Shown here: positions 1 to 59,965 of the stretch, in pieces | Position numbering within the stretch: position 1 is the stretch's first letter | How the letters are laid out: each line of letters begins with the position of its first letter | NCBI GenBank assembly: GCA_016177615.1 | Contig: JACOUX010000019.1 | Coordinates: 1-59,965 of the forward strand | Direction of reading: 5' to 3' | Origin: Candidatus Woesearchaeota archaeon | GTDB taxonomy: Archaea > Nanobdellota > Nanobdellia > Woesearchaeales > GW2011-AR4 | DNA length: 59,965 nt | Notes under the pieces: generated by a model | What the model saw: the letters and a program-made list of their open reading frames with translations, nothing else | Databases searched by the model: none | Told to the model about the DNA's origin: nothing | Translations under genes and position numbers: made by a program

Positions 1-96
1 TATGCTCACCCCTATTCTTTTCTTGACTTGATAGGTTGTTGCTCCGTTGTTTTTTAGCCTTATCAGCTCAAATACCTTTGATTTGTTTAGTTTCAT
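1..96 (-). CDS. 5' end of a CDS running off the left edge; N-terminal HTH-like peptide (MKLNKSKVFELIRLKNNGATTYQVKKRIGVSI...)
   Basis: ATG at 96-94 on the minus strand, open for 32 codons to the window edge. The NGATTYQVKKRIGVS segment resembles resolvase/transposase-type helix-turn-helix. Absent from the ORF track because it is truncated. Confidence 0.3.
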   Translation of the reverse strand, partial: MKLNKSKVFELIRLKNNGATTYQVKKRIGVSI

Positions 97-192
97 AACC
101 AAACAAATCTTGTCGTAGGAAAATACTTTCGGGATAGTACACAGGAAAAAGCAATCATAACTTTTAAATAAGGGGCTGGACAACTTTGCCCT

Positions 193-915
193 ATGAAAGT
201 GCTAATTACAGGTGGCTCAGGAGCCCTTGGAAAGTCTTTAGGCAGAGCCTTTAAGGGATCTTATCTGCCATCCCATGAGGAACTTGATGTCACCAAGAAG
301 GACTCTGTAATTAAATCAGTTCTTTCCTGCAAGCCTGACGTTTTGATACATGCCGCGGCATTGGTTGGAATAAGGGAATGTGAGGAAGACAAGGAAAAGG
401 CATGGCTTACTAATGTTGAGGGCACGCAGAATATTGTAAATGCAGTTAAAAAGCTCAGCAATAACTGCTATTTGATGTACATCTCGACAGCATGCGTTTT
501 TGCAGGAGAGCACAACAAGTTCTATACAGAAGATGATATACCATCTCCAAAGAACTATTACGCTTTGACAAAGCTCTGCGGCGAGATCGTAACAAGGCAG
601 TATGAAAACACCTGCATCATAAGGACTAATTTTGTGCCAAAAGCCCAATGGAAATACCCGAATGCCTTTATAGACAGGTTTGGCACTTATCTCTTCAGCG
701 ATGGCGTTGCAGAAGGCATCCTTGATGTGAGCAAGAAAAAGGAAAAAGGAATCTTGCACATCGTAGGAGATAAAAGAATAAGCATGCACGATCTTGCTGT
801 CCTGTCAGGCTCAAAGAATGTTGGGAAAATGACACTTAAGGACTACAATGGGCCTCAGGTGACAGTTGACATGAGCCTGTCAACAAAGAGATGGAAAAAA
901 TACAGCATCATATAG
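193..915 (+). CDS. NAD(P)-dependent sugar reductase/epimerase, RmlD-like (short-chain Rossmann)
   Basis: N-terminal MKVLITGGSGALG Rossmann glycine motif, YALTK (YxxxK) catalytic motif, 240 aa. Confidence 0.7.
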   Translation: MKVLITGGSGALGKSLGRAFKGSYLPSHEELDVTKKDSVIKSVLSCKPDVLIHAAALVGIRECEEDKEKAWLTNVEGTQNIVNAVKKLSNNCYLMYISTACVFAGEHNKFYTEDDIPSPKNYYALTKLCGEIVTRQYENTCIIRTNFVPKAQWKYPNAFIDRFGTYLFSDGVAEGILDVSKKKEKGILHIVGDKRISMHDLAVLSGSKNVGKMTLKDYNGPQVTVDMSLSTKRWKKYSII

Positions 916-932
916 CTTTATCTTAAAAGAAA

Positions 933-1904
933 ATGGGAAAAAGCTCTGTCTCAGCCATAATAGTTAATTACAATGGAAAGCATCTCCTGAAAGAGGCCAT
1001 TGGTTCTGTAAAGCGAAGCATGAAGAAAAGCGGGTTAAATTCAGAGCTCATAATTCTTGATAATGCATCAACCGACGGAAGCCGGGAATTCATCAGGAAA
1101 AATTACAAGGGCATCAGGCTTGTCAGCAACAAAGAAAATCTTGGCTATTCCGGCATCAATAATGCATTGAAACACTGCAGAGGAGATTATATATTTTTCC
1201 TGAACAATGACCTGAAGATGGATTCGAACTGCATAAAAAATATGGTCAATGCCATGGACTCTGATGATTCAATAGGGCAGGCATGCCCAAGGTTCATCAA
1301 TTACTATGACAAAAGCCTGAAGTCAGGGGGCACCTGGGTGTCAAGGTCATTCTACAGCGGCCACATAAAAGGCACAGGCAGGGAAGGCATGAAAGAAGTT
1401 CCATATCTTGGTATAGCCATGGTAAGAAAAGATGTAGTCTGGCATTACGGCTATCTGTTTGATCCGGACTATTTCATTTACGCAGAAGACCTTGATCTTG
1501 GATTAAGAATAAGGCTTATGGGAAAAAGATCTGTTTTTGTTCCTGACGCAATCATATACCATATGCACTCTGCCACAATGCAGAAAGTTGAGGATTCAAG
1601 GAAAATATTCATGATGGAGCGAAACCTTTTCATGACCTTCTTTAAGATACTATCATTGAAAAATATCATCATCCTCCTGCCTTATGCGCTTTTTGTAAGG
1701 CTCCTTGCAATCGCGAAGGAAACTGCATCTGGAAAATTCAGGAATGCTTTTGCAAGAATATGGGCTATCCTTTGGATAGCCTCTAATTTCAGCATGATTC
1801 TTGAAAAAAGAAAAGCCGCGCAAAAATTGAGGAAAGCAAGCGATAATTATATTTTGAGAATATTCACTGAAAAATACTTATTTGCAAGAAAATTCCTGGT
1901 TTAA
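933..1904 (+). CDS. Glycosyltransferase family 2 (GT-A) with C-terminal membrane segment
   Basis: SAIIVNYNG...ILDNASTDGS...AEDLDLGLR motifs typical of GT2 (rhamnosyltransferase-like). Confidence 0.85.
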   Translation: MGKSSVSAIIVNYNGKHLLKEAIGSVKRSMKKSGLNSELIILDNASTDGSREFIRKNYKGIRLVSNKENLGYSGINNALKHCRGDYIFFLNNDLKMDSNCIKNMVNAMDSDDSIGQACPRFINYYDKSLKSGGTWVSRSFYSGHIKGTGREGMKEVPYLGIAMVRKDVVWHYGYLFDPDYFIYAEDLDLGLRIRLMGKRSVFVPDAIIYHMHSATMQKVEDSRKIFMMERNLFMTFFKILSLKNIIILLPYALFVRLLAIAKETASGKFRNAFARIWAILWIASNFSMILEKRKAAQKLRKASDNYILRIFTEKYLFARKFLV

Positions 1905-1905
1905 A

Positions 1906-2592
1906 ATGAAACCGACAATTGTTTTTTGCGGCTATAGGGACTGGGCGTTAAAGATCTATGACTATGTGAGCCAAAAATATAAAGATAAAATCTTTATTCA
2001 CCTCATAAAAGATGAAGAGCAGTTTAGAAATGCAGGCCTTGAAAGCATAAACCCAAAGGCAGTTTTCTTCATTGGATGGAGCTGGATAATAAAGCCTGAG
2101 GTTGTCAGCAAATGGCTTTGCATATGCCTTCATCCATCTCCTCTTCCTAAATACAGGGGGGGCAGCCCGCTGCAGCATCAGATAATAAATGGAGAGAGCA
2201 AAAGCGCCATAACATATTTCAGGATGAATGACAAGATTGATGCAGGCGATATAATCTGGCAAAAAGAATTCTCCCTTGATGGGGATTTGAGCGAGATATT
2301 GGGCAGGATAGCAGAAACAGGAAAAGAAGGCATGTCAGAAATACTTGATGGCCTTCTCGAAGGGAAAAGTTTAAAATTGATACAGCAAGACCATTCCAAA
2401 ATGACCTCTTTCAAGAGGAGAACTCCTGCACAAAGCGGGATCAAGATCCAGGATTTCAGGGACTTTACTGCAGAGCAGCTTTATAACAAGATAAGGGCAT
2501 TGCAGGATCCCTATCCAAATGCGTTTATAGTATGCAAAGATAACACGAGGCTTTACATAAAGAAGGCAGCGATAGACAAAAATGGAAAATAA
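1906..2592 (+). CDS. Formyltransferase-fold enzyme (Fmt / ArnA-N / sugar N-formyltransferase-like)
   Basis: CLHPSPLPKYRGGSPLQHQIINGE matches the HxSLLPxxRG formyltransferase core. ATG at 1906 is preferred over the TTG at 1882 in the ORF track, which overlaps the upstream stop. Confidence 0.7.
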   Translation: MKPTIVFCGYRDWALKIYDYVSQKYKDKIFIHLIKDEEQFRNAGLESINPKAVFFIGWSWIIKPEVVSKWLCICLHPSPLPKYRGGSPLQHQIINGESKSAITYFRMNDKIDAGDIIWQKEFSLDGDLSEILGRIAETGKEGMSEILDGLLEGKSLKLIQQDHSKMTSFKRRTPAQSGIKIQDFRDFTAEQLYNKIRALQDPYPNAFIVCKDNTRLYIKKAAIDKNGK

Positions 2593-3208
2593 GATAAGGC
2601 CAATGAAAAAACTGATAATATCCCCTCACATAGATGACGAAGTGCTTGGCTGCGGCGGTATTCTTGATGAAAACACTTTTGTCCTTTATTGCGGCGTTGA
2701 AGACAGGTCTTATGTGAGCAAGGAAGAAAGAGTGCAGGAGCTGGAAGCTGTCAGGTCAATCGCCAAATTTCGATACAAGCTGCTGGGCAACGAGGTGAAT
2801 AAGTACAATCTAAGGGACCTTATTGGGGAATTCGAGAAAATAATAAACGAATTGAAGCCTGACATGGTTTTTGTGCCGCACCCATGCTACAATCAAGATC
2901 ATAGGGAAGTCCACAAGGCTGCCTTGGTTGCCTTAAGGCCGCATGACCAGAATTTTTTTGTCAAGAAAGTGCTGGCATATGAGCAGCCGCATGTATTCTT
3001 CTGGTACCATAACGATCATGACCCAATAAAGATTAACTATTTCGTGCCAATCGACATCGGAAGAAAAATAGGATTTTACAACCTGCTTAAATCACAAGTC
3101 AGGTCTTTCAGGAGCCCAGAGCATCTGAAGGCCATGGCAGAGCTTAGGGGAGGGCAAAGCAACTGCAGCCATGCAGAGGGCTTTGAGGTTCTAAGGTGGG
3201 TTGATTAG
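2582..3208 (+). CDS. PIG-L/LmbE family N-acetylglucosaminyl deacetylase
   Basis: IISPHIDDEVLGCGG is the PIG-L signature (SPHxDDE). An alternative ATG lies at 2603. Confidence 0.8.
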   Translation: MENKIRPMKKLIISPHIDDEVLGCGGILDENTFVLYCGVEDRSYVSKEERVQELEAVRSIAKFRYKLLGNEVNKYNLRDLIGEFEKIINELKPDMVFVPHPCYNQDHREVHKAALVALRPHDQNFFVKKVLAYEQPHVFFWYHNDHDPIKINYFVPIDIGRKIGFYNLLKSQVRSFRSPEHLKAMAELRGGQSNCSHAEGFEVLRWVD

Positions 3209-3220
3209 ATCGGGGATTTT

Positions 3221-4684
3221 CTATTTTTTCGCCTTGTAAATTATTGTGGAAGTCCTCTTGTTCTCATAGGCTTTAGGATAATTCAGCGCTTGCACCTCTT
3301 TCAAAGTACTTTCATCATAGATTGATATCCTGTCAAGCCAGAAATTCTGGTTTACCCAAATATAATCTGCTTTTTTTATGTTTTCACCTGTTGCATACAG
3401 CGAAGCCCTTTCAATGTTGTAAGGTACGCATTGGCCGCTGGCAATAAAAACAGAATCAACAGGCGTGTTTTCCCTTGCCCATTCAAAATCAGGCTTGTAA
3501 ACTGCCCAATATCCGGCAGCCGTATAAAACTTCGCAAATAATGCAAAAACCAGCCCAATTATCGCCAGCGAAATCAAAAATGGAATTGCTTTTCTTAATT
3601 TTTCATTCAGAAGCAGCCTTTCAAGCCCAAATGCCCAGAATACTGCCAAGGGAATCAGCCCAGGCAGTATTATCCTGGAAACCAAAATCCCGACATTTGC
3701 CACATAAACAAGGAATAATGCAAAAAAGCATGCCAGCCAGACAAATAAAATATCCTTTTTGCCGGTTTTTTTCACGAATAGCCCTGCAAGCAGCGGAATT
3801 ATGAAAATAAATGTCCCGAGGATCCAGATTGGAAACAATGTTTTAATATATCCGCCAAGTCCCGACACTAAAGTATAATTTCCGTCAGGAACTCCAAAAA
3901 AGCCAAGATATGTTGATATGAAAAGGTACGGGCTCGTTAACCTTCCATAATCAAAAGCCGAGTAAGATTTGGCTTCATAGCCTTTAAACAGGAAATTCAG
4001 GAACGGCCAGACAGGGTTTCCAAGAAGAGCCCAGTTCCTTATGAGCCATGGCGATGCAACCAGCAATGGAACAATAACCAATATTGCCGCATTCCTCAAG
4101 AATTTTTTTTCATGCTTCTTGCAGAGGATGAACAAAAGCACCGGAATTATTAAAATCCCGTTGTATTTTGCCAGGATAGCCAGCCCGGCTGCAGCCCCTG
4201 ACAAAAGCACATTGCCGCGGGCAAGGAAATATACGCTTAGCACAGCAAAAAACATAAGCGTGCTTTCTGCATAGCTCAAGACGCTGTAATCTATGAATAT
4301 CGGTATAAAGGCAAGAAATACAGTAGAATAAAATGCGATTTTTGAATTATAGAGGTTTTTTACGGTAAGGAATGAAAAAACAATGGCCAATATCCCAAAT
4401 GCAGGCGAAACAAGCTTTGCTGCAAGGTTTGCCCCAGCATGGCTGATATTGCCAAAAATAAAATATGCCGTTGCAATTATTATGTGGTACATCGGAGGGC
4501 TCCAGAAAGGCTCATCCCTTCCAAGAGGCTCAAATAACGGAAATCTTTTTTCATCAGCAATGAATTTTCCTGCAGGGATGTGCCAGCAGCCGTCTCCTGA
4601 AACGCGGTAAACAGAAGCCAAAGACAGAACTATTATAGAGAAGAGGATTATGATGCAAACAGAGTATTTTGTGTATTTGTCCAT
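3221..4684 (-). CDS. Polytopic GT-C glycosyltransferase (ArnT/PMT, GT39/GT83-like)
   Basis: 487 aa with more than 10 predicted TM helices, an early extracytoplasmic loop (GDGCWHIPAGKFIADE) and a soluble C-terminal domain. This architecture is typical of lipid-linked-sugar-dependent GT-C enzymes. Confidence 0.6.
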   Translation of the reverse strand: MDKYTKYSVCIIILFSIIVLSLASVYRVSGDGCWHIPAGKFIADEKRFPLFEPLGRDEPFWSPPMYHIIIATAYFIFGNISHAGANLAAKLVSPAFGILAIVFSFLTVKNLYNSKIAFYSTVFLAFIPIFIDYSVLSYAESTLMFFAVLSVYFLARGNVLLSGAAAGLAILAKYNGILIIPVLLFILCKKHEKKFLRNAAILVIVPLLVASPWLIRNWALLGNPVWPFLNFLFKGYEAKSYSAFDYGRLTSPYLFISTYLGFFGVPDGNYTLVSGLGGYIKTLFPIWILGTFIFIIPLLAGLFVKKTGKKDILFVWLACFFALFLVYVANVGILVSRIILPGLIPLAVFWAFGLERLLLNEKLRKAIPFLISLAIIGLVFALFAKFYTAAGYWAVYKPDFEWARENTPVDSVFIASGQCVPYNIERASLYATGENIKKADYIWVNQNFWLDRISIYDESTLKEVQALNYPKAYENKRTSTIIYKAKK

Positions 4685-4690
4685 TTTAAT

Positions 4691-5701
4691 CTATTTTAGC
4701 AACCTTAAAGCCGCATCAGCAAACCCTTCAATGTTGCCTTTGCCCACCAAAATGCCGCTTTTGACAATCTCAGGATGGGAGCAGACATCAAACGCAACAA
4801 CCTTTTTGCCGCAGGCCTGCGCTTCTGCCGCAGGCAGATTAAACCCTTCCCACAAGGATGCTGTTACATATAAGTCGCAGGCAGCATAGTAATTCGGAAG
4901 CTTCTTGTCATTGACAAAGTCCATGAAAATGACATTTTTGTTTGCAGCTTCTTTAAGCCTTGAGTAATAGGATGGGAATGTGGGCTTTCCTACAATCAGC
5001 AGCTTGCAATCCGGCATTTTTTCAACAACCAAGTCAAATATTTTCAGTAGCGAATGAATGTTCTTGTGGGGCGAAATTCTTCCAACAAAAAGCAGCAGCT
5101 TTCCATCACCCTTGACCTTCAAAGCTTTCCTGATTTTGCTTCCATCCAGACTATTCCTAAACCTTTTTCTGTCTATCCTGTTGTATATGACCTTGCTGTC
5201 GAGGCCAGTCTCGTCCTTCAGTTCTTTTTGCAGGAACTTGCTTATTGAAACGGCTTCATCAGCGTACCTTAAAGACAGCCTGTTAAAAAGCCCGAACAGC
5301 TTCATGTATATTCTCTCAAAAAAATTGTCAAAAAGCCAGCTGTAGCCTATGCCATGGTTGTAGTAAACATACTTTACATTATGCTTTTTCTTTGCGTAAT
5401 GCGCAATCAAATTCATGGGATAGAAATGGGAAATTGCAACATCGTAGCCCTTCAGCTTTTCAGCTGTTTTTTTTATTTTTTTCCTGTCCAGAAAAAATAA
5501 CAGCCTGTACATCCTTTGAATAAGAAGGGTCTTTGGCATTCCCAAAACTTCTATCTTAAAGCCTTTTGGCCTTATTGACGATTCAAGCGCAAATACAGTT
5601 ACATCGCTGCCTTTGCTTGCATATTCTTCGGCCTGCTGCTCTGCAACCCTGTCAATGCCGCTGTAATGCGAAAATGTCGGAGTCAAAATTGCTATTTTCA
5701 T
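4691..5701 (-). CDS. Glycosyltransferase family 4 (GT-B, GT1 clan)
   Basis: C-terminal EGFNLPAAEAQACGKKVVAFD is the GT4 E-x7-E region; 336 aa. Confidence 0.85.
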   Translation of the reverse strand: MKIAILTPTFSHYSGIDRVAEQQAEEYASKGSDVTVFALESSIRPKGFKIEVLGMPKTLLIQRMYRLLFFLDRKKIKKTAEKLKGYDVAISHFYPMNLIAHYAKKKHNVKYVYYNHGIGYSWLFDNFFERIYMKLFGLFNRLSLRYADEAVSISKFLQKELKDETGLDSKVIYNRIDRKRFRNSLDGSKIRKALKVKGDGKLLLFVGRISPHKNIHSLLKIFDLVVEKMPDCKLLIVGKPTFPSYYSRLKEAANKNVIFMDFVNDKKLPNYYAACDLYVTASLWEGFNLPAAEAQACGKKVVAFDVCSHPEIVKSGILVGKGNIEGFADAALRLLK

Positions 5702-5762
5702 GTTTAGTTTTTTATTTTTTCCGTTGGTTATTTTTTATTAAATTTAAAATAAATAAAAATAA

Positions 5763-6479
5763 CTAAATCAACCCTAAAATATGCATCATCTTCAGCTTCA
5801 AAACCATGAAATACCCTGCTGCCAATTGCGGAAGCCCAAGCTTCGAAACCCCTTTTGTCCTGTCTGTAAATGTTATCGGAATCTCTTTTATCATAAATCC
5901 CTTCAGGTGTGCCTTGAACAGCACTTCCTGCACTATTGAAGGGCCTCTTGACTCAAGCTTTTTAGCCTTTATTCTTTCCAATACTTCCTTCTTGAAGCAC
6001 CTGAAGCCGGAATTGCAGTCCCTTACTCTCAATCCGAGAACCACTCTTATGTAAAGATTGGCAAAATGGGTTACTATTCTTCTTACAAAACTTCTTCCAA
6101 CTTCTTCAGCACCTTCAACCCTTCTTGAGCCTAAGATCAAATCTGCATTTTTTAATTCCTTGATCATTGAAGGTATATACTTAGGATCATGAGACAAGTC
6201 AGCATCCATCTCAACAATAATGTCAGCACCGTGTCTGAGGCAGTAAACAAATCCATCCCTTCCCGCATAGCCCCTTCCTTTGTCTTTTGTTCTTAACAAA
6301 AGATGAATGTTTTTGTTTTTATTGGACATACTTTTTACAATGTCTGCAGTCCCGTCAGGAGAATTATCATCAGCTACCACTATTTCCAAACCATTTATTT
6401 TTAATTTTAAAATTTTATCTATCAAAATGCTTATATTTTCTCTTTCATTATAGGTTGGGATCATTACGAAGGTTTTCAT
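5763..6479 (-). CDS. Polyprenol/dolichol-phosphate sugar synthase (GT2, Dpm1/ArnC-like)
   Basis: MKTFVMIPTYNERENI...VADDNSPDGT...EMDADLSHDP motifs. Start moved to ATG 6479, which abuts the stop of the upstream GT9 gene at 6481; the ORF-track start at 6548 would overlap it. Confidence 0.8.
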   Translation of the reverse strand: MKTFVMIPTYNERENISILIDKILKLKINGLEIVVADDNSPDGTADIVKSMSNKNKNIHLLLRTKDKGRGYAGRDGFVYCLRHGADIIVEMDADLSHDPKYIPSMIKELKNADLILGSRRVEGAEEVGRSFVRRIVTHFANLYIRVVLGLRVRDCNSGFRCFKKEVLERIKAKKLESRGPSIVQEVLFKAHLKGFMIKEIPITFTDRTKGVSKLGLPQLAAGYFMVLKLKMMHILGLI

Positions 6480-6480
6480 T

Positions 6481-7503
6481 TTATTTGATAGAGGATAATT
6501 TTTTAACAGCGTTAGCCATATCATCAACATTATACTCCGGTGGCACATTGCACTTTTGTCTATAGCAGCACAAACACCCTTTTTTTGGTATTATTTTAAT
6601 CCCTCTAAAATATAATTCAATCTCAGCCGAACTTGTTGGTCCAAAAAACACAACAATCTTCTTTTTCAAAGCTGTTCCAATATGCAGGGCCAAACTGTCG
6701 CTTGTAACCAATATGCTGCACAAGTTAACCAAAGACGCAAATTCCATCAATGAGTTATTGCAGCCAGCGTCTATTATTTCGGATCTGGCAAGGGATTTTA
6801 TTTTCCCGTTTCTTTCAGCCTCTTCAGGCCCTCCAAAGAGGATGACTCTTGCATTCCTGCTTTTTAATTCATCATTTAATTTGTCAATCAATTTTGCTGT
6901 GCTTTCCTCGCTTAGCTTCTTGTCCTCCCACCTTCCCCCTGCGCCTGTATTGATGCCAACAACCAAGCCGGATTTTTTTATTTTGTTTTTTTCTGCAAAT
7001 TTTTTTCCGAATCCCAATTCATTGCCATTTAAGGCCAACATAGGTTCCTGCCTGCCGTACTTCAAGTCAAGAATTTTGTAAATAATCTCCTGATAGGTTT
7101 TCTTATTCCTGGATTTCAGCTTGTCTGCCTTTTTCTTGCCAAGCCTTGAAATAAGCCCCATGCCAAACCATAATGCAGAATCTTCTGTATAGGCTCTTTT
7201 ATTATTGTTTAAATATGCTCCTGTTATTTTTTTTGACTTGATGCTTGATGCCAATTCACATGCCGCATGCTCATCGTCCAGGCATATAACCAGCTCATAT
7301 TTTTTGCCTTTCAGGCTTTTCAGCGCATTGCCAATAAGGAATATTTTATCAATCAAGCTGTTGTTTTTAAGCACATCAGCAGAATCCTTTTTAGTAACCC
7401 AGTCTATCCTGCAGTTTTTGTACTTGGATTTAAGCCCTGGAAGCACGGCAGTTGTCCTGATCACATCGCCTATTGCACCAAGCTTTATAATGAGGATTTT
7501 CAT
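6481..7503 (-). CDS. Glycosyltransferase family 9 (ADP-heptose-dependent heptosyltransferase-like)
   Basis: MKILIIKLGAIGDVIRTTAVLPGLK N-terminus and C-terminal LVTSDSLALHIGTAL resemble RfaF/RfaC-type GT9 enzymes. Confidence 0.7.
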   Translation of the reverse strand: MKILIIKLGAIGDVIRTTAVLPGLKSKYKNCRIDWVTKKDSADVLKNNSLIDKIFLIGNALKSLKGKKYELVICLDDEHAACELASSIKSKKITGAYLNNNKRAYTEDSALWFGMGLISRLGKKKADKLKSRNKKTYQEIIYKILDLKYGRQEPMLALNGNELGFGKKFAEKNKIKKSGLVVGINTGAGGRWEDKKLSEESTAKLIDKLNDELKSRNARVILFGGPEEAERNGKIKSLARSEIIDAGCNNSLMEFASLVNLCSILVTSDSLALHIGTALKKKIVVFFGPTSSAEIELYFRGIKIIPKKGCLCCYRQKCNVPPEYNVDDMANAVKKLSSIK

Positions 7504-7582
7504 TTATGCAGCATATTTTTTGCCTTATTTTAAAGCTTTCTAATGACAAATATTTAAATAGTTTCACCCTAATCTTTCTGCC

Positions 7583-9181
7583 ATGAAAATAGGATTGAAG
7601 AAGATTGAAATTATTGCGGTTGTTATCCTGTACTTGGCAGCCCTGTGGATGTGGACCCTGCCTATACAAAACAACAGCATGCCGTTTGGCGATGTGGACG
7701 CCAGCTCCCACTTTGCAATAGGGGACTATATAACAAGCCAGGACAAATCAACTTACCGTATACCTTATTACATGACATTCAGGTACAGCGGGCAAAACAG
7801 CATTTTTCCTGACTATCTTTGGTATCCTCCCCAGTACTGGACAAACGGCGCAATAGCCCAGATTGTTGGAGGAGAAAGGACCCTGAGTTTTTTCATTATG
7901 GTTGCAATCTTGAGTTCTTTGGTGATCCTGTCATCATATTTCCTCATTCGCAATCTGTTCGGGTTTTGGCCTGCTTTTTTATCCAGCTTTTTGCTGGTTT
8001 TCTCAACAAGGGATTACATGATATACCTGTGGGGGCAGTGGCCGCAGTCGCTTTCTTTTGCCTTCACGCCATTGGCATTATACTGCTTTTTCAAGTACCA
8101 TCAAAATTATAAGGAAAATCAAAGCAGGCCGGTTTATCTTTGCATAATGTCATTATTTTTGGCTGCGCAATTCTTATTCCATCCGCAGGGAATGATTGCC
8201 TCAATTGGCGCTTTGGCATTGTATTCAGCATTTCTAGCCATAAGATACAAAAAAATTCCATTCAAAATAAAGCACTTTATCCTGTCTTTTATCATATTGG
8301 TAGCCATCGCTTCTGCATTTGCGCCGTTCAATATCGGAGAATTCTTTTCAGAATTGTTCGCAAAGCAGGAAACAGCAACGGCTAAAAGCTTTCAATTCGA
8401 CAAGCTATTAAAATGGTACCATGGCATTAAGAATGACCCAGGATTGCCGGATTTCTATTTTGAGTACGATAAGGTGCATGGCTCCCTTGAAGGAGGATTG
8501 CTCTCATGGTGGACACTTCCCTTTTTGCTGCTGGGGCTGCTGGCCTTGGCTTTCAGAAGAAAAGAGGAGGATATTGTTATGCTTGGCTGGTTTGTTTCGT
8601 TTTATTTTTTAACAAGGCTAGCGGTTTTCGGCTATGGCACAAGGGATATCAGGATGTTTGCCTATGAGGCCCATGTATTCTATCCGATAATAGCAATAGG
8701 CCTGCTTTCCATAAGCTCTATATCAAAGAGTGAGCCAATCAAAAAATTCCTCAAATATGGGATGATTGCAGTTTTCCTTGTGTTGGCAGTTTCTGTGAAC
8801 GGAGCATCTGCATATAAAATCTTGAAAGGGCAGGAAAATTCAATTGCAAGGATAAACCCGGCGCAATATGAGGCTGCAGAATGGATAAAGGCAAATCTTC
8901 CAGAAAATGCCGACGTTTACACCTATGGGACATTAGGATTTCAAAACTATGCAGCCAAGATAAAATGGCTTGGTGTTCTGTCGCAAAGGCATTTCATAGT
9001 AAGCAATGACGAGATTAACATGACTGACTATCTATTCATAGACTATACCGATGCATCAGCATTAAGGGACCAAAACTACGCAAATGCGATCCAGAATTTT
9101 GAAAAAAATTTGCAGAATTCAACCAATGTTTACAGCAAAAATGGCATAAAGGTGTATAAAATTGATGAAATTAAAATCTGA
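7583..9181 (+). CDS. Polytopic membrane protein, GT-C-like (multi-TM N-terminal domain plus soluble C-terminal domain)
   Basis: 532 aa with about 12 hydrophobic helices followed by a roughly 130-aa hydrophilic tail. An acidic DVDASSH lies in the first loop. No specific family recognised. Confidence 0.45.
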   Translation: MKIGLKKIEIIAVVILYLAALWMWTLPIQNNSMPFGDVDASSHFAIGDYITSQDKSTYRIPYYMTFRYSGQNSIFPDYLWYPPQYWTNGAIAQIVGGERTLSFFIMVAILSSLVILSSYFLIRNLFGFWPAFLSSFLLVFSTRDYMIYLWGQWPQSLSFAFTPLALYCFFKYHQNYKENQSRPVYLCIMSLFLAAQFLFHPQGMIASIGALALYSAFLAIRYKKIPFKIKHFILSFIILVAIASAFAPFNIGEFFSELFAKQETATAKSFQFDKLLKWYHGIKNDPGLPDFYFEYDKVHGSLEGGLLSWWTLPFLLLGLLALAFRRKEEDIVMLGWFVSFYFLTRLAVFGYGTRDIRMFAYEAHVFYPIIAIGLLSISSISKSEPIKKFLKYGMIAVFLVLAVSVNGASAYKILKGQENSIARINPAQYEAAEWIKANLPENADVYTYGTLGFQNYAAKIKWLGVLSQRHFIVSNDEINMTDYLFIDYTDASALRDQNYANAIQNFEKNLQNSTNVYSKNGIKVYKIDEIKI

Positions 9182-9503
9182 TGAGGCCGTGATGGGCGCA
9201 ATTGTGCTTGGGATGCTAGCGGTATTTAGCGCCCTTGCCCTTGGCTATGCAGGATTTAGGACAATTATTGGAACAATAATAATTATACTCCTTCCTTTTT
9301 ATCTTCTGTTCAGCAATTTCAATATTTCTAAAGGCGAGAAGCTCATCTTTTCAATATTTGCTGCGATAGCTATTTTTCCCTCGCTTGTTTATTGGGCAGG
9401 ATTTATTCTGCCGTTTCGTGCAGCTCTGCTTGGGGCATTTGCAGCTATATTATTGGCTTCTTTTGCATTTAAAATTTATTTTAGGAAATCTCAATCAGTG
9501 TGA
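9162..9503 (+). CDS. Small 3-4 TM membrane protein (possible GtrA/flippase-like partner)
   Basis: 113 aa, almost entirely hydrophobic. Overlaps the upstream stop by 20 nt; an alternative ATG lies at 9192. Confidence 0.4.
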   Translation: MMKLKSDEAVMGAIVLGMLAVFSALALGYAGFRTIIGTIIIILLPFYLLFSNFNISKGEKLIFSIFAAIAIFPSLVYWAGFILPFRAALLGAFAAILLASFAFKIYFRKSQSV

Positions 9504-9890
9504 TTTGTTGGTTTTCCTGTAGAAGATAATGAGACCTATTGCTATCATTAGCACAGGCAAAACAAAAGCATGATATTTGACATTTAATCCCATCAATCCA
9601 AGGTAATAGCTCAATATTCCAATTATACCTGCTGATAAAATAGTTCCAATTACAAATCTCTCAAGAAACTCGAGACTTTCTTTCCAGTATAGCATGACGC
9701 AGTACCCAGGCAGGACAAAAAGCCAGAATACAGATGCCACAACCCTAAGCACTCCAAAAAAATTCTCATTTAGAAATGCTATCTTGAACGCAGCAAGAGC
9801 TATAACAAAAACTATCCCGATATATGCCATTTCTTTCTTGAGCAGTTCAAAAGCTTCTTTCTTCAATGCACTCATCTCCTTTTTTGTCAT
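9495..9890 (-). CDS. Small 3-4 TM membrane protein
   Basis: Hydrophobic ORF. The start is uncertain, with in-frame ATGs at 9920, 9890, 9875 and 9830. The upstream gene ends at 9847. Confidence 0.4.
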   Translation of the reverse strand: MTKKEMSALKKEAFELLKKEMAYIGIVFVIALAAFKIAFLNENFFGVLRVVASVFWLFVLPGYCVMLYWKESLEFLERFVIGTILSAGIIGILSYYLGLMGLNVKYHAFVLPVLMIAIGLIIFYRKTNKSH

Positions 9891-11511
9891 TTTTGAGCAC
9901 AACAACAATCTCGTTCTCAAAAGCCTTCTTGATATAACTCTTTTTTAATAGCTCAGCCCCGATCATCATGTTATACTGCGCAAGAGCCTGCTGCCTTGAT
10001 GCCTTGTCCAGCACTATATAATCAAAAATGCATATGTCTTTTTTCCCGAAAAAATCCTCCTGCGGCAGGCTGTCCAAGGGATACTCAAACTCAAACAGAC
10101 CCTTTCTAACCGCAACCAAGCCTCCGCTGTCCCCTGGCATCTCTGTGACATAGCTTCTTTTTATCTTCCTTTCATTGATCGAGGATATGTAATCATTAGG
10201 ATCGACAAGATAATGCACCCTTTTCGCGTTCCTAAGCAGCGCATCCTGGCTGTAGATGTCTCCATAAAGGAAGTAAATCTTTGAATCCTTCCCCATGCTT
10301 TCCCTTAGCCATTTGAGCGCGTCCCAATGATAAGTGTCCATTACACCCTGCGAGGAGAATTTTTTGTAGTGAGGAATATAAATTTTTTCAGTGTCAAAAA
10401 CAGAAGCAAAAACGCCCGAAATCAAAATTCCAAATAACAATACGAAAAAACTGCTGTGGGCTATGCCCCATTTCTTAATTGCAGGCCTTAGGATGAAATA
10501 TATCCCAAGCCCGAAAAAAACAGAGAGATACAAAGGCCAAAAGAACCTTATCTGGAATGCCCTGACGTCAAATCCAAAATAATTGAGAAACCCCCCGATA
10601 AGCATGGAAAAGCCGAAAGCCAAGGAAGTATGCATTTCCTTGAGCTTGGCCAATGCAGCAGCAATTCCAACAGCCATAAAAACAAGAAAAATGCCGAAAT
10701 CCGCTATGTAAAATCCCGGATTTCCCTCCCATACCGGCCTGAAGGAATACGACCACGGCTGGGACTTTGCCCATGTATTCATAAATATGGGAAGGTAGTA
10801 AAGAGATATTATAAGGGAGATGGCAAAGGCCATTGCAAATTTTTTTATCTCACTTTTGTTCAGGCTTTTGAAGATAATCTTGATGGCCAAAAACAATGCT
10901 ACAAAAATGGCTCCAAACACTGCCTCAGACGTGTGTGCAAGAGCAACTGAGCTAAACATTATTCCTGCCAAAAGATAAGATTTTTCCATGTCAAGCCTTG
11001 AAATGCACCACGCAAACCCTATCAGGAAGGATTGGGCCAGCACAGACGGCCAATGCCCCCAAAGGAATCCCGTGCTTGCCGGCTGGGAGAAAGCCAGCAC
11101 AGCAAGAGGAAGCGAAAGAAAGGCAGCATGCCTGTTGAACGGCCTTATGAGAAAATACATTAGAAAAACAGATATTATCGCAAAAAAAATCACGATAAAA
11201 TATATGGAATCATACACTTCGAGTCCAGAGGCATATGAAAAAATAACAGCCAGGTGGTACAGCAAAGGAGGATACCTTCCAATGCTGTTTTTGATGCCGA
11301 ATGAAATGTACTCTGCCTCCTGCCTGAAATTTCCTGCGTCTTTTATTGCATCTGCCCTGACCTGGTGCTGGAAGGAATCGGATGCAAAATAGGCGTATGG
11401 GAACTCATGGCTTATTTTGTGCCCGAATAATATGCCCGGTCCCAGAAATACAAAAGCGCCGAAAAAAATAGCTAACAGAACTTTTTCTAGGTTAACCTTG
11501 ATGTTGACCAC
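9847..11511 (-). CDS. Polytopic membrane protein, GT-C-like, with soluble C-terminal domain
   Basis: 554 aa with about 11-12 TM helices followed by a roughly 190-aa hydrophilic domain. Same architecture as 7583-9181. Confidence 0.45.
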   Translation of the reverse strand: MVNIKVNLEKVLLAIFFGAFVFLGPGILFGHKISHEFPYAYFASDSFQHQVRADAIKDAGNFRQEAEYISFGIKNSIGRYPPLLYHLAVIFSYASGLEVYDSIYFIVIFFAIISVFLMYFLIRPFNRHAAFLSLPLAVLAFSQPASTGFLWGHWPSVLAQSFLIGFAWCISRLDMEKSYLLAGIMFSSVALAHTSEAVFGAIFVALFLAIKIIFKSLNKSEIKKFAMAFAISLIISLYYLPIFMNTWAKSQPWSYSFRPVWEGNPGFYIADFGIFLVFMAVGIAAALAKLKEMHTSLAFGFSMLIGGFLNYFGFDVRAFQIRFFWPLYLSVFFGLGIYFILRPAIKKWGIAHSSFFVLLFGILISGVFASVFDTEKIYIPHYKKFSSQGVMDTYHWDALKWLRESMGKDSKIYFLYGDIYSQDALLRNAKRVHYLVDPNDYISSINERKIKRSYVTEMPGDSGGLVAVRKGLFEFEYPLDSLPQEDFFGKKDICIFDYIVLDKASRQQALAQYNMMIGAELLKKSYIKKAFENEIVVVLKNDKKGDECIEERSF

Positions 11512-11576
11512 CCTTATAGCTCTGCATCTGAATAGCTATTCTTTTTGTGTTTAAAAAGCTTTATAAATGATTTGGC

Positions 11577-12257
11577 ATGACTGCTGATTGGTGTGGTGAG
11601 GCAATGGGTTCAAATGAATGGGACGAGCACTGGTCGTCGCGGAAATTCGTGTCATTGAATTTTGCCTTCAAGTTTTACAGGAAGCATGTTATGTCAAATG
11701 CGCTGTCCTACTTTTTTGAAAAATATTTTCCGAAAGATGGGATATTTGTGGAATGCGGTTCAGGAACATCCCTTACATCATTCAAGGTAATGAAGCACAA
11801 AAGGAGGCTCATTGCCCTTGACTTGTCCATCAAAGCTATAATGGAGGCAAGAAAGATCAGGAAGATTGACTATTTTGTCCAGTCTGACATATTGAGGCTG
11901 CCGTTTAAGCCTGAAAGCGTTGACGGCATATGGAATTTAGGAGTCATGGAGCACCTGACCCAGGCGGAAATTGACAAGGCTATGGGGGAATTCCAAAGGG
12001 TGCTAAAAAAGGGCTCTTATGTTGTGCTGTTTTGGCCGCCGGTGTACAGCTCAACAGGAATAGCCTACAGGATAATTGAGAAAATGATAAAGATTGCCAC
12101 AGGAAAAGATTTCAGGTTTTATCCTGACGAGATAAGCAGGCTGTCATCAAGGGAGGAAGGGGCTTCAATAATGAAAAGGAACGGGTTCAGGGACTGCAGG
12201 GTCTTTTTTCCCTGGAGGAACTGCTTTGGAGACTTAGTGGTAGTTGCTAAAAAATGA
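11577..12257 (+). CDS. Class I SAM-dependent methyltransferase
   Basis: VECGSGTS (motif I) and DGIWNLGVMEHL (Methyltransf_11-like) motifs. Confidence 0.8.
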   Translation: MTADWCGEAMGSNEWDEHWSSRKFVSLNFAFKFYRKHVMSNALSYFFEKYFPKDGIFVECGSGTSLTSFKVMKHKRRLIALDLSIKAIMEARKIRKIDYFVQSDILRLPFKPESVDGIWNLGVMEHLTQAEIDKAMGEFQRVLKKGSYVVLFWPPVYSSTGIAYRIIEKMIKIATGKDFRFYPDEISRLSSREEGASIMKRNGFRDCRVFFPWRNCFGDLVVVAKK

Positions 12258-14650
12258 TGAAGGATATGATTAAAAGCGTCATGACAAGGGAAAGAATCGC
12301 GCATTTTTCAATACTTCTTATCATAATAATCCTCTACTTCTTTCCCTACCTTAACATCAACACAATGCCGGCAAGAGGCGATCCAACTGAGATTCCAGAT
12401 GTCCATACAAGCGACCTGATGGCCATAATAGGCATTTATCCTTTTGAGATAAGAAAAACTATCGAAGAATATCATCAATTTCCTTTCTGGAGCCCATGGC
12501 GCCTTGGAGGCACTCCAATATTTGCCAAGCCGCAGGCAGTTTTCTTTTATATAAACCTGCCCCTCATACTTTTTGCCCCGACTGTATTTGCAGGGATAAA
12601 GTGGTCAATTCTGCTGCATTTCATTATAGCAGCAGCATCGATGTATGCCTTGATGCATTACCTGTCGAAAAGCAACCTGGCATCTTTTGTTGCAGCTTTT
12701 GCCTACATATTCAATGGATACATAATCAGCAGGCTTAACTGGGGCCAGACAAATATTTTGTTCCCGTATGCATGGATTCCTTTGATTTTTCTTTTCACTT
12801 TTAAGTCGCTGGAGGAAGAGGAATGGCTTTGGAGCAGCATTCTTGTCGGTGTATTTTTTGCACTTGAGGTTCTTGGCGGGGGCGCGCAGATGTTCTTGTA
12901 CACTTCTGTGATGTATTTTTATTTTATTTTAATTTATTTTGTTGTGCACCTGATTCCGGACATTTCAGCAAAAAGGATTTTCCAAACGGCATTGAAGATT
13001 GGCAGGATGTCATTGGCAATCCTTGCTGTTTTTTTTGGGTTGACAGCTGTTTTTCTCCTGCCTAACTCAAATTTGATGAAGATAGGTGTCAGAAGCCAGG
13101 GCTTTACATATGAGCAGAGCCTTGGGGGGGAAAGCAAGCTTGACTTTGGCTACTTCAAAGACTTGTTGCTAAGCCCGCATTTTTTCAAGAAGCCGCATGC
13201 AGACTGGAATTCACAGGGGCTTGGCCTTATTCCGTCTATACTTATGCTTTTGGCAGCCTTCCATTTCAGAAAAAGAAAGGTGCTCATGTTCATACTGCTT
13301 GCATTTGCTTTGCTTCTTGTTTTGAACGGCTCTGTATTATTTTATGTATTTTGGAAATTCATACCCCAGTTCAGGCAGATAAAGGGCATATACAAAGGCA
13401 ATGCGGTTCTCTTCTTTGTTTTTTCTGTTCTTGCAGGTTTCGGATTTTTGTTCCTGAGCAGCCTTATGGAAAAATACGGAAAGAAAGCCAGGAATATTGT
13501 GGTTTATTGTGCGATTGGCCTTTTGATAGCCAACCTTACTGTCTTTAACAACAGGCTGGGGATGATGACAGACATAAAATATGAGCTAGGCAAAAATCAA
13601 GTCTTAAGCTTCATAGAAAAAGACAATGGCCTTTTCAGGTTTCGGATTTTTGAGACAAATGGCATAGACTGGGGCACAGAGCATTACAGCGTGCTTCTCG
13701 GCCTTAACGACGTATATGGAACTGAAAATGTCTGGCTGGCAGACTATCTTCCTGTTTATTTGAGCTTTGCAAACCAGTTCCCTGCAAAAGGATATGGAAT
13801 ACTGAACACCAAATATATAGTGTCCACAAAAGAGCTAAATATTGAGGACTACAAGTTCGTGAACAAGTTCGAGGAATGCGGCTATTATCCAAATGGGGCA
13901 GACATATGCCAGCCAAAGAAATCTGACGGGCCATATCTTTACAGAAATGAAAAATACCTTCCAAGGGCATATTTTGTTGATGATGCAGTCCTTGTTTTGG
14001 GCAGCAAAGACCAAGCGGCGCAGGCAGCTTATTTCCTGATGTCCAATCCGAATTTCAACCCGTCAAAAACAGTTATAGTCCACGGAGAATCAATAAACAG
14101 CTATGGCGGCAGCTTCCTTGAAAATTTTGAAGTCATACTGCTTACAGGCTCTTTTGACCAGTCATATGGGCAGAAACTAAGAAAATATATTGACAGTGGA
14201 GGAATACTTGTTCCTAATGTCCTTAATGGAGAATTTGATATTACAAAAGACAAACTGGATGAAATTCTTGCAAACCTTGGCGCAAACAGCGATTATTCAG
14301 CAGACAAGGCAGAAATATCAGAATATTCTCCAAATAAGATAGTTGTGAATACAAAAAATAAGAGAGGATTCCTTGTCATGAGCGAGCAGTTTTCCCTATA
14401 CCCAGGGTGGGAAGCAAATGACGGAACTGGAAATAGGAAGGAGATACTTCGCTCTGATGGAGTCATAAGCTCTGTCATTCTCGATGGAACAGAAAACCAG
14501 ATAATATTTGCTTATACTGAAAAATCCTTCAGGCTTGGCGCAGCCATAACTTTAGCGACATTGGGCATAATTTTAATCTGCCTTTTTTATCATTGCCGAA
14601 AATCCAGAGCCAAAAAGCCATTTATTCAAATAAACTCAAATGAAAATTAG
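12254..14650 (+). CDS. YfhO-like GT-C membrane glycosyltransferase
   Basis: 798 aa: multi-TM N-terminal half, large extracytoplasmic domain, YPGWEA...IIFAYTEKSFRLG and a single C-terminal TM anchor. This is the YfhO family layout. ATGA overlap with the upstream methyltransferase. Confidence 0.55.
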   Translation: MMKDMIKSVMTRERIAHFSILLIIIILYFFPYLNINTMPARGDPTEIPDVHTSDLMAIIGIYPFEIRKTIEEYHQFPFWSPWRLGGTPIFAKPQAVFFYINLPLILFAPTVFAGIKWSILLHFIIAAASMYALMHYLSKSNLASFVAAFAYIFNGYIISRLNWGQTNILFPYAWIPLIFLFTFKSLEEEEWLWSSILVGVFFALEVLGGGAQMFLYTSVMYFYFILIYFVVHLIPDISAKRIFQTALKIGRMSLAILAVFFGLTAVFLLPNSNLMKIGVRSQGFTYEQSLGGESKLDFGYFKDLLLSPHFFKKPHADWNSQGLGLIPSILMLLAAFHFRKRKVLMFILLAFALLLVLNGSVLFYVFWKFIPQFRQIKGIYKGNAVLFFVFSVLAGFGFLFLSSLMEKYGKKARNIVVYCAIGLLIANLTVFNNRLGMMTDIKYELGKNQVLSFIEKDNGLFRFRIFETNGIDWGTEHYSVLLGLNDVYGTENVWLADYLPVYLSFANQFPAKGYGILNTKYIVSTKELNIEDYKFVNKFEECGYYPNGADICQPKKSDGPYLYRNEKYLPRAYFVDDAVLVLGSKDQAAQAAYFLMSNPNFNPSKTVIVHGESINSYGGSFLENFEVILLTGSFDQSYGQKLRKYIDSGGILVPNVLNGEFDITKDKLDEILANLGANSDYSADKAEISEYSPNKIVVNTKNKRGFLVMSEQFSLYPGWEANDGTGNRKEILRSDGVISSVILDGTENQIIFAYTEKSFRLGAAITLATLGIILICLFYHCRKSRAKKPFIQINSNEN

Positions 14651-17189
14651 ACTCATCCAGATTTTGTCGGTATTGCATATAGCCTTGGTTATGTCTATGC
14701 TGAAAGAGTTCAGCATTGCCCCTTTAATACTGATTATTGCAGCCCTGTCAATTGATTTTTTCACAGGCTTAAGGACGGGCATGAAAAATCTTGCCTATAT
14801 TCTTGCCTGCCTTTCAGTTTTTCTTCCGCTGCTTTGGCTTTTCCTGCTCTTCCTGCCATTCGCAGTATTCGGGCTGCTGCTGGGAAAAAAGGGATTTGCA
14901 CAGAACTACATAATTGGATTTGTGATGTCTTTTACTCCTACAACAGCCATCTATCTGCTTTCAACATACCTGTCGGTTAGGCTGAGCCTGCCGTTGATTT
15001 TGGCTATATTTTATTTGGCGCCTTTAATTGCTGTATTAATTCTGAAAGGAAAGTTCTTATCAGCATTTGAGCTGGAAAGCAAAGAGGCAGCATTTTTTCT
15101 CATTATCATTTCATTGACAATAATCACCGGGTCGGTCATAATTGACGACAAGAGCTTATTCATGGCAAATGGGGTTAGGGAATTCTCAAGGATGCAGCCT
15201 GCAATTGATGGTTTTAGTAATGGGGCAATTCCAATATATGATCCTTCCACTGGACAGGGGGAAGCAACCTTCCTTTGGATTCCGCCGACATATTCCATTC
15301 ACTTTGCGCTTGGGAATTATTTACTGGACTATTTTCCAAGAATACTTCTTTTCAACTTAAATATCCTTTTCATATTGCTTTTATCTGCAGTGTCGCTTGG
15401 GCTGCTGCTCGACTCAATAATAAGCAGGGAAAAATCGGCATTAGATTGGGTTATATTGGCGCTTGTAACCGCACTTATCGGCCTTAATTTCTTTTTCCTC
15501 CAGTTCCTGGAATCCACAAAGCAGTTCTATTCGTATCCAATGAGCTACCTTTTCCTTGCTATCATAATCTCAAATCCAAGGAAGTTCAATGAATTTTTGA
15601 TCCTCATGTTCATTTCAGCAATCATCATGACAATCCATCCAGCATATGGATTTGGAGTGATTATAATCGGATTTTCTTTGCTCCTTATCACCAAAAGCTA
15701 TTATGTCAGGGACAGAAGCGAGCTTAAAGAATTTTTAAGCTGGGCTCCAGCCAACAAGCTTAAGATTGCCGCAGCCTTGCTTGCCATAGCCTGCCTCCCA
15801 TTGTTTTATTTCCAAAGCTCGATTATTTTCAGCGATTTCTTATATAAAAATCCCGGCCAAAATCCTATATCCGCAAGTACAATCAAAAGCAACGTATTAT
15901 CTTTTTTTGACAGCTTCATCAGGAATGATATAAAAATCCTGTCGCTTAAGTACCCAGATCCAAGCAGGATAGACGACCACAAGACAGGGGCATTTATCTC
16001 AATTTTTGGCGCAGCAGCTTTGATAATATTGCTGGCCGCCTATAAAGTAAAAAGCATTAAAAAATTCAGGATATTCGCTTTTGGATACTTCCTCAGCCTG
16101 CTTATCCTTTCCTTGCTTACTGCAAGCCTGACAGTGGTGCTTGGAGGGCTTTTCAGGACAAACCAGCCTTATTTTTTGGTTTTGATGGGGGCCTCAATCA
16201 TCTCTTTTGTTTTCTTGTTTGAGAATAAATATTTCAGGATTGCATTGGCAGCAGTTATTCTCGCAGCCTTTTTGCATTCACTTCCCCATGCAAGGGAAAA
16301 CCTTGCAAATATACACAGGGAGCAGTTTGCAAGCGGCGAAATTTACAAGAATGAGTTGGATTTCATCAAAAAATTGCCAAATGACGGAAGAATAATGACA
16401 TACGGGCTTTTCGCAAACGCAATTGACTTTGGAGCTCCAAGGCTTACGGGAAAATACTTCTCAAGGGACGAAAGGGAAGAGCTTGCGTCATTTGACAGGA
16501 ATGCCTATGCAAAGATACACGGCCAGAATTCATTTGGAGACCAGAATTATGTGCTGAGCAAGCCAGGTGTGGAAATTGCAAATTATCTTATTCTAGGAGG
16601 ATATAAATATGTCTTTACCAATGCTTGCCACCCTGTCGGAAACTATGTAGCCCTCAACATATATCCTAATTTTTCTCATCCAATTTACCAAAATGAATGT
16701 TTTGTAATATTATTGGTCAATAAGGCGAATTATGCCGAAAAAATTGACTTGTCTTCAAGCGCCGATGATGAAACTTACAGAAAAAATAGTGGCTACAAAT
16801 ATGTTACTATAGGCAATTATTATAATTTTGATTTGGCAGGCATAAATTACAGTAATGACCCAAAAGAGCCGGAAAGCCTGCGCTTCGAAAGGGAAACACC
16901 CACAAAAGTCAGGATATTTGGGGACTTTGATGCAAACGGCTGGGTGGTTTTCAAAGAAAGGCATTTCCCAAGATGGAAGGCATACATGGACGGAAAAGAA
17001 GTTCCTGTTTTCTCCACGAATCATGAGCTGATTTTAATCAAGACAATCAAAGGAAGCAGCATACTGCTGGAATACAAAATTCTCGGCAGGGAGAAAATAT
17101 TCGGAATAGTATCTCTGGCAGGATTTGTCGGATTTATTATACTGCTCCTTGTTTTGCTGAAAAGAGAGATACCAAAACAAGTAATTTAA
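14640..17189 (+). CDS. YfhO-like GT-C membrane glycosyltransferase (second copy)
   Basis: 849 aa with the same layout. C-terminal HFPRWKAYMDGKEVPVF...LLEYK plus a terminal TM anchor matches the YfhO C-terminal signature. Confidence 0.55.
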   Translation: MKIRLIQILSVLHIALVMSMLKEFSIAPLILIIAALSIDFFTGLRTGMKNLAYILACLSVFLPLLWLFLLFLPFAVFGLLLGKKGFAQNYIIGFVMSFTPTTAIYLLSTYLSVRLSLPLILAIFYLAPLIAVLILKGKFLSAFELESKEAAFFLIIISLTIITGSVIIDDKSLFMANGVREFSRMQPAIDGFSNGAIPIYDPSTGQGEATFLWIPPTYSIHFALGNYLLDYFPRILLFNLNILFILLLSAVSLGLLLDSIISREKSALDWVILALVTALIGLNFFFLQFLESTKQFYSYPMSYLFLAIIISNPRKFNEFLILMFISAIIMTIHPAYGFGVIIIGFSLLLITKSYYVRDRSELKEFLSWAPANKLKIAAALLAIACLPLFYFQSSIIFSDFLYKNPGQNPISASTIKSNVLSFFDSFIRNDIKILSLKYPDPSRIDDHKTGAFISIFGAAALIILLAAYKVKSIKKFRIFAFGYFLSLLILSLLTASLTVVLGGLFRTNQPYFLVLMGASIISFVFLFENKYFRIALAAVILAAFLHSLPHARENLANIHREQFASGEIYKNELDFIKKLPNDGRIMTYGLFANAIDFGAPRLTGKYFSRDEREELASFDRNAYAKIHGQNSFGDQNYVLSKPGVEIANYLILGGYKYVFTNACHPVGNYVALNIYPNFSHPIYQNECFVILLVNKANYAEKIDLSSSADDETYRKNSGYKYVTIGNYYNFDLAGINYSNDPKEPESLRFERETPTKVRIFGDFDANGWVVFKERHFPRWKAYMDGKEVPVFSTNHELILIKTIKGSSILLEYKILGREKIFGIVSLAGFVGFIILLLVLLKREIPKQVI

Positions 17190-17214
17190 TGTGGTTTTTG
17201 ACGATTAAAAAATC
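17190..17214. terminator. Bidirectional oligo-T tract between convergent genes
   Basis: tgtggTTTTTgacgattAAAAAAtc gives T5 on the plus strand and T6 on the minus strand. It lies between the stop at 17189 (+) and the stop at 17215 (-). Archaeal terminators are oligo-T runs. Confidence 0.5.
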
Positions 17215-17865
17215 CTACTTTCCCTTCCTAAACGCTTCCCATGTGTCTAAAAACTCCTGTATGGTTTCTGTCGTCCTTGGATTTGTGACCATGTCCCTTA
17301 TGACAGGAGGCGTTATGGTAAGGATATGTGCGCCAGTAAGCATAGCCGCATTCACCTGCGATACCTGCCTGAAGCTTCCTAGGATTATCCTTGACTTCAC
17401 GCTGCTTTCACCAAAAAGCTTGACAGCATCTTCAGCGACTTTTTTCGCGTCATAGCCCATGTCTTCTATCCTTCCCCAGAAAAGGCTTACATAATCAGCG
17501 CCTGCCAAAGCTGCAAGGATGGCCTGCTTTGCAGCCATGCACGCAGTTACATTTGTCTTTATTCCAAGCTCCGAAAGGGTCTTGACGGCTTTCAGGCCAT
17601 TAACATTCATGGGAATCTTGACCACAACATTGCTGCCCCACGAATTGTATTCCTTTGCCTCGCTTATCATTCTGGAAGAATCATTTGTAGTGACTTCTAT
17701 GCTGACAGGCCCTTTTACAAGCTGCAAGATCTCCTTCATCCTCTTCTCGAAATCAACCCCTTCTTTTGCGCAGAGCTTTGGGTTTGTTGTACAGCCTGCC
17801 ACAATGCCCCAGCTAAGAAGCTCTTTCAAATCATCCAATGATGCAGTGTCTGCGAATATTTCCAT
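17215..17865 (-). CDS. tal: Transaldolase / fructose-6-phosphate aldolase (subfamily 3B)
   Basis: MEIFADTASLDD...GCTTNPKL...VVKIP (Schiff-base Lys region); 216 aa is typical of short TalC/Fsa-type enzymes. Confidence 0.9.
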   Translation of the reverse strand: MEIFADTASLDDLKELLSWGIVAGCTTNPKLCAKEGVDFEKRMKEILQLVKGPVSIEVTTNDSSRMISEAKEYNSWGSNVVVKIPMNVNGLKAVKTLSELGIKTNVTACMAAKQAILAALAGADYVSLFWGRIEDMGYDAKKVAEDAVKLFGESSVKSRIILGSFRQVSQVNAAMLTGAHILTITPPVIRDMVTNPRTTETIQEFLDTWEAFRKGK

Positions 17866-17942
17866 TTTTAATATGTCGGAAATATACCATTAATCTATGA
17901 TTGATGGACGTAAGTCCAATGTAGTTGTACAAGATGATATAT

Positions 17943-17970
17943 TTCCGAGCATGCTCAAAAACCACCTGTC
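17943..17970. repeat. Copy A of a 28-nt intergenic motif (TTCCGA-N3-TGCTCAAAAACCACCT-R-TC)
   Basis: 24 of 28 nt identical to 30410-30437, including a 16-nt exact core. A partial inverted copy lies at 18021-18036 and a related GTGGTTTTTGAC at 17191-17202. Confidence 0.5.
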
Positions 17971-17983
17971 TGCACGGGATGGC

Positions 17984-18595
17984 TTACAAGGCTTTCAGCC
18001 CATCATGCCACCCGTCTGTGACGGGTGGTTTTTGACATATTTTTAAATCTTCTACCTTTATCCTTAATGCAGCCTCATAAAGGTCTTTCACAATCTCAGC
18101 CTTAACTTTTTCCTGATGCATAAAATTGAAAACGTCATTTCTTTTAATGCCAATCAAAAATCTTTTGCGGAACGGCAAATCCACTTTTAAGTCGCTCAAA
18201 TTATCCCCGACAGCATATGATTTTCTAACGTCTATTTTAAATTTTTCTATTGATTCATTGAATAGTCCGTGCTTTGGCTTCCTGCAATTGCATTGGCCTG
18301 TAAACTCAGGATGGTGGATACAATTATAGATCGCATCAACTGGCAGCGATTTAAGAATTTTTCTGTCAATCTCTTCGAGGTCTTTTGCCTTTATGTAGCC
18401 GAAAGCCACCCCAGGCTGGTTGGATATCACTATAATCTTAAATCCGGATTGCTTAAGGGTTTTCAAGGCCTTGCCGACTTTAGGAAGAAAGTGAAGCTCT
18501 TTGGCATTCATGGCGCTGTAGATTCCTTTCTCATCATGGTACATCACCTTGTTTATCACACCATCTCGGTCAAGGAAAACTGCCTTTGATTTCAT
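17984..18595 (-). CDS. gmhB: D-glycero-D-manno-heptose 1,7-bisphosphate phosphatase (HAD, GmhB type), copy 1
   Basis: VFLDRDGVIN (HAD motif I) and QCNCRKPK (GmhB Zn/Cys motif). ATG 18595 forms an ATGA overlap with the upstream stop. The C-terminal roughly 20 aa read through a hairpin element. Confidence 0.8.
   Translation of the reverse strand: MKSKAVFLDRDGVINKVMYHDEKGIYSAMNAKELHFLPKVGKALKTLKQSGFKIIVISNQPGVAFGYIKAKDLEEIDRKILKSLPVDAIYNCIHHPEFTGQCNCRKPKHGLFNESIEKFKIDVRKSYAVGDNLSDLKVDLPFRKRFLIGIKRNDVFNFMHQEKVKAEIVKDLYEAALRIKVEDLKICQKPPVTDGWHDGLKAL
18008..18033 (+). terminator. Perfect 9-bp hairpin followed by T5 (intrinsic-terminator-like), embedded in the gmhB 3' end
   Basis: CCACCCGTC-tgt-GACGGGTGG-TTTTT. 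No plus-strand gene lies upstream, so its role is unclear. Confidence 0.35.
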
Positions 18596-19314
18596 TTGCC
18601 CATCTCCTGCCATAGGCTGCTCAATTTTTCCATTGTACCAATCTCCCTGTAGACAATATCATCAGGCATGACATAGCCATAAAGCTTTTTCTTCTCCTTC
18701 AAAAGCAAAGGGAAAAGATCGTATCCAAAATCAAATTTTTTCCTTGGAATGAATTTAAGGACATTAGGCTCAAGAATGTAAATTCCTGCATTAACCAGCC
18801 TGAAGGATTTGGATGACAAATCCGCCTCATCGATATCTGGCCTTTCAATGAACCTTTCGACCCTTAAGTTTTTATTCAAAATGACAGCGCTTGAGCTTTT
18901 CTGGCTGCTATTTTTTTTATGCAGCGCAATAGTTGCGAATGAGCCATTTGACTTATGGAATCTAGCAAGGTCTTCTAAGTCAAGGGTTGTAAAATTGTCG
19001 CCGTAAATCACGATAAACCTGTCATCAAAGAAATCCTCTGCGAGCTTCAAAGCCCCTGCAGTGCCCATTGGCTCTTTCTCGATTGAATATCTTATTTTTA
19101 CACCAAACCTTTTCCCTTCATTGAAATGGCTCATTATCCCTTCAGGCATGTAATGCAGGCACAATAACAGCTCTTTTATGCCGTATTTCCTGAACAATTC
19201 CACCTGATGCTCTATAAGCGGCTTGCCCGCAACCTTGATCATTGGCTTGGGCAAAGAGCTTGTCAATTTCCTCATCCTTTTTCCAAAGCCCCCTGCAAGA
19301 ATTACCCCTTTCAT
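18592..19314 (-). CDS. hddC: Sugar-1-phosphate nucleotidyltransferase, HddC-like (D-glycero-alpha-D-manno-heptose-1-P guanylyltransferase)
   Basis: MKGVILAGGFGKRMRKLT (GxGxR loop) and NAGIYILEP. Sits with gmhA, hddA and gmhB. Confidence 0.7.
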   Translation of the reverse strand: MKGVILAGGFGKRMRKLTSSLPKPMIKVAGKPLIEHQVELFRKYGIKELLLCLHYMPEGIMSHFNEGKRFGVKIRYSIEKEPMGTAGALKLAEDFFDDRFIVIYGDNFTTLDLEDLARFHKSNGSFATIALHKKNSSQKSSSAVILNKNLRVERFIERPDIDEADLSSKSFRLVNAGIYILEPNVLKFIPRKKFDFGYDLFPLLLKEKKKLYGYVMPDDIVYREIGTMEKLSSLWQEMGK

Positions 19315-19318
19315 GGAT

Positions 19319-19930
19319 TTAATCAGAATGCCTTATCTTTTCAATCAGCGCGAATATGATAAGATGGTGAAGCGCTATATGGAATGACTCAACATGAGGG
19401 GTTGAGTCTGCAGGAACAACAATACATGCGTCGCATATCTTCCTGAACATGCCTCCGTCAAATCCGGAAAAGCCGATTGTCTTTGCCCCTTTATCTTTGG
19501 CAAACTTCATTGCCTTTGGCAGGTTTTGGGACCACAAGCCGGCATCACCTGTGCCAGAGCCGCCGTGCACTGAAAACCCGACAACAACATCTCTAGGCTC
19601 TATAAGGTTTTCAAGCTGTCCCGTGAAAAGATTTTCAAACCCGTTGTCATTTGTCCATGCGCTCATAAGGGGAATATTGTCAGTCAATCCTATTGCCTTG
19701 AACCTTTTCTTTCCCGGCACGATAGAGGTCTTTGACAGGTCAGCAGCGAAGTGCGTTGCAGTGGAAGCTGACCCTCCGTTGCCCATTGCATAGACCTTGT
19801 TGCCATTCCTCCATGCCTCAAAAAGAATGTCGATTGCCTTGCTAATGTCTTCTTTCGATGTTTTTTCAATTACCTCGTGCATTTCGGAAAAATATTTTTC
19901 TATGAATTGCAAATTTTCCATTTTCATCAA
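19319..19930 (-). CDS. gmhA: Phosphoheptose (sedoheptulose-7-P) isomerase, SIS domain
   Basis: GNGGSASTATHFAADL and FSVHGGSG motifs, about 200 aa. Confidence 0.85.
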   Translation of the reverse strand: MMKMENLQFIEKYFSEMHEVIEKTSKEDISKAIDILFEAWRNGNKVYAMGNGGSASTATHFAADLSKTSIVPGKKRFKAIGLTDNIPLMSAWTNDNGFENLFTGQLENLIEPRDVVVGFSVHGGSGTGDAGLWSQNLPKAMKFAKDKGAKTIGFSGFDGGMFRKICDACIVVPADSTPHVESFHIALHHLIIFALIEKIRHSD

Positions 19931-20907
19931 ATGTCCAAAACAACCTTAGAGCCCTCAAAATCGAACCCGAAGCGCATCTCCTTTAAGCCTTTTTCTGCCA
20001 TTGCCTTTCTGAGGCCGGATTTGGCGCCGTCGCAGTAAAACATGAAAAATCCCCCTCCGCCTGCTCCCATTATCTTCCCTCCCATGGCCCCGCTTTTTAT
20101 GGCAGCATTATAGCACTCGTCTATAAATCCGTTCGATACCCTGCTTGATATTTTTTTCTTCGCGTTCCAGTGCACGTCAAGCATCTCCCCGAATCCTTTG
20201 GTGTTTCCCGACTCAAGACATTTTTTTGTCTTGATCGCTATCTCCTTGATTTTATGAAGATAGTCAACAGCATTCCCGCTTTCCTGGACAGACTTGTTTT
20301 GCTCTGAAAGCACATAAGATGACGGCCTTCTTATGCCGGTATAGAAAAGAAGGATATTATTTTCCAGCTCTTCCAGGGCATCACGAGCGATTTTCAGAGG
20401 AGTGACTGTAACTTTTCCGCTGCTGTCAAATTCAAGGCACTTTAAGCCCCCAAAAGATGCCATGTACTGGTCCTGCTTTCCGATAGGCTCCTTCAATATG
20501 TTTATCTCTATCCTGCAGGCTTCTTCAGCAATCTCATGGTTTGTTATATGCTCCCTTTTATGCGCGTGAATAGCCCTTAAAAGCCCAACAAGGAAGCTGC
20601 TGGAAGTTCCAAGGCCGCTGTTTGAAGGCACATCAGCCAATGATGTAATCTCAATTCCATCTGTGATTCCGAAAAGCCTGAGGCTCTCCCTCACTGTTGG
20701 ATGCTGCAACTCATCAACATTATTAACGGTCTCTGTCTTTGAGTATTTGACCTGAAGTCCGCTTTCGAACATCTTTGTAAGAGTCACATAAATATATTTG
20801 TTTATGGCCCCTGCAAGAAGAAAGCCATTATGCTTTGAATAATAGGATGCTAAGTCAGTGCCGCCTCCTCCAAGTGATATCCTTACAGGGGTCCTTGTTA
20901 TTATCAT
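19927..20907 (-). CDS. hddA: GHMP kinase, HddA-like (D-glycero-alpha-D-manno-heptose-7-P kinase)
   Basis: RISLGGGGTDL N-terminus, GHMP motif II VPSNSGLGTSSS and GAGGGGF motif III. ATGA overlap with gmhA. Confidence 0.75.
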   Translation of the reverse strand: MIITRTPVRISLGGGGTDLASYYSKHNGFLLAGAINKYIYVTLTKMFESGLQVKYSKTETVNNVDELQHPTVRESLRLFGITDGIEITSLADVPSNSGLGTSSSFLVGLLRAIHAHKREHITNHEIAEEACRIEINILKEPIGKQDQYMASFGGLKCLEFDSSGKVTVTPLKIARDALEELENNILLFYTGIRRPSSYVLSEQNKSVQESGNAVDYLHKIKEIAIKTKKCLESGNTKGFGEMLDVHWNAKKKISSRVSNGFIDECYNAAIKSGAMGGKIMGAGGGGFFMFYCDGAKSGLRKAMAEKGLKEMRFGFDFEGSKVVLDI

Positions 20908-20933
20908 AGAATCAGAGTAATAAATAACGCAAT

Positions 20934-22091
20934 TTAAACGTTTTGTTTCTCAGTAACAGGAATGGGAAATTCAGGCTTGTTTGCAGCGCCGTTGAACAGC
21001 TTTCTCGCCTTCAAGTCTGCGTACTTCACTGCTGCCTTGGCAAGCTGCTTGGGGTTAAACAGGACATTTGTGGATAATTGGCACTCGAAGGTGCAGAAGC
21101 ATTTTGTGTCCTTTATGTCCTTTCTAAGGGCTCCTGATGCTTCGTTGAGCCATATTTTTCTAAGATCATAATCGACATCCTTTAAGTTTCCCATCTTGCT
21201 GTCAGCCCTTATCTCGCATGCAAATACATCTCCTGTGGGATAGATAATTCCGTTTGTGATTCCAGCATAGCATGGGCTTTGGTACTTGCCTGTTTCAAAT
21301 GTCCTGACAAGCATGTCCCTGAAGACAAGGTTTGTTGCAGTATATAAATCTCCACCAAGAACCTTATAGCCCCCTATCTTGCCTTCCCTGATTTTTTTTT
21401 CTGTTTCTGCAAGCAGCTCCTTGTAGTGCTTGAGTGAATCCCCTGAAAGCTTTGCGCTTTTTGGCTTGCCCCTAAGCATGTTTATCTGAAAAAAATCAAC
21501 CTTGTATGTGTCTGTTATATAGTCAAACACTTCTTTTATTGAGGAGTCATTCTCCCCTGTCAGTGTGCATATGATTCCCACATCAAGCCTGCTGTATTTT
21601 TTCTTCAGCTCCAGAAGGCCCTTCAATGTTTCCATTGATTTTGAGAAGCACCCCTCCATTCCCCTTATCTGCTCATGCAGCTTTTCAGAGCCGTCGATTG
21701 AAACGCTTATATGCAGGTACAAGCCATGATTTTCCGACATTATCCTGTCCACTTTCTCAAGAGTCAATTTTGTCAGTGTGCCGTTTGTCGGGATTGATGC
21801 TATCCTCATTCCTGAATTTACCCTGAAATAATGTATGATCTTGTCTATGTCCTGCCGGAGAAAAGGCTCTCCTCCTGTAAATCCAACGTTGATGAGGTTG
21901 CTGACACTTTTAGTGAGCTTTTCGATATTATGGAGGTCGATTTCATTTTTCTTGTTAAGTTCTTCCCAATAAAAACAGTGGCTGCACTTGAGATTGCACC
22001 TGTCCGTCACATAGAAAATAAGATAGACCGGCATCTGTTTTTTTTTGTAAAATACGGTTTTGAGATGCTTTAAGTCTTGGAGTTCCAGCAT
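20934..22091 (-). CDS. Radical SAM enzyme with C-terminal SPASM/twitch-like Cys cluster
   Basis: CNLKCSHCF (CX3CX2C) near the N-terminus. C-terminal cysteines lie in SPCYAG, FACE and CFCTFEC. Confidence 0.8.
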   Translation of the reverse strand: MLELQDLKHLKTVFYKKKQMPVYLIFYVTDRCNLKCSHCFYWEELNKKNEIDLHNIEKLTKSVSNLINVGFTGGEPFLRQDIDKIIHYFRVNSGMRIASIPTNGTLTKLTLEKVDRIMSENHGLYLHISVSIDGSEKLHEQIRGMEGCFSKSMETLKGLLELKKKYSRLDVGIICTLTGENDSSIKEVFDYITDTYKVDFFQINMLRGKPKSAKLSGDSLKHYKELLAETEKKIREGKIGGYKVLGGDLYTATNLVFRDMLVRTFETGKYQSPCYAGITNGIIYPTGDVFACEIRADSKMGNLKDVDYDLRKIWLNEASGALRKDIKDTKCFCTFECQLSTNVLFNPKQLAKAAVKYADLKARKLFNGAANKPEFPIPVTEKQNV

Positions 22092-22094
22092 TTT

Positions 22095-23117
22095 CTATCC
22101 CCTGTTGCTAGGCCAATTGCAGTTTAAATATATTTCTGCTGCCTTTTTGCCTTCAAACGCGATGTTGAGCATTGATTTTATAAGGGCAAGATTTCCAAAA
22201 ATGGCCGATTTCAGGAAAGGGGTTGTGATATATAAAACTATCATCATAGTAATGTAAATGATTCCGTATATTAATGACACATATGAAATCCCTATGAAAA
22301 TGCCAAAAAGCAGGATAAAAAACAGAAAAGGCTGTAGGATGTATATTCCCAATTCAAAAGGATATATGGCCATGCCGAAAAGGCCGTATTTTGGATTGAA
22401 CAGCACGTCGCGGTTGCTCAGCATAACCAAAATCAGTCCAGTGCCCCTCCTTTCTTTCTGGGAACTGAGATCCTTGATAGATCTTAGTGATTCCTCGTAA
22501 AAAACGCATTCGCTTATGTATTTTACTTTATATCCCAGTTTCCTTATCTTTATTGCTATGTCTGTGTCGTCATAGAATGTGCCTATTTTCATCATGAGTT
22601 TTTTTTTCACAATCATGAACTGGCCGTGGAACACAGGTGCAGAGTCCAGTCTTGATTCCATCAGCCTTAATTTGGTGTAAAATTTCCTATAAGAGTCTTC
22701 AACACTAAAAGCATTGTGGCTTTGGCTCTTCGCCACAAGATTTTGGATGCCGCATACTGCTCCTATTTCATCGCTTGAGATATGTGGAATTGCTTTTTTC
22801 AATATGTCCTTTTTAAGCATGACGTCTGCATCTGTAATTGCGAATAAATCATGCCTTGCATAGCTTAAGGCCGTATTGACGCAGCCGACCTTTCCTTTTT
22901 GCTGCTTGTTTCGGACCAGCCTCACATTGCTGAACCTTGAGCAATATTTTTTTGCGATTTCCAAAGAATTGTCATTCGAGAAATCATCAACCAAAAGGAC
23001 ATCAAAGCAGTTTTTTGGGTAATCAAGGGCAAGAGTGTTCTCAATTTTCCTTGAAATTATCTTTTCTTCATTGAAAAACGGAATGGCTATTGTAAACTTT
23101 GGGATGCTCATTTTCAT
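22095..23117 (-). CDS. Membrane-anchored GT2 glycosyltransferase (processive synthase-like)
   Basis: IAIPFFNEE...LVDDFSNDNS...TDADV plus a QKERR (QxxRW-like) motif and C-terminal TM helices. Confidence 0.8.
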   Translation of the reverse strand: MKMSIPKFTIAIPFFNEEKIISRKIENTLALDYPKNCFDVLLVDDFSNDNSLEIAKKYCSRFSNVRLVRNKQQKGKVGCVNTALSYARHDLFAITDADVMLKKDILKKAIPHISSDEIGAVCGIQNLVAKSQSHNAFSVEDSYRKFYTKLRLMESRLDSAPVFHGQFMIVKKKLMMKIGTFYDDTDIAIKIRKLGYKVKYISECVFYEESLRSIKDLSSQKERRGTGLILVMLSNRDVLFNPKYGLFGMAIYPFELGIYILQPFLFFILLFGIFIGISYVSLIYGIIYITMMIVLYITTPFLKSAIFGNLALIKSMLNIAFEGKKAAEIYLNCNWPSNRG

Positions 23118-24622
23118 GCTATTATCTTTGCATCTACAAGCTGGGCATTCTCCTGAGTATTTTCTTCTGCATCAAACGAGACGAGCTGGTATCTGTTGAA
23201 GCTTATGTTTCTCTTCTCCTTAACCCTGTTTTCCTGGTGGTATCTGTAGTGCTCAATTCCCATGCTTGTATATTTTTCCGACAGCTCTATGTCTTTGTCC
23301 AGGATCATGTTAAAAGCTTCAGCGTTGCACAGCTGGTTATAGCTGTAGCCTTCATATTTTTTAATCTCATCTTCATATTCTTTTATCCCCATCTCTGCGT
23401 TTAAGTACCATGGGAATATCATCCAGTACCTCATCAGAGTGTCGTTGCTTATTGTAGGCAGGTTAAGGACAGGCTCGAAATTCCATACATTTGCCTCTTT
23501 TCCGTTGAACAGGCCGTTTTTTTGGCAGTAGTCAAAAAGATCGGTGCCCTTGACAGGAATCAAAAAAGTCGGCCTCAGCAAGGTTGGCCTTACTTTGGCA
23601 ATCAGCGAGATTGTATCATTTAAAGTGCTTTCATCCTCTCCTGGGATTCCAAAGATAATATAGGCATAGCTCCTGATGCCGTATTTCCTGCAAAGCCCAA
23701 AGCCTTTAACTATCTTATCATAGTTCAGCTGCTTTTTCACAAAGTCAAGCAGCTTCTGGCTTCCTGTCTCAAGGCCAAACTGGATTTCCCTGCAGCCGCT
23801 GTCAGCAAGTGCCTTGGCTGTAACATCAACCAAAGTGTCAAGCCTTGACTCAATGCAGTATTGTATCCCGTAAACATCATAAATCTCTTTTTTGTACGCT
23901 GAAGTGAAGTCCATCAGCCATTTGAAGTTAAGGGTGAACAGGTCATCATCGAAATTGAATACCTTGACAGGAAATTTGCTTACAAGATATTTGAGCTCTT
24001 CTACTATCTTATCAACATTCTTTCTCCTGACGATATAGTAATTCTTCGCCTCATGTATTCTTGGGACTCCGCAGAAAGTGCATTTGTATGGGCATCCCCT
24101 TGAAAGCGGAAGGTTTAGCCACCCGTTTTTTGTGCCGATGATAGTGGCCATGTCAAGCAAATCCCAGTCTGTCATCGGCAGTGTGTTTATGTCTTCCACA
24201 GGCTTGCCATGGATTATTCCTTTTGCCTCAAGAAGCCCTTTGGCCATCTCCGAAAAGACTATCTCTCCATCTCCGACGACAAAAGCATCAAAGTTGGAGC
24301 CATTAAACTCATGCGGCGCAATGGTCGCATGAACTCCTCCAAGTATGATCGGCACCTTAATGCCATGGCTTTTCAGATATCCTGCAATCTGGTTGCTTCT
24401 TGTAAACTCAAAGGAAGTGCACGTGAACCCAATGATATCCGGGTTAAATTCCTTAATATCCTGCAGAATTACAGCGTCATTGTCAACAACGCCATTCTCG
24501 TTGTTTATGTGTATAACGCCAACCTTGTGGCCTTCGCTCTTCAACACAGCAGAAATAGCCTGCAAAGCAGGAGAATGGGCTATAGGGGAATACATATTAG
24601 GATAAATAAATAATATTCTCAT
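23114..24622 (-). CDS. B12-binding-domain radical SAM enzyme (class B, methyltransferase-like)
   Basis: N-terminal Rossmann-like cobalamin-binding domain (MRILFIYPN...GFTCTS...GGVHAT) followed by RGCPYKCTFC (CX3CX2C). Confidence 0.85.
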   Translation of the reverse strand: MRILFIYPNMYSPIAHSPALQAISAVLKSEGHKVGVIHINNENGVVDNDAVILQDIKEFNPDIIGFTCTSFEFTRSNQIAGYLKSHGIKVPIILGGVHATIAPHEFNGSNFDAFVVGDGEIVFSEMAKGLLEAKGIIHGKPVEDINTLPMTDWDLLDMATIIGTKNGWLNLPLSRGCPYKCTFCGVPRIHEAKNYYIVRRKNVDKIVEELKYLVSKFPVKVFNFDDDLFTLNFKWLMDFTSAYKKEIYDVYGIQYCIESRLDTLVDVTAKALADSGCREIQFGLETGSQKLLDFVKKQLNYDKIVKGFGLCRKYGIRSYAYIIFGIPGEDESTLNDTISLIAKVRPTLLRPTFLIPVKGTDLFDYCQKNGLFNGKEANVWNFEPVLNLPTISNDTLMRYWMIFPWYLNAEMGIKEYEDEIKKYEGYSYNQLCNAEAFNMILDKDIELSEKYTSMGIEHYRYHQENRVKEKRNISFNRYQLVSFDAEENTQENAQLVDAKIIA

Positions 24623-24681
24623 ATTAAAGGCTAAGCAGCCCTATAAGTTTATAAATATTTTGAAAATTAACGATAGTTAAC

Positions 24682-25404
24682 TCAATCCACGAACCTGTAC
24701 TTAATAATCGCCCAGAGCGACCTGAACCCGTCTCTTGCTATGTGGACTTTCTTTCCTTCCATAAACGACCTTGAGCTGTAGCTTACAGGGACTTCAACAG
24801 GCTTTATTCCTTTTTTAAGCAGCTTGGATATTATTTCCGCATCCAGCTCAAACCCTGTTGACTTGAACTTTATCCCTTTTATGGAATTCCTTGTAAATAC
24901 CTTGTACATTGTCGCTATGTCAGTCATCTTGACTCCGTAAAGAATGAGGTATGTTAGATTAAATATCAGCCCGCCATAGTTCAAAACAAGAGAAGACATC
25001 TTGTCCCCTTTTAACGCCCTTATTTTCCAATGGCCCCTCTTTAATGTCCTTGAGCCAAGCACAAACTCTGTTTTGCCCTCAGCTATCGGCTTTATCAGCC
25101 TTTTGTAGTCATTGACATCATATTCAAGGTCGGCATCCTGTATGATTATTATGTCGCCTGTTGCATTGCTCATGCCAATCCTGACTGCGCTTCCTTTTCC
25201 ATTGGCTTTTTTTTCAAAAATCACCTTTGTGCCGGACATTTTTCTGTATTTTCTCGCAATTTCCCTGCAGCCGTCAGTTGAATTGCTCTCAACGATAATT
25301 ACCTCTTTTTTGGCGCTTCCCAAGTCTACATTGTAAACCCTTCTGATAATCTCTGGAAATGTTTTTGCCTCGTTATAAACCGGAATTATTATCGAAACCT
25401 TCAT
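24682..25404 (-). CDS. GT2 glycosyltransferase (soluble, Dpm1/GtrB-like catalytic domain), tandem paralog A
   Basis: VSIIIPVYNEAKT...IIIIQDADLEYD. Roughly half the positions match the neighbouring paralog on visual alignment. Confidence 0.85.
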   Translation of the reverse strand: MKVSIIIPVYNEAKTFPEIIRRVYNVDLGSAKKEVIIVESNSTDGCREIARKYRKMSGTKVIFEKKANGKGSAVRIGMSNATGDIIIIQDADLEYDVNDYKRLIKPIAEGKTEFVLGSRTLKRGHWKIRALKGDKMSSLVLNYGGLIFNLTYLILYGVKMTDIATMYKVFTRNSIKGIKFKSTGFELDAEIISKLLKKGIKPVEVPVSYSSRSFMEGKKVHIARDGFRSLWAIIKYRFVD

Positions 25405-25406
25405 TT

Positions 25407-26105
25407 TCAGTTGAGAAACCTGTACTTTACAAGATAAAATGCCGCCTTAAGGCCGTCAACCCACGTAATTTTCTTGCCTTCATCAAATTTCCTGCCGAAA
25501 AACTTTATCGGCACTTCGTGTATCTTATAGCCGTTCTTGAGGATTTTTGCCGTTATCTCAGGCTCAAAGTCAAACCTTTTTGACTTCAATATTATTTTTT
25601 TTAGCACTTCCCTTTTGATCACCTTATAGCCTGTTTCCATGTCTGTGATTTTTGCGCCGTACAAGGCATTTGTCATGAATGTCAGAAGCAGATTGCCAAG
25701 GTAATGCAGTTTATACATCTTATTCAGATTTTTCTTTATTGCCTGAAGCCTCGACCCATACACTACATCTGCTTCTCCCTTGATTATGGGAGCTAAAAGC
25801 CTTGGATACTCGCTTGGGTCATATTCAAGGTCGGCATCCTGTATCAATATTATGCCGCCTGTTGCCTTTTCAAGCCCTGTCCTGATTGCAGTCCCCTTTC
25901 CCATATTTCTTGGATGAAGCAATATTTTTATCCGGCTATCGCGGATTCTTTTCAAGATGTCTCTTGTCCCGTCGCCTGAGAAGTCGTCAACAATTATCAG
26001 CTCTTTGGATGCTTCTTTTAATTTTACATTCTTTACTTTTTCAATAACATCCCTTATGGTCTTTGCTTCGTTGTAGACTGGAATTATAATGGACAGCTTT
26101 TCCAT
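25407..26105 (-). CDS. GT2 glycosyltransferase, tandem paralog B
   Basis: LSIIIPVYNEAKT...IIVDDFSGDGT...ILIQDADLEYD. Confidence 0.85.
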   Translation of the reverse strand: MEKLSIIIPVYNEAKTIRDVIEKVKNVKLKEASKELIIVDDFSGDGTRDILKRIRDSRIKILLHPRNMGKGTAIRTGLEKATGGIILIQDADLEYDPSEYPRLLAPIIKGEADVVYGSRLQAIKKNLNKMYKLHYLGNLLLTFMTNALYGAKITDMETGYKVIKREVLKKIILKSKRFDFEPEITAKILKNGYKIHEVPIKFFGRKFDEGKKITWVDGLKAAFYLVKYRFLN

Positions 26106-26136
26106 CAGAAATTAAAACTTAAAATCGTTTAAAAAA

Positions 26137-26634
26137 CTATTGATTTCTGTAAACGCTCAGGATTCTGCTTATGACTTTTGTTGTCGAATATTCCTTCTCC
26201 ATCTTCGCTATTACAATTTTCCCCCCATTATTTTCAACAATGCCTTTTTCCAAGATTTCGCTTGGGCTGTAATCGCCCCCTTTTGAGTGGACATTCGGCT
26301 TTATTTTTGACAGCCAGCTTCTTGGATCAGGTTCCCTGAACGTGAAGATATAATCGACGCTTTCCAGCCCAGCCAAAACACCCATTCTTGATTTCTCATT
26401 GTTGATTGGCCTCTTGTCACTTTTGAACTGCTTGACAGAAGAATCAGAATTTATGCCCACTATCAGTATATCGCCCAGCCTTTTTGCCTCCTCAAGGTAC
26501 TTTACATGCCCGAGGTGCAGGATGTCAAAAACCCCGTTTGTGGTAACAATTTTTTTGTTTTCCTTTTTCAGCCTTTTGGCTATTTTGATAATTTCTCCCA
26601 AAGTCTTGATTTTATCGCTTATTGCCATTTTCAA
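26137..26634 (-). CDS. hldC: D-beta-D-heptose-1-phosphate adenylyltransferase (stand-alone RfaE/HldE domain II)
   Basis: TTNGVFDILHLGHVKYLEEAK (HxGH cytidylyltransferase-fold motif); 165 aa. Confidence 0.8.
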   Translation of the reverse strand: MKMAISDKIKTLGEIIKIAKRLKKENKKIVTTNGVFDILHLGHVKYLEEAKRLGDILIVGINSDSSVKQFKSDKRPINNEKSRMGVLAGLESVDYIFTFREPDPRSWLSKIKPNVHSKGGDYSPSEILEKGIVENNGGKIVIAKMEKEYSTTKVISRILSVYRNQ

Positions 26635-27154
26635 AGTTCTCTATAATCCACTTAGCGGCATCCAGCAGGTCTCTTGCGGCATAATCAGGATGAACTTCAT
26701 TTTTCGCATTGCTTCCATAGCCAGTCATGACATGAATTGTCCTGCACCCTGCATCCCTTCCCATCTCGAAATCGCTTTTCCTGTCCCCTATGACAAAAGA
26801 CTTCTGCAGATCCACATTAAACTCCTCTTCTGCCTGTTTCAGAAGCTTGATTTTCGGCTTTCTGCAATCGCAGTTGTCATCAGGCTTGTGCGGGCAGTAA
26901 TAAGTCTTTGCAATTGATATTCCGTTCTTTTTCAATTCATCCAGGACCCTTTTATTGTAATTAAAAAAATCCTCAAGCTTGTAGTATCCCCTTCCTATTC
27001 CGGACTGGTTTGTGATAAAAAATAATTTATAATCCTTGAGCACTTTAAGCCCTTCAATTGCGTTTGGAATCAGCTTAAAGTCCTCTATCCTGTGCACATA
27101 TCCTATGTCCTCTGTCACGACCCCATCACGATCCATGAAAATAGCCGGCATCAT
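26612..27154 (-). CDS. gmhB: D,D-heptose 1,7-bisphosphate phosphatase (GmhB), copy 2
   Basis: IFMDRDGVV and DNCDCRKPK motifs; 180 aa. Confidence 0.85.
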   Translation of the reverse strand: MMPAIFMDRDGVVTEDIGYVHRIEDFKLIPNAIEGLKVLKDYKLFFITNQSGIGRGYYKLEDFFNYNKRVLDELKKNGISIAKTYYCPHKPDDNCDCRKPKIKLLKQAEEEFNVDLQKSFVIGDRKSDFEMGRDAGCRTIHVMTGYGSNAKNEVHPDYAARDLLDAAKWIIENFENGNKR

Positions 27155-28125
27155 AAGTCCTTAATCTCCTTTTTTATTTCATCAATGCTCACCGTTGCCG
27201 TGCCTATCTTGCCTACTTTTATGCCAGCTGCAATATTTGCAATGACAGCGGCGTCCTTCAGGCTGGCGCCCGAGGCCATCGCAAGGGCAATTGCAGCAAC
27301 AACAGTGTCGCCTGCCCCAATCAGGCTATAAACTTCCCTTGCTTTTGTTGGAATGTGGGTTATGCTTCCGCCTGGCTCAAATAAGGACATTCCTTTTTCC
27401 CCCCTGGTGACAAGCACACTTGTGTTCAGCTGCTTCAGAAGCCTGTTGCCGATTTCTATTACTGCTTCGTCACTTCCGTCTTCAATCCCCGCCATTTCAG
27501 ATGCTTCGGCATTATTTGGAGTTATCAAGGTTACATTTGAATAGAAATCCCTGTGCTTCGGCTTTGGGTCAACAATTATGGGCTTATTGAGTTTATTGCA
27601 TAATTCAATTGCCTTGCTGCCGATTTCCCTTGTAATTACTCCCTTTGCATAATCAGAAATGACCACTACATCCATGTCTTTTACGCTTCTTTCCAGAAAT
27701 TTTATTATCAGCGTCTCAACTTTTTTGTGCACGTGCTCTTTGTTCTCGTAATCAACCCTCAAAAGCTGCTGGCTCCTGCCTATCACCCTTATTTTCTGCG
27801 TCGTTGGCTTATCGCTGTCAGTAACAATTCCATCGGTAGTTATGCCCTTTTTTTTGAGCTCTTTAAGGAGAATGGCCTTTGCGCTGTCATTTCCGGCAAT
27901 GCCCACCATGACAGCCCTGCCGCTCAACGCAGAAATATTGTTGGCGACATTTGCTGCGCCCCCTGCCTCATAAGTTTCCCTAATCACATTTACCACCTGC
28001 ACTGGCGCCTCTGGGCTTATCCTTGAAACGTCGCCCCATATGTACTTGTCAAGCATTATGTCGCCTATGACCAGGATATTCTTGTTTTTGAAATTCTCCA
28101 GGATTTTCAGCAGCATTTGCTTCAT
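27151..28125 (-). CDS. hldA: D-beta-D-heptose-7-phosphate kinase (stand-alone RfaE/HldE domain I, PfkB family)
   Basis: ILVIGDIMLDKY N-terminus, GGAANVA and the IGAGDTVVA PfkB signature. Confidence 0.85.
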   Translation of the reverse strand: MKQMLLKILENFKNKNILVIGDIMLDKYIWGDVSRISPEAPVQVVNVIRETYEAGGAANVANNISALSGRAVMVGIAGNDSAKAILLKELKKKGITTDGIVTDSDKPTTQKIRVIGRSQQLLRVDYENKEHVHKKVETLIIKFLERSVKDMDVVVISDYAKGVITREIGSKAIELCNKLNKPIIVDPKPKHRDFYSNVTLITPNNAEASEMAGIEDGSDEAVIEIGNRLLKQLNTSVLVTRGEKGMSLFEPGGSITHIPTKAREVYSLIGAGDTVVAAIALAMASGASLKDAAVIANIAAGIKVGKIGTATVSIDEIKKEIKDL

Positions 28126-29033
28126 TTGATTTCACCCTTTTCAATAATCAGCCTGTGCAGCGTAGGTATTGTCTTTTCATGCCTTCCAATGATCATAAAT
28201 CCCTTTCCGCCTAATGAAATCGGCCTTGTCACAACATTTTCCCTTGGCCTGTAATGGTCAATCATGTCAAAGTTCGCAGCTGTGACGTTTTCAATTTTAT
28301 GCCCCAGATTTCTTGCGATTGTCAGTGCTTTTAAGAATACCTCAGGCAGGATTACTGCACACCCAACGTTTAAAATAATTCCCTCTTCAAGCTTGCTAAC
28401 GTTTTCAGTGAAAATCTTGAAATCCTGATATGAAGTTTTCCCGATTGCAGCCCCGTCGCAGCTCGGATGCTGGTGCACAATGTCGGTTCCGATTGCTATA
28501 TGCACAGTAACTGGAATCTTCAGCCTGTATGCATTGTACAAAATGCTGCATTCCTTGTTTGGCAAATTCAAGTCATTTATTTTTTTGCCGATAGCGTATC
28601 CCGCTCCAAAATTATTTTTTGCCCCTTCTTTCAGCGCGTCATTGAGAATTCGTCCGGTTTCCTCGGTCATTCCGAATGTTCCGTCTTCAATTGTTTGCTC
28701 GACATACTCTGAAGTTTCCCCTATTAATGCCAATTCAAAATCATGTATCGGGCCTGCGCCGTTCATAGCAACATGCTTTATTATCCCTTTTTTCATCAGG
28801 TCTATGACAAGAAAGCTCATTCCGGTCTTGATGACATGCGCACCCATCATGAGGATTATCTCCTTCTTCCTGACATGAGCATTGATTATTCTGTACACTA
28901 AATCATTCAATTCTATAGAATCCATTAAAATCTCGGAGTTTTCTGGCTTAATCAAATCACTTAGCCTTACCTTGTTCTTTCTCTGCCTTATGGGGATTGT
29001 CTTGATTTTGTTGAAGTCCAGCATTTTAATCAC
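28122..29033 (-). CDS. Deoxyhypusine-synthase-like (DHS/sirtuin-like Rossmann) family protein, function unknown
   Basis: MMGAHVIKTGMSFLVIDLMKKGIIKHVAMNGAGPIHDFE and IPVTVHIAIGTD follow the DHS-fold pattern (mobile Gly-rich segments, VxxxGxxxxD). Recognised from memory only. Confidence 0.45.
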   Translation of the reverse strand: MIKMLDFNKIKTIPIRQRKNKVRLSDLIKPENSEILMDSIELNDLVYRIINAHVRKKEIILMMGAHVIKTGMSFLVIDLMKKGIIKHVAMNGAGPIHDFELALIGETSEYVEQTIEDGTFGMTEETGRILNDALKEGAKNNFGAGYAIGKKINDLNLPNKECSILYNAYRLKIPVTVHIAIGTDIVHQHPSCDGAAIGKTSYQDFKIFTENVSKLEEGIILNVGCAVILPEVFLKALTIARNLGHKIENVTAANFDMIDHYRPRENVVTRPISLGGKGFMIIGRHEKTIPTLHRLIIEKGEIK

Positions 29034-29446
29034 TTGAATATTTCTTCATTTAATCTTCTTGCAGGCCGCAGCTTTACATTATCATCATTGTCAGTTGTTG
29101 ATATTTCCAAAACAGTGCTTTTTGGCACTAATGATTTGAACGTATGAATCACCCTTGGCTCCAGCCTGAATTTGTCGCCTTTCTCCAAAACAATTGTGCT
29201 GGCAGGAGCATCTAATCCGCTTGCATAAGTGAGAGAGACCTTGCCTTCAATGACAACAAACGTCTCGTCTTTGCGCTCATGATAATGCCAGCTTGACTCG
29301 AACCCCTCGTGCAAAATCAAAAGCTTATTGCAGTACTTTTCGTTGTTCTCAATCCACAGCTCATAGCCCCAAAGATGGTCGTGCCTCTCGCCTTTAAACC
29401 CTGCCAAAAATTTAACATGCTCCTCTTTGAATTTTTTCTCTGACAT
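29030..29446 (-). CDS. Cupin-domain protein (sugar isomerase/epimerase-like)
   Basis: ESSWHYHERKDETFVVIEGKV...RLEPRVIHTF matches the two-motif cupin signature; 138 aa. First gene of the operon. Confidence 0.75.
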   Translation of the reverse strand: MSEKKFKEEHVKFLAGFKGERHDHLWGYELWIENNEKYCNKLLILHEGFESSWHYHERKDETFVVIEGKVSLTYASGLDAPASTIVLEKGDKFRLEPRVIHTFKSLVPKSTVLEISTTDNDDNVKLRPARRLNEEIFK

Positions 29447-29458
29447 TATTCCACCTTA

Positions 29459-29477
29459 AGTATGAACTTTTCATACT
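29459..29477. promoter_or_regulatory. 8-3-8 perfect palindrome in the divergent promoter region; candidate operator
   Basis: AGTATGAA-ctt-TTCATACT. The half-site ACTTTTCATAC recurs as a direct copy at 29550-29560. AT-rich TATA-like tracts lie between them. Confidence 0.45.
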
Positions 29478-29576
29478 CTATTTATAAGCTTTTCGCTTTT
29501 GGATTATATACTTGATAATATAAATATATATAAAGTAATACTTTTTACTACTTTTCATACCTTAAATCCTGTCAAA

Positions 29577-30329
29577 ATGGCAAAATCCAAGATTGCGATA
29601 TCTGTTGACAATTCCCTGCTGAAGCTCGTAGACTCAAAAGTGGACGGAAGCGTAATCAGGAGCAGGTCGCAGGCGATAGAATATTTCATGAAAAAAGGGC
29701 TGCAGGAGCAGTCTGTCAGCACTGCCGTATTATTGCTCAAGGGAGAGCATCAGGAAAATGCGCTTAAGGATGGGAAAGGAACCAGTTTGATAAGGCAGCA
29801 GATTGATTTCTTTGCAAGCCACGGAATAAACAAGCTGTACATTGTAACTCAGCATACAAGGCACATGAATAAGCTGCTGGAGGCAGTTTCAGGCTCTAAA
29901 ATCAATGTAGAGATTGTTGAAAAGCAGGCAAAAGGCAATGCAGAGGCAATGACAGCAATAAAGGATAGGGTGAAAAATAGCTTTATCGTGATGTCCGGCG
30001 ATACGTACAATAACTTTGACTTGTTAAAAATGATAAAGAAGCACATAGATACCGATAAACTATCAACAATGGGGCTGATGACAAGGGAAAAGCCCTCACA
30101 TTATGGAACGGCAATCTTGGACGGAGATTTAATTGTTGATTTCCAGGAAAAGCCGAAGCATTATTCCACCAATATAGTTAATGCCGGGATTTATATCTTC
30201 AAGCCCGAGGTCTTTGAATTATTTGAAGGCGCGGCTTCACTGGAGAAAGAGCTGTTTCCAAGATTGGCAAGGTTAAAGCAATTGGTTGGGTTTTTTACGT
30301 ATGGGGAATATGTGCATGTTGGGGATTAG
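29577..30329 (+). CDS. Ribbon-helix-helix (CopG/NikR-type) domain fused to a nucleotidyltransferase-like domain with degenerate active-site loop
   Basis: N-terminus KIAISVDNSLLKLVDSKV...RSRSQAIEYFMKKGL is an RHH pattern. The C-terminus aligns to the HddC-type NTase (MSGDTYNNFDL, NAGIYIFKPEVFE), but the GGxGxR loop is replaced by LLKGEHQ. ATG 29577 is preferred over the TTG at 29499. Confidence 0.6.
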   Translation: MAKSKIAISVDNSLLKLVDSKVDGSVIRSRSQAIEYFMKKGLQEQSVSTAVLLLKGEHQENALKDGKGTSLIRQQIDFFASHGINKLYIVTQHTRHMNKLLEAVSGSKINVEIVEKQAKGNAEAMTAIKDRVKNSFIVMSGDTYNNFDLLKMIKKHIDTDKLSTMGLMTREKPSHYGTAILDGDLIVDFQEKPKHYSTNIVNAGIYIFKPEVFELFEGAASLEKELFPRLARLKQLVGFFTYGEYVHVGD

Positions 30330-30346
30330 GATTATTTTTTAAACAT

Positions 30347-30414
30347 CGGAATTCCACCCTATCTATTATAGGCGGTTTCGTAAACTCAACCACAGACATT
30401 ATTGTGGAATTCCG
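30347..30414. repeat. 11-bp perfect inverted repeat (CGGAATTCCAC ... GTGGAATTCCG) enclosing 46 nt
   Basis: 30347-30357 and 30404-30414 are exact reverse complements. The second arm overlaps the start of motif copy B. Confidence 0.6.
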
Positions 30415-30437
30415 ACTGTGCTCAAAAACCACCTATC
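30410..30437. repeat. Copy B of the 28-nt intergenic motif
   Basis: TTCCGActgTGCTCAAAAACCACCTaTC compared with copy A at 17943-17970. Confidence 0.5.
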
Positions 30438-30496
30438 ATATTTGTAATTTCTATATAATAGTAACATTTATATAATATTTTGATTTGCTGAGGATA

Positions 30497-31564
30497 ATGG
30501 CAGAAGTATTGCAATTCAAAATATATAAAGCTGTTGCGGAGAGAAGTGATAATGGAAATTTGGTTAAACTTTGGTATCCTAAAGATAAAGAAATAACTTA
30601 TACCCCATTTCCTCCAAGGATAGAATTTGGGATAGAGTCCTATGAGCGCTTAATGACTGATGGACGGACAGAAATAGCCAATAATGAAAATCCAATAAAT
30701 CCCCCATCTGGCGTAGAACTCTATTTTTTTAACGATGATAAATTTGTTTGTGGTAACAGAGGTCTTGGTGCAAGAACACAGAAAAAAACACATACTGCAT
30801 ATGGGGGCTACCCTCAATCTTTAGATGAGGTTTTAAGTGCTGAAGGCATTAGGAGTATTGCGTATCGCGAATATGCCGAGGAGATTGTAATGCTAATAAG
30901 GGATGCTCCTTCATATATGGTTATACCTAACATGACAGATGAAAACCGGCTTAAAGAACGTGTTGAATACTCCTTAAGATGTGCAAGGGAAAGGTTAGGA
31001 TTAGAATTAAAGCCACACATCGTTGATGTTGAATTTAAAGAGCCAGTTGATACACTTGAAGTTTATAACGAAAATGATGAGATATTATTTAAAACAAAAG
31101 TTAATTTAGACTGGATTTTTCATCCTGTTACTTCACTCGAAGCATTTTATTCAGGACGTTTTACCAACTTGTCTTCTGAAGAAATTATTCCGTTTGATAC
31201 AGAAGGAGACTTTGCAAATGGAAAATTTAATCGCTTAAACCTTGAATCTTGGGTAGTGGACTTAGAAGATATTAAGGGAAAACCATTTGGATGCATATTA
31301 AAAAATCCAAGAGTTTACCAGACTCAATTTGAAGGAAGCACTCCCCAAGCAGCTATTGTTAATTTTTCTGAGCCATATATTGGTCCTGAAGGAATAGCTG
31401 TCGTGAGCCCTTATGTATTTTATCCTAATCAATTGTTAGTTAGATTGCTTGGTGCGCATGGTGTCCAGGGATTTGAAAACTGGGTTAAAATTCAACATCA
31501 AAAAGATAAAGCGCAGATGGACGGCAAATTTTTGATTGACGAAGCATTAGTGAGGAAAGGATAA
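30497..31564 (+). CDS. Hypothetical protein with a degenerate Nudix-box-like segment
   Basis: E-GIRSIAY-RE-Y-A-EE-I-V-M fits E-x7-RE-U-x-EE-x-G-U except for Gly to Val and the missing upstream Gly. A GAGG ribosome-binding site lies 5 nt before ATG 30497. No other recognisable domain. Confidence 0.4.
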   Translation: MAEVLQFKIYKAVAERSDNGNLVKLWYPKDKEITYTPFPPRIEFGIESYERLMTDGRTEIANNENPINPPSGVELYFFNDDKFVCGNRGLGARTQKKTHTAYGGYPQSLDEVLSAEGIRSIAYREYAEEIVMLIRDAPSYMVIPNMTDENRLKERVEYSLRCARERLGLELKPHIVDVEFKEPVDTLEVYNENDEILFKTKVNLDWIFHPVTSLEAFYSGRFTNLSSEEIIPFDTEGDFANGKFNRLNLESWVVDLEDIKGKPFGCILKNPRVYQTQFEGSTPQAAIVNFSEPYIGPEGIAVVSPYVFYPNQLLVRLLGAHGVQGFENWVKIQHQKDKAQMDGKFLIDEALVRKG

Positions 31565-31578
31565 AAGTGGTTATTTTT

Positions 31579-32541
31579 ATGAATAAGAAAGCATTTCAGT
31601 TAGAAGATTTATTGTCAAGTTTAGGATTTGATGATAAAACAGTTGTATTAGGCGTAGCTTCATTGTTGGGCGGGCAAGCAATTAGGAGGAATCATAGATT
31701 ATCTGATCAGCCTCAAACAATTAAGAGTGATGGCTCTACTGTAGGAACACTAGACCAAATTAGCGGCAGAGCTATATCAAAATATGTCAATTCAACCCAA
31801 GCAATACATACAGTTAGATTTAAGTCTGAAGAAAACACGTATTTCAAACAGCCTGAGTCCTTTGAGTTCGCTGGAATTTTTGACGAGCTTGATGGAAGCA
31901 TAAATCCGCTTATGGGTGGAACTAATTTATATTATATTGGGGTAGGCGGTGTTATTCATCAAAGAGAAGGTGATAAGCAAATTGCAGCTGCTGTTTATTT
32001 GCCGTTTGATGATCCAAAATCAATATTCGTAGCTGAAAAAGGAAAAGGCACATACAGAATAAACCTGTCAAGAATGGATTTCAATAAACTTATCCTACAG
32101 AAATTCGTTTCCCAGAAAAACACACTACTTGAGTCAGGGTGGATGAGCGAATCAACATTATTAGCTGAGCAGGCTTTACGTGAAAGCGGTTTTTATCGGG
32201 AAATGGGATATAACACTGCAAGGGATAAAAATAGCGGTGGCATGTTTCAAACAATCAAAGCTATTAGAGACAACCATCAGGTATTGGTAAATTTTGCTCC
32301 GTCTCATCAAGCAGACTATTGTTATCTTTTATTGCAAGAAGCTGGAGCAGATGTTATTGGACAAGATGGAAGCCAGATTTATTCAACAAGTTACGCCATG
32401 CTTTCCATAGCTCCATCTTTTAGTGGAGATAAAGAGAAGCTTAAAAATACATTTGTTGAAGCAATGAGATCCCCTATTTTAGGTAATAATTATATGGGGG
32501 TTTATCCTGGAAAGATTATATTAAATAGAGTATGTGAATAA
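31579..32541 (+). CDS. Inositol-monophosphatase/FBPase/CysQ-fold phosphatase-like protein
   Basis: KSEEN (metal-binding Glu), FDELDGSINP (a DPxDGT-like motif) and ADYCYLLLQEAGADV (a WDxAAG...EAGG-like motif). Confidence 0.6.
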   Translation: MNKKAFQLEDLLSSLGFDDKTVVLGVASLLGGQAIRRNHRLSDQPQTIKSDGSTVGTLDQISGRAISKYVNSTQAIHTVRFKSEENTYFKQPESFEFAGIFDELDGSINPLMGGTNLYYIGVGGVIHQREGDKQIAAAVYLPFDDPKSIFVAEKGKGTYRINLSRMDFNKLILQKFVSQKNTLLESGWMSESTLLAEQALRESGFYREMGYNTARDKNSGGMFQTIKAIRDNHQVLVNFAPSHQADYCYLLLQEAGADVIGQDGSQIYSTSYAMLSIAPSFSGDKEKLKNTFVEAMRSPILGNNYMGVYPGKIILNRVCE

Positions 32542-32547
32542 TTTTTT

Positions 32548-33687
32548 CTAAACCATCTTCTCAACTTCCTTCAGCACATCATCCACGCTTATGTTCTTCA
32601 TGCATTTTTGGTAGTCGTTTGAATTTCTTGGATAGAGGCAGTCAGGAACCTGTCCTTTGTGAACATTTATGCACGGTGAAAATTCACAGTTATATCCTTT
32701 GTACAGGCTAACATTCCCTTTGCCGTAAGGACCGAAGCGTACCGGGAGATTTGGGCCGAATAACCCAAGCGTCCTGATGCCCTGCGCTGCCGCGATATGC
32801 ATCGGGCCTGCGTCGTTGCCGACAAACAATTTGCATTTTGTGATTAAATAAAACAGCTGGGTCAAGGTAATTTTTCCAGCAAAATTAAAACACTTGCTTT
32901 TGTTCTCCATTTTTTCAATGATGCCATTCACTAAATCCATTTCATCAATGCTTCCAGAAAAAACTATCTTTGCATTATGCCTTGCAATAACTTCGTCACA
33001 CAGCTCAGCATACCTTTCAAGAGGCCACATCCTTGCCTTTGCAGATTCAGCTGCCCCGGGAGCAACACAAACAACAAAATCATTTTTTTTAATTCCATTT
33101 TTCTTCAAAAAATTGTCAACAATTTTAATATCATTTTTTGAATAATTCAGCTCAGGCAGCTTCTCTGCATCATAATCAATTCCCAAAATCCTTGCCAGAT
33201 CCAGAAATGTCTGCACAGCATGCTGCTTGTCATTATACCTGACTCTCTCGTCGTATAGTTTTGACCTTGCTCCATGGGAATAGCCGACAACTCTCTTTCC
33301 TGCAAAGAAAGAAATGATTGCGGAAACATTGAGGTATTCCTCCATATCAATAGCCAAGTCATATTTTTTGTTGTTATTTATAATAAAATTCAATACAGAA
33401 AACAGGCTTGTTTTGACATAAAGGATATTATCCACTTTATCATTGCCAAAAAAAACATCCTTATTTCTTGAGGTTGCGAGAATATCTATACGGGAATCGG
33501 AAAATTTTTTTCTCAGCGCTTCTATTGCCGGCAATGCCAATATTGTCTCTCCAATGCCCCATAGCTGGACAACCAGGATATTTTTAATTTCGGACTTATT
33601 AATGGGCTTTCGTTTAGCAAAAGCTCCGAGTAGGCGGCAAATGATTTTGCCCAAATGCCTGTCAATCAGCTTTGTAAGGAGTACCAT
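32548..33687 (-). CDS. Glycosyltransferase family 9 (heptosyltransferase-like), second copy
   Basis: ILVVQLWGIGETILALPAIEALRK and FVGNDAGPMHIAAAQGIRTLGLFGP are GT9 hallmarks. Confidence 0.8.
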   Translation of the reverse strand: MVLLTKLIDRHLGKIICRLLGAFAKRKPINKSEIKNILVVQLWGIGETILALPAIEALRKKFSDSRIDILATSRNKDVFFGNDKVDNILYVKTSLFSVLNFIINNNKKYDLAIDMEEYLNVSAIISFFAGKRVVGYSHGARSKLYDERVRYNDKQHAVQTFLDLARILGIDYDAEKLPELNYSKNDIKIVDNFLKKNGIKKNDFVVCVAPGAAESAKARMWPLERYAELCDEVIARHNAKIVFSGSIDEMDLVNGIIEKMENKSKCFNFAGKITLTQLFYLITKCKLFVGNDAGPMHIAAAQGIRTLGLFGPNLPVRFGPYGKGNVSLYKGYNCEFSPCINVHKGQVPDCLYPRNSNDYQKCMKNISVDDVLKEVEKMV

Positions 33688-33746
33688 AATGAGGCAGAAT
33701 ACTATGCGCTTTTTAAAGATTTAGAAATGCGGCTCAGCCATTCCAT

Positions 33747-34082
33747 TTATTTTTTTCTTGCTTTTTTGATAGCCAGCGACCTTACAACGGCTTCAATCCT
33801 GCCTTGGTTTTTTCTTGTAAGGGCGTATGTGTAAAAAATAGCCGCTATCAAAAAAAGAAAGCCGCTTATGGTCAGCAGATCCAATGCCCTCAGAAAGCCG
33901 ACTCTTTTTACTATTGGATCCAATATGGACGGAAAAAGCGCAACAATTATAAATAATATCCATAGCGCCAGCCAGAATGCAAATTCCTTTGTTGTGAATT
34001 CCCTTCTTTTGTAGTGCAGAAATGAATAATATACCATAAAAAGCCCAAACAAAAATCCTGCAATCTGAATCCCAAGCACCAT
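33747..34082 (-). CDS. Small membrane protein, DUF2304-like (commonly paired with GT2)
   Basis: 111 aa with 3-4 TM helices and a basic C-terminal tail, immediately downstream of a GT2 gene as in the DUF2304 family. Confidence 0.55.
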   Translation of the reverse strand: MVLGIQIAGFLFGLFMVYYSFLHYKRREFTTKEFAFWLALWILFIIVALFPSILDPIVKRVGFLRALDLLTISGFLFLIAAIFYTYALTRKNQGRIEAVVRSLAIKKARKK

Positions 34083-34086
34083 CTTT

Positions 34087-34755
34087 TCACCTTCCTCCGT
34101 TTAGTTTCCACCAAAGCATATTCAGAACTATCTTTATCCCGTCTATCACAGTTGTGCCCTTGTACTTGTCTGAATATATTGTCCGGATTGGAATTTGCAC
34201 ATATTTTAATCTTTGCTTTCCCGCCCTTGCTATCATCTCTGATTCCATCGAATAGTCTGAGGCGTTCCACCTGATTTTCCTGTATGCCTCGCTTGAAAAT
34301 GCCCTGAAGCCGCACTGCGTGTCCTGCAACTTTACATTGTATAATATCTCCACAATCCTGGATATGAACCAGTTTCCAAAATGAAGAACCAGAGGCATTT
34401 TTTTGCTTGGTTTCCTGTAGCCCAAAATAACGTCATACTTATCTAACTTTTCGATGAACCTTGGTGTATCGTCGGGATTGTGCTGGGCATCAGCGTCCAA
34501 TGCAATTATATGCTTGGCGCCGTTTTTTACAGCAAAGTCGCAACCTGTCTTGAGGGCCGCGCCCTTTCCCAAATTTACAATGTGCGTTAGCACAATTGCG
34601 CCTGCCTTTTCTGAAACATTCCTTGTTTTATCTTTGCTGCCATCATCAACTACAATGATATTTAAGACATGCTTTCTGGCCTTTCTTATAATGCCTGAAA
34701 TGCTTCTTTCTTCGTTATAGGCAGGTATCACCACCCAGATATTGCTGGTTTCCAT
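34087..34755 (-). CDS. GT2 glycosyltransferase (dolichyl-phosphate sugar synthase-like)
   Basis: WVVIPAYNEERSI...IIVVDDGSKDKT...ALDADAQHNP. Abuts the aglB stop with no gap. Confidence 0.85.
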   Translation of the reverse strand: METSNIWVVIPAYNEERSISGIIRKARKHVLNIIVVDDGSKDKTRNVSEKAGAIVLTHIVNLGKGAALKTGCDFAVKNGAKHIIALDADAQHNPDDTPRFIEKLDKYDVILGYRKPSKKMPLVLHFGNWFISRIVEILYNVKLQDTQCGFRAFSSEAYRKIRWNASDYSMESEMIARAGKQRLKYVQIPIRTIYSDKYKGTTVIDGIKIVLNMLWWKLNGGR

Positions 34756-37700
34756 TTAAGAATTATTTGCTAAAGATGTTTTGTTGGCTTCTGGCAAATT
34801 GGCAGGCTCACTGGATGCAATATTTGCGGATTCCATTTTCTCTTCGGATTTTACGAAAAAGCCGGCGTATTCATCTACTATTGTAGTATTCCTACCATCC
34901 CAGTCAACTTTATAGGTGTAGATATCAGTGCCAGTCAATCCCCTTTGATGATTAAATGGCTTAAAGAACCTCAGGCCATGGCCATTCATATAAAACATCC
35001 TGGTAAACATGCTTCCTGCAAGTTCCTTGTTTGTCAGGACAGCGCTTACCTCGCTCTTGCTGTTTGGAAGTATTGTAAGCCCTAAATCAGCAGTATTGCC
35101 TTCAAATTGCTTTTTCAAGACTCCGTCTTCTGTTGCAAAAGCAACTATTCTGGGCCTGACGATTCCCTCAGGGCCGACCCCGAAAACATCGTAGTTGCTC
35201 ATATTTATCTGGAATCCGTTGCTGCACTGGAACAATTTGGCATCATTCCTGCTGCAGCTTACAACTCCGCCGTATGCAGGCCAAGGAGCAATCCAGCTGT
35301 TTGCCCTTCTGTTCCTCTCGTTCGGGTCAGGCTCGTTTAGTATGTCCTGAACTTCTGAATAAATATTTTCTGCCGTATCCTTGGAATAATTGTACTCGTT
35401 CATAATTTTCTCAATCTGTTTCTGCTCGGGCAAATTCCTGTTGTACCATATATCTGCCCTTTTAAAATCCCAGCTTCCAAAATGTGCCCAGACACCGCTT
35501 TTGCCTATCATGTCCTCTGAAGCGATGAAATATGCCTCAGGAGGATTGCAGTGGGTATACTTCAATACGCTCTCCGCCTGGCTTGGGCTTAACCCATATC
35601 CCTTAAGCAAATCTTCGGCACCAGATCTGTCTAAAGAGACTATCTCGTTTATAATTCCTATTGATAAATGGTTGTCCTTGATTAGCTTGTATAGCTCATT
35701 AAATCCTTCGCCGCTTCCGCAGTCCAGCATTCTTAAAATTCCCATGGCCTTGGCTTCGTCGTCAAGCATCAGGATCTTGCCAACCCAGTGCGCAGGCGCA
35801 AATGTCTGGGTAGTGCCGTCAAATGTTACCCTTCTGTCAGCAAGCGCCTTAAAGTGGTGCCCAAAATCCCACCATGATGTTATTATTGCATCTTCTTTTG
35901 AGTCCTGCTTTATTGCTGCAAGGGCGTTATACCATACATCGTTTATCAGCGGTACGTCATACTTCGCTGCGTTTAGTGCAGCTTTAGTCGGGCTTATATA
36001 CATAAGAAGCAGCAAAATTATCAGAATGCCGCCACCAATTATTTTATGAATCTTAAGCTCCCTGTTCAGAGTTCTGGATAAATATCCGTAAGCCCTTCCC
36101 AGAGCAACCCCGAATGCCACGCTGAAAGCAGGTGCAAGCAGAAGAGTGAACCTTATTCCCTTGATGCTCGCAAAAATGGTGGAAGCAACCCATAAGGACA
36201 ATAATATTGGCAGCCTGAAGTCATATGACGAATCTTTTTTATAGATAGCAATCAGGATCCACACAATAATCGGAAGCATTATCCATGCCAGCAGGCCATA
36301 CAGCGATATCTCAATTCCTATCTTGATTAGGATAAAATATGATGTATAGAAAAGTATGGATACAATCAGATAAGCCAGCTCGAATCTTCTTATTCCTTCT
36401 TTTCTGGACACTGACAGCACAATTCCAAGAAGGCTGATGTAGAATAGGAAAGAGCCGCCTACAGAGTTGATGATGCCGCCTATCGAGCCCTCGTTAAGCT
36501 CGGCTACTGTTGTAAGCACGTTTGGCCAGACTGAAGTCGTGATAGGGGCCTTTATTGACGGGAAACTAAATGGCCCAATGAAGCTTTCCTTAAACGAGTT
36601 CCATCCCAAAAACATTGATACAAAGAGCAGGCTTGACGCAAAATAGACTATGCCAATTATAAGGATGTTCTTTAGCGCAGGCACGGATAAAACATGCAGG
36701 TAATCCCTCCTTATTTCATTAAAGCTTATTAAAACCATATATAAAAATGTGATTGCTATAGTAGCGATAATAAAGTCAAATATGTACCACCAGCCGCTCC
36801 ATGTAAACGAGAATACTCCTGTAAAAAAGCCAGCAGCCAAAGACAGGGCAGCAGCTTTTAAAATGCTTCGCACATCAAAAGCCAGTAAAAACAGCCATGT
36901 TACAATCAGCGGAAAAAAAACAACCCAAATGTCATTATCCGCATGGCCGAATAATGTTCTTCCGAGAAAAGCCCCGTTGACAGCCATGATTAGGCCAGCG
37001 AAAAAGCCGCTTAAGTTTCCGGCTATTCTTCTGGCGATAAGAAAAACAAGCATTATGCATAATGCCGAGACAAGGACAGGCAAATAGAATATAGAGCGCA
37101 TTAATGTAATGCCTGGGGAGAATAAGTGCACAAATTTATAGAAATAAGCCAATGAATATGCATGGAACATATCCGGAAATACAAATCTCCCGATTGGGGC
37201 CAATTGATGGGTGTCATATGACCTGCCGTCTTTCAAAATGTCTCCTGGATGGCCATTCTCGACAATGTTTTTTGCGTACCTAAACCAATAATAAGGATCA
37301 ATGTCAGGCATGTAGTTTTTTCCGCCCTCATCCTGGTAAAAAGACTTGAAGTATGCCGAAGTGGCTGTTATCTGGCTGTCAATCTGCTGCTTATTCTGGC
37401 TTGTAACTTTTTGAAGCTCGGTGCTGACAAGAGCGTCTTTGTTTGCATCAGGGAGATTTGGATACTGCTGGTCAATTGCAGACCTTATTTGCGACCTTAT
37501 TCCGTTGATAACGCTGTTTGACGCCCAGTCATCTGCAAACCCAAGTGAGCCTGCCTGCATCCTTACATAAATAGACAGGATGATCGGGATCAGAGCCAGC
37601 AAAACAACCCCATATTTCCTTAAAAAATCAGATATTGCGCTCCAATTTATTGGAATATCATGCTCATCACCATGCTCTTTTCCGGATGGCTTGAAGAAAT

Positions 37701-37860
37701 TTTTTAGCCTGCTGAAATCTATGCTCAGCTCGTCGCTGCTTTCCGCTTCCTTTCCAATTGAAGCATTTGATTCTGCCTTGCTTTCTTCTTTGCTGCCCCT
37801 GAAGAAGTTTTTTATCTTGCCAAAGTCTATGCTTATATCATCATCTTCCTTTGAATCCAT
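34756..37860 (-). CDS. aglB: Archaeal oligosaccharyltransferase AglB (STT3 family)
   Basis: 1034 aa with about 13 TM helices followed by ITSWWDFGHHF (the WWDYG catalytic motif) and a large C-terminal periplasmic-type domain. It also has an unusual repeat-containing N-terminal extension. Confidence 0.9.
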   Translation of the reverse strand: MDSKEDDDISIDFGKIKNFFRGSKEESKAESNASIGKEAESSDELSIDFSRLKNFFKPSGKEHGDEHDIPINWSAISDFLRKYGVVLLALIPIILSIYVRMQAGSLGFADDWASNSVINGIRSQIRSAIDQQYPNLPDANKDALVSTELQKVTSQNKQQIDSQITATSAYFKSFYQDEGGKNYMPDIDPYYWFRYAKNIVENGHPGDILKDGRSYDTHQLAPIGRFVFPDMFHAYSLAYFYKFVHLFSPGITLMRSIFYLPVLVSALCIMLVFLIARRIAGNLSGFFAGLIMAVNGAFLGRTLFGHADNDIWVVFFPLIVTWLFLLAFDVRSILKAAALSLAAGFFTGVFSFTWSGWWYIFDFIIATIAITFLYMVLISFNEIRRDYLHVLSVPALKNILIIGIVYFASSLLFVSMFLGWNSFKESFIGPFSFPSIKAPITTSVWPNVLTTVAELNEGSIGGIINSVGGSFLFYISLLGIVLSVSRKEGIRRFELAYLIVSILFYTSYFILIKIGIEISLYGLLAWIMLPIIVWILIAIYKKDSSYDFRLPILLSLWVASTIFASIKGIRFTLLLAPAFSVAFGVALGRAYGYLSRTLNRELKIHKIIGGGILIILLLLMYISPTKAALNAAKYDVPLINDVWYNALAAIKQDSKEDAIITSWWDFGHHFKALADRRVTFDGTTQTFAPAHWVGKILMLDDEAKAMGILRMLDCGSGEGFNELYKLIKDNHLSIGIINEIVSLDRSGAEDLLKGYGLSPSQAESVLKYTHCNPPEAYFIASEDMIGKSGVWAHFGSWDFKRADIWYNRNLPEQKQIEKIMNEYNYSKDTAENIYSEVQDILNEPDPNERNRRANSWIAPWPAYGGVVSCSRNDAKLFQCSNGFQINMSNYDVFGVGPEGIVRPRIVAFATEDGVLKKQFEGNTADLGLTILPNSKSEVSAVLTNKELAGSMFTRMFYMNGHGLRFFKPFNHQRGLTGTDIYTYKVDWDGRNTTIVDEYAGFFVKSEEKMESANIASSEPANLPEANKTSLANNS

Positions 37861-37909
37861 AAGATAAAACCACCTATCTTAAGGGAAAGAGCATATTATA
37901 AAAAGGTTT

Positions 37910-38614
37910 TCACTTGTTCTTCATCCTGGCACGGGATTTCTCGACCAGCTTGTTTGCATGCTTCTTTATCATCTTGTGAGTTTCCTTTACCGCTTTTTGT
38001 ATATATGGGCTCCACATTCCAATCGCTGTTTTTGGGGCCTCAACCCTGCCGAACCATTTCTCAAAAAACATGACATGCTCAACCCTCAGTTTCGGCGGCG
38101 GAATCGGGACTTCGTCTGCATATCCTAAAGTTATCACAGCCTGAACATTCAAGTGCTCTGGAATATTGCAGATGTTTATTATTTCCCCTTCATCAAATGC
38201 GCCGACCCAGCATGCCCCTAATCCAAGGGCATGTGCGGTTAAGAGCATATTCTGAATCGCAGCACCTGCGGACTGAAGGGTGTAGACTCTTGCACCCCTT
38301 GTCCCATAATATCTTTCCGCTTTTTCCGGCTCCCCTACAACCACTATCTGTATAGGTGCATCCTGCACCCAATACTGCTGTGCGCATGCCTCTGCAATGG
38401 CCTTTCTTCTGTTTTCATCCTTTATAACAAGAAACTTTACATTAAAGACATTTCCAGCAAACGGCGCATATTTCCCTGCCTGAAGAACCTCAACAACATT
38501 GTCCCATGGAATCGGCTTGTCTTTGTATTTTCTTACAGAGCGCCTGGTTCTTATGCAGTCAAATAAATCAGAATTATGGCTGTGGGAATGGATTTCGTGC
38601 TCTTTTTCTTCCAT
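37910..38614 (-). CDS. Nitroreductase-family flavoprotein
   Basis: IRTRRSVRKYKDKPI N-terminal signature and LGLGACWVGAF. Confidence 0.8.
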   Translation of the reverse strand: MEEKEHEIHSHSHNSDLFDCIRTRRSVRKYKDKPIPWDNVVEVLQAGKYAPFAGNVFNVKFLVIKDENRRKAIAEACAQQYWVQDAPIQIVVVGEPEKAERYYGTRGARVYTLQSAGAAIQNMLLTAHALGLGACWVGAFDEGEIINICNIPEHLNVQAVITLGYADEVPIPPPKLRVEHVMFFEKWFGRVEAPKTAIGMWSPYIQKAVKETHKMIKKHANKLVEKSRARMKNK

Positions 38615-38761
38615 GTAATAACTTCTGAATTATCATATTTAAATAATTAACTGAAATCACATAGAGATAATCATTGTATTTGTTTTAAGGTAAACCATAA
38701 TCTCTGCCTCCTGCAGAACAAGACTGTTGGGTTAAATATATAAATATTTGGTTATCTTGTA

Positions 38762-40528
38762 ATGGCTATGGAATATTCAAAACTCGTTGAATTATATGAG
38801 GAGCTGAGCAGGACAAAAAAAAGGCTTGAAAAGACCCATATAATCTCAGAGTTCTTGAAGGAAGTCAGTATAGACGACATGGAGCATGTAATGCTTCTTC
38901 TGGAAGGAAGGGTTTTCCCAAGCTATGATGCAAGGGAAATAGGTGTAGCCTCAAGATTAATGCTAAAGTCTTTAAGCGCGGCAACAGGCATAAGCCAGAA
39001 TAAGATTGAAAATGAATGGAAAAAGCAGGGAGATTTAGGTTTAGTTGCCGAAGTATTAGTTAAAACCAAGAAGCAGGCCACTTTGCACTCTGCTAAGTTG
39101 ACGTTAAAAAAGGTTTTTGATAATATAAGAAAGCTCGCAGAGCTGGAAGGCCAGGGCACAGTCGAAAGAAAAACCCAGCTGATTGCAGAGTTGCTGACTT
39201 CGGCAAAGCCGCTTGAGTCAAAGTATATAGTCAAGACGATTCTGGAAGAGATGCGCATCGGGGTCGGGGAAGGTGCAATGAGGGATGCAATAACATGGGC
39301 GTTTTTTGGAAAAGAAACGGGAGTCAGTTACACCAAGGATGGAAATGAGATCATAGTTGAAGACCGCGATGTTTACAACAAGTATCTTGACGCTGTCCAA
39401 AGCGCTTATGATGTCACAAATGAATTTGCACAGGTCGCAAAAGCAGCCAAGTCAAAGGGCTTGAAAGGGCTTGAGAGTATTGGAATGCAGGTGGGAATTC
39501 CAGTACAGGCGATGCTTGCATTAAAGGTTGATACAATTGAAGAAGGCTTTGAGACTGTTGGCAGGCCATGTGCTATAGAATATAAATTAGATGGATTCAG
39601 GATTCAGGCACATAAAGATGATAGAGGAAACATCAAATTATTTACTAGAAGACTTGAAGATGTAACAAAGCAATTTCCTGATGTTGTTCAGTTTGTCAAA
39701 AAAAATATGAAGGGGAAAAGCTTCATTTTGGACTCAGAAGCAGTCGGCTACAGCAAGAAAACAGGAAAATACCTGCCATTCCAAAATATTTCCCAAAGAA
39801 TAAAGAGAAAGTACGACATAGGGAAAATATCAGAAGATTTTCCTGTCGAGGTCAATGTTTTTGATATAATCTATTATGAAGGAAAGAGCCTGATTAATGA
39901 AGAGTTCAGAAAAAGAAGAGGGTTGCTGGAAAAGATTGTAAAACAAGAGCCGAAGAAAATTGTTTTGGCAAAAAGCAAAATTACTTCAGATAAAAAAGAA
40001 GTTGAGAAATTCTTCAAGGATGCAGTTAATTCAGGCAACGAAGGCCTGATGCTCAAGAAACTTGATGCACCTTACAAGCCTGGAGCAAGGGTCGGGTATA
40101 TGACCAAGTTCAAGGCGATGATGGAGACTCTTGACTTGGTAATTGTAGGGGCCGAGTGGGGCGAGGGAAAAAGATCAAAATGGCTGAGCAGCTATGCAAT
40201 TGCATGCATTGATGACGACGGCAATTTTGTTGAGGTTGGAAGGGTAAGCACAGGATTGAAAGAAAAAGAAGATGAAGGCTTAAGCTTCATGGAAATGACC
40301 AGGATGCTCAAGCCGCTTGTTATTCTAGAGAAAGGAAAAGAAGTTAAAGTCAAGCCAAAAATCGTGATTGAGGTCGGATACGAAGAAATACAAAAAAGCC
40401 CCAGTTACAGCAGCGGAATGGCGCTAAGGTTTCCGAGGATAGTCAAATTTAGGGAGGACAAAGGGGCTGAAGAAGCGTCGACATTAGATTATGTGAAAAA
40501 ATTGTATGAAGGGCAGAAGAAGAGTTGA
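38762..40528 (+). CDS. lig: ATP-dependent DNA ligase (archaeal Lig1 type)
   Basis: Motif I EYKLDGFRIQ (KxDG), SEAV, EGLMLK, and a C-terminal OB domain; 588 aa. Confidence 0.95.
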   Translation: MAMEYSKLVELYEELSRTKKRLEKTHIISEFLKEVSIDDMEHVMLLLEGRVFPSYDAREIGVASRLMLKSLSAATGISQNKIENEWKKQGDLGLVAEVLVKTKKQATLHSAKLTLKKVFDNIRKLAELEGQGTVERKTQLIAELLTSAKPLESKYIVKTILEEMRIGVGEGAMRDAITWAFFGKETGVSYTKDGNEIIVEDRDVYNKYLDAVQSAYDVTNEFAQVAKAAKSKGLKGLESIGMQVGIPVQAMLALKVDTIEEGFETVGRPCAIEYKLDGFRIQAHKDDRGNIKLFTRRLEDVTKQFPDVVQFVKKNMKGKSFILDSEAVGYSKKTGKYLPFQNISQRIKRKYDIGKISEDFPVEVNVFDIIYYEGKSLINEEFRKRRGLLEKIVKQEPKKIVLAKSKITSDKKEVEKFFKDAVNSGNEGLMLKKLDAPYKPGARVGYMTKFKAMMETLDLVIVGAEWGEGKRSKWLSSYAIACIDDDGNFVEVGRVSTGLKEKEDEGLSFMEMTRMLKPLVILEKGKEVKVKPKIVIEVGYEEIQKSPSYSSGMALRFPRIVKFREDKGAEEASTLDYVKKLYEGQKKS

Positions 40529-40588
40529 ATAACTGTAAAATCCAATTCCACAAACCTTTATATACCCTCAAAATTTCACATTTATAAA

Positions 40589-41020
40589 ATGATTGTAGGG
40601 TTTGGATTTAATAAGCTGAGCGTTGAAAAAAAGGAGACTCCGAAAGGAAAGGTTGATATAAATAACAATGTAACCATAAAGGCGCTCGAAGAGTCAGACG
40701 TAAAGCTTGGCAATGACAAGCAGAATGTTTTGAGGTTTGTGTTCGAGTTCACATCAAAATACGAGCCCTCTATAGGGACAATCCTATTTGAAGGAGAGCT
40801 TTTATACATGGAAGATGCAAAAAAGGCAAAAGATATGCTGGCTTCATGGAAAAAGGACAAAAAGCTTCCAAAAGAGCTGATGGCGGCATTATTAAATGCA
40901 ATCCTCTCAAAATGCAATGTCAAGGCGCTCATATTGAGCCAGGAAGTCAACTTGCCTCCTCCAATCCCGATGCCAAAAGTGCAGATGGCGCAGGAAGCTG
41001 ATAAGAATTACATTGGATAG
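40589..41020 (+). CDS. Conserved-looking hypothetical protein
   Basis: 143-aa ORF with coding-like composition and a TATA-like box upstream. No family recognised. Confidence 0.5.
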   Translation: MIVGFGFNKLSVEKKETPKGKVDINNNVTIKALEESDVKLGNDKQNVLRFVFEFTSKYEPSIGTILFEGELLYMEDAKKAKDMLASWKKDKKLPKELMAALLNAILSKCNVKALILSQEVNLPPPIPMPKVQMAQEADKNYIG

Positions 41021-41091
41021 CCGTTTCTTATATTCAATATTTAATGAAAACATTTATAAAACTATAAACCTATCTTTCAGCCATAACAAAA

Positions 41092-44000
41092 ATGGTAGAC
41101 AAAGAGCTAAAACTTAAAGTTGCAGAAGCAATCCAGGATGACGTAAACAAGGGGATAGTAAGAATAGACTCCGGCTATTTGGGCGAGGCTGATATAAAGC
41201 CAGGGGACATAGTGGAGATAGAGGGAGAAAGAAAGACAGTTGCCATAGCTGACAGGTCATACCCGGGCGATATAGGGCTTAACATCATAAGGATGGACGG
41301 AATCATAAGGAAAAACGGCAAGACAAGCATTGGGGAGATAGTAAAGATAAGAAAAGCGCAGGTCAAAGAGGCAAAGAAGATTGTCATAGCCCCTGCAAGG
41401 AAAGGCGTTGTGATAAGGGCTTCTCCGGAAATTTTCAAGCAGGGCCTTCTCGGAAGGGCTGTTGTCAAAGGCGACATAGTATCCTTAGGGGGAGCCAGAA
41501 GAAGAAGATCCACTATGATGGGAAACCCTTTCTTTGATGAGGATATTTTCAGCATTCTTGATGAAAGCATGATGGGCGTTGGCTTTGGCGACATAAAGTT
41601 TGTAATTGTTGACACAAATCCAAAGCAGCCAGTTCTTATTTTTGACCAGACAGAGGTTGAATTCCGTTCAGAGGCAGTTGAAGTTGACGAGGAAAGGGTT
41701 CCTGACATCACTTATGAGGATGTAGGCGGCTTGGAAGATGAAATAAAGAAAGTCAGGGAGATGGTAGAGCTGCCGTTGAAGCACCCTGAGATATTCGAAA
41801 GGCTGGGAATTGAAGCGCCAAAGGGAGTTTTATTGCACGGACCTCCAGGAACTGGAAAAACATTGCTTGCTAAAGCTGTTGCCAACGAAACAAATTCTCA
41901 CTTCATTTTGATAAATGGGCCTGAGGTGATGTGTGTGGATGGAAACACAAAGATATTGACAAACCCAAAAGGACTGGTGAAAGCGCGAGATATCTATGAG
42001 AATGGTTTGAAAGACGGCAAGGTTGAGGGGGATAAGATAAAAGTCATTGAGCTGAAAAAGCCGATTTCAACATACTCATACGGCAAAGACGGTAAAATTT
42101 CCAAGGCTAAAATTACGCACGTAACAAAATTGAATGCTCCCTCGTATGAAGTTGAAATTGGTGACGGAAACAAGCTGACCGTTTCAAAAAATCAGCCATT
42201 TTTGACTTATGAAAAAGGAAATCTTGTTTGGAAAAGGCTTGAAGAATTAAAGGAAGGCTGCCTGGTGGCAAAAATAAGCAATATCAAGGTTAAAGAGAGA
42301 AGCTATAAGATTAATTTCTCAATTGAAAATTTGATAAAACGAAAAGGACGTTATACAATCAAGAGCAGAAATTTATCAAGAAGCAATTGGATTAGGCTGC
42401 CTCAAAGGACTTCCCCAGAATTAATGGAGTTTATGGGCCTGGTTATGTCTGATGGAAACATAGATAAGAAAAAAGAAAGCATCACTTTTGCAAACAACGA
42501 CCCTGCCTTGAGAAAAAGATTCAAGGACCTGTCAAATAACCTGTTCGGAATTGCCAAATCAACGGAATATAGGGATGGCCGCGTGGTTGTTTATTCTAAA
42601 TTACTGTCCGAATATACAAATAGATTAGGCATAGATGCAGGAAAAAAAGAAAGCAGGATACCAGCTTATATGTTCTCACTGCCGCAAAAAGAGATTGAAT
42701 CTTTTATAAGGGGCTATTTTGACGGAGACGGCCGTGTTGCAATGACACCGTTCAAAACAAAAAATGGCATAGACTCTAAATACCCCACGCCAAAGATATT
42801 CTGCAAGTCGAAGGAATTTCTCCAGGAACTTCAATCCCTGATGCAATTAAGGCTTGGCATTTCGACTAAGCTTAATCCGCATAATACTCCCAAGGGATTG
42901 GTGCATGAATTAGTGGTCAGGGGCTATGAAGGAAGAAAGAAGTTCTTGTCAATTGGAAGCTCTTCTGTAAAACTGGAAAAAGCTGTAAGAATAAATCTGA
43001 ATCAAAAGGCAAAAGAATTTGAAAATATTCCGATCCCATCTTATTTGGTCAAATCAATAAGGGAAAAAATGCTGTACAGGAATTTCAGGAATAATGATTA
43101 CTACATTTATGGAAAAGGAAAATTTACAAGATATTCATTAAATAAGCTTTTTAATTTAGCAAGCAAGCACGGAATTAATGACAATGATCTAATTAGGGAA
43201 TTTAATTTACTGAGCAGAAAAGATATAGGATGGGAACAAATCAAGAAAATAAATTTTGTTGGCGAAAAAGAACTATACGACTTTACTGTTGATAAAGACA
43301 GTTTTACAACACAAAATTTGCTATTACTCCATAATTCAAAATATTATGGACAGTCGGAAGAAAACCTCCGCAAGAAATTCGAGGAAGCTGAAAAAAACGC
43401 CCCTTCAATTATATTCATTGACGAGGTTGATGCAATCGCCTCAAAAAGGGAAGAGACAAGAGGCGAAGTTGAAAGGCGAGTTGTGGCGCAATTGCTGGCT
43501 TTGATGGACGGCCTGCAGTCAAGGGGGAAAGTTGTTGTTATTGCGGCAAGCAATGTGCCGAATATTCTAGATCCTGCTCTGAGAAGGCCGGGCAGATTTG
43601 ACAGGGAAATTGAAATTGGAGTGCCAAGCAAGGATGGCAGGCTTAATATCCTAAAGATTCACACCAGAAACATGCCAATGTACAACAAGGAAAATCTTGT
43701 GAAAGAAACTGATTTTGAGCCGGAGTACAAAGAGGCCATGCTGAATCTTATAAGGTATAAAGATGGGAATGCAAGAAGCGTTGAAAGAACGATAAGCAAG
43801 TATCTTGTTGAAAATCCGGAAAAAAACGAGCTGTTCAAGAAGATAGATATAGCAAAGCTAAAGAAATACATTGATAAAATAAATTATGACCCAAAGGTTG
43901 TTTCACTGAGGGAATTGGCAGAAATTACGCATGGGTTTGTAGGGGCTGATCTTTCATCATTGGCAAAGGAAGCTGCCATGATTGTGCTTAGAAAAGTTTT

Positions 44001-45111
44001 GCCTGACATCAAGCTGAAGGAAGACGAGCCGTTGCCTAAGGAGCTGCTTGAGAAGCTCGTGATTACTCAGCAGGATTTCAAGGAAGCGCTGAAGGTTGTA
44101 AGGCCCAGCGCATTAAGGGAAGTGCTGGTTGAGATTCCAAACATCAAGTGGACTGATATAGGCGGGTTGCAGGACATAAAGCAGGAGCTGATTGAGGCAG
44201 TGGAATGGCCGTTGAAGCATCCTGAATCTTTTAAGAGGCTTGGAGTCAGGCCGCCAAGGGGAATTTTGCTGTTCGGAGCGCCTGGCAGCGGAAAAACGTT
44301 GCTGGCAAAGGCAGTTGCAAATGAATCAGAGGCGAATTTCATAAGCATCAAAGGGCCCGAGCTCTTGTCAAAATGGTGGGGCGAGTCGGAGAAGGCGGTC
44401 CGTGAGGTCTTCAAGAAAGCAAGGCAGGTAAGCCCTTGCATCGTCTTCTTTGACGAAGTTGACTCATTGGCTCCAAGAAGGGGCATGGGCTCTGATAGCC
44501 ATGTGGGTGACAGGGTTGTTAATCAATTGCTTACAGAAATAGACGGACTGGAAGACCTGCATGATGTAGTTGTAATAGCAGCAACCAACAGGCCTGATAT
44601 TGTTGATACAGCATTGCTTAGGCCGGGCAGATTTGACAGGCTGATTTTGACTTCTATACCAGATGAGGCCTCAAGATTTGAAATTTTTAAGGTACATACC
44701 AAAGGAATGCCGATATTAATTGAGGCGGAGCAAAAGCCGAAGGCAAAGAAGATACTGGCAACAAAAACTATCGGCAAAACTGGCGAAGCATCCGGAGTGG
44801 AATACGAAGATGAAGTTCCTCGCAAAGGCGAATTCAAGACAAAGGAAGATTTTTTGAAGCATCTCGCCAAGCAGACAGAAGGCTATGTCGGAGCTGACAT
44901 TGAGGCAGTCTGCAGGGAAGCAGCAATCCTTGCATTAAGGGAAGACATAAACTCGAGGGAAATAACAAAAAATCATTTTGAAAAGGCGCTTGACAAAGTA
45001 AGGCCAAGCGTAACAAAGGATGTTGAGAAATATTATCAGGAACTGCAGGATCAGCTAAGCGCTGCAAGGGCTAAGCAGATGCTGGATGAGAAGCCGGGGT
45101 ATATGGGATAA
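41092..45111 (+). CDS. cdc48: CDC48/VCP-type AAA+ ATPase (N-D1-D2) interrupted by an intein
   Basis: Two Walker A motifs ([34 protein letters not shown]), two Walker B motifs ([16 protein letters not shown]) and a double-psi N domain. The exteins join as [19 protein letters not shown]. Confidence 0.95.
41932..43335 (+). mobile_element. 468-aa intein with LAGLIDADG homing endonuclease, inserted in CDC48 D1
   Basis: Starts with Cys (CVDGNTKIL) and ends LLLHN followed by Ser+1. LAGLIDADG motifs are LVMSDGNI and [12 protein letters not shown]. Blocks F/G are ELYDFTV...LLLHN. Confidence 0.9.
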
Positions 45112-45119
45112 GATTTTAA

Positions 45120-45458
45120 TTAAATTGCAATTTGGTGTTCTATGAACCATTTTTTTGTTTTATCCTCAAGATTTCCATCCATTCTGGTGTTGACTTTGTA
45201 ACCAAAGTAAGTAAAATATTCCTTCAAAATTTTATTTGGTAAACTTCCATACGTAACCGAAGCACCTGAAACTTCAACATTCTTGTTAAGCAAGGTTATG
45301 GTGCCACCTCCCAAAATTTTAACTCCTTCATGGCAAATATGACATAAATCCGAGTGACTAATTGTCCTGATTGAGGCGTAAACTCTAACTGAATTCTCCA
45401 AAGCGCCTAACACAAAAGGGGCTTTATAGGTATCTAGGTGGCAAATAATCAATTCCAA
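45120..45458 (-). CDS. Hypothetical protein (TTG start in ORF track)
   Basis: 112-aa ORF with no recognised motif. An ATG in another frame lies just upstream (45480), so the start and integrity are uncertain. Confidence 0.3.
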   Translation of the reverse strand: MELIICHLDTYKAPFVLGALENSVRVYASIRTISHSDLCHICHEGVKILGGGTITLLNKNVEVSGASVTYGSLPNKILKEYFTYFGYKVNTRMDGNLEDKTKKWFIEHQIAI

Positions 45459-45588
45459 CTGGATGGTTTTTCGGTTTCATATGTTCTTGATAGTAAGCAT
45501 ATCCAATTTAAAAATTTAAGTTATTTTCAGTTTTATGTTGTTTAGCATGGTAAAGATTTAAATAGTTAAATATAACTAAGCTATTTGT

Positions 45589-45879
45589 ATGGCAAGGGTA
45601 AAAGCAGCAGAATCAAAAATAGTAAAAGACAAATTGATGTCAGGAAGCCCGAGGATAGCCGGCACTAGGGTTAGGGTTAGGGATATCGTTGAAAAGCATA
45701 TTGTACTAGGTTACTCGCCTGAAGAAATAGCTGATGCCTTTGATGTTTCCTTAGCGGCAGTGTATGATGCTCTTTCTTACTATTATGGGCATGCCGCAGA
45801 TGTGCAGGAAGAGTTAAGGAAAGACATGGAATTTGTGGATAAATTCAGGAAAGAGTTTAAACATGAAATTCTTAGCTGA
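45589..45879 (+). CDS. DUF433-family protein (putative antitoxin / HTH)
   Basis: GSPRIAGTRVRVRDIVEKHIVLGYSPEEIADAFDVSLAAVYDALSYY matches the DUF433 pattern (G-x-P-x-I-x-GTR...). Confidence 0.75.
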   Translation: MARVKAAESKIVKDKLMSGSPRIAGTRVRVRDIVEKHIVLGYSPEEIADAFDVSLAAVYDALSYYYGHAADVQEELRKDMEFVDKFRKEFKHEILS

Positions 45880-46126
45880 TGAGAACATAGATTTACCCGC
45901 TGTAAAGGCATTAAAAAGGCTAGGGGTTGATATAGTTTCTATCCATGACGTTGGGATGAGAGGGCATGAAGACGAAGAAATATTAGATTTCGCCAAAGAA
46001 AATGAAAGAGCGATAATCACACAAGATACTGATTTTTTGAGGCTGCATGCCAAAAATTTTGAAAATGCCGGAATTGTGTTCTTGACAAAGCCGCTTGACG
46101 TAAGCGAATTAATAAAGGAAATTTAG
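45863..46126 (+). CDS. DUF5615/Mut7-C-like PIN-fold protein (putative toxin)
   Basis: MKFLADENIDLPAVKALKRLGVDIVSIHD...ITQDTDF. ATG 45863 overlaps the DUF433 gene by 17 nt. Confidence 0.7.
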   Translation: MKFLADENIDLPAVKALKRLGVDIVSIHDVGMRGHEDEEILDFAKENERAIITQDTDFLRLHAKNFENAGIVFLTKPLDVSELIKEI

Positions 46127-46234
46127 AAAATTGTAATGTTATTCGAAAATTTAAATAATGCAGTTATTTACATACCACTGAATTGAATGAACCCATGCTA
46201 AAGATAAACTATTTAAAAACAGCTTAAACTTTAA

Positions 46235-47551
46235 ATGAATATGAAACCAGAGCCCGGAGATATTGTAAAAGTCCGCACAAAAGATGAAACCTATGAAGGA
46301 ATCCTGATGCCAAGGCCTGAGATATTTGAAAAGGGCTATGTCATTATAAAGCTTGACAACGGCTACAACATAGGAGTTGATGAAAAAAGAATAAGCAGGA
46401 TCGAGCTTGTCAGCAAATATCATATGCCTTCTGCTCCTGAAAAGAAAATCACTCCAAAGAAAAATCTTCCAAATGTTTCTATTTTGTCATTTGGCGGCAC
46501 AATCTCTTCAAAGGTTGATTACAAGACCGGCGGAGTTTATGCTGCTTATTCTGCAGACGACTTTGTGCAAATGGTTCCAGAGCTTGGAAATATAGCAAAC
46601 CTGAAGGCAGAGCAGGTCATGAAGCTGATGAGCGAAGACATGGTTCCTGAGCATTGGAAGGCAATGGCGGAAAGCATCGCTAACGAGCTTAACAAGGAAG
46701 AAGTTGCCGGCGTTGTGGTGACTCACGGAACAGACACTCTGCATTTTTCAACAGCCGCAATGTCATTTTTTCTTAAAAACCTGAATAAGCCGGTTGTTTT
46801 TACTGCCTCTCAAAGAAGCATTGACAGGGGCTCTTCAGATGCATTCTCTAATTTATTGTGCGCAGTTAACGCTGCTGCTAATTTTGACGGCGCTGCTGTT
46901 GTAACCTGCCTGCATGGGACAACTGATGATAATTATTGCACTCTTAACAGGGGGACAAAAGTCAGAAAGCTTCACAGCTCAAGAAGGGACGCTTTCAGGC
47001 CGATAAATGAGCTTCCATTAGCAAAGGTTTTTGAAGACGGAAAAATTGAAGTTTTAAATAATGATTACAGCAAAAGAAGCGCTGGGAAAGTTGAAGTGGA
47101 CAATAAGTTTGAAAGCAAGACAGCTCTTGTTTATGTTTATCCTGGAATGGAGAACGAAGTTCTAGATTACTATATTAAAAACAAATTCAAAGGGATTGTA
47201 ATAGCAGCAACCGGGCTTGGGCATGTAGCAGGATTAGGCATGCAGGAAACCTATCCAAAGCATTCGCTTTACAAGAAAATAAAGGAGCTGAATGAAGGCA
47301 AAATTGCGGTTGTAATAACAACTCAAACATTATACGGAAGAGTCCATCCTTATGTTTATACAAATTTAAGAAAGCTTTCCATGGAACTGAACTGCATCTT
47401 TGCAGAGGACATGCTTCCCGAGACAGCGTATGTAAAATTAGGCTGGGTGCTTGGACACGTGCCAAAAATAGAGGAAGTAAAAAAGATGATGCTCACAAAT
47501 TATGCAGGAGAAATCACGGAAAGAAGCGATGCGAGAGGATTTTTGTATTAG
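46235..47551 (+). CDS. gatD: Glu-tRNA(Gln) amidotransferase subunit D (asparaginase-like)
   Basis: N-terminal GatD-specific barrel (GDIVKVRTKDETYEGILMP) and asparaginase motifs ILSFGGTISS and THGTDTL. Confidence 0.9.
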   Translation: MNMKPEPGDIVKVRTKDETYEGILMPRPEIFEKGYVIIKLDNGYNIGVDEKRISRIELVSKYHMPSAPEKKITPKKNLPNVSILSFGGTISSKVDYKTGGVYAAYSADDFVQMVPELGNIANLKAEQVMKLMSEDMVPEHWKAMAESIANELNKEEVAGVVVTHGTDTLHFSTAAMSFFLKNLNKPVVFTASQRSIDRGSSDAFSNLLCAVNAAANFDGAAVVTCLHGTTDDNYCTLNRGTKVRKLHSSRRDAFRPINELPLAKVFEDGKIEVLNNDYSKRSAGKVEVDNKFESKTALVYVYPGMENEVLDYYIKNKFKGIVIAATGLGHVAGLGMQETYPKHSLYKKIKELNEGKIAVVITTQTLYGRVHPYVYTNLRKLSMELNCIFAEDMLPETAYVKLGWVLGHVPKIEEVKKMMLTNYAGEITERSDARGFLY

Positions 47552-47994
47552 ACTTCTTTCAGAATTATAGAAGTCTGCGTTTTGTCAACTCCAGCAACAT
47601 TTCTCAATTTTTCTGTGACAAGATTGTTGAGTTCCGTAATATCCCTAACCAAAGCCTTAACCAGAATATCCGAGCCGCCTGTTAAAATATAAACTTCATA
47701 AACCCCTTCAATCTTTTTCAGCTCATTCGCTATGTCTGTCTGATTGACTTTTTTGCCCGGCACGCTGTAGTTGATTGTAATCCCAATGTAAGCAGGCATA
47801 GGCCTTCCGAGAAGGTTATGGTTTAGGTTGATTGTGTAATTGATTATCACGCCTGTTTTGACCAGCTTTTTGATTCTGTTATGGACAGTTGTTATTGGGA
47901 TGTTCAGCTTCTTGCTTAGCTGGCTTGTAGTCTGCCTGCTGTTCCTGACTAATTCTTCTATGATTTTTCTGTCCTTGTTATCTACCATAACCAT
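47548..47994 (-). CDS. Lrp/AsnC family transcriptional regulator
   Basis: DNKDRKIIEELVRNSRQTTSQLSKKLNIPITTVHNRIKKL (HTH) plus a RAM/ACT-like C-terminal domain. Its stop overlaps the gatD stop by 4 nt (convergent genes). Confidence 0.9.
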   Translation of the reverse strand: MVMVDNKDRKIIEELVRNSRQTTSQLSKKLNIPITTVHNRIKKLVKTGVIINYTINLNHNLLGRPMPAYIGITINYSVPGKKVNQTDIANELKKIEGVYEVYILTGGSDILVKALVRDITELNNLVTEKLRNVAGVDKTQTSIILKEV

Positions 47995-48042
47995 GTTACA
48001 GACGGGATTCTATATAAATTTTTCTATTTAACCCATAAATAA

Positions 48043-48097
48043 TGGAATATTTTTCCATTTTTCTTTCCAAAAATGGACTTTTTGGAATATATTTCCA
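48043..48097. promoter_or_regulatory. Array of 15-bp TGGAA-N5-TTCCA palindromes upstream of the Lrp/AsnC gene (candidate operators)
   Basis: TGGAAtatttTTCCA (48043-48057), CCAAAAAtggacTTTTTGG (48067-48085) and TGGAAtatatTTCCA (48083-48097), with a further half-site at 48105. A TATA-like tatataaa lies at 48011-48018. Confidence 0.6.
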
Positions 48098-48292
48098 TAA
48101 AATTTGGAATAAATTAATATAACAGATATAGATACTACTTACTAGAGATAAAAATATTTTGGGGTAGAAAATAACAAATTTTCAAGGACAGGGTTTATAT
48201 TCCAATAATAATATTTTAATCAAATAAATATTAATATAAGAATAAGAACCTGATATGAAAAATAGATTGAACTAACAGGAGGAAAAGAAAAA

Positions 48293-48742
48293 ATGACACA
48301 GCCAATAAACAAAATAACTCTGGAAGCAAAAATTGCAACAGCTGTTTTGAAAGATTTCTCTTTAAAGGAAAGTGAAGATTGGCTTGGGAGAACACGCTTT
48401 TCTGAACTTGGGAAAAAGTTAGCTGACTTTTTAGATGTAATCTGCAAAATAAATGGCGGCCAAACTATGGGAACACATTACGAACCAATTATAATTAAAA
48501 ATTATGAATCTGAATCTATTACAAGATACTGGGCTTTTTCAGATTGCTCAGCTAAAATTGATATTGATTTATCTAATATTCCGGAAGAAAACAAATCAAG
48601 GTGCACCGCAGAAATTTGGTATGCAACTCAAGATCTTCCAAAGCTAGCCCTGGACATTGCTGGATTTTACCAAAATCGGGATTTGTTTCAGCCTGAAAGC
48701 CTAGTGAAAACACTGGATGCAGATTTTGTACAGGGGCAGTAA
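48293..48742 (+). CDS. Hypothetical protein
   Basis: 149-aa ORF preceded by a GGAGG ribosome-binding site (48279-48283). No family recognised. Confidence 0.5.
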   Translation: MTQPINKITLEAKIATAVLKDFSLKESEDWLGRTRFSELGKKLADFLDVICKINGGQTMGTHYEPIIIKNYESESITRYWAFSDCSAKIDIDLSNIPEENKSRCTAEIWYATQDLPKLALDIAGFYQNRDLFQPESLVKTLDADFVQGQ

Positions 48743-48782
48743 TCTTGAAGCAAAACTTAAAGAAAAGATATGAGAGAATAAA

Positions 48783-49028
48783 ATGTCAAATCAACTGCTT
48801 GAGCAATTGGTATCCTACAAGGCAATAACAGGAGAGCCGCTAAAAATAGGAATAATCAATAATGGCGGAACAATTATGTGCATTCCTTCTAAAGAAAATC
48901 CCGAATTATTGGAGCCTCTTCAGTCTGAGAACGAAATAGTAAATATAATACTTCAAAATGCCCGAGTAGGCTCTGCTGCAAAACAGGGGCTTTTGGAATT
49001 AAATGATTTAAAAGAGAATAAAAATTAA
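48783..49028 (+). CDS. Small hypothetical protein with asparaginase/GatD-like N-terminal motif
   Basis: KIGIINNGGTIMC resembles the asparaginase/GatD N-terminal I-x-x-x-GGTI motif. At 81 aa it may be a gene fragment. Confidence 0.35.
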   Translation: MSNQLLEQLVSYKAITGEPLKIGIINNGGTIMCIPSKENPELLEPLQSENEIVNIILQNARVGSAAKQGLLELNDLKENKN

Positions 49029-49031
49029 CCC

Positions 49032-49664
49032 TTACTCAATCCCCAAAACAGCCTTCTTGTGCTTTTCAAATACCTTGCTGTCAACATACCCATAAACTCC
49101 CTGTAGGTTATTCTTGAATTCTATGGAAGTGATTTTATCTTTTATCTTTTGAAATCTGCCTTTAAACTCGCATCTTTCTGAAACCTCACTTTTTATCCAG
49201 CCTGCGTCTTTTGCCTGCGGCATGAGCATAAACACATCCCTTATGTCGGCATTTCTGCAGCTCACGAATTTCATCGCCAAAAGGGCATCCATATTTATAA
49301 TTCTTAATTTTAATTCTTCCTGTATTGTTTTGCCTTTTAGCGCTCTGACAGCAGAATTCCGGAATACCCATTCTGCGCTGAATATGCCTTTTGTCAGCCT
49401 GTCTGAAACGTTGGCGATTAATATATCCACACTAACCTTAAAGTTTTTCATTATTGTCTTCTCGTACTTTAAAAATTCCTCGTGGTACTGCACTAAATCT
49501 GTATCAGTAGACCTAACATAGTTTATTTTTATAAGCTCCTTTCCTATTTTTGCAGCTTCCGCCTTGCCTTCAACAGCATATCCTCCAATAACAACAAAGA
49601 TGCAGTTTTTTATTTTCTTTAACGCTTCAAATATTTCATTTTCCCTAAGCTGAAGCAGATCCAT
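49032..49664 (-). CDS. Nucleotidyltransferase-fold protein, AbiEii/toxin-like (tentative)
   Basis: VVIGGYAVEG...RSTDTDLV...VDIL fits the GG...R-x-T-x-D-x-D pol-beta NTase pattern. Overlaps the upstream partner by 20 nt. Confidence 0.4.
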   Translation of the reverse strand: MDLLQLRENEIFEALKKIKNCIFVVIGGYAVEGKAEAAKIGKELIKINYVRSTDTDLVQYHEEFLKYEKTIMKNFKVSVDILIANVSDRLTKGIFSAEWVFRNSAVRALKGKTIQEELKLRIINMDALLAMKFVSCRNADIRDVFMLMPQAKDAGWIKSEVSERCEFKGRFQKIKDKITSIEFKNNLQGVYGYVDSKVFEKHKKAVLGIE

Positions 49665-50247
49665 ATTTGTTCCTCATATAGTTGTAAGCATAGGAGAACA
49701 TTTCGTTTTCTTTTGCCATAGCTATTGTTTCCTTTAATGGCTCGACTTTTAAGCCCCCTTTATCCACAGCAGCTACACTTTTTACAGGAATTAAAATTAT
49801 ATATTCCCCTATTGTTGAGCCTTTCTTTACGTAGTTTGGAATATTTCTTTTATTGAAAAACCCTTTCCAATACTCCAAATCTTTTTTTAATATCTTTATA
49901 AAATAAGGTGATTTCTCCATGCCTCTTTGAACATACGAGTAGTCAGACCATATCTCTACAGCAGACAAATTTGAAAATGCATAAGGCTTTTCAGCATCCT
50001 TAATTAATTCAGGAACCTTGAACTCAACTAATCCCTTAACAACCTTCTCCGGCTCAATGCATCTGTAGGAATTCCTTGACTCTTTTACAATCCAGCCCGC
50101 CTTTAATAATACGGAGAATATCTTCTTTCTCATGCTCTGGCCCACAATCCACTCTAAATCAGCCTGCTTAAATGATTCTCTTGAGCCGTGCTTTGAAAAG
50201 AATAAGGCATAGGCCCGCAAACAGTATTGCGGAATTTCATTTATCAT
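49645..50247 (-). CDS. wHTH-containing partner protein, AbiEi/antitoxin-like (tentative)
   Basis: KKIFSVLLKAGWIVKESRNSYRC resembles the AbiEi winged-helix recognition segment. It lies upstream of, and is translationally coupled to, the NTase gene. Confidence 0.4.
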   Translation of the reverse strand: MINEIPQYCLRAYALFFSKHGSRESFKQADLEWIVGQSMRKKIFSVLLKAGWIVKESRNSYRCIEPEKVVKGLVEFKVPELIKDAEKPYAFSNLSAVEIWSDYSYVQRGMEKSPYFIKILKKDLEYWKGFFNKRNIPNYVKKGSTIGEYIILIPVKSVAAVDKGGLKVEPLKETIAMAKENEMFSYAYNYMRNKYGSASA

Positions 50248-50248
50248 A

Positions 50249-50265
50249 GTTACCTAATAGGTAAC
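50249..50265. promoter_or_regulatory. 8-1-8 perfect palindrome directly upstream of the AbiEi-like gene
   Basis: GTTACCTA-a-TAGGTAAC. A related AGGTGACCAC lies at 50307-50316. Confidence 0.45.
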
Positions 50266-50360
50266 CACTTATTTATAAACTTTTCGATTTTTTTCTTTGC
50301 TTATTTAGGTGACCACAAAATTAGCAAAGTTTATAAGCGTGGGCACCTTATTAATCCCAT

Positions 50361-51284
50361 ATGTATGTTGAAAAAAGAAGAATTGGAAGCAATGTTAAGT
50401 ATTATCTCGTCCATTCTTACAGGGAAAAGGGCAAAGTAAGAAAGATAAGGAAATACATGGGGCAGAATCTTCCAAAACACGAACTAGAGGAGACAGGGAA
50501 TAATGCTAAAAAGCACATCCTAGGACTTTTAGAAGAATTGAAAACAGAAATCTTTCTTTTCACTTTGACAAAGAGCCAGATCAGCAAGTTAAACAAATAC
50601 GACAAAAAAATAAAAATTATCCATTTTGACCAAAGGCAGTGGCAAATATTTAAAGAAGAATTTGTTTACAATACAAATGCGATTGAAGGCTCAGCAATCA
50701 ATAGGGAAGAAGTGCCGGAAATTTTGCATAAGCAAAGAGTTTCAGAAGCAGAAGAGCTGGAAACAAGAGGGGTCGCAAAAGCCGTTGAGTACATCAGAAG
50801 CACAAAAGACGATTTATCTATTGATTTGATTAAAAAGCTGCATAAGATATGTTTTAAGGGCTCCAAGAATTTTGCTGGCCAGATAAGGAAAGTTGAAGTA
50901 GCAGTTATGAATTCAAGGGGGGAAATATTGCACCAAGGAGTGCCTTTTCTTCAATTGAATTCTGCTTTGAAAGATATGGTCTCTTGGCACAAAGAAAACA
51001 AAAGCAAGTTCAGGCCATTGGTTCTGGCAGCAATCATTCATAACCAATTCGAGTATATCCATCCATTTCAGGATGGAAATGGCAGAGTAGGAAGGCTGCT
51101 ACTGAATTTCATTCTCTTAAAAAATGAATATCCGCCCATAAGCATAGCTTTGGAAAACAGTATGGAATATTACAGAACACTTCAGGAATACCAAAAAAAC
51201 CAAAATCTTAAGCCAACCATTGAGTTTTTAGTTTGGCAATATAGGAAAACACTTAATAAGGTGACCACAAAGAAAAACAGATAA
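50361..51284 (+). CDS. fic: Fic-domain protein (AMPylase family) with N-terminal inhibitory motif
   Basis: Canonical Fic motif HPFQDGNGRVGRLL. TNAIEGS matches the (S/T)xxxE(G/N) auto-inhibitory helix upstream of the core. Confidence 0.9.
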   Translation: MYVEKRRIGSNVKYYLVHSYREKGKVRKIRKYMGQNLPKHELEETGNNAKKHILGLLEELKTEIFLFTLTKSQISKLNKYDKKIKIIHFDQRQWQIFKEEFVYNTNAIEGSAINREEVPEILHKQRVSEAEELETRGVAKAVEYIRSTKDDLSIDLIKKLHKICFKGSKNFAGQIRKVEVAVMNSRGEILHQGVPFLQLNSALKDMVSWHKENKSKFRPLVLAAIIHNQFEYIHPFQDGNGRVGRLLLNFILLKNEYPPISIALENSMEYYRTLQEYQKNQNLKPTIEFLVWQYRKTLNKVTTKKNR

Positions 51285-51317
51285 TAAAATGTGGACAAAT
51301 ATGATAATTTGTATAAA

Positions 51318-52745
51318 ATGGAAATAAGCTACGAATCTTTAGGCTTCAAATGCGGCTTAGAGCTTCACCAGCAGCTTGAAGGCAAGAAACTTTTCTGCAA
51401 TTGCCCCACTTTGAACTCTGACAAGGAGCCAGACATTAGAATAGAAAGAAAGCTAAGGGCTGTTGCAGGCGAAACAGGCGCAGTGGACATAGCGGCAGAA
51501 TTTGAAATGATGAAAAACAAAAAAATGCTCTATGAGGGGAATTCAGAAGACGTGTGCCTAGTAGAGCTGGATGAAACCCCGCCAGAGCCAATCAACCCAG
51601 AAGCTCTTGAAACTGCATTAATAATTGCTCTGCTTCTTAATGCAAAAATTGTCGATGAAATCCAGGTAATGAGAAAAACCGTTGTTGACGGCTCCAATGT
51701 CTCAGGCTTTCAGAGAACTGCTTTGATTGCAATGGACGGCCACGTAGGGTCTTCTTTAGGAAAAATTTCTATTCCAACAATATGCCTGGAAGAGGAAGCA
51801 GCTCAAAAGCTCGAGGAAGGCAAGGATTTTGTCAAATACAGGCTTGACAGGCTAGGAATCCCGTTGATTGAGATAGCGACAGGCACCGAAATAAAAAATC
51901 CAGAACATGCAAAAGAAGTTGCTTCCCATATGGGAATGGTGCTAAGAAGCGTTGAGGGTGTTAAAAGAGGTCTTGGCACAATAAGGCAGGATGTAAATAT
52001 TTCAATAAAAGAAGGCGCAAGGGCAGAGATTAAGGGCTTTCAGGACTTAAGAAGCATACCTAAAGTGATTGAATTTGAAATAAAAAGGCAGCTTGATGCA
52101 ATAAATCAAGGCAAAAAAATAAGCAAGGAAGTGAGAAAGGCAGAGCACGATTTCACAACATCTTTTCTGAGGCCATTGCCTGGTGCTGCAAGATTGTATC
52201 CCGAGACAGACGTATTGCCTGTAAGGATAGAAAAATCTCACCTTGAAAAATTAAGAAAGAATCTCCCAAAATTAATTATGCATAAAATAGAGGATTTCGA
52301 GAAAAAGCACAAGTTGCCGCATGACATAAGCAAAAAATTGATTGAAAATCAATTTTTTGAATCATTAGTTAAAAAGTTCAAAAAAATAGGGCCGTCAGCT
52401 ATTGCAAATGCCTTGGTCAATATTCCGAAGGAAATCAAGACGAGATTCAATCTGGATTCCTCAAAACTAGAAGAGCATGATTTTGAAGAAGTGTTGAGCT
52501 ACCTAAATGAAGGAAAAATATCAAAAGAAGCTGTAATTGGCCTGCTGATAAAGAAAATAAAAGAAGAAAATATTGACTTAAGGCATTTTGAGTCTGTTTC
52601 TGAAGAAGAGCTGGAAAAAGAGATTAAGGCAATGCTGCAGGAAAAGCCAGGCCTGAGCCAGAGCGCCTACATGGGTTTGGTGATGGCAAAGCACAGGGGC
52701 AAGGTTGACGGGAAGAAAGTGATGGAATTGCTGAAGAAGATTTAA
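51318..52745 (+). CDS. gatE: Glu-tRNA(Gln) amidotransferase subunit E, short form
   Basis: GLELHQQL...LFCNCPT, VELDETPPEP, GSNVSGFQRT and RPLPGAARLYPETD (GatE-type rather than the GatB YRYFPEPD), with a YqeY-like tail. ATG 51318 is preferred over the GTG at 51291. Confidence 0.8.
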   Translation: MEISYESLGFKCGLELHQQLEGKKLFCNCPTLNSDKEPDIRIERKLRAVAGETGAVDIAAEFEMMKNKKMLYEGNSEDVCLVELDETPPEPINPEALETALIIALLLNAKIVDEIQVMRKTVVDGSNVSGFQRTALIAMDGHVGSSLGKISIPTICLEEEAAQKLEEGKDFVKYRLDRLGIPLIEIATGTEIKNPEHAKEVASHMGMVLRSVEGVKRGLGTIRQDVNISIKEGARAEIKGFQDLRSIPKVIEFEIKRQLDAINQGKKISKEVRKAEHDFTTSFLRPLPGAARLYPETDVLPVRIEKSHLEKLRKNLPKLIMHKIEDFEKKHKLPHDISKKLIENQFFESLVKKFKKIGPSAIANALVNIPKEIKTRFNLDSSKLEEHDFEEVLSYLNEGKISKEAVIGLLIKKIKEENIDLRHFESVSEEELEKEIKAMLQEKPGLSQSAYMGLVMAKHRGKVDGKKVMELLKKI

Positions 52746-52816
52746 TCAGAAAATTGAAATAAAAATTAAAAACCTTTAAAACATAGCCCTTATTTCTTTA
52801 ATTTGGTGAATCAATC

Positions 52817-53059
52817 ATGGCATACGGAAAATTTGACAAGTCATTGGACAAGGAAATATTTTCAGAGGTAATCCAGTTTGAGACTTCAAGGATAACTGTT
52901 GGAGTTTTCTCATATAATGACGGCGAGAAAAAGCTCCAGATTTCAAGGGAAAATATGTCGCAGGATGGCGAATGGTCTTTCGCTAAGCTCGGAAGGATGT
53001 TCAAGGATGAGGTTGAGAAGGTAATTCCTGTCATGAAGAAGTCACTGGAGAAGATGTGA
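52817..53059 (+). CDS. Small PC4/YdbC-like putative ssDNA-binding protein
   Basis: 80 aa. ...RITVGVFSYNDGEKKLQISRE...DGEWSFAKLGRM resembles the PC4/YdbC beta-sheet repeat pattern. Weak call. Confidence 0.4.
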   Translation: MAYGKFDKSLDKEIFSEVIQFETSRITVGVFSYNDGEKKLQISRENMSQDGEWSFAKLGRMFKDEVEKVIPVMKKSLEKM

Positions 53060-53083
53060 TTTTTTATTTTTTCTTTGAGTTTG

Positions 53084-53105
53084 AAAGTATAAACATTTTT
53101 AAAAG
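53084..53105 (+). promoter_or_regulatory. TATA-like box for the tRNA gene
   Basis: aaagtataaacatttttaaaag. The tttttaaaa tract is centred about 29 nt upstream of the tRNA 5' end. Confidence 0.4.
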
Positions 53106-53128
53106 CCCAAGATTTCTATTTCCATTAT

Positions 53129-53235
53129 GCGCCGGTAGCTCAGCTAGGATAGAGCGAAAGGTTCCTAACGATGAGCGTTTTACGCTAACTGATGGAATTA
53201 CCTTTAGGCCGGGAGTTCGAATCTTCCCCGGCGCG
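53129..53235 (+). tRNA. tRNA-Arg (anticodon CCU) with a 32-nt intron at the canonical 37/38 position
   Basis: Hand-folded cloverleaf. Acceptor GCGCCGG/CCGGCGC, D stem GCUC/GAGC with GG in the loop, anticodon stem AAAGG/CCUUU, loop UUCCUA|A, variable loop AGGCC, T arm GGGAG-UUCGAAU-CUUCC, discriminator G. No encoded CCA. A T7 run follows. Confidence 0.85.
53168..53199 (+). other. tRNA intron with bulge-helix-bulge geometry and box C/D-like K-turn elements
   Basis: The central 4-bp helix UUCC/GGAA is flanked by 3-nt bulges UAA and UUA that carry the splice sites. The intron contains ACGAUGA (C-like box) and CUGA (D box). Confidence 0.7.
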
Positions 53236-53242
53236 TTTTTTT
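53236..53242 (+). terminator. Oligo-T terminator after the tRNA
   Basis: A T7 run lies immediately 3' of the discriminator base. Confidence 0.7.
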
Positions 53243-53519
53243 AATAATAAATGATAAGTGCTTATGCACGCTGCCTCGTACTTATGAGGAGCCTATGGAG
53301 TAGTGCCTTAACTTTATGTGCTTGGCATGACGAGAGTTATCCGAAGCGAGAGAGCAGTTAATTGGCATTTTTTTTTAAATTCATTAAATTCTTTTTCAAA
53401 GCAGCAAGAAAATCTTTATATATACCTGCTAAATGCTACCTATTCAGATGGAGATTAGAAACACACAAAAAACAGGTGATATTATCATTTATGGGAAAGT
53501 ACCTGCATGAGGATGCTCG

Positions 53520-53876
53520 ATGAGTTTGGAAACAGCCGGCGCAAGCGAAAAAAGCACTATAGAGGCAGAAATCCTTCTTGATATACGGGATGCTGAGAAA
53601 AAGGCAGAGGAGACAATAGAAAGGGCAATGAGGGAAAAAGACTCCATTGTCCGTGACGCCCAGCTAAACGCCCATAATCTTCTTACAACAAAGGAAGAGG
53701 AGTTAAGGAAGCTTCATGAAAAAAAGCTGTCGGAATTTCAGGCAAAGGCAAAAGTCATAAAGGAAGAGAAATTGGCGGAAGGCAAATCCGTTTCCAGGCA
53801 GCTGAAGCTAAAGGCAGAGAAAAACATTCCAAAGGCCATTGACATTGTCTTGAAAAAATTCGAGGAGATGGTGTAA
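53520..53876 (+). CDS. atpH: A-type ATP synthase subunit H
   Basis: 118-aa Glu/Lys-rich coiled-coil protein at the first position of the H-I-K-E-C-F-A operon. Confidence 0.7.
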   Translation: MSLETAGASEKSTIEAEILLDIRDAEKKAEETIERAMREKDSIVRDAQLNAHNLLTTKEEELRKLHEKKLSEFQAKAKVIKEEKLAEGKSVSRQLKLKAEKNIPKAIDIVLKKFEEMV

Positions 53877-55709
53877 ATGCTCAGGCCGTATGACATGAGT
53901 AATGTGATTATCACTGGCCCTAAGAATATCCAGGCGCCGGTAGTGAGGGAGCTGCACGATATGAAAATCCTTCACATTGTGGACCATTCAAAAAGCGAGT
54001 TGGCTGATATAGGGGTGCCTATGGAAGACGCTTCAAGGCTTTCCGATGCACTAGTCAAGGTAAGGTCACTGATGTCTTCATTGGGCGTAAAGAGAAATGG
54101 CGAAGGATTTATCCTGAAAAAAGGCATTGCAGAGATTGAATCAACTGTCAAAAAACTGAATGAGCAGCTGAGCTTATATCTTGAGGACTCGAAGAAAACA
54201 GAATCGCTTTTGTCAAATGCCGAATCAGTGAGGCAGGAGCTTGAGCTGCTGAAGAGTGTTGATATTCCCTTAGAATTGCTTGCGCCGTACAAGTCATTGG
54301 CGGTATTTGCTGGCTATGCAAGAGGCACCTCGTCATTGAGAACGGCTCTTTCCGCTGTTACCCAAAAATACACTCTCTTTGAAGGGGCTGCAAGCAAAAA
54401 ATCATTCATAGCCATGTTTATTGATATTAAGCACAGCCAGCATGCAAAATATGCATTGGAAAAAAGCGGGTTTTTGCAGGTTAACTTTGCCCATGCAGGA
54501 AATCTAAGGGGAACTGCCTCTTACAACCTTGTAAAAACTGAAAAAGAAATCAAGAGGCTTAGCAGCCGCAAGGCAGAGATAAGGGAAAGCATTTCCAGGC
54601 TGCATGACACTTACAGGGGGTTCCTGCTCGCATCGGAAGAATACTTGGCATCACAACTGGAAAAATCTGAAGCGCCTTTGAGGTTTGCATCAACAAGTTC
54701 AAGCTTTCTTATAAAAGGCTGGATTCCAAGCGATGAACTGAGCTCGTCAATTGAAAGAATCCACAAGGCCACCAAGAACAAGGTTTATGTGCATTTCGAG
54801 CCTCCGAAAAGGCAAGACAAGGTGCCTGTCAAGCTCAAAAACCCGAAATTCGCAAAGCCGTTTGAGTTTTTCATAGACCTTTACAGCATGCCGATGTACA
54901 GAGAGATTGACCCGACATTTTTCATATTTTTGACTTTTCCTATTTTCTACGGAATCATGCTGGGCGATGTTGGTTATGGGCTATTGAGCTTGGCATTATT
55001 CTGGATTTTAAAGAAAAAGATTCCAAGTGGCACACGATTGCTCAGTGTGCTAATGTTGGCTTCATTCGTTACTATCTTATTTGGTTTTTTCTTTGGAGAA
55101 TTTTTCGGCTATGAATTTATACATCCTGTAATCAGCAGAGAGCACGATATGTTCACTCTGATGTATTTTGCTGTCGGAGTTGGTGTAGTTCATGTAAACA
55201 TAGGTCTCATAATCGGATTTTTCAATGAACTACGATGGCACGGATTTGTGCATGCATTATTTGGAAAGCTAAGCTGGTTTGTTTTAGAAGCAGGGGTTGC
55301 TCTATCAGTTTTATCTATAATTGGGATAATTCCAATATCTATTGCGTATGGGGCAGCTCTTGTAGCAGTCGCAATTTTTATGCTAGTCAAAGGCGAAGGT
55401 TTTAAAGGCATAATAGAACTTCCGTCAATTTTTGCTAACATGCTGTCATATGCAAGGCTGATGGCGATAGGCTTGTCTTCGGTTGTATTGGCTATTATAG
55501 TCAACAGGTCTTCCTTTCATTTTATTGAAAAAGGCGGATTGCTTATATTGGTTGGTATAATAATTTTGATAATTGGGCATGCCATCAATATTGTTTTGGG
55601 ATTGGTCGGCGGATTTTTGCATTCAATGCGATTGCATTATGTCGAGTTTTTTTCAAAATTTTTTGCAGGAGGGGCTCCCAAATATTATCCATTCGGAGCG
55701 AAGGAATAA
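53877..55709 (+). CDS. atpI: A-type ATP synthase subunit I (stator a-subunit)
   Basis: 610 aa. Soluble N-terminal half and a 7-8 TM C-terminal half with the conserved LSYARLMAIGL (essential Arg) and HxxRLxxVEF segments. Confidence 0.9.
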   Translation: MLRPYDMSNVIITGPKNIQAPVVRELHDMKILHIVDHSKSELADIGVPMEDASRLSDALVKVRSLMSSLGVKRNGEGFILKKGIAEIESTVKKLNEQLSLYLEDSKKTESLLSNAESVRQELELLKSVDIPLELLAPYKSLAVFAGYARGTSSLRTALSAVTQKYTLFEGAASKKSFIAMFIDIKHSQHAKYALEKSGFLQVNFAHAGNLRGTASYNLVKTEKEIKRLSSRKAEIRESISRLHDTYRGFLLASEEYLASQLEKSEAPLRFASTSSSFLIKGWIPSDELSSSIERIHKATKNKVYVHFEPPKRQDKVPVKLKNPKFAKPFEFFIDLYSMPMYREIDPTFFIFLTFPIFYGIMLGDVGYGLLSLALFWILKKKIPSGTRLLSVLMLASFVTILFGFFFGEFFGYEFIHPVISREHDMFTLMYFAVGVGVVHVNIGLIIGFFNELRWHGFVHALFGKLSWFVLEAGVALSVLSIIGIIPISIAYGAALVAVAIFMLVKGEGFKGIIELPSIFANMLSYARLMAIGLSSVVLAIIVNRSSFHFIEKGGLLILVGIIILIIGHAINIVLGLVGGFLHSMRLHYVEFFSKFFAGGAPKYYPFGAKE

Positions 55710-55725
55710 CATTAAATAACAAGAT

Positions 55726-55761
55726 AGGAGGTAAGGCAAAAACAAATTTTGCTGACCTCCT
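55726..55761 (+). promoter_or_regulatory. Stem-loop in the atpI-atpK spacer that pairs an SD-like AGGAGGU
   Basis: AGGAGGU-aag-GCAAAA-acaaa-UUUUGC-ug-ACCUCCU. A second, free GGAGGU lies at 55773-55778, 8 nt before the atpK ATG. Confidence 0.5.
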
Positions 55762-55785
55762 CATAGCAATTCGGAGGTAAAGAAA

Positions 55786-56013
55786 ATGGTAGAGCTTGGA
55801 AGTGGATTGGTGGCTTTGGCATCCGCACTTGCGATTGGTATAAGCGCAGTTGCAGCAGCCTGGGCCGAAAAAGAGATTGGCGTAGCTGCCGTAGGAGCTA
55901 TGGCGGAAAAAGAAGAGTTGTTCGGTAAGGGATTAATCCTTACTGTAATCCCGGAAACAATTGTTATATTCGGGCTGATTATGTCAATTATAATACTAGT
56001 ATTGACAAAGTAA
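55786..56013 (+). CDS. atpK: A-type ATP synthase subunit K (proteolipid c, single hairpin)
   Basis: 75 aa with two TM helices and the ion-binding Glu in VIPETIVIFG. Confidence 0.85.
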   Translation: MVELGSGLVALASALAIGISAVAAAWAEKEIGVAAVGAMAEKEELFGKGLILTVIPETIVIFGLIMSIIILVLTK

Positions 56014-56021
56014 GCTAAAAA

Positions 56022-56567
56022 ATGGGCCTCGAATCAGTGAAGGAAGAGATACTTGGCAATGCAAAGGAGCAGGCAAACTCCTTGATAGCAGAAGGCAGAA
56101 AGGAAGCTAATAGGATAATGAGGGAAAATGAGAAAAAAATCGAGGAGTTGAAGGAAAAAAGCGATGCAGAAACTAAGAAAATTATCGATACATTAAGAAA
56201 GCAGGAATCTGCATCTTCGGAAATGGAAGCCAAAAAAATGATTTTAGAAGCCAAAAAGCAGATTATTGAAAGCGTTTTCAGCGATGCTCTTAAAAAACTT
56301 GAGGCGCAGGATGACAAAAAGAGGGAAAATTACATAAAAAGGCTGCTGGAGAGGGCAAAAAAAGACATAGAAGTGTCGTATGTTTGCTGCAACAAGAGAG
56401 ATGCAAAATTCCTCAAGGGATTTAGTGCAGAGCCGATTAGCATCGCAGGCGGCATAATAGCAGAGAACAATGAAAGGACAATAAGGGTTGATTACAGCTT
56501 TGATACACTGCTGCAGGGCATAAAGGAAAGCGAGCTGCAGAACATCAGCAAAATTTTATTTGGATGA
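56022..56567 (+). CDS. atpE: A-type ATP synthase subunit E
   Basis: 181 aa with a long N-terminal coiled coil (ILGNAKEQANSLIAEGRKEA...) and a globular C-terminus. Operon position fits. Confidence 0.8.
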   Translation: MGLESVKEEILGNAKEQANSLIAEGRKEANRIMRENEKKIEELKEKSDAETKKIIDTLRKQESASSEMEAKKMILEAKKQIIESVFSDALKKLEAQDDKKRENYIKRLLERAKKDIEVSYVCCNKRDAKFLKGFSAEPISIAGGIIAENNERTIRVDYSFDTLLQGIKESELQNISKILFG

Positions 56568-56570
56568 AAA

Positions 56571-57650
56571 ATGCTTAAGCTAGAAGAACCGAAACTGGAG
56601 AAGATAAAGCTTGGGTTTTATCCCTACACTTATGTAAGGACTGTTGTAATGCGCTCGCTTCTTTTCAGGAGGGACGACTATATCAAGATGCTCAAGATGA
56701 GCTTCAGCGAGATTGCAAAATTCCTTCAGGAGTCCCACTACAGGAAGGAAATAAATGAATTTGGGACATCTTATTCAGGAGTTGATCTTTTGGAGCTGGC
56801 ATTGAACAGGAACTTGGCAGGGTCATTCAAGAAGCTCATGAGAGTTTCTTCCTATGAGCTCGGGCTTCTGGTGAAAGAATATGCAAAGCGAAAAGATATA
56901 GAAGACATCAAGACAATTTTAAGGGGGAAATTTACACATGCAAATGAAAAAGACATTCTAAATTCTTTGACAGCAGCAGGAACATTGAGTTATGATTTTC
57001 TTGTTTCTCTTTTGAAAAAAGATTCAATAGAGGAAGTGCTTAAAACTATTAGAATGGCTGATTTCGCTATGTTTGAAAATGGCCTGAAGGAGCTAAAAGA
57101 AAAAAATACTCTTGCAGGGATAGAAAATGCTCTTGACCAGTATTATTATGCCCATCTGCTCATGTTTTCCGGGACATTGCCAAAAGAAGGCGCTTTATTC
57201 AAGAATTTCCTGCTCAAGGAAATTGAGGTATTAAACTTGCTTACATTGCTGAGGCTGAAAAAGGCAAATTTTGATCCTAAGTCTATTAAGTATTTCCTGA
57301 TATTGACGGGCTATAAGAAAAAAGACTCAAAGTTTAATGCTTTAATAAGCACAAAAGATCTTGAAGATCTCTCAAAGCGGATGTCCAAGACAGAATATAA
57401 GGATATTTTTGAAAAGGGCATGGAGGAATTCACTAAAAACAGGTCATTAATCATGCTTGAAACAAGGCTTTACAAGCATCTGCTGAGGCAGTCAATCCTG
57501 CTTTTGCACCAGCACATGCTCTCGGTTGATGTAATCCTTGGCTACATGTTCGCAAAGGACATTGAAATCAGGAACTTAAGGATAATAATCAAGGGAAAAC
57601 AGCTTGGCTTGAGCGAACAGTTCATCGAAAGCCAGCTGGTGTATGAATAA
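56571..57650 (+). CDS. atpC: A-type ATP synthase subunit C (eukaryotic d homolog)
   Basis: 359 aa, all-helical. YPYTYVRTVVMRS N-terminus and C-terminal IEIRNLRIIIKGK are typical of subunit C. Confidence 0.8.
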   Translation: MLKLEEPKLEKIKLGFYPYTYVRTVVMRSLLFRRDDYIKMLKMSFSEIAKFLQESHYRKEINEFGTSYSGVDLLELALNRNLAGSFKKLMRVSSYELGLLVKEYAKRKDIEDIKTILRGKFTHANEKDILNSLTAAGTLSYDFLVSLLKKDSIEEVLKTIRMADFAMFENGLKELKEKNTLAGIENALDQYYYAHLLMFSGTLPKEGALFKNFLLKEIEVLNLLTLLRLKKANFDPKSIKYFLILTGYKKKDSKFNALISTKDLEDLSKRMSKTEYKDIFEKGMEEFTKNRSLIMLETRLYKHLLRQSILLLHQHMLSVDVILGYMFAKDIEIRNLRIIIKGKQLGLSEQFIESQLVYE

Positions 57651-57721
57651 GATTTCATGATTAACAGCTTATCAACCCAATAAATAATAAACAAATAAAA
57701 TCATAAAACAAATTTTAAAAA

Positions 57722-58021
57722 ATGGTTAAAATAGCCGTTGCAGGAACTAATGAATTTGTTGTGGGATTCCAATTAGCCGGAATAAAGGACACAATTGAGT
57801 TTGGAAGCAATTCATTTGCCGAATTAAGGAATTTAAAAAGCAGGAAGGACCTAGGCATAGTTGTTGTTGATGAAAAAATAATTGACTCATTGGATATTCA
57901 TCAGCGCCTGGATATTGAGGCATCTGTTGATCCTGTGTTCATTCCGGTTTCAACAAAGGTTGAGCAAGACAGCTTAAGGCGATTAATCAGAAAATCCATA
58001 GGAGTTGACTTATGGAAGTAA
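57722..58021 (+). CDS. atpF: A-type ATP synthase subunit F
   Basis: 99 aa. MVKIAVAGTNEFVVGFQLAGI is the subunit F signature. Confidence 0.8.
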   Translation: MVKIAVAGTNEFVVGFQLAGIKDTIEFGSNSFAELRNLKSRKDLGIVVVDEKIIDSLDIHQRLDIEASVDPVFIPVSTKVEQDSLRRLIRKSIGVDLWK

Positions 58022-58025
58022 CAAT

Positions 58026-58059
58026 AAAAAAAATTTCAAGCAAAGCTTGAAATTTTTTT
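58026..58059. terminator. Perfect palindromic hairpin with A8/T7 flanks between atpF and atpA
   Basis: AAAAAAAA-TTTCAAGC-aaa-GCTTGAAA-TTTTTTT. It resembles an intrinsic terminator on both strands yet sits inside the operon. Confidence 0.45.
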
Positions 58060-58086
58060 CAAATTATCAAGTTATGGAGGATAGCA

Positions 58087-59814
58087 ATGGAAGATAAAGG
58101 AGTGATTTATCGAATAGCAGGCCCTGTTGTTGTAGCCAAAGGCATAAAGCCAAGGATGTATGACGTTTGCAGGGTTGGAAACGAGAAGCTGATGGGGGAG
58201 GTAATTCAGATTGAAGGGAACAAAGTCATTATTCAGGTTTATGAGGATACCTCTGGAATAAAGCCAGGGGAGCAGGTAATAAATACAGGAGAGCCGCTAA
58301 AAGTTGAGCTTGGGCCTGGAATGCTTGGAAGCATTTATGACGGAATACAAAGGCCATTGCCTGTCCTAATAAAGCAGATGGGTGATTTCATAAAGAGGGG
58401 CGTTGATGCTCCAGGGCTTGATCCGCAAAAAAAGTGGGATTTCGAGGCAACTGCAAAAAAAGGAGAAGAGACTACTGGCGGCAGCATTATTGGCGAGGTT
58501 GAAGAGAATCCCGGGATAACCCATCGAATCCTTGCTCCTCCAAATCAAAAAGGCAAGATTGCTGAAATAAAATCCGGGAAATTTGCAGTTAATGATGTTG
58601 TTGGAAAGCTCGATAATGGCTTTGAGCTGAGACTAAAGCACAATTGGCCTGTAAGAATCGCAAGGCCTGTGACATCAAAACTGAAGCCAGAAGCGCCATT
58701 AATAACAGGGCAGAGAATCTTTGATGCATTGTTTCCGTTGGCAAAAGGAGGAGTTGCGGCTATACCAGGGCCGTTTGGAGCCGGGAAAACGGTGAGCCAG
58801 CAAAGTCTTGCAAAATGGTCTGATGCAGACATTATAGTTTATGTTGGCTGCGGTGAAAGGGGAAATGAGATGACAGAAGTTTTGACAGAATTTCCCGAAC
58901 TGACTGACCCAAGAAGCGGAAAGCCCTTAATGAACAGGACAGTTTTGATAGCAAACACTTCCAACATGCCAGTTGCAGCAAGGGAAGCAAGCATTTACAC
59001 AGGCATTACAATTGCGGAATATTACCGTGATATGGGATATTCAGTCGCGCTGATGGCAGACTCAACCTCAAGATGGGCAGAGGCAATGAGGGAAATTTCA
59101 TCAAAGCTGGAAGAAATGCCAGGCGAAGAGGGCTATCCTGCTTACTTATCAACAAGACTTGCGCAATTCTATGAGAGGTCAGGAAGAGTTATTCCGCTTG
59201 GAACAAAAAAAGAAGGCAGCGTAAGCGTGATTGGGGCAGTCTCTCCCCCTGGCGGAGATTTTTCAGAGCCAGTCACTCAAAGCACTTTAAGGGTTACAAA
59301 GGTTTTCTGGGCGCTTGATGCAAAGCTCGCCCAACGAAGGCACTTTCCCTCAATAAACTGGTTGACCTCTTACTCACTTTACCTAAGGACACTGGAGCCA
59401 TGGTTCTCAAAGAATGTTGCGCAGGACTGGCACAGCCTTGTTGGAGAGATGATGAGCGTTCTTCAGGAAGAGGAAAAATTATTGGAAATTGTGCAGCTTG
59501 TCGGCTCAGACGCTTTGCCTGAAAGGCAGCAAGTAACACTTCAAGTTGCGAGGCTGATACGAGAAGTGCTATTACAGCAGAACGCTTTCCATGAGATTGA
59601 TGCTTATTGCGAACTTAAAAAAACATATCAGATTATGAAGTCAATATCACATTTTTCAAGGCTTGCAAATTCCGCGCTTGACTCGGGCATGAGGCTTCAT
59701 CAGATAACTGCAACAAAGGCAAAAGACAGGCTAGGAGAAGTGAAGTTCGTAAAGGATTATGAGAAGCTGCTTGATGAATTGAAAAGCCAGATGGAAAAAG
59801 AGCTGAAGGTTTAA
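58087..59814 (+). CDS. atpA: A-type ATP synthase catalytic subunit A
   Basis: Walker [10 protein letters not shown], the non-homologous region typical of A subunits, and the SRWAEALREIS-like [15 protein letters not shown]; 575 aa. GGAGG ribosome-binding site upstream. Confidence 0.95.
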
Positions 59815-59815
59815 G

Positions 59816-59965
59816 ATGAATAATCAAGTATTAATTATAAAAAATAACCATACTGAAGCACCAGGGCTGATAAGGGCTGTTTTGGAGGAAAAGAAAGTGC
59901 AATTCAAAGTTTTTAATTCCAGAAGAACAAGTCACTTTCCAGATCCTAGGGATTATCTGGCTGTC
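59816..59965 (+). CDS. 5' part of a CDS running off the right edge; class I glutamine amidotransferase-like N-terminus (not atpB)
   Basis: ATG lies 1 nt after the atpA stop and is open for 50 codons. MNNQVLIIKNNHTEAPGLIRAVLEEKKVQFKVF resembles GATase1 N-termini (IIxH...GPG). It bears no resemblance to ATPase subunit B. Confidence 0.35.
   Translation, partial: MNNQVLIIKNNHTEAPGLIRAVLEEKKVQFKVFNSRRTSHFPDPRDYLAV

Follow-up and report, generated by a model that had tools for sequence, protein, structure and literature searches.

The locus raises the question of whether an archaeon can hold two separate routes to an activated heptose beside its oligosaccharyltransferase gene, and whether each of the two gene sets of bacterial style found here amounts to a pathway. 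The window, the whole stretch of 59,965 nt that was analysed, was examined for family assignments, synteny, gene fusions and conservation, which are the direct observations given below. Its archaeal marks included AglB, GatD/E, a Cdc48 intein and an intron-bearing tRNA gene, and the closest loci were those of Woesearchaeota. The host is a groundwater DPANN (Woesearchaeota-type) archaeon. A scheme with two heptose modules, both feeding a surface glycan, was considered likely.

The ORF listing showed a run of exactly 14 ORFs, all read from the minus strand (29446–17984) and as tightly packed as the initial annotation had described, followed after a 118-nt gap by a transaldolase/FSA ORF (216 aa, 17865–17215). 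Five 4-nt ATGA-type overlaps had been reported. ATGA was read in the DNA at 28125/28122, 27154/27151 and 18595/18592, the last relying on an internal ATG of the ORF beginning at 18613, but 29033/29030 is GTGA (an alternative ATG start at 29024 gives a 5-nt gap) and 19930/19927 is TTGA (an alternative ATG start gives a 1-nt overlap); an ATGA overlap at 23117/23114 had been missed. The remaining gaps in the 14-gene string were 2–59 nt. These overlaps and short gaps agree with the single expression unit proposed earlier, but a T6 run lies immediately 3' of the HldC gene and TATA-like AT-rich gaps precede the B12 radical-SAM and transaldolase genes, so that one transcript for the whole string is only plausible and sub-operons are possible. 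All motifs quoted in the initial annotation were located in the translations (GNGGSASTATHFAADL, SNSGLGTSSS, LAGGFGKRMRKL, DRDGVIN/CNCRKPK, GAGDTVVA, DRDGVV/CDCRKPK and GVFDILHLGH), and its GT9 and aglB flanks were recovered as PF01075 and PF02516 matches.

Table 1. Features of the glycosylation region, in the order of the minus-strand string, with positions in the window
Feature	Position	Strand	Evidence
AglB (STT3) oligosaccharyltransferase	34756..37860	-	PF02516 122.3 bits; WWDFG at residue 663; at least 11 hydrophobic segments
GT9, heptosyltransferase family, likely ADP-heptose user	32548..33687	-	PF01075 138.7 bits; heptosyltransferase II TIGR02195 115.5 (cut-off 134.6)
Divergent protein, NTase-like domain without N-terminal glycine loop, possible ribbon-helix-helix in front	29499..30329	+	PF00483 residues 92-242 only; RHH_1 E 0.11
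Cupin metalloprotein, first gene, candidate GmhA analogue	29030..29446	-	Pfam Cupin_2 34.8 bits; Lyx_isomer 32.4 bits
GSU2086-family protein, deoxyhypusine-synthase-like NAD-binding fold, candidate HldD alternative	28122..29033	-	NF052581 415.7 bits (cut-off 250)
HldA, PfkB kinase	27151..28125	-	TIGR02198 376.7 bits (cut-off 345)
GmhB-type heptose-1,7-bisphosphate 7-phosphatase (HAD-IIIA), beta module	26612..27154	-	NF006506 164.6 bits (cut-off 178); TIGR00213 135.1 (cut-off 149.6)
HldC, heptose-1-phosphate adenylyltransferase	26137..26634, likely ATG start 26628	-	TIGR02199 184.9 bits (cut-off 181.5)
GT2a, AglJ/Dol-P-sugar-synthase-like	25407..26105	-	PF00535 131.5 bits; AglJ TIGR04182 125 bits, sub-cut-off
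GT2b, second AglJ-like GT2	24682..25404	-	Present only in alpha-cassette lineages
B12-binding radical SAM enzyme	23114..24622	-	PF02310 and PF04055
GT2c, membrane-anchored	22095..23117	-	PF00535, PF13641, PF13632; C-terminal hydrophobic segment
Radical SAM/SPASM protein	20934..22091	-	PF04055 and PF13186
HddA-family GHMP kinase (D-glycero-D-manno-heptose-7-P kinase, alpha-anomer route)	19927..20907	-	Top NCBIfam HddA NF049969 196.9 bits, full length; equivalog cut-off 600
Divergent GmhA-like SIS isomerase	19319..19930	-	TIGR00441 107 bits (cut-off 209)
Sugar-1-phosphate nucleotidylyltransferase, presumed heptose-1-P NTase	18592..19314	-	PF00483 140.7 bits
Second GmhB-like HAD-IIIA phosphatase	17984..18613, likely ATG start 18595	-	NF006506 118.7 bits; TIGR00213 95 bits; both sub-cut-off
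Short transaldolase/FSA-family enzyme, likely sedoheptulose-7-P source	17215..17865	-	PF00923 160 bits; TIGR00875 212.5 (cut-off 246)
Two polytopic membrane proteins (798, 849 aa), GT-C-like topology	12254..17189	+	11 and 15 hydrophobic segments and a large soluble domain
Second GT9	6481-7503		PF01075 54.9 bits

In the first module, HldA and HldC exceed the NCBI curated equivalog-domain cut-offs for heptose enzymes, and the GmhB between them falls just below. The PfkB kinase reached 98.5 bits against the NCBIfam ribokinase model and did not group with ribokinase, and HldC, with its HLGH motif, had Burkholderia HldC (5X9Q, 1e-31) as its closest PDB match; the split HldA/HldC pair proposed earlier was thereby upheld. 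The GmhB carries the DRDGV nucleophile motif and a CxH...CxC zinc loop and in related loci it is likewise encoded between HldA and HldC; alpha- and beta-specific GmhB could not be told apart by HMM score.

This beta set, with its gene order unchanged and AglB-GT2-GT9 next to it, occurred in ~18 Woesearchaeota genome loci and ~25 metagenome loci, the recurring block being AglB-GT2-GT9-(divergent NTase-like gene)-[GmhA or cupin]-[HldD or GSU2086]-HldA-GmhB-HldC. In ~18 genomes the GT9 at 32548–33687 keeps its place relative to AglB and the beta module. An AglJ-like GT2 lay 3' of HldC in most block loci reaching that far (59–71% identity to GT2a; not within range in L006 and L009), and the divergent NTase-like gene, a candidate regulator, kept its position at 62–79% identity in most related loci. 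HldA was 70–76% identical to its Woesearchaeota homologues, and the 21 archaeal HldA sequences were monophyletic in a rough NJ tree. The beta set is a lineage trait. For sister loci, the GmhA in the first slot scored 210.8 and 221.6 bits (curated cut-off 209.45) and the HldD in the second 285, 280 and 273 bits (curated cut-off 274.6), all reaching the cut-off or lying within 1.3 bits of it.

The second set was less canonical. For its GHMP kinase the closest PDB matches were the heptose-7-P kinases 3K85, 4USK (WcbL) and 4N3O, which aligned over the full length with E-values of 1e-45 to 1e-50; fucokinase reached 1e-20, some thirty orders of magnitude worse, and galactokinase 1e-8. By homology the kinase clearly belongs with the solved heptose-7-P kinases, in line with the HddA-type assignment made earlier, for which galactokinase had been named as one competing family. 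The SIS protein was closest to Campylobacter jejuni GmhA (1TK9, 1e-28), and its top PDB matches were all phosphoheptose isomerases. The GmhA annotated earlier is thus of the SIS type but divergent: it has Asp at the catalytic Glu position of GmhA, and its subfamily signature HF[AT][AC]DL and 9-aa insertion are common to the cassette copies in L085–L087. Together with the sub-cut-off score, these features mean that the product could be a different heptose-7-P epimer.

The HddC-type assignment of the NTase did not hold. Arch_glmU and Man-1-P guanylyltransferase models led its NCBIfam matches at ~130 bits, with HddC fifth (105 bits; cut-off 300), and in the PDB UGPase and GDP-Man pyrophosphorylases outscored HddC 5XHW. 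Since the NTase is not specifically HddC-like, the GDP form of the donor rests on context and is probable. The NTase was a constant member of the cassette in archaeal and bacterial loci. The adjacent HAD has the DRDGV motif and a GmhB/HisB-type CxH...CxC zinc loop, and the transaldolase gene directly follows it in three archaeal contigs (L085, L086, L092) and three bacterial loci (L087, L088, L094), which makes the transaldolase a conserved partner in archaea and bacteria alike.

With module-2 scores all below cut-off (HddA 197/600, GmhA 107/209, HddC 105/300) and an NTase resembling Man-1-P and Glc-1-P enzymes, the cassette might instead salvage a hexose or 6-deoxyhexose by way of its GHMP kinase and NTase, much as fucokinase/GDP-fucose pyrophosphorylase or galactokinase do, with its SIS and HAD proteins doing unrelated sugar-phosphate chemistry. 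This was judged very improbable given the kinase and SIS matches above, and hexose salvage would need neither the 7-phosphatase-type HAD nor the transaldolase, which yields sedoheptulose-7-P, both of them fixed cassette members in the two domains.

At least five related archaeal lineages carry the alpha cassette, and bacterial polysaccharide loci have it at 36–63% identity, the kinase reaching 62–63% in Wzz/Wzy/flippase loci. All five genes, transaldolase included, were present in four further archaeal contigs (kinase identity 65–85%); the cassette and module 1 share one string in L085 and L086, and L092 and L093 are too short to tell. The alpha set is an accessory cassette. Its bacterial relatives and the metagenomic origin of the window could be taken to mean that assembly or binning had joined a bacterial cassette to an archaeal contig, but such a chimera is hardly credible. 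Identical sequence spans both modules on an independent 11.4-kb contig, with partial copies from three other runs; the gene order is repeated at 65–85% protein identity in independent contigs from other samples, among them L086, which runs on into archaeal membrane-protein genes; and GC is even over the region (0.40–0.435). Identical DNA in four other sequencing runs and the recurring order indicate that the arrangement is no assembly accident.

Between the modules, the B12 radical-SAM gene accompanies every archaeal cassette (L085, L086, L092 and L093); its product matched no NCBIfam model at cut-off and is a probable methyltransferase or sugar modifier. The SPASM protein is the best conserved of the block (84–89% identity to L085 and L086), and of the four related contigs only L092 has the cassette without its gene. 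GT2 enzymes usually take alpha-linked donors, so that matching each transferase to one heptose or the other is guesswork. Beyond the transaldolase, the 798- and 849-aa membrane proteins had no Pfam or NCBIfam match. Homologues occurred near HldC/GT2a in L006, L007, L008, L013, L014, L018 and L034, and the one in L086 showed a weak YfhO match. Neither of these two large ORFs is AglB.

The first two genes of the string carried no annotation and look like new stand-ins for known heptose-pathway steps. The cupin family profile aligned over nearly its whole length to 2Y0O and 7NZO, both D-lyxose/D-mannose isomerases, and has metal and catalytic motifs in common with them. Of 19 genome loci, 8 had a cupin in the slot of GmhA, as did ~25 metagenome loci, and in-frame cupin–HldA fusions were found in L123, L124 and L143. 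This suggests a candidate sedoheptulose-7-P isomerase analogous to GmhA and replacing it. The GSU2086-family protein (AF2 model pLDDT 94.3) had DHS, the AgrE/ArgZ C-terminal domain and LOR/SDH as its best Foldseek matches. Across loci the place immediately 5' of HldA is taken either by its gene or by a genuine HldD; in Geobacter the gene lies between hldE and gmhA, and its domain occurs fused to GmhA, HldA, HldC, HldE and HAD domains; some bacterial homologues are located away from heptose genes. It is a candidate analogous alternative to the HldD epimerase.

A single branched heptose supply would read these genes differently. The cassette SIS protein would then be the only true sedoheptulose-7-P isomerase and feed both kinases, the cupin and GSU2086-family proteins would act in downstream tailoring (e.g. 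as epimerases on heptose phosphates or ADP-heptose), and the cassette would yield, on a non-GDP nucleotide, a heptose that the radical-SAM enzymes had C-methylated, deoxygenated or epimerised. The single canonical SIS-type GmhA in the string, its altered catalytic residue, the NTase that is not HddC-like and the radical-SAM genes travelling with the archaeal cassettes are consistent with this, and RmlC-type cupins also work as NDP-sugar epimerases. We consider it unlikely: cupin-type loci (sister genomes and ~25 metagenome contigs) had no GmhA within 6–10 kb and GmhA-type loci carry GmhA at exactly the cupin position, gene fusions link the cupin to the very kinase expected to consume an isomerase product, and the cupin aligns to aldose-ketose isomerases rather than RmlC-type epimerases.

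Under the preferred two-module scheme, the locus would be part of a ~38-kb glycosylation island whose central 12-kb co-directional string joins two modules, each predicted to convert sedoheptulose-7-phosphate to a nucleotide-activated D-glycero-D-manno-heptose. Enzyme activities, anomers and nucleotides are inferred here. Module 1 (29446–26137) would be the lineage's own ADP-heptose (beta-anomer) route: isomerisation to heptose-7-P by the cupin, the module-2 SIS protein or both, phosphorylation of O-1 in the beta configuration by HldA, removal of the 7-phosphate by GmhB and addition of AMP by HldC. The GSU2086-family protein, at the place of the 6-epimerase HldD of sister genomes, would probably modify the heptose or ADP-heptose. 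Module 2 (20907–17215), with its GHMP kinase, SIS isomerase, NTase, phosphatase and a transaldolase supplying sedoheptulose-7-P, would yield an NDP-alpha-heptose, probably GDP. The claim of two complete routes stands for the two activation sets side by side, but completeness needs a shared GmhA or the cupin isomerase. Three GT2 and two radical-SAM enzymes, with the GT9, GT-C-like proteins and AglB, would use and probably modify these donors; the predicted final product is a heptose-containing surface glycan, most likely dolichol-linked and N-linked.

The novelty claimed for a heptose-bearing archaeal glycan was overstated. According to PMC11461863 and PMC11573728, archaeal NDP-heptose enzymes that function in vitro were reported by Tang et al. 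(2024), and the N-glycan of Thermoplasma acidophilum contains heptose (PMC11407970), so that the core finding here varies known pathways. The STT motif of HldC, MEKEYSTT, is unlike the promiscuity-associated (F/L)XXGRSTT given in PMC11573728.

The window is archaeal. It carries genes for AglB/STT3, GatD, GatE, an ATP-dependent DNA ligase and a Cdc48 with an intein, and a tRNA of 107 nt was found by its Rfam covariance model but missed by ARAGORN in bacterial mode, which fits an intron-containing archaeal tRNA. The nearest relatives of its HldA (70–76 % identity) come from MAGs that were assembled from groundwater and bear the label Candidatus Woesearchaeota or Nanoarchaeota, and its GSU2086-family protein is 77–86 % identical to Woesearchaeota- or Nanoarchaeota-labelled proteins. 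An assembly chimera was ruled out by identical contigs in four other sequencing runs. The intein that splits the Cdc48/AAA ATPase gene contains a LAGLIDADG_3 endonuclease domain, and a Fic/DOC-family gene lies a few kb downstream of gatD and immediately before gatE.

A single large glycosylation island extends from position 193 to 37860 and contains GT2, GT4 and two GT9 genes, PMT_2-type GT-C proteins, a formyltransferase, a PIG-L deacetylase and a methyltransferase. Both GT9 genes exceed the gathering score of PF01075 and miss the equivalog cut-offs for heptosyltransferases I, II and III. AglB was recognized by its STT3 domain, a WWDYG-type motif (WWDFG at residue 663) and a polytopic N-terminal half, with 11 hydrophobic segments in the protein. 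A location for AglB beside the transaldolase gene was rejected, because a search relaxed to E = 5 gave no trace of STT3 in the ORFs at 12254–17189.

Within the island, 14 ORFs on the minus strand are all co-directional from 29446 to 17984, and a transaldolase/FSA gene of 216 aa follows 118 nt beyond the last of them. All peptide motifs quoted for the heptose enzymes in the initial annotation were found in the translations. It had also listed five 4 nt ATGA-type overlaps; those at 28125/28122, 27154/27151 and 18595/18592 were read as such at the junctions, but 29033/29030 is a GTGA overlap (or a 5 nt gap if translation starts at the ATG at 29024) and 19930/19927 a TTGA overlap (or a 1 nt overlap from an alternative ATG start). 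A further ATGA overlap, at 23117/23114, was absent from its list. In all, six gene overlaps occur in the string, and the remaining gaps are 2–59 nt. Co-direction and overlaps agree with the suggestion of one expression unit, but a T6 run immediately 3' of the HldC stop codon and AT-rich TATA-like gaps of 31, 59 and 118 nt, the latter two 5' of the B12 radical-SAM and transaldolase genes, are possible points at which the string could be divided. A promoter and terminator scan, which models bacterial signals, gave signal counts no better than those of shuffled sequence and was set aside. The packing is compact enough for an operon, and a single transcript is a plausible prediction.

Features of the window and of related loci, with coordinates and model matches (bits; cut-off in brackets)
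Feature	Locus	Position (strand)	Model match
Glycosylation island	window	193-37860	
GT9, second copy	window	6481-7503	PF01075 54.9
Membrane protein	window	12254-14650 (+)	
Membrane protein	window	14640-17189 (+)	
Transaldolase/FSA	window	17865-17215 (-)	PF00923 160; TIGR00875 212.5 (245.95)
HAD protein (GmhB copy 2, alpha cassette)	window	17984-18613 (-)	NF006506 118.7 (178); TIGR00213 95.1 (149.6)
SIS protein	window	19319-19930 (-)	TIGR00441 107 (209.45)
NTase	window		NF049965 105 (300)
GHMP kinase	window		NF049969 196.9 (600)
SPASM radical-SAM protein	window	20934-22091 (-)	
B12 radical-SAM protein	window	23114-24622 (-)	
HldC	window		TIGR02199 184.9 (181.5)
GmhB copy 1, between HldA and HldC	window		NF006506 164.6 (178); TIGR00213 135.1 (149.6)
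HldA	window		TIGR02198 376.7 (345); ribokinase model 98.5
GSU2086 protein	window		NF052581 415.7 (250)
Divergent NTase-like gene	window	29499-30329 (+)	
GT9	window	32548-33687	PF01075 138.7
AglB/STT3	window	34756-37860	PF02516 122.3
Cdc48/AAA ATPase with intein	window	41092-45111 (+)	
gatD	window	46235-47551	
Fic/DOC-family gene	window	50361-51284 (+)	
gatE	window	51291-52745	
tRNA	window	53129-53235 (+)	Rfam covariance model 50.8
Cassette SIS copy	L085	7804-8409	
Cassette SIS copy	L086	9368-9970	
Cassette SIS copy	L087	10999-11616	
GSU2086 homologue	L089	6001-7203	
GSU2086 homologue	L090	6001-7226	
LAGLIDADG_2 ORF	L012	4770-5249	
LAGLIDADG_2 ORF	L034	10941-11942	
Cupin and HldD matches in one ORF	L172	5902-7233	cupin 179.6; HldD 505

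The upstream end of the string (29446–26137), here the beta module, encodes a cupin, a GSU2086-family protein, HldA, the first GmhB copy and HldC. The reading of the PfkB kinase as HldA was borne out: the TIGR02198 match is near full length (residues 9–321 on model positions 2–314 of 315), passes the cut-off and lies far above the score for the ribokinase model. The cytidylyltransferase-fold enzyme proved to be HldC as proposed, passing its model, carrying HLGH and YSTT motifs and having Burkholderia HldC 5X9Q as top PDB match (1e-31). An 'STTR5' signature, (F/L)XXGRSTT with Arg at position 5, marks HldC enzymes whose products include CDP- and UDP-heptose (PMC11573728). The motif in the window is MEKEYSTT, with Tyr where the signature has Arg, which places the enzyme outside the promiscuous subclass and makes ADP the likelier nucleotide; from its sequence, this HldC is predicted more likely to be ADP-specific than CDP/UDP-promiscuous. 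Both GmhB copies have the DRDGV nucleophile motif and the CxH...CxC zinc loop, and their HMM scores are blind to anomer preference.

To place the module in its clade, one genome per species was scanned, with 10 kb covered on each side of every locus. Among the matches listed, about 18 Woesearchaeota-type loci have the beta module, counting loci labelled 'uncultured Methanosarcinales' that have identical synteny. The locus order is AglB–GT2–GT9–(divergent NTase-like gene)–slot 1–slot 2–HldA–GmhB–HldC, where slot 1 is the GmhA or cupin position and slot 2 the HldD or GSU2086 position. An AglJ-like GT2 follows HldC in most loci that reach that far, and large membrane proteins are near in several. 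In a rough neighbour-joining tree (midpoint root, no support values), the 21 archaeal HldA proteins form one clade, and its sister belongs to a Vulcanimicrobiota bacterium in which a GSU2086 gene is likewise upstream of HldA. Given the recurrent synteny and the single HldA clade, the ADP-heptose pathway is a settled trait of these archaea rather than the result of one isolated transfer. Sister archaeal loci have all five enzymes of the pathway, with bona fide GmhA and HldD among them. What archaea use heptose for is at present best indicated by the fixed position of the module next to AglB and the GT9 heptosyltransferase. Free-standing LAGLIDADG_2 homing-endonuclease ORFs were seen between HldA and GmhB in two related archaeal genomes, and a DUF1643 gene between cupin and HldD in locus L019.

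In a census of 19 archaeal loci, window included, slot 1 was occupied by GmhA in 11 and by the cupin in eight, with both together in none; slot-1 GmhA proteins score 210.8 and 221.6 bits against a cut-off of 209.45. The cupins fall into two subtypes, ~35 % identical, with invariant H54, H56, K59, D60, E61, H101 and E114. A metagenome scan for the cupin family gave 80 loci, about 25 of which have the cupin directly 5' of GSU2086 or HldD and then HldA–GmhB–HldC, often preceded by AglB–GT9, and no GmhA was found within 6 kb of the cupin in any of the 80. In-frame HldA–cupin fusions occur on three contigs (L123, with 317.8 bits for its HldA part, L124 and L143), and the order HldE–cupin–GmhB is found on another (L171). 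A single stop-free ORF of 444 aa, in L172, matches both the cupin and HldD and is either a cupin–HldD fusion or a sequencing error.

The window cupin scores 32.4 as a whole protein against PF07385 (Lyx_isomer), above the gathering score of 20.8, with no single stretch significant. The family profile matches 2Y0O over nearly its full length (39.5 bits), with conserved H, H, K, E, H and E, and also aligns near end to end with 7NZO with the motifs kept. This similarity to D-lyxose/D-mannose isomerases is weak (30–40 bits) and generic cupins score alike; distant cupin homologues also occur in unrelated contexts (L144 and L166). A single-sequence AF2 model had a pLDDT of 34 and was unusable. The reaction of GmhA on sedoheptulose-7-P (S7P) converts a fructose-type ketose to a manno-type aldose. 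The slot swap with GmhA, the HldA fusions, the lyxose/mannose-isomerase homology and this matching chemistry are good grounds for regarding the cupin as a candidate analogous isomerase of S7P.

Slot 2 holds either HldD or GSU2086 and never both, across 19 genome loci and 23 metagenome loci. The HldD occupants reach 273–285 bits on TIGR02197 (cut-off 274.6), and the GSU2086 protein of the window is a clear member of its family. That family comprises at least 500 clusters (50 % identity, E < 1e-30) in bacteria and archaea, with fusions to GmhA (P0302), an HldA-like kinase (P0247), HldC (P0257; L123), whole HldE (P0359) and HAD domains. The GSU2086 gene of Geobacter sulfurreducens is flanked by hldE and gmhA, and similar transposon-fitness phenotypes are seen for the three genes (PMC5585712). 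A role for GSU2086 as the GmhA replacement was rejected: the two occur side by side in Geobacter and in six archaeal loci, and they are also found fused.

A PDB sequence search with the GSU2086 protein gave no match, and its DHS-like fold is visible via the family profile and predicted structure only. The structure model (pLDDT 94.3) best matches deoxyhypusine synthases, the NAD+-dependent C-terminal domain of AgrE/ArgZ and an LOR/SDH-type protein, and these matches are moderate (TM 0.5–0.6, 13–17 % identity). NAD+ is a transient oxidant in deoxyhypusine synthase and in the AgrE domain, and the HldD mechanism is of the same kind. Our reading of the GSU2086 protein is that of a predicted NAD-dependent heptose-pathway enzyme, which would fill or vary the HldD step. 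Three stand-alone bacterial homologues are distant from heptose genes, which weakens any universal heptose claim, and a single family function may not hold. In two bacterial assemblies, one from a hot-spring metagenome (L089) and one labelled Thermodesulfovibrionales (L090), the homologue is located between rpsT and a gene for a 63–64 aa 2x[4Fe-4S] ferredoxin, with a class II FBP aldolase near and no heptose genes in view. This rpsT–ferredoxin context is at odds with a purely heptose-linked role for GSU2086.

The downstream end of the string (20907–17215), here the alpha cassette, encodes a GHMP kinase, a SIS protein, an NTase, a HAD protein and the transaldolase. The kinase had been described as HddA-type, and its family placement stands: the best NCBIfam model is HddA, matched over its full length, and the nearest solved relatives are heptose-7-P kinases (3K85, 4USK (WcbL) and 4N3O at 1e-45 to 1e-50, compared with 1e-20 for fucokinase and 1e-8 for galactokinase), but its score is far under the equivalog cut-off. 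The SIS protein, annotated as GmhA, has phosphoheptose isomerases as all of its top PDB matches (best 1TK9 at 1e-28) and retains the catalytic His, but it falls short of the GmhA model, has Asp for the catalytic Glu (HFAADL) and carries a nine-residue insertion. Archaeal and bacterial cassette SIS copies have in common this Asp, in HF[AT][AC]DL, and the insertion, in HGGSGxGDAGxWSQN, which marks them as a distinct subfamily; the stereochemistry of their product may differ from that of GmhA. The HAD protein has GmhB-type motifs with low scores. Assignment of the NTase to HddC was not upheld, since Man-1-P guanylyltransferase and UGPase models and structures outscore it: the HddC model is the fifth-best family and its cut-off is missed, and HddC 5XHW (1.5e-22) ranks behind UGPase and GDP-Man pyrophosphorylases (1e-40 to 1e-32). 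Action as a heptose-1-P NTase is putative, taken solely from the cassette context. The transaldolase/FSA is of the short type, passing PF00923 and remaining under the TIGR00875 cut-off, and transaldolase and F6P-aldolase activities are not separable by sequence for this protein.

Kinase homologues at 65–85 % identity are present on four other archaeal-type contigs. Two of these, L085 and L086, have the full string of (GSU2086)–HldA–GmhB–HldC–GT2(s)–B12 radical SAM–GT2–SPASM radical SAM–kinase–SIS–NTase–HAD–transaldolase, and L086 runs on into archaeal membrane-protein genes. The short contigs L092 and L093 show the cassette end of the order alone, L092 being without the third GT2 and the SPASM gene. 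At 62–63 % identity, kinase homologues are found in bacterial-looking polysaccharide loci with the order SDR–NTase–kinase–SIS–HAD–transaldolase, followed by an amine oxidase, methyltransferases, a flippase, GT4s and Wzz or Wzy. No alpha cassette was found within 10 kb of any of the 18 genome loci, which points to an accessory addition in one sublineage. Transaldolase produces S7P, and its constant membership provides independent support for heptose processing by the cassette. With the transaldolase counted, the alpha module amounts to a mobile cassette of five genes.

Conservation within the block is highest for the SPASM radical-SAM protein, with 84–89 % identity to its L085 and L086 counterparts, above the heptose enzymes, and the B12 radical-SAM protein has 79–80 % identity; neither reaches a curated NCBIfam family cut-off. 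Upstream of the string, the divergent gene encodes an NTase-like domain without the N-terminal glycine-rich loop (LLKGEH for LAGGxG), preceded by a short segment resembling a ribbon-helix-helix (RHH_1, E 0.11). It has the same position and 62–79 % identity in most related loci, and its product may be a sugar-nucleotide-sensing regulator. Beyond the transaldolase gene, the two membrane proteins have 11 and 15 hydrophobic segments and a large soluble domain, and gave no Pfam or NCBIfam match even at E = 5. Homologues occur near the heptose module in several relatives, and the weak YfhO match of one suggests an undescribed GT-C-type glycosyltransferase family.

The family assignments, synteny, fusions and conservation of both modules were observed directly. 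In the pathway proposed here, S7P would be supplied by the transaldolase, heptose-7-P would be made by the cupin and/or the SIS protein, and the GHMP kinase, second GmhB copy and NTase would lead to an NDP-alpha-heptose, while ADP-heptose would be used by GT9. More speculatively, the soluble AglJ/DPM1-like GT2a and GT2b, two of the three GT2s encoded between the modules, may load dolichol phosphate with sugars for the GT-C-like membrane proteins. Sugars would be tailored by the B12 and SPASM radical-SAM enzymes and the finished glycan moved to protein by AglB. That the cupin is a non-homologous S7P isomerase replacing GmhA and, jointly, GSU2086 a non-SDR counterpart of HldD or a maker of a different heptose epimer is a tentative proposal, which we would place slightly on the doubtful side. 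If both readings are true, the operon would constitute two fully self-sufficient routes, and the ADP-heptose pathway would have alternative enzymes missed by current annotation.

The individual enzyme families, functional archaeal NDP-heptose enzymes and one heptose N-glycan in archaea are already known. New here are the presence of both routes in a single gene string of an archaeon, the association of ADP-heptose genes with AglB and GT9 throughout the clade, the transaldolase-bearing cassette common to both domains and the two candidate analogous enzymes. A literature search turned up no relevant work on a cupin or a DHS-like enzyme in the synthesis of heptose. The clade-wide linkage in DPANN leads to the hypothesis that heptose enters a dolichol-linked or N-linked surface glycan, with one sublineage adding a second, alpha-anomer route. 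DPANN cells are ultra-small and probably host-attached, so surface glycans likely matter for attachment. The slot swaps and fusions of cupin/GmhA and GSU2086/HldD point to possible analogues for two pathway steps; if these are confirmed, genome surveys that rely solely on GmhA and HldD to call heptose capacity would undercount producers. ADP-heptose is an ALPK1 agonist in innate immunity, and its pathway has been studied as an antibacterial target.

Compared with the known ADP-heptose route, the beta module is alike in that HldA and HldC pass curated models, GmhB nearly does so and GT9 is linked, and the split HldA/HldC layout is that of Burkholderia. It differs in having a cupin in the GmhA slot and the DHS-fold GSU2086 in the HldD slot, and its host is an archaeon without LPS; given the synteny with AglB, the acceptor is probably a dolichol-linked glycan. 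The alpha cassette resembles the known HddA/WcbL-type route in bringing four enzyme classes together, and its kinase is closest to solved HddA/WcbL-type kinases. However, its NTase has nearer relatives in Man-1-P guanylyltransferases and UGPases than in HddC, its SIS protein belongs to a distinct subfamily, the transaldolase is a fixed fifth member and, in archaea, a B12 radical-SAM gene lies ahead of the cassette, in most cases accompanied by a GT2 and a SPASM radical-SAM gene (L092 has neither of these two).

The two routes coexist in Campylobacter jejuni, Yersinia pseudotuberculosis and Burkholderia pseudomallei, where ADP- and GDP-heptose serve different glycoconjugates from separate loci (LOS/LPS versus capsule) that share one GmhA. 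The GDP-heptose route of C. jejuni is documented (PMC10680097). Unlike in these bacteria, the routes in the window are in one co-directional archaeal string. According to summaries of the work of Tang et al. (Science 2024), archaea encode functional sets of isomerase, kinase, phosphatase and NTase leading to ADP-heptose (PMC11461863, PMC11573728), and the beta module is such a set. In those summaries the role of heptose in archaea is given as unknown, whereas the AglB and GT9 synteny here points to glycan assembly, and they make no mention of an alpha route or of cupin or GSU2086 components.

The cupin aligns almost end to end with the D-lyxose/D-mannose (2Y0O, 7NZO) and L-ribose (5AVP, 3WW1) isomerases and retains their HxH...K-ETF...H...E-S motifs, and their ketose/aldose stereochemistry, of the fructose/mannose type, matches that of S7P and manno-heptose-7-P. 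It is much shorter, without two insertions of ~6 and 21 residues, and its presumed substrate is a phosphorylated heptose. As for the end product, the initial annotation knew of no characterized heptose-rich archaeal surface glycan, yet the N-linked glycan of Thermoplasma acidophilum contains heptose (PMC11407970). A heptose-bearing archaeal surface glycan thus has a precedent, in a phylum other than that of the window.

What the first reader, a model, noticed from the sequence alone, without database searches (positions are those of the whole stretch)
20934..24622. Two radical-SAM enzymes (SPASM-type and B12-binding) embedded in the heptose operon may carry out unusual sugar tailoring
A CX3CX2C radical-SAM protein with extra C-terminal Cys clusters (20934-22091) and a class-B cobalamin-domain radical-SAM protein (23114-24622) sandwich a membrane-anchored, synthase-like GT2 (22095-23117). 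They lie between the ADP-heptose and GDP-heptose gene sets. Class-B enzymes such as GenK and Fom3 methylate unactivated sp3 carbons. Twitch/SPASM enzymes of BtrN or DesII type oxidise or deaminate sugars. Their position argues for radical C-methylation and/or oxidation or epimerisation of a heptose or its polymer. That would be a modification not described for archaeal glycans. It could also stand in for the NAD-dependent dehydratases and epimerases that bacterial heptose-modification clusters use and that are absent here.
Basis: inference. Interest (0 to 1): 0.65.

Follow-up and report, generated by a model that had tools for sequence, protein, structure and literature searches.

The report
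Radical-SAM sugar-tailoring trio in archaeal heptose operon
A groundwater archaeon carries two uncharacterised radical-SAM enzymes and a membrane glycosyltransferase inside its heptose-sugar operon; gene neighbourhoods and gene fusions elsewhere show that they modify surface sugars, but the chemistry is still unknown.

Summary
Window 20934-24622 (minus strand) encodes three tightly packed genes: a B12-domain radical-SAM protein (502 aa), a synthase-like GT2 with a C-terminal membrane anchor (340 aa), and a radical-SAM protein with a C-terminal Fe-S domain (385 aa). They sit in a 15-gene operon between an ADP-heptose gene set and an HddA/HddC-like gene set, within an archaeal glycosylation island that ends at AglB.

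Neither radical-SAM protein reaches the cutoff of any curated family.

- **B12-domain enzyme.** Its clade is enriched next to heptose genes: 5 of 12 loci against 1 of 91 (p=5e-5). It usually lies beside NDP-sugar 4,6-dehydratase or aminotransferase genes. More distant relatives are fused to an SDR.
- **Second enzyme.** It is not canonical SPASM. It has four invariant C-terminal Cys, a twitch-like pattern consistent with one auxiliary cluster. Its family is tied to GT2, not to heptose: a GT2 is adjacent in every context read, and all nine long family members tested are GT2 fusions.

The chemistry is not resolved. For the B12 enzyme, the cobalamin-type N-domain favours C-methylation, while the AprD4/HpnJ-like core allows dehydration or ring contraction. 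For the twitch enzyme, oxidation or epimerisation is inferred only. This is a new variant of a known kind, of moderate interest.

The parts
23114..24622 (-). B12-binding-domain radical-SAM protein (502 aa), from an uncharacterised clade linked to nucleotide-heptose genes
   Evidence: Pfam PF02310 plus PF04055. CX3CX2C at residues 177-184 and a conserved TSTSF...GG B12-type motif. All NCBIfam hits are below cutoff. AF2 model pLDDT 89. PDB fold matches to AprD4, MgmA, TsrM, TokK and CysS are about equal. Clade context.
22095..23117 (-). Synthase-like GT2 glycosyltransferase (340 aa) with a C-terminal membrane anchor
   Evidence: Pfam GT2, Glyco_trans_2_3 and Glyco_transf_21. Hydrophobic stretch 251-307. 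Conserved D94xD96, D182 and Q218xxR221. A 42% identical homologue is again followed by the same rSAM family in L173.
20934..22091 (-). Radical-SAM protein (385 aa) with a twitch-like C-terminal domain; four invariant Cys fit one auxiliary Fe-S cluster; the family is coupled to GT2
   Evidence: Pfam Radical_SAM, with a marginal SPASM match. C274, C292, C331 and C333 are invariant in 146 of 146 family members, C337 in 135 of 146, E293 in 145 of 146. All nine long family members tested are GT2 fusions. AF2 pLDDT 87; the fold resembles CteB, anSME, SkfB, BlsE, DesII and BtrN about equally.
26137..28125 (-). ADP-heptose set: heptose-7-P kinase (27151-28125), GmhB-like phosphatase (26612-27154), heptose-1-P adenylyltransferase (26137-26634)
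   Evidence: TIGR02198 376.7 bits > 345. TIGR02199 184.9 > 181.5. The GmhB model scores 164.6 against a cutoff of 178.
24682..26105 (-). Two AglJ-like / Dol-P-sugar-synthase-like GT2 genes directly upstream of the trio
   Evidence: The best NCBIfam match is TIGR04182 (AglJ), E about 1e-36, below cutoff. Both genes are conserved in L001.
17984..20907 (-). Second NDP-heptose set: HddA-like GHMP kinase, GmhA-like isomerase, HddC-like nucleotidyltransferase, GmhB-like phosphatase
   Evidence: Best NCBIfam hits are HddA (197 bits, cutoff 600) and gmhA (107, cutoff 209). HddC (105, cutoff 300) is one of several similar hits. GmhB scores 119 (cutoff 178). The nucleotide used is not determined.
28122..29446 (-). 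Head of the operon: WbuC/lyxose-isomerase-like cupin and a GSU2086-family protein
   Evidence: Pfam Cupin_2 and Lyx_isomer. NF052581 415.7 bits > 250. 4-nt overlaps with the downstream genes. The GSU2086-family gene is conserved in L001.
17215..17865 (-). FSA/TalC-type transaldolase at the operon end; probable supplier of sedoheptulose-7-P
   Evidence: Pfam TAL_FSA E=8e-47. TIGR00875 212.5 bits against a cutoff of 246. Conserved in L001.

Best explanation
The three genes are glycan-tailoring genes of an archaeal surface or N-glycosylation operon. They form two functional units.

(1) The B12-domain radical-SAM enzyme most likely acts on a nucleotide-activated heptose, or a closely related NDP-sugar, made by the flanking genes. 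The most likely reaction is cobalamin-dependent radical methylation of an unactivated sugar carbon, in the manner of GenK.

(2) The membrane-anchored GT2 and the twitch-type radical-SAM enzyme work as a pair. The GT2 transfers a sugar onto a lipid carrier or growing glycan. The radical-SAM enzyme would abstract a hydrogen from that sugar and oxidise or epimerise it, with one auxiliary [4Fe-4S] cluster inferred from the four invariant Cys.

Shown here: the domain architecture, operon coupling, conservation, the heptose association of the B12 clade, and the GT2 fusions and adjacency of the twitch family. Inferred only: the substrate level (NDP-sugar or lipid-linked), cobalamin binding, and both reaction types.
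For: Domains and motifs.

Operon coupling: a 15-gene operon with overlaps or short gaps. The whole operon is conserved in a relative whose trio proteins are 58-84% identical, with purifying-selection signatures.

B12-rSAM clade. GmhA, HldE-kinase or GT9 genes lie within 10 kb in 5 of 12 independent in-clade loci, against 1 of 91 outside (Fisher p=5e-5). These loci include Aenigmarchaeota (L010, L012), Omnitrophota (L013) and Lachnospiraceae (L014, where the gene sits between HddA and HddC). Its direct neighbours are NDP-sugar 4,6-dehydratase-like SDRs (L012, L014, L005) and a PseC-like aminotransferase (L006). More distant homologues (31-33% identity) are fused to an SDR (P0097, P0101).

Cobalamin-type N-domain. 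PF02310 scores 62 bits against a cutoff of 32. The family profile aligns its N-terminal domain with the cobalamin-binding domains of TsrM, OxsB, CysS, TokK and 4Q37, but not with the N-domain of AprD4. A TSTSF...GG motif with canonical SxL-(26-28)-GG spacing is conserved, and T69, G95 and G96 are invariant. Most characterised B12-rSAMs are C-methyltransferases, and several act on sugars (GenK, GenD1, Fms7, MoeK5; PMC12931638).

Twitch rSAM and GT2. A GT2 lies within two genes in the window, L001, L007, L009, L170, L171 and L173. P0172 is a fusion. Twelve of the top 150 family representatives are 618-743 aa long, and all nine tested are GT2-rSAM fusions, in both domain orders.

Island context: AglB/STT3, two GT9, AglJ-like GT2 and PMT-like genes.
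Against: No curated family cutoff is reached, and no characterised homologue is close.

The radical-SAM core of the B12 enzyme is most similar to AprD4 (profile E=5.6e-25) and, among NCBIfam models, to ApyD and HpnJ. AprD4 does not bind cobalamin (PMC12931638), and neither AprD4 nor HpnJ is known as a methyltransferase. Foldseek cannot separate AprD4 from the methylases (TMq 0.60-0.65).

The closest non-syntenic relatives (42-48% identity; L003, L004, L091) have no heptose genes. HddA/HddC-like pairs without GmhA also accompany B12-rSAMs outside the clade (9 of 91 loci). The clade was delimited after the fact from a neighbour-joining tree.

The GT2/twitch pair occurs without heptose genes in five loci.

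If the host is a small-genome (DPANN-like) archaeon, which is an inference, it would probably have to scavenge cobalamin.
Confidence: 0.5

Rival explanations
1. The B12-domain enzyme is not a methyltransferase. It is an AprD4- or HpnJ/Cds-type radical enzyme that dehydrates a vicinal diol (giving a deoxy-keto heptose) or contracts the sugar ring to a carbocycle. An oxidoreductase or aminotransferase then finishes the product.
For: AprD4 is the best PDB match by sequence (E=3.6e-16, profile 5.6e-25) and by fold (TMq 0.63-0.65). The HpnJ model gives E=1e-32. In-clade relatives sit directly beside SDRs or an aminotransferase (L005, L006, L012, L014), and more distant homologues are fused to an SDR (P0097, P0101). 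This mirrors the AprD4 plus AprD3 reductase pair (PMC5461906). HpnI (a glycosyltransferase) followed by HpnJ, and the archaeal Cds, are precedents for rSAM remodelling of a transferred sugar (PMC13459092).
Against: The AprD4 and HpnJ models score far below their cutoffs (66.8 against 500; 113.5 against 577.6). AprD4 matches only residues 142-398. The N-terminal domain instead aligns with proven cobalamin-binding domains and keeps an SxL...GG-type motif. No reductase or SDR is present in the window's operon. The SDRs in L006 and on the minus strand of L012 look like HldD, an ordinary ADP-heptose pathway enzyme.
Confidence: 0.25
2. The trio is a generic glycan-modification cassette that happens to sit between the heptose genes. 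All three proteins act on a non-heptose residue, for example a hexose or uronic acid transferred by the GT2. Heptose is added separately by the GT9 enzymes.
For: The GT2/twitch-rSAM pair, often together with B12-rSAMs of other subfamilies, recurs in loci with no heptose genes: L007, L009, L170, L171, L173. UDP-glucose dehydrogenase genes lie near the pair in L009 and L170. The 42-48% identical B12-rSAM relatives lack heptose genes. The window has two separate GT9 heptosyltransferases, at 6481-7503 and 32548-33687.
Against: Heptose genes are significantly enriched around the B12 clade across phyla. In L014 the B12-rSAM lies inside the HddA...HddC/GmhB/GmhA run. The operon places the trio between the two heptose sets with minimal spacing.
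Confidence: 0.2
3. One or both radical-SAM enzymes act on a non-sugar substrate. Candidates are a peptide or protein (RiPP or anSME-like maturation), the polyprenyl/dolichol carrier, or a membrane lipid.
For: The best sequence and fold matches of the twitch enzyme include peptide-modifying enzymes (anSME, SkfB, CteB, SuiB) and the tetrapyrrole enzymes AhbC/AhbD/NirJ. The B12 enzyme hits ApyD (RiPP), hopanoid and ladderane-lipid models, and MgmA.
Against: All these hits are far below family cutoffs. No precursor-peptide, sulfatase or tetrapyrrole genes were seen in the window. GT2 fusions and exclusively glycan-gene neighbourhoods argue for a sugar.
Confidence: 0.05

Closest known systems
GenK / GenD1 / Fms7 / MoeK5 (cobalamin-dependent radical-SAM C-methyltransferases acting on sugars)
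   Same: An N-terminal B12-type Rossmann domain followed by a CX3CX2C radical-SAM barrel. Sugar-pathway context. Expected methylation of an unactivated sp3 carbon (PMC12931638).
   Different: No significant specific similarity was detected, and no curated model is matched. The known enzymes act on aminoglycoside or moenomycin intermediates in actinomycete secondary metabolism. This one sits in an archaeal glycosylation operon beside nucleotide-heptose genes. Cobalamin binding and methyl transfer are untested.
AprD4 (radical-SAM 1,2-diol dehydratase) with its reductase AprD3
   Same: Best PDB match by sequence and by fold for the radical-SAM core. It acts on a sugar ring. The SDR neighbours of in-clade relatives and the SDR fusions of more distant homologues recall the AprD4/AprD3 pair (PMC5461906).
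   Different: About 16-17% identity, and NF033070 scores 66.8 against a cutoff of 500. AprD4's N-domain does not bind cobalamin (PMC12931638) and is not aligned by the family profile. No reductase is present in this operon.
HpnI-HpnK-HpnJ (hopanoid cyclitol ether) and archaeal calditol synthase Cds
   Same: A glycosyltransferase places a sugar on a membrane-bound acceptor, and a radical-SAM enzyme then remodels that sugar (PMC13459092). The window's GT2 matches the Glyco_transf_21 and HpnI models weakly, and the B12 enzyme matches HpnJ (E=1e-32).
   Different: The HpnJ model scores 113.5 against a cutoff of 577.6. No deacetylase lies within the operon. The context is a protein or surface glycan (AglB, GT9), not a hopanoid or GDGT lipid. 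Cds could not be compared directly.
BtrN / NeoN / HygY / BlsE / DesII (radical-SAM enzymes that oxidise, epimerise, decarboxylate or deaminate sugars; several are twitch-type)
   Same: A radical-SAM barrel. The 4-Cys CX17C...CXC pattern resembles BtrN's twitch motif (recalled from memory, not tested). BlsE, DesII and BtrN are among the fold matches.
   Different: TM-scores of about 0.41-0.57 (query-normalised) are no better than for peptide-modifying SPASM enzymes. No sequence-level family membership. The GT2 coupling and fusion seen here is not a feature of the solved enzymes matched in this analysis.

Membership tests
Class B (cobalamin-dependent) radical-SAM enzymes | CX3CX2C radical-SAM cluster motif in a TIM-barrel core | tested here: met
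   C177x3C181x2C184 is invariant in 18 homologues. PF04055 E=4e-22.
Class B (cobalamin-dependent) radical-SAM enzymes | N-terminal B12-binding Rossmann domain | tested here: met
   PF02310 scores 62.3 bits against a cutoff of 32.1. The family profile aligns the N-domain with TsrM, OxsB, CysS, TokK and 4Q37. A TSTSF...GG motif is conserved.
Class B (cobalamin-dependent) radical-SAM enzymes | Actual cobalamin binding and methyl transfer | not testable with these tools
   This needs reconstitution. AprD4 shows that a similar architecture can lack cobalamin (PMC12931638).
Any curated B12-rSAM subfamily (ApyD, HpnJ, PhpK, BchE, HpnR, MgmA, AprD4, KedN5 and others) | Score at or above the NCBIfam curated cutoff | tested here: not met
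   The best hit is ApyD, 127.8 bits against 750. HpnJ scores 113.5 against 577.6, and AprD4 66.8 against 500.
SPASM-domain radical-SAM enzymes | Seven-Cys motif CX9-15GX4C...CX2CX5CX3C...C binding two auxiliary clusters | tested here: not met
   Only C274, C292, C331 and C333 are invariant (146 of 146), and C337 is present in 135 of 146. The pattern is CX17C...CXCX3C. The Pfam SPASM match is marginal, 23.2 bits against 21.5.
Twitch-domain radical-SAM enzymes (BtrN, MoaA type) | Abridged C-terminal domain with one auxiliary cluster held by 3-4 Cys, on a beta-hairpin plus helix | tested here: inconclusive
   The Cys pattern and the predicted beta-hairpin (280-290) followed by helices fit. BtrN and MoaA are fold matches, but no better than SPASM enzymes. 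Cluster content cannot be tested here.
anSME / AhbC / AhbD / NirJ / RiPP maturases | Score at or above the NCBIfam curated cutoff | tested here: not met
   The best hit is AhbC, 82.5 bits against 650. All 66 hits are below cutoff.
ADP-heptose pathway (HldE kinase and adenylyltransferase) | Match to the rfaE domain I and domain II equivalog models | tested here: met
   TIGR02198 376.7 bits > 345, and TIGR02199 184.9 > 181.5.
GDP-D-glycero-alpha-D-manno-heptose pathway (HddA, HddC) | Match to the HddA and HddC equivalog models | tested here: not met
   HddA scores 196.9 bits against 600, and HddC 105.1 against 300. HddC is only one of several comparable nucleotidyltransferase hits. These genes are pathway-like, and the nucleotide used is unknown.
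Processive synthase-like GT2 (PgaC/NodC/CesA type) | DxD, a catalytic D and a Q(Q/R)xRW motif, plus transmembrane helices | tested here: inconclusive
   D94xD96, D182 and Q218xxR221 are conserved, but the W is not. There is one C-terminal hydrophobic block, 251-307. PgaC scores 69.9 bits against a cutoff of 422.

The most novel reading that the evidence does not exclude
The B12-domain enzyme is the first cobalamin-dependent radical-SAM enzyme to act on a nucleotide-heptose. It would make a C-methylated (eight-carbon) or otherwise radically remodelled heptose for an archaeal surface glycan. The GT2-coupled twitch radical-SAM family (more than 3000 50%-identity cluster representatives at E<=1e-30, about 8% of the closest 150 fused to GT2) is a widespread, undescribed class of enzymes that modify a sugar by radical chemistry at the moment of glycosyl transfer.
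Probability: 0.3. Interest if true: 0.75.

Novelty: new variant of a known kind. Interest (0 to 1): 0.58.

Why it matters
Radical-SAM tailoring of sugars is known almost only from antibiotic pathways (GenK, AprD4, BtrN, DesII) and from two lipid head-group cases (HpnJ, Cds). Here two uncharacterised families are tied by comparative genomics to primary cell-surface glycan synthesis.

- One family is linked to nucleotide-heptose pathways in both archaea and bacteria.
- The other is physically fused to GT2 glycosyltransferases in many lineages.

If the chemistry is confirmed, it would add new monosaccharide types to archaeal and bacterial glycans. It would also give a functional handle on thousands of unannotated radical-SAM genes. 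And it would show how anaerobes can replace or extend NAD-dependent sugar tailoring with radical chemistry.

Tried and rejected
1. Assignment to a curated family was not possible. Every NCBIfam hit for both rSAMs is far below cutoff.

2. PDB sequence and fold searches did not discriminate. For the B12 enzyme, AprD4, MgmA, TsrM, TokK, CysS and OxsB all give TMq 0.58-0.65. For the twitch enzyme, CteB, anSME, SkfB, BlsE, SuiB and DesII give about 0.51-0.58, with MoaA, EpeE and BtrN lower.

3. L172 was tested as a full fused copy of the trio and rejected. The rSAM half of its rSAM-GT2 fusion is not homologous to the window's twitch enzyme. It only shows that rSAM-GT2 fusions recur.

4. SDR neighbours were considered as evidence for AprD3-like partners. 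This was weakened because the SDRs in L006 and on the minus strand of L012 look like HldD.

5. Literature searches on radical SAM with heptose, nucleotide sugar, glycan or archaeal N-glycan found nothing relevant.

6. Taxonomy through cluster-member names gave only 'archaeon'. Archaeal origin was instead inferred from AglB, GatD/GatE, A-type ATPase, ATP-dependent ligase and CDC48.

7. RNA data were not available. Only groundwater DNA metagenome runs hold the sequence, so expression was not examined.

Full report
**What is there**

On the minus strand, window 17215-29446 holds 15 ORFs. Neighbouring genes overlap by 4-23 nt or are separated by 2-59 nt; only the last gap, before the transaldolase gene, is larger (118 nt). 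In transcription order they are:

- a WbuC/lyxose-isomerase-like cupin;
- a GSU2086-family protein;
- heptose-7-P kinase (rfaE domain I, 376.7 bits > 345);
- a GmhB-like phosphatase;
- heptose-1-P adenylyltransferase (rfaE domain II, 184.9 > 181.5);
- two AglJ-like GT2s;
- the B12-domain radical-SAM protein (23114-24622);
- a synthase-like GT2 (22095-23117);
- the second radical-SAM protein (20934-22091);
- an HddA-like GHMP kinase;
- a GmhA-like isomerase;
- an HddC-like nucleotidyltransferase;
- a second GmhB-like phosphatase;
- an FSA/TalC transaldolase.

The surrounding 38 kb is a glycosylation island. It contains two GT9 heptosyltransferases, GT4, GT2 and PMT-like genes, a formyltransferase, a PIG-L deacetylase and a 1034-aa AglB/STT3. 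AglB, GatD/GatE, A-type ATPase subunits, an ATP-dependent DNA ligase and an intein-bearing CDC48 mark the organism as an archaeon. The sequence is found in groundwater metagenomes.

**Observation check**

- The B12-domain protein has PF02310 plus PF04055 and an invariant C177x3C181x2C184.
- The other protein has C32x3C36x2C39 plus C-terminal cysteines.
- The GT2 has DxD, D182 and QxxR motifs and one 57-residue C-terminal hydrophobic block.

A relative in another groundwater sample (L001) keeps the entire operon. Its trio proteins are 79%, 58% and 84% identical to the window's. Nucleotide differences concentrate at third codon positions, 0.47-0.56 per codon against 0.09-0.23 at second positions. 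These are real genes under selection.

Two refinements apply. First, the 'SPASM' protein is not a canonical SPASM enzyme. Across 146 family representatives only four C-terminal Cys are invariant (C274, C292, C331, C333). C337 is present in 135 of 146, and E293 in 145 of 146. This CX17C...CXC pattern is twitch-like and fits one auxiliary cluster. Second, the 'GDP' label for the second heptose set is not established, because HddA and HddC score far below their equivalog cutoffs.

**Family placement**

Neither radical-SAM protein reaches any curated NCBIfam cutoff.

- B12 enzyme: ApyD 128 bits against 750, HpnJ 114 against 578, AprD4 67 against 500.
- Twitch enzyme: AhbC 83 against 650, and NirJ, AhbD and all RiPP maturases also below cutoff.

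AlphaFold models are confident, with pLDDT 89 and 87. Foldseek gives only superfamily-level answers. The B12 enzyme matches AprD4, MgmA, TsrM, CysS, TokK and OxsB at TMq 0.58-0.65. The twitch enzyme matches CteB, anSME, SkfB, BlsE, SuiB and DesII at about 0.51-0.58, with MoaA, EpeE and BtrN lower at 0.41-0.48.

A profile of the B12 family against PDB sequences gives a mosaic signal. The radical-SAM core is closest to AprD4 (E=5.6e-25, residues 142-398). The N-terminal domain aligns only with proven cobalamin-binding domains: TsrM, OxsB, CysS, TokK and 4Q37. The family keeps a TSTSF...GG motif with the spacing of the classical SxL-(26-28)-GG cobalamin motif. That motif assignment rests on established knowledge of B12 domains. 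AprD4 does not bind cobalamin (PMC12931638).

**Comparative context of the B12-domain enzyme**

I fetched loci around homologues from GTDB genomes and JGI metagenomes and from individual contigs. I then searched them with the window's operon proteins using tblastn.

A neighbour-joining tree places the window's protein in a clade of sequences 32-48% identical to it. Among 12 independent in-clade loci of at least 10 kb, five carry a GmhA-like, HldE-kinase-like or GT9 gene. Among 91 B12-rSAM loci outside the clade, one does (Fisher one-sided p=5e-5). The five loci come from different lineages:

- an NCBI assembly (L006): GT9, GmhA, GmhB, HldE, an HldD-like SDR, the B12-rSAM, a PseC-like aminotransferase, GT9;
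- Aenigmarchaeota (L012): the same ADP-heptose set, then a 4,6-dehydratase-like SDR directly upstream of the B12-rSAM, then GT9;
- a second Aenigmatarchaeota locus (L010);
- Omnitrophota (L013);
- a Lachnospiraceae MAG (L014): HddA, the B12-rSAM, an SDR, HddC/GmhB, GmhA.

More distant homologues (31-33% identity) are fused to an SDR domain (P0097, P0101). This pattern points to a substrate at the nucleotide-sugar level and to a preference for heptose pathways.

Four caveats apply. The clade was defined after the fact. The closest non-syntenic relatives (42-48% identity; L003, L004, L091) lack heptose genes. HddA/HddC-like pairs without GmhA also accompany B12-rSAMs outside the clade (9 of 91 loci). 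Several of the SDRs may simply be HldD.

**Comparative context of the twitch enzyme and the GT2**

A GT2 lies within two genes of this rSAM family in every context read:

- the window and L001;
- L007 (B12-rSAM, then the twitch rSAM, then a GT2);
- L009 (two GT2s, the rSAM, then a flippase);
- L170 (a GT2 overlapping the rSAM);
- L171 (PMT, the rSAM, a second rSAM, a GT2);
- L173, found independently by starting from the GT2. Here a 42% identical GT2 overlaps a 38% identical rSAM in the same order. A 4,6-dehydratase-like SDR, a nucleotidyltransferase and two other B12-rSAMs flank them.

P0172 is a GT2-rSAM fusion. An exhaustive profile search found 3057 cluster representatives at E<=1e-30. Twelve of the best 150 are 618-743 aa long, and all nine tested are GT2-rSAM fusions. 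Eight have the GT2 at the N-terminus and one has the reverse order. Fusion in both orders, together with constant adjacency, is strong evidence that the GT2 and this rSAM handle the same molecule. None of these other loci has detectable heptose genes, so the pair is not heptose-specific.

**Mechanism proposed**

Shown: the operon makes ADP-heptose and probably a second NDP-heptose. The B12-domain enzyme belongs to an NDP-sugar and heptose-associated clade. The GT2 and the twitch rSAM form a conserved couple.

Inferred:

- The B12 enzyme uses SAM-derived 5'-deoxyadenosyl radical to abstract a hydrogen from a sugar carbon of NDP-heptose, and methylcobalamin delivers a methyl group, as in GenK. 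I favour this weakly because of the cobalamin-type N-domain and because most characterised class-B enzymes are methylases (PMC12931638).
- The main rival is AprD4- or HpnJ/Cds-type dehydration or ring contraction. The core similarity supports it, and so do the precedents AprD4/AprD3 (PMC5461906) and HpnI, HpnJ and Cds (PMC13459092).
- The membrane GT2 transfers a sugar to a polyprenyl carrier or glycan. The twitch enzyme then oxidises or epimerises it, with the auxiliary cluster as electron acceptor.
- The near-invariant E293 and the frequent C337 are candidates for catalytic base and H-atom donor. This last step is by analogy with BtrN and NeoN/HygY and rests on my own knowledge. It was not tested.

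**Comparison with what is known, and novelty**

Heptose is already known in an archaeal N-glycan, in Thermoplasma (PMC11407970). NDP-heptose enzymes are known in archaea (PMC11461863). An archaeal rSAM that remodels a lipid-bound sugar is also known (Cds).

No paper in the held library links a radical-SAM enzyme to heptose, nucleotide-sugar or archaeal glycan tailoring. The 2026 review of B12-rSAM enzymes lists no such case.

I therefore rate this a new variant of a known kind. Two uncharacterised radical-SAM families have well-supported glycan roles, and their chemistry is unknown.

**Verdict**

- Observation: confirmed.
- Interpretation: partly supported. The sugar-tailoring role is supported. 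Heptose specificity holds only for the B12 enzyme, and only statistically. The chemistry is open.
- Interest: 0.58.

Noticed in passing
window 28122-29446 (-): The operon starts with a WbuC/lyxose-isomerase-like cupin and a GSU2086-family protein (415.7 bits > 250; weak resemblance to deoxyhypusine synthase). Their genes overlap each other and the heptose kinase gene by 4 nt. The GSU2086-family gene is conserved in L001. They may be further sugar isomerase or oxidoreductase steps.
   Followed up: partly
window 17215-17865 (-): An FSA/TalC-type transaldolase closes the heptose operon and is conserved in L001. It could supply sedoheptulose-7-P. From memory, it also recalls the LmbR transaldolase of the GDP-octose route, which uses homologues of GmhA, HddA, GmhB and HddC.
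   Followed up: no
window 6481-7503 (-) and 32548-33687 (-): An archaeon carries two GT9 heptosyltransferase-like genes next to AglB (34756-37860). This suggests that heptose goes into a protein-linked or surface glycan rather than into LPS.
   Followed up: partly
window 26137-26634 (-): In the heptose-1-P adenylyltransferase, the motif ends ...MEKEYSTT. There is no arginine five residues before STT, so it lacks the STTR5 feature reported to allow CDP- and UDP-heptose synthesis (PMC11461863).
   Followed up: partly
window 41092-45111 (+): A CDC48/VCP-type AAA ATPase of 1339 aa is interrupted by an intein with a LAGLIDADG homing-endonuclease domain.
   Followed up: no
window 53129-53235 (+): Rfam finds a tRNA spanning 107 nt (50.8 bits), but ARAGORN reports none. 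This is probably an intron-containing archaeal tRNA.
   Followed up: no
window 12254-17189 (+) and 9847-11511 (-): Three large ORFs (798, 849 and 554 aa) have no Pfam match and lie next to the heptose operon. An 850-aa ORF with no Pfam hit occupies the equivalent position in L001. They may be surface proteins or glycosylation targets.
   Followed up: no
L003 and L004: The closest non-syntenic B12-rSAM relatives (46-47% identity) sit in clusters with two or three B12-rSAMs, LicD, methyltransferases and GTs. In L003 long runs of very small unannotated ORFs and an intein surround the cluster. This may be a virus or mobile element carrying glycan-tailoring genes.
   Followed up: no
L172 8001-12990: A B12-rSAM+SDR fusion (820 aa) is followed directly by a different rSAM+GT2 fusion (837 aa). 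This shows that rSAM-GT2 and rSAM-SDR fusions arose more than once.
   Followed up: partly
window 50361-51284 (+): A Fic/DOC-domain protein is encoded between two unannotated small ORFs and the GatE gene.
   Followed up: no

Follow-up and report, generated by a model that had tools for sequence, protein, structure and literature searches.

Genes and organization of the locus

The window, by which we mean the whole stretch of 59,965 nucleotides analyzed here (the 60-kb window below), comes from a Woesearchaeota-like (DPANN) archaeon and contains on its plus strand, at 29577..30329, an open reading frame with ATG at 29577 and stop at 30329, whose translation is a 250-residue protein combining a ribbon-helix-helix (RHH) segment with a degenerate sugar-nucleotidyltransferase (NTase) domain. 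We call this protein the regulator after the role proposed for it below. It has 673 homologues, and the best 120 of these 673 are 75–84% identical, about 250 residues long, and from Woesearchaeota/Nanoarchaeota. An alternative start codon, TTG at 29499, was considered and rejected, its upstream extension being unconserved and the ATG abutting the promoter/operator in most related loci. Proteins of this type are currently annotated as "nucleotidyltransferase family protein" or "mannose-1-phosphate guanylyltransferase," labels that are probably wrong for the regulator subfamily.

Divergent from the regulator, on the minus strand, lies a putatively regulated operon for heptose-donor synthesis, an arrangement found in about 70 of 80 species-level loci. 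Its first gene (29030..29446) encodes a cupin (Pfam: Cupin_2, Lyx_isomer), a probable sedoheptulose-7-phosphate isomerase analogue, in the slot that SIS/GmhA occupies in other loci. It is followed by a GSU2086-family, deoxyhypusine-synthase-like protein (28122..29033; NCBIfam NF052581, 1.3e-124), whose slot alternates with an SDR epimerase across loci, and by the D-glycero-β-D-manno-heptose-7-phosphate kinase (HldE domain I; 27151..28125; TIGR02198, 8.1e-113), the heptose-1,7-bisphosphate phosphatase GmhB (26612..27154; NF006506, 1.7e-48; TIGR00213, 2e-39), and the heptose-1-phosphate adenylyltransferase (HldE domain II; 26137..26634; TIGR02199, 6.4e-55). Both HldE matches are above the curated cut-offs, and by TIGR02198 and TIGR02199 the operon encodes an ADP-heptose (HldE-type) pathway, not an HddC pathway; a preliminary description of this DNA, made from the sequence without database searches, had spoken of an HddC-type NTase in the same locus. 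Since isomerase, HldE kinase, GmhB, HldE adenylyltransferase, and epimerase-slot protein are all encoded in the operon, the regulator is not needed as an enzyme; the idea that it supplies a missing pathway step was rejected, neighboring heptose operons being complete without it. Beyond the regulator, also on the minus strand, ORFs at 32548..37860 encode a GT9 heptosyltransferase, DUF2304, GT2, and an STT3/AglB oligosaccharyltransferase, which are syntenic in most loci and, judged from their sequences, would consume the heptose donor.

A NikR-type ribbon-helix-helix domain at the N terminus

Residues 1–47 (29577..29717, plus strand) comprise a β-strand, KIAIS, and two helices, the second with the N-cap RSRSQAIE. 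In profile searches their best match among solved structures is the RHH domain of Escherichia coli NikR (E = 3.5e-9), followed by an RHH antitoxin, Pyrococcus horikoshii NikR, and CopG (4.8e-4), and the NCBIfam NikR model gives a weak match to residues 5–48 (E = 0.0037). A Pfam RHH_1 search with the window protein alone returned no significant match; RHH_1 is detected in 56 of 139 family members. The AlphaFold model of the monomer (pLDDT 94.6) has an extended N terminus, then helices at residues 12–20 and 30–44. RSRSQAIE aligns with NRSEAIR of NikR; this is the motif N/S-R-S-x-x-I, conserved at the start of helix 2 in RHH proteins, where it makes contact with the DNA backbone. K3, K5, A7, and R28–S31 are invariant among 80 orthologues. 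By sequence profile and by its β-strand-helix-helix layout, this region belongs to the RHH (CopG/Arc/MetJ/NikR) superfamily, in agreement with the preliminary description. That description had also raised the possibility of a true start downstream of the RHH segment; across 70 loci, codons 1–48 show 1,487 synonymous vs. 723 nonsynonymous differences, which indicates that the segment is translated and under constraint.

A degenerate nucleotidyltransferase domain with a conserved pocket

The remainder of the protein, residues 48–250 (29718..30326, plus strand), has the NTP_transferase fold (Pfam: PF00483, E = 3.9e-24) and is likely a noncatalytic effector domain. A profile search retrieves GMPPB (1.9e-44) and HddC (1e-28), and the best Foldseek matches to the regulator model are GMPPB/VTC1, GMPPA, and AGPase (E about 1e-18; TM 0.73 for GMPPB/VTC1). 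A toxin–antitoxin reading, with an RHH antitoxin joined to an MNT-type nucleotidyltransferase, was rejected: the C-terminal fold is of the sugar-1-phosphate NTase (GMPPB/RmlA) type, not Pol-β, and a partner toxin gene is absent. The similarity to an HddC-type NTase of the window noted earlier is real (28% identity over residues 68–215, E = 2.8e-12), but the HddC-like gene (18592..19314) is not part of the divergent operon; it belongs to a separate GDP-heptose cluster 10 kb away.

In place of the AIILAGGxGTRLxPLTxxxPKP of intact relatives, the regulator has AVLLLKGEHQ (29724..29753), a degenerate phosphate loop from which, in the alignment, about 10 residues (GxGTRL...PKP) are deleted. The earlier observation that LLKGEHQ stands where the GGxGxR loop should be is thus upheld, also by the Pfam match, which covers profile positions 28–188 of 245 only. 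At the C-terminal end, the WxDxGT of intact relatives has become YVHVGD, with the DxGT aspartate replaced. From these missing motifs we predict that pyrophosphorylase activity has most likely been lost. The pocket motifs GD, YG, EKP, and NAG are kept: in 80 orthologues D142, E191–K192, and N202–A203–G204 are invariant, and Y176–G177 are at least 90% conserved. The replacement loop is weakly conserved, with the variants KGEHQ, KGSHQ, SKNDQ, NETDQ, and HPDYA among relatives at 35–50% identity.

It is improbable that the regulator is still an active nucleotidyltransferase, with K55/H58 of KGEHQ replacing the lost Arg/Lys, some NDP-sugar being produced for the glycan, and the RHH domain adding autoregulation in the style of PutA/BirA. 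Such a reading would account for the invariance of the Mg-binding GD, EKP, and NAG motifs, and RHH-NTase paralogues with all catalytic motifs, probably bifunctional, do exist; the deletion, however, takes GTRL and the PKP lysine together, the DxGT aspartate is gone as well, the replacement loop varies freely where a catalytic loop would not, and the nucleotidyltransferase step is already covered by the adjoining operon, through its adenylyltransferase or, in GDP-type loci, through HddC.

The deleted triphosphate loop normally helps to hold the nucleotide, so binding of an NDP-sugar may be weakened, and the ligand could differ from an NDP-sugar or there could be none. If loss of the loop abolishes NDP-sugar binding, the NTase-like domain might be an oligomerization scaffold in a constitutive DNA-binding repressor or activator controlled by protein level or by a partner. 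We consider this unlikely, since few positions of the alignment are as strongly conserved as the sugar-phosphate pocket residues, which a pure scaffold would not need.

Two putative operators in the divergent spacer

A palindrome, AGTATGAA-ctt-TTCATACT, lies at 29459..29477, exactly where the preliminary description had placed it, and it is unique within the window. On one side of it is the presumed TATA box of the heptose operon, on the other the operon's start. We call it putative operator O1; its core, GTATGAA-N3-TTCATAC, spans 29460–29476. A palindrome with up to 3 mismatches arises in 37 of 100 shuffles, so a single occurrence could be due to chance, but the conservation of O1 across species goes far beyond chance. 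Of 81 loci, 74 have an O1-type site; the information content of these sites shows a sharp peak at the 14 specified bases, and their flanks are not conserved. With a position weight matrix (PWM) built from 73 other loci, O1 scores 30.3 bits vs. 3.7 for the next-best site in the 60-kb window. Of 175 fetched loci, 66 contain the exact form, each a single time and invariably at the heptose promoter; it is absent from all 84 paralogue loci from the same phylum that served as controls.

The sites are also confined in position. In 900 kb of related loci there are 84 O1-type matches, of which 71 fall in the 250 bp upstream of the regulator. Most of the other perfect matches are at the operon start, in loci where an insertion splits the operon from the regulator, and matches occur solely at heptose-operon promoters or the regulator's own. 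A wider regulon was looked for by scanning the 60-kb window with the PWM, which gave no further site upstream of the GT9/AglB genes, no match in the context of 32548..37860, and none upstream of the GDP-heptose cluster; an Rfam search for an RNA element in the spacer gave one sub-threshold chance match only. Beside O1, the minus-strand sequence GCGAAAAGCTTATAAAT (29480..29496) is presumably the BRE/TATA element of the heptose operon, an assignment made from the known archaeal promoter consensus, and the block TTTATAAaTCTTTCG is kept there in aligned loci. O1 lies 2–25 bp from this conserved TATA/BRE-like block (the TATA being placed by consensus) and 0–20 nt from the start codon.

A second putative operator, O2 (29535..29560), is situated between the ATG of the regulator and the TATA-like element likely to serve its promoter (ATAAATATATATAAA, 29520..29534, plus strand). 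O2 consists of three 7-bp subsites with a period of 9–10 bp, GTAATAC (29535)-ttt-TTACTAC (29545)-tt-TTCATAC (29554). The string ACTTTTCATAC occurs at 29466–29476 and 29550–29560 and nowhere else in the window; the copy of the O1 half-site noted earlier near the regulator start is therefore genuine, but it is not a lone copy, being part of this three-subsite array. Related loci conserve the block AGTmATACTTTnTACTACTTnTCATAC, with the ATG directly after CATACC in many of them, and a TATATAAAG/TATAAATAG motif that abuts O2; more divergent orthologues have two-subsite versions in direct or inverted orientation. RHH dimers (Arc, MetJ, CopG, omega) bind 7-bp subsites with a 10-bp period, direct or inverted, and the anatomy of O1 and O2, with 7-bp subsites at a 9–10 bp period in either orientation, would be consistent with binding by RHH dimers.

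Half-sites and β-strands in orthologues and paralogues

The half-sites can be followed into distant relatives. An orthologue of 37% identity beside a GDP-heptose operon keeps GTATGAAcagTTCATAC, and GTATGAAttgGTCATAC is found at an orthologue of 38% identity, likewise beside a GDP-heptose operon. An orthologue of 30% identity, with the β-strand KVSVS, has GTAGGAAgttTTCCTAC, a symmetrical change of the half-site, and carries TTCCTAC at its own promoter; a second member with an altered strand, KVSLS, has TCCTAC repeats, and a member with RVTIT has four TTCATAC-type subsites. The apparent co-variation of β-strand and half-site rests on two proteins that are possibly related. Half-site arrays stand at the regulator's own promoter even away from a heptose operon (loci L173, L181, and L085); the distant orthologue at locus L179 has no recognizable site in its 28-bp spacer.

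These arrays bear on the possibility that some other, unlinked transcription factor binds the palindrome, and that the RHH-NTase protein exerts its effect on other proteins, for example as a GMPPA-like allosteric partner of an enzyme of the heptose pathway, with its RHH domain for dimerization only. The inactive paralogue GMPPA is known to regulate an active NTase, and an HddC-like NTase is also encoded in the window. We nevertheless attach little probability to this explanation: arrays of the same type stand at the regulator's own promoter and at paralogue promoters, two members with an altered β-strand also have altered half-sites, RHH dimers bind 7-bp subsites that recur every 10 bp, whether direct or inverted, and the RSRS helix-2 N-cap, a DNA-backbone contact motif, is invariant.

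As for how widespread the architecture is, a point left for follow-up by the preliminary description, RHH-NTase proteins constitute a large DPANN-wide family, with roughly 125 or more clusters at 50% identity, that includes catalytically intact members. The intact paralogues, one of them 278 residues long, have all catalytic motifs, and their operon also contains a phosphomannomutase-type gene. About 57 nt before the ATG, 42 of 69 loci have TCATAC-N4-TCATAC; this repeat has 49 matches upstream vs. 7 elsewhere in 326 kb. By analogy, they are probably bifunctional enzyme-repressors of the PutA/BirA kind. Among the relatives the loop forms a series: some have it in its intact, catalytic form, others in partly eroded "ILAGG" versions, and in the window protein it is deleted. 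No description of an RHH-NTase family was found in the literature searched, as the preliminary description had supposed, and searches on RHH/CopG-NTase fusions, DPANN RHH regulators, and heptose in Woesearchaeota returned nothing relevant. Whether the whole constitutes a DPANN-wide, unrecognized one-component family of NikR-type RHH plus NTase, some members being live enzymes that repress or activate their own operon, as PutA or BirA do, and others heptose-sensing pseudo-enzymes, is to us an evenly balanced proposition.

Proposed mechanism and significance

Given the domain architecture, the missing catalytic motifs, the conserved pocket, and what the putative operators show in conservation, placement, and co-variation, we favor, with reasonable though not high confidence, an autoregulated local repressor of heptose-donor synthesis that would bind O1 and O2 and whose pseudo-enzyme domain would sense a heptose metabolite. 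Two chains would form a NikR-type RHH dimer through their N-terminal strands, one dimer occupying each 7-bp subsite of the GTATGAA/TTCATAC type and neighboring dimers sitting about one helical turn apart. Two dimers would sit on O1 (29460–29476), between the presumed TATA box of the ADP-heptose operon and the operon's start, and two or three on O2 (29535–29560), between the TATA-like element of the regulator and its ATG. Such placement would be typical of archaeal repressors that block recruitment of TBP/TFB/RNA polymerase, and for this reason an autoregulated repressor is the most likely reading. The C-terminal fold, with the triphosphate loop and PKP lysine lost, catalysis most likely gone, and the sugar-phosphate pocket kept, would bind a heptose metabolite (heptose-1-phosphate or NDP-heptose), and the ligand would alter the presentation of the RHH domains to DNA, as nickel does via the C-terminal domain of NikR. 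Since both ADP- and GDP-type operons are found with orthologues, the leading candidate for the ligand is a heptose-phosphate moiety that the two pathways share.

The window protein is probably a switch, of a type not described in the literature searched, that responds to a sugar and governs precursors of cell-surface glycans, its sensing role being deduced from the pocket. To our knowledge, very little is known of gene regulation in DPANN archaea or of archaeal control of nucleotide-sugar supply for N-glycosylation. The locus offers a complete, testable circuit: a small soluble protein, a 17-bp putative operator that is near-invariant in dozens of uncultured species, a defined ADP-/GDP-heptose target operon, and few candidate ligands. 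If the family-wide proposal is correct, the pseudo-enzyme members control the making of heptose donors for N-glycans or surface glycans, and the supply of archaeal glycan precursors would have its first described case of transcriptional feedback. NikR-type half-site recognition would extend to a new effector domain. The loop series documents an enzyme fused to a DNA-binding domain decaying, via living intermediates, into a putative ligand sensor, so that a change from enzyme to receptor could be traced stepwise through existing forms.

Comparison with known systems

We predict that the regulator acts in the manner of NikR yet falls outside the NikR family, its C-terminal domain having the NTP_transferase fold. 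NikR is the closest sequence match to its RHH domain, and the E. coli NikR operator, GTATGA-N16-TCATAC (PMC7055735), has the same half-sites, GTATGA/TCATAC, as O1. The gap between half-sites differs, being 16 bp in NikR vs. 3 bp in O1, where adjacent dimers would lie on one DNA face. The β-strand residues are R-T-T in NikR and K-A-S in the regulator, and because of this difference the identity of the half-sites could be a coincidence. Both proteins join an RHH head to a C-terminal ligand-binding, oligomerizing domain in a local repressor of one operon, ligand and repression being predictions for the regulator; the C-terminal domain of NikR, however, is ACT-like and binds nickel at a His/Cys site, and its target is metal uptake, whereas the putative target of the regulator is sugar-donor synthesis.

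A precedent for a dead NTase as a sensor is GMPPA, a noncatalytic paralogue that binds GDP-mannose (PMC11228364). It shares with the regulator the NTP_transferase fold, is among its best structural matches, and has lost catalysis, as we predict for the regulator, while keeping a pocket; it provides feedback control. GMPPA, eIF2B γ/ε, and the large subunits of AGPase differ in acting on partner proteins, in having a C-terminal left-handed β-helix, and in possessing no DNA-binding domain; compared with such proteins, the output of the regulator would be transcription. The closest catalytic relatives of its C-terminal domain are the HddC/GMPPB-type guanylyltransferases, one of which, the HddC-like NTase, is encoded in the window. 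Unlike them, the regulator has an RHH domain, is missing the PKP lysine as well as the GxGxR loop and the DxGT near the C terminus, and is not needed for either heptose pathway to be complete. In PutA, BirA, and NadR, finally, a DNA-binding domain (RHH in PutA) is combined with a metabolic enzyme fold and the status of a pathway controls its own genes. The regulator departs from these proteins in that its enzyme is apparently dead, its fold and pathway are different, and its promoters are archaeal, with TATA/BRE elements; for the intact RHH-NTase paralogues, they are the best analogue.

Domain architecture of the candidate regulator

The regulator gene runs on the forward strand from an ATG at 29577 to a stop at 30329 and encodes a 250-aa protein, with a ribbon-helix-helix (RHH) head at residues 1-47 and a sugar-1-phosphate nucleotidyltransferase (NTase) fold at residues 48-250. 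Residues 5-48 give a weak NikR match (NCBIfam), and a profile search with the N-terminal 47 residues, built from 60 family members, retrieves the E. coli NikR RHH as the best solved structure (residues 2-43; E=3.5e-9), followed by an RHH antitoxin, P. horikoshii NikR, and CopG. Of 139 family members, Pfam assigns RHH_1 to 56 and NTP_transferase to every one. The AlphaFold model, based on an alignment of 139 sequences (pLDDT 94.6), has an extended N terminus, helices at 12-20 and 30-44, and then a Rossmann-like domain. Across codons 1-48, 70 orthologous loci show 1487 synonymous and 723 nonsynonymous codon differences from the window, with 1885 differences at the third position vs. 476 at the second, and 80 orthologues share K3, K5, A7, and R28-S31 of the RHH without exception. 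The N-terminal RHH is genuine and translated, as the preliminary description had proposed.

The sole Pfam domain in the regulator is NTP_transferase (E=3.9e-24), matched only over profile positions 28-188 of 245, and the start of the domain, with its GxGxR loop, is thus missing. In alignments, the regulator's subfamily has AVLLLKGEHQ where intact relatives have AIILAGGxGTRLxPLTxxxPKP, with about 10 residues deleted, and the protein ends after YVHVGD where intact relatives have WxDxGT, which bears out the loss of the GGxGxR loop described previously. No variation is seen among 80 orthologues (55-84% identity) at D142 (GD motif), E191-K192 (EKP), or N202-A203-G204, and conservation of Y176-G177 is 90% or higher, while the replacement loop K55-Q59 is weakly conserved and varies freely among relatives of 35-50% identity. 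In enzymes of the RmlA/GlmU type, the NTP phosphates are held by the loop and lysine that are missing here, and the motifs that remain form the lining of the sugar-phosphate site. This residue pattern is most simply explained by a loss of catalysis with retention of a binding pocket. The nearest folds (Foldseek and profile searches) are GMPPB/VTC1, GMPPA, AGPase, and HddC, and no solved structure among these matches joins an NTase fold with an RHH. The likeness to an HddC-type NTase noted earlier holds (28% identity over regulator residues 68-215), but that enzyme, at 18592-19314, belongs to a separate GDP-heptose cluster and not to the same locus.

Conserved putative operators at both promoters

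The palindrome GTATGAA-N3-TTCATAC (O1) is unique in the window and lies exactly where it had been placed, between the putative BRE/TATA block of the heptose operon (GCGAAAAGCTTATAAAT, 29480-29496, reverse strand; conserved, with archaeal consensus) and the operon's start codon (29446). Allowing up to 2 mismatches, we found 84 matches in 900 kb (81 loci), 71 of them within 250 bp upstream of the regulator; of the 13 others, 10 are perfect. The perfect outliers checked on the gene map (L014, L042, L051, L071, L072, and L086, loci in which an insertion splits the regulator from the heptose operon) are directly beside the first heptose gene, indicating that the site tracks the operon promoter. Aligned on the site, the loci show almost full information content at the 14 specified bases and almost none in the flanks, and distances across loci range from 2-25 bp to the TATA box and 0-20 nt to the start codon. 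Scored with a position weight matrix (PWM) from which the window was left out, 29459 reaches 30.3 bits, against 3.7 for the runner-up anywhere in the 60 kb. Of 175 fetched loci, 66 contain one exact copy each; the 84 loci of the intact paralogue family from the same phylum contain none. A single palindrome is possible by chance; conservation of the kind seen in these alignments could not be.

At the regulator's own promoter, the preliminary description had reported a lone half-site copy. The TTCATAC is present, but as one member of an array (O2) of three 7-bp subsites with a period of 9-10 bp (GTAATAC at 29535, TTACTAC at 29545, and TTCATAC at 29554). This conserved block sits between a TATA-like element (29520-29534, forward strand) and the regulator ATG, which in many loci directly follows CATACC, suggesting a leaderless transcript. 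More divergent orthologues carry two subsites, direct or inverted (e.g., TTCATACtctTTCATAC, GTAATACctaTTCATAC, and GGTATGAAttgGTATTAC). Arc, MetJ, CopG, and omega bind DNA as RHH dimers at short pseudo-symmetric subsites that recur once per helical turn in either orientation.

The half-site across the protein family

A GDP-heptose operon (HddC-GmhB fusion, HddA, GmhA) lies divergently beside an orthologue of 37% identity (L171); GTATGAAcagTTCATAC is kept where that operon begins, and TTCATACcgcGGTATGAA overlaps the orthologue's ATG. Another orthologue (L177; 38% identity) has GTATGAAttgGTCATAC. In L172 (30% identity), both operator arms are changed symmetrically (GTAGGAAgttTTCCTAC, 4856-4872), the orthologue's own promoter has the TTCCTAC type (TTCCTACcttATACTAC, 4981-4997), and the β-strand reads KVSVS (vs. 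KIAIS), so that protein and DNA may have co-varied. A KVSLS member (L176) has TCCTAC/TCCCAC repeats, and two members without adjoining heptose genes (L173 and L181) yet keep subsites in their own promoters. Separately, a distant orthologue in L179/L180 is divergently paired with a heptose-type operon that opens with a gene for an APH-like kinase (392 aa; 2794-3972) in place of HldE or HddA and continues with a GmhB-HddC fusion, an epimerase, and SIS; the kinase may represent a third type for heptose activation.

Intact paralogues (L087-L170; 278 aa, all catalytic motifs) are conserved throughout Woesearchaeota, where their gene immediately precedes one for a PGM/PMM-type phosphohexomutase. A TCATAC-N4-TCATAC direct repeat, centred ~57 nt before the ATG and just upstream of BRE/TATA (e.g., L100, ATG at 1614), is found in 42 of 69 nonidentical paralogue loci; over 326 kb of these loci, 49 copies are upstream vs. 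7 elsewhere. Their β-strand RVTLT is almost the NikR RVTIT in the profile alignment. These paralogues are candidate bifunctional enzyme-regulators, resembling enzyme-repressors of the PutA, BirA, and NadR type.

Neighbouring genes and distribution

The divergent operon (reverse strand; Pfam/NCBIfam) encodes a cupin (29030-29446), a GSU2086-family protein (28122-29033), the HldE kinase domain (27151-28125), GmhB (26612-27154), and the HldE adenylyltransferase domain (26137-26634), with glycosyltransferases farther along, and makes up the ADP-heptose pathway. Across 64 loci (within L007-L086), two genes separate the regulator from the HldE kinase. The first slot is occupied by SIS/GmhA or a cupin, the second by a GSU2086-family (deoxyhypusine-synthase-like) protein or an SDR epimerase, and each of the four pairings is seen (in 25, 19, 9, and 5 loci). 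The pattern suggests nonorthologous replacement of sedoheptulose-7-P isomerase and ADP-heptose epimerase and, if true, would assign a role to the GSU2086 family, which is uncharacterised. A second, complete cluster for GDP-D-glycero-α-D-manno-heptose (17215-20907, reverse strand; transaldolase/FSA, GmhB, HddC-like NTase, GmhA, HddA) has no operator-like site in the PWM scan of the window.

Convergent genes 3' of the regulator encode a GT9 heptosyltransferase, DUF2304, GT2, and an STT3/AglB oligosaccharyltransferase. Between the regulator and GT9 lie ORFs of 359 and 324 aa (30485-32541, forward strand) with no Pfam match; the interval looks like an insertion hotspot, since in related loci it is variable, absent, or holds other genes. 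A perfect 12-nt inverted repeat with a 46-nt loop (TCGGAATTCCAC ... GTGGAATTCCGA; 30346-30415) begins 17 nt past the regulator stop (RNA fold z=-4.4), has no Rfam match, and was not found in related loci; it may act as a terminator-like element, encode a small RNA, or be what is left of an insertion.

A word-indexed search detects 673 homologues, the best 120 of which (75-84% identity, ~250 aa) are from Woesearchaeota/Nanoarchaeota, and an exhaustive representative search extends full-length RHH-NTase proteins to 27% identity and >100 clusters at 50% identity, with named members in Nanohaloarchaea and Diapherotrites. Source databases name them only nucleotidyltransferases or mannose-1-phosphate guanylyltransferases. 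In some distant members no catalytic motif has been lost. The fusion is therefore old and DPANN-wide, and the window protein belongs to a branch whose enzyme appears to have decayed. All 80 species-representative loci recovered are DPANN; the regulator is divergent from the heptose operon in ~70, usually with GT9-DUF2304-GT2-STT3 next. Many public MAG records titled "uncultured Methanosarcinales archaeon" (L008, L014-L017, L022, L026, and others), several of the 80 loci among them, have a Woesearchaeota-type locus with 60-84% protein identity, and these labels are probably placeholders or errors.

Proposed mechanism and relation to known systems

Operator conservation and the family-wide half-site links support the candidate-regulator reading, for which the comparative support is unusually strong: the protein is a predicted one-component regulator of the RHH class whose effector domain, of a new kind, is pseudo-enzymatic. 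RHH dimers would bind adjacent subsites: a pair on O1 would block the heptose operon's core promoter, and a further two or three on O2 would mediate autoregulation. The NTase-like domain would join dimers and bind a heptose metabolite, which would tune DNA affinity as corepressor or inducer. Since heptose operons of both the ADP and the GDP type are found beside orthologues, a heptose phosphate or heptose moiety appears a likelier signal than a particular nucleotide. As the preliminary description had anticipated, no RHH-NTase regulator is described in the literature searched, whose coverage excluded most subscription journals.

The regulator resembles NikR in joining an RHH to an effector domain as a putative local repressor, and its family's half-sites equal those of the E. 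coli NikR operator, GTATGA-N16-TCATAC (PMC7055735); it falls outside NikR because the ACT-like nickel domain is absent. With NTase enzymes it shares the fold but not the catalytic loop. The noncatalytic NTase paralogue GMPPA binds GDP-mannose and controls GMPPB (PMC11228364), indicating that a dead NTase can serve as a sensor.
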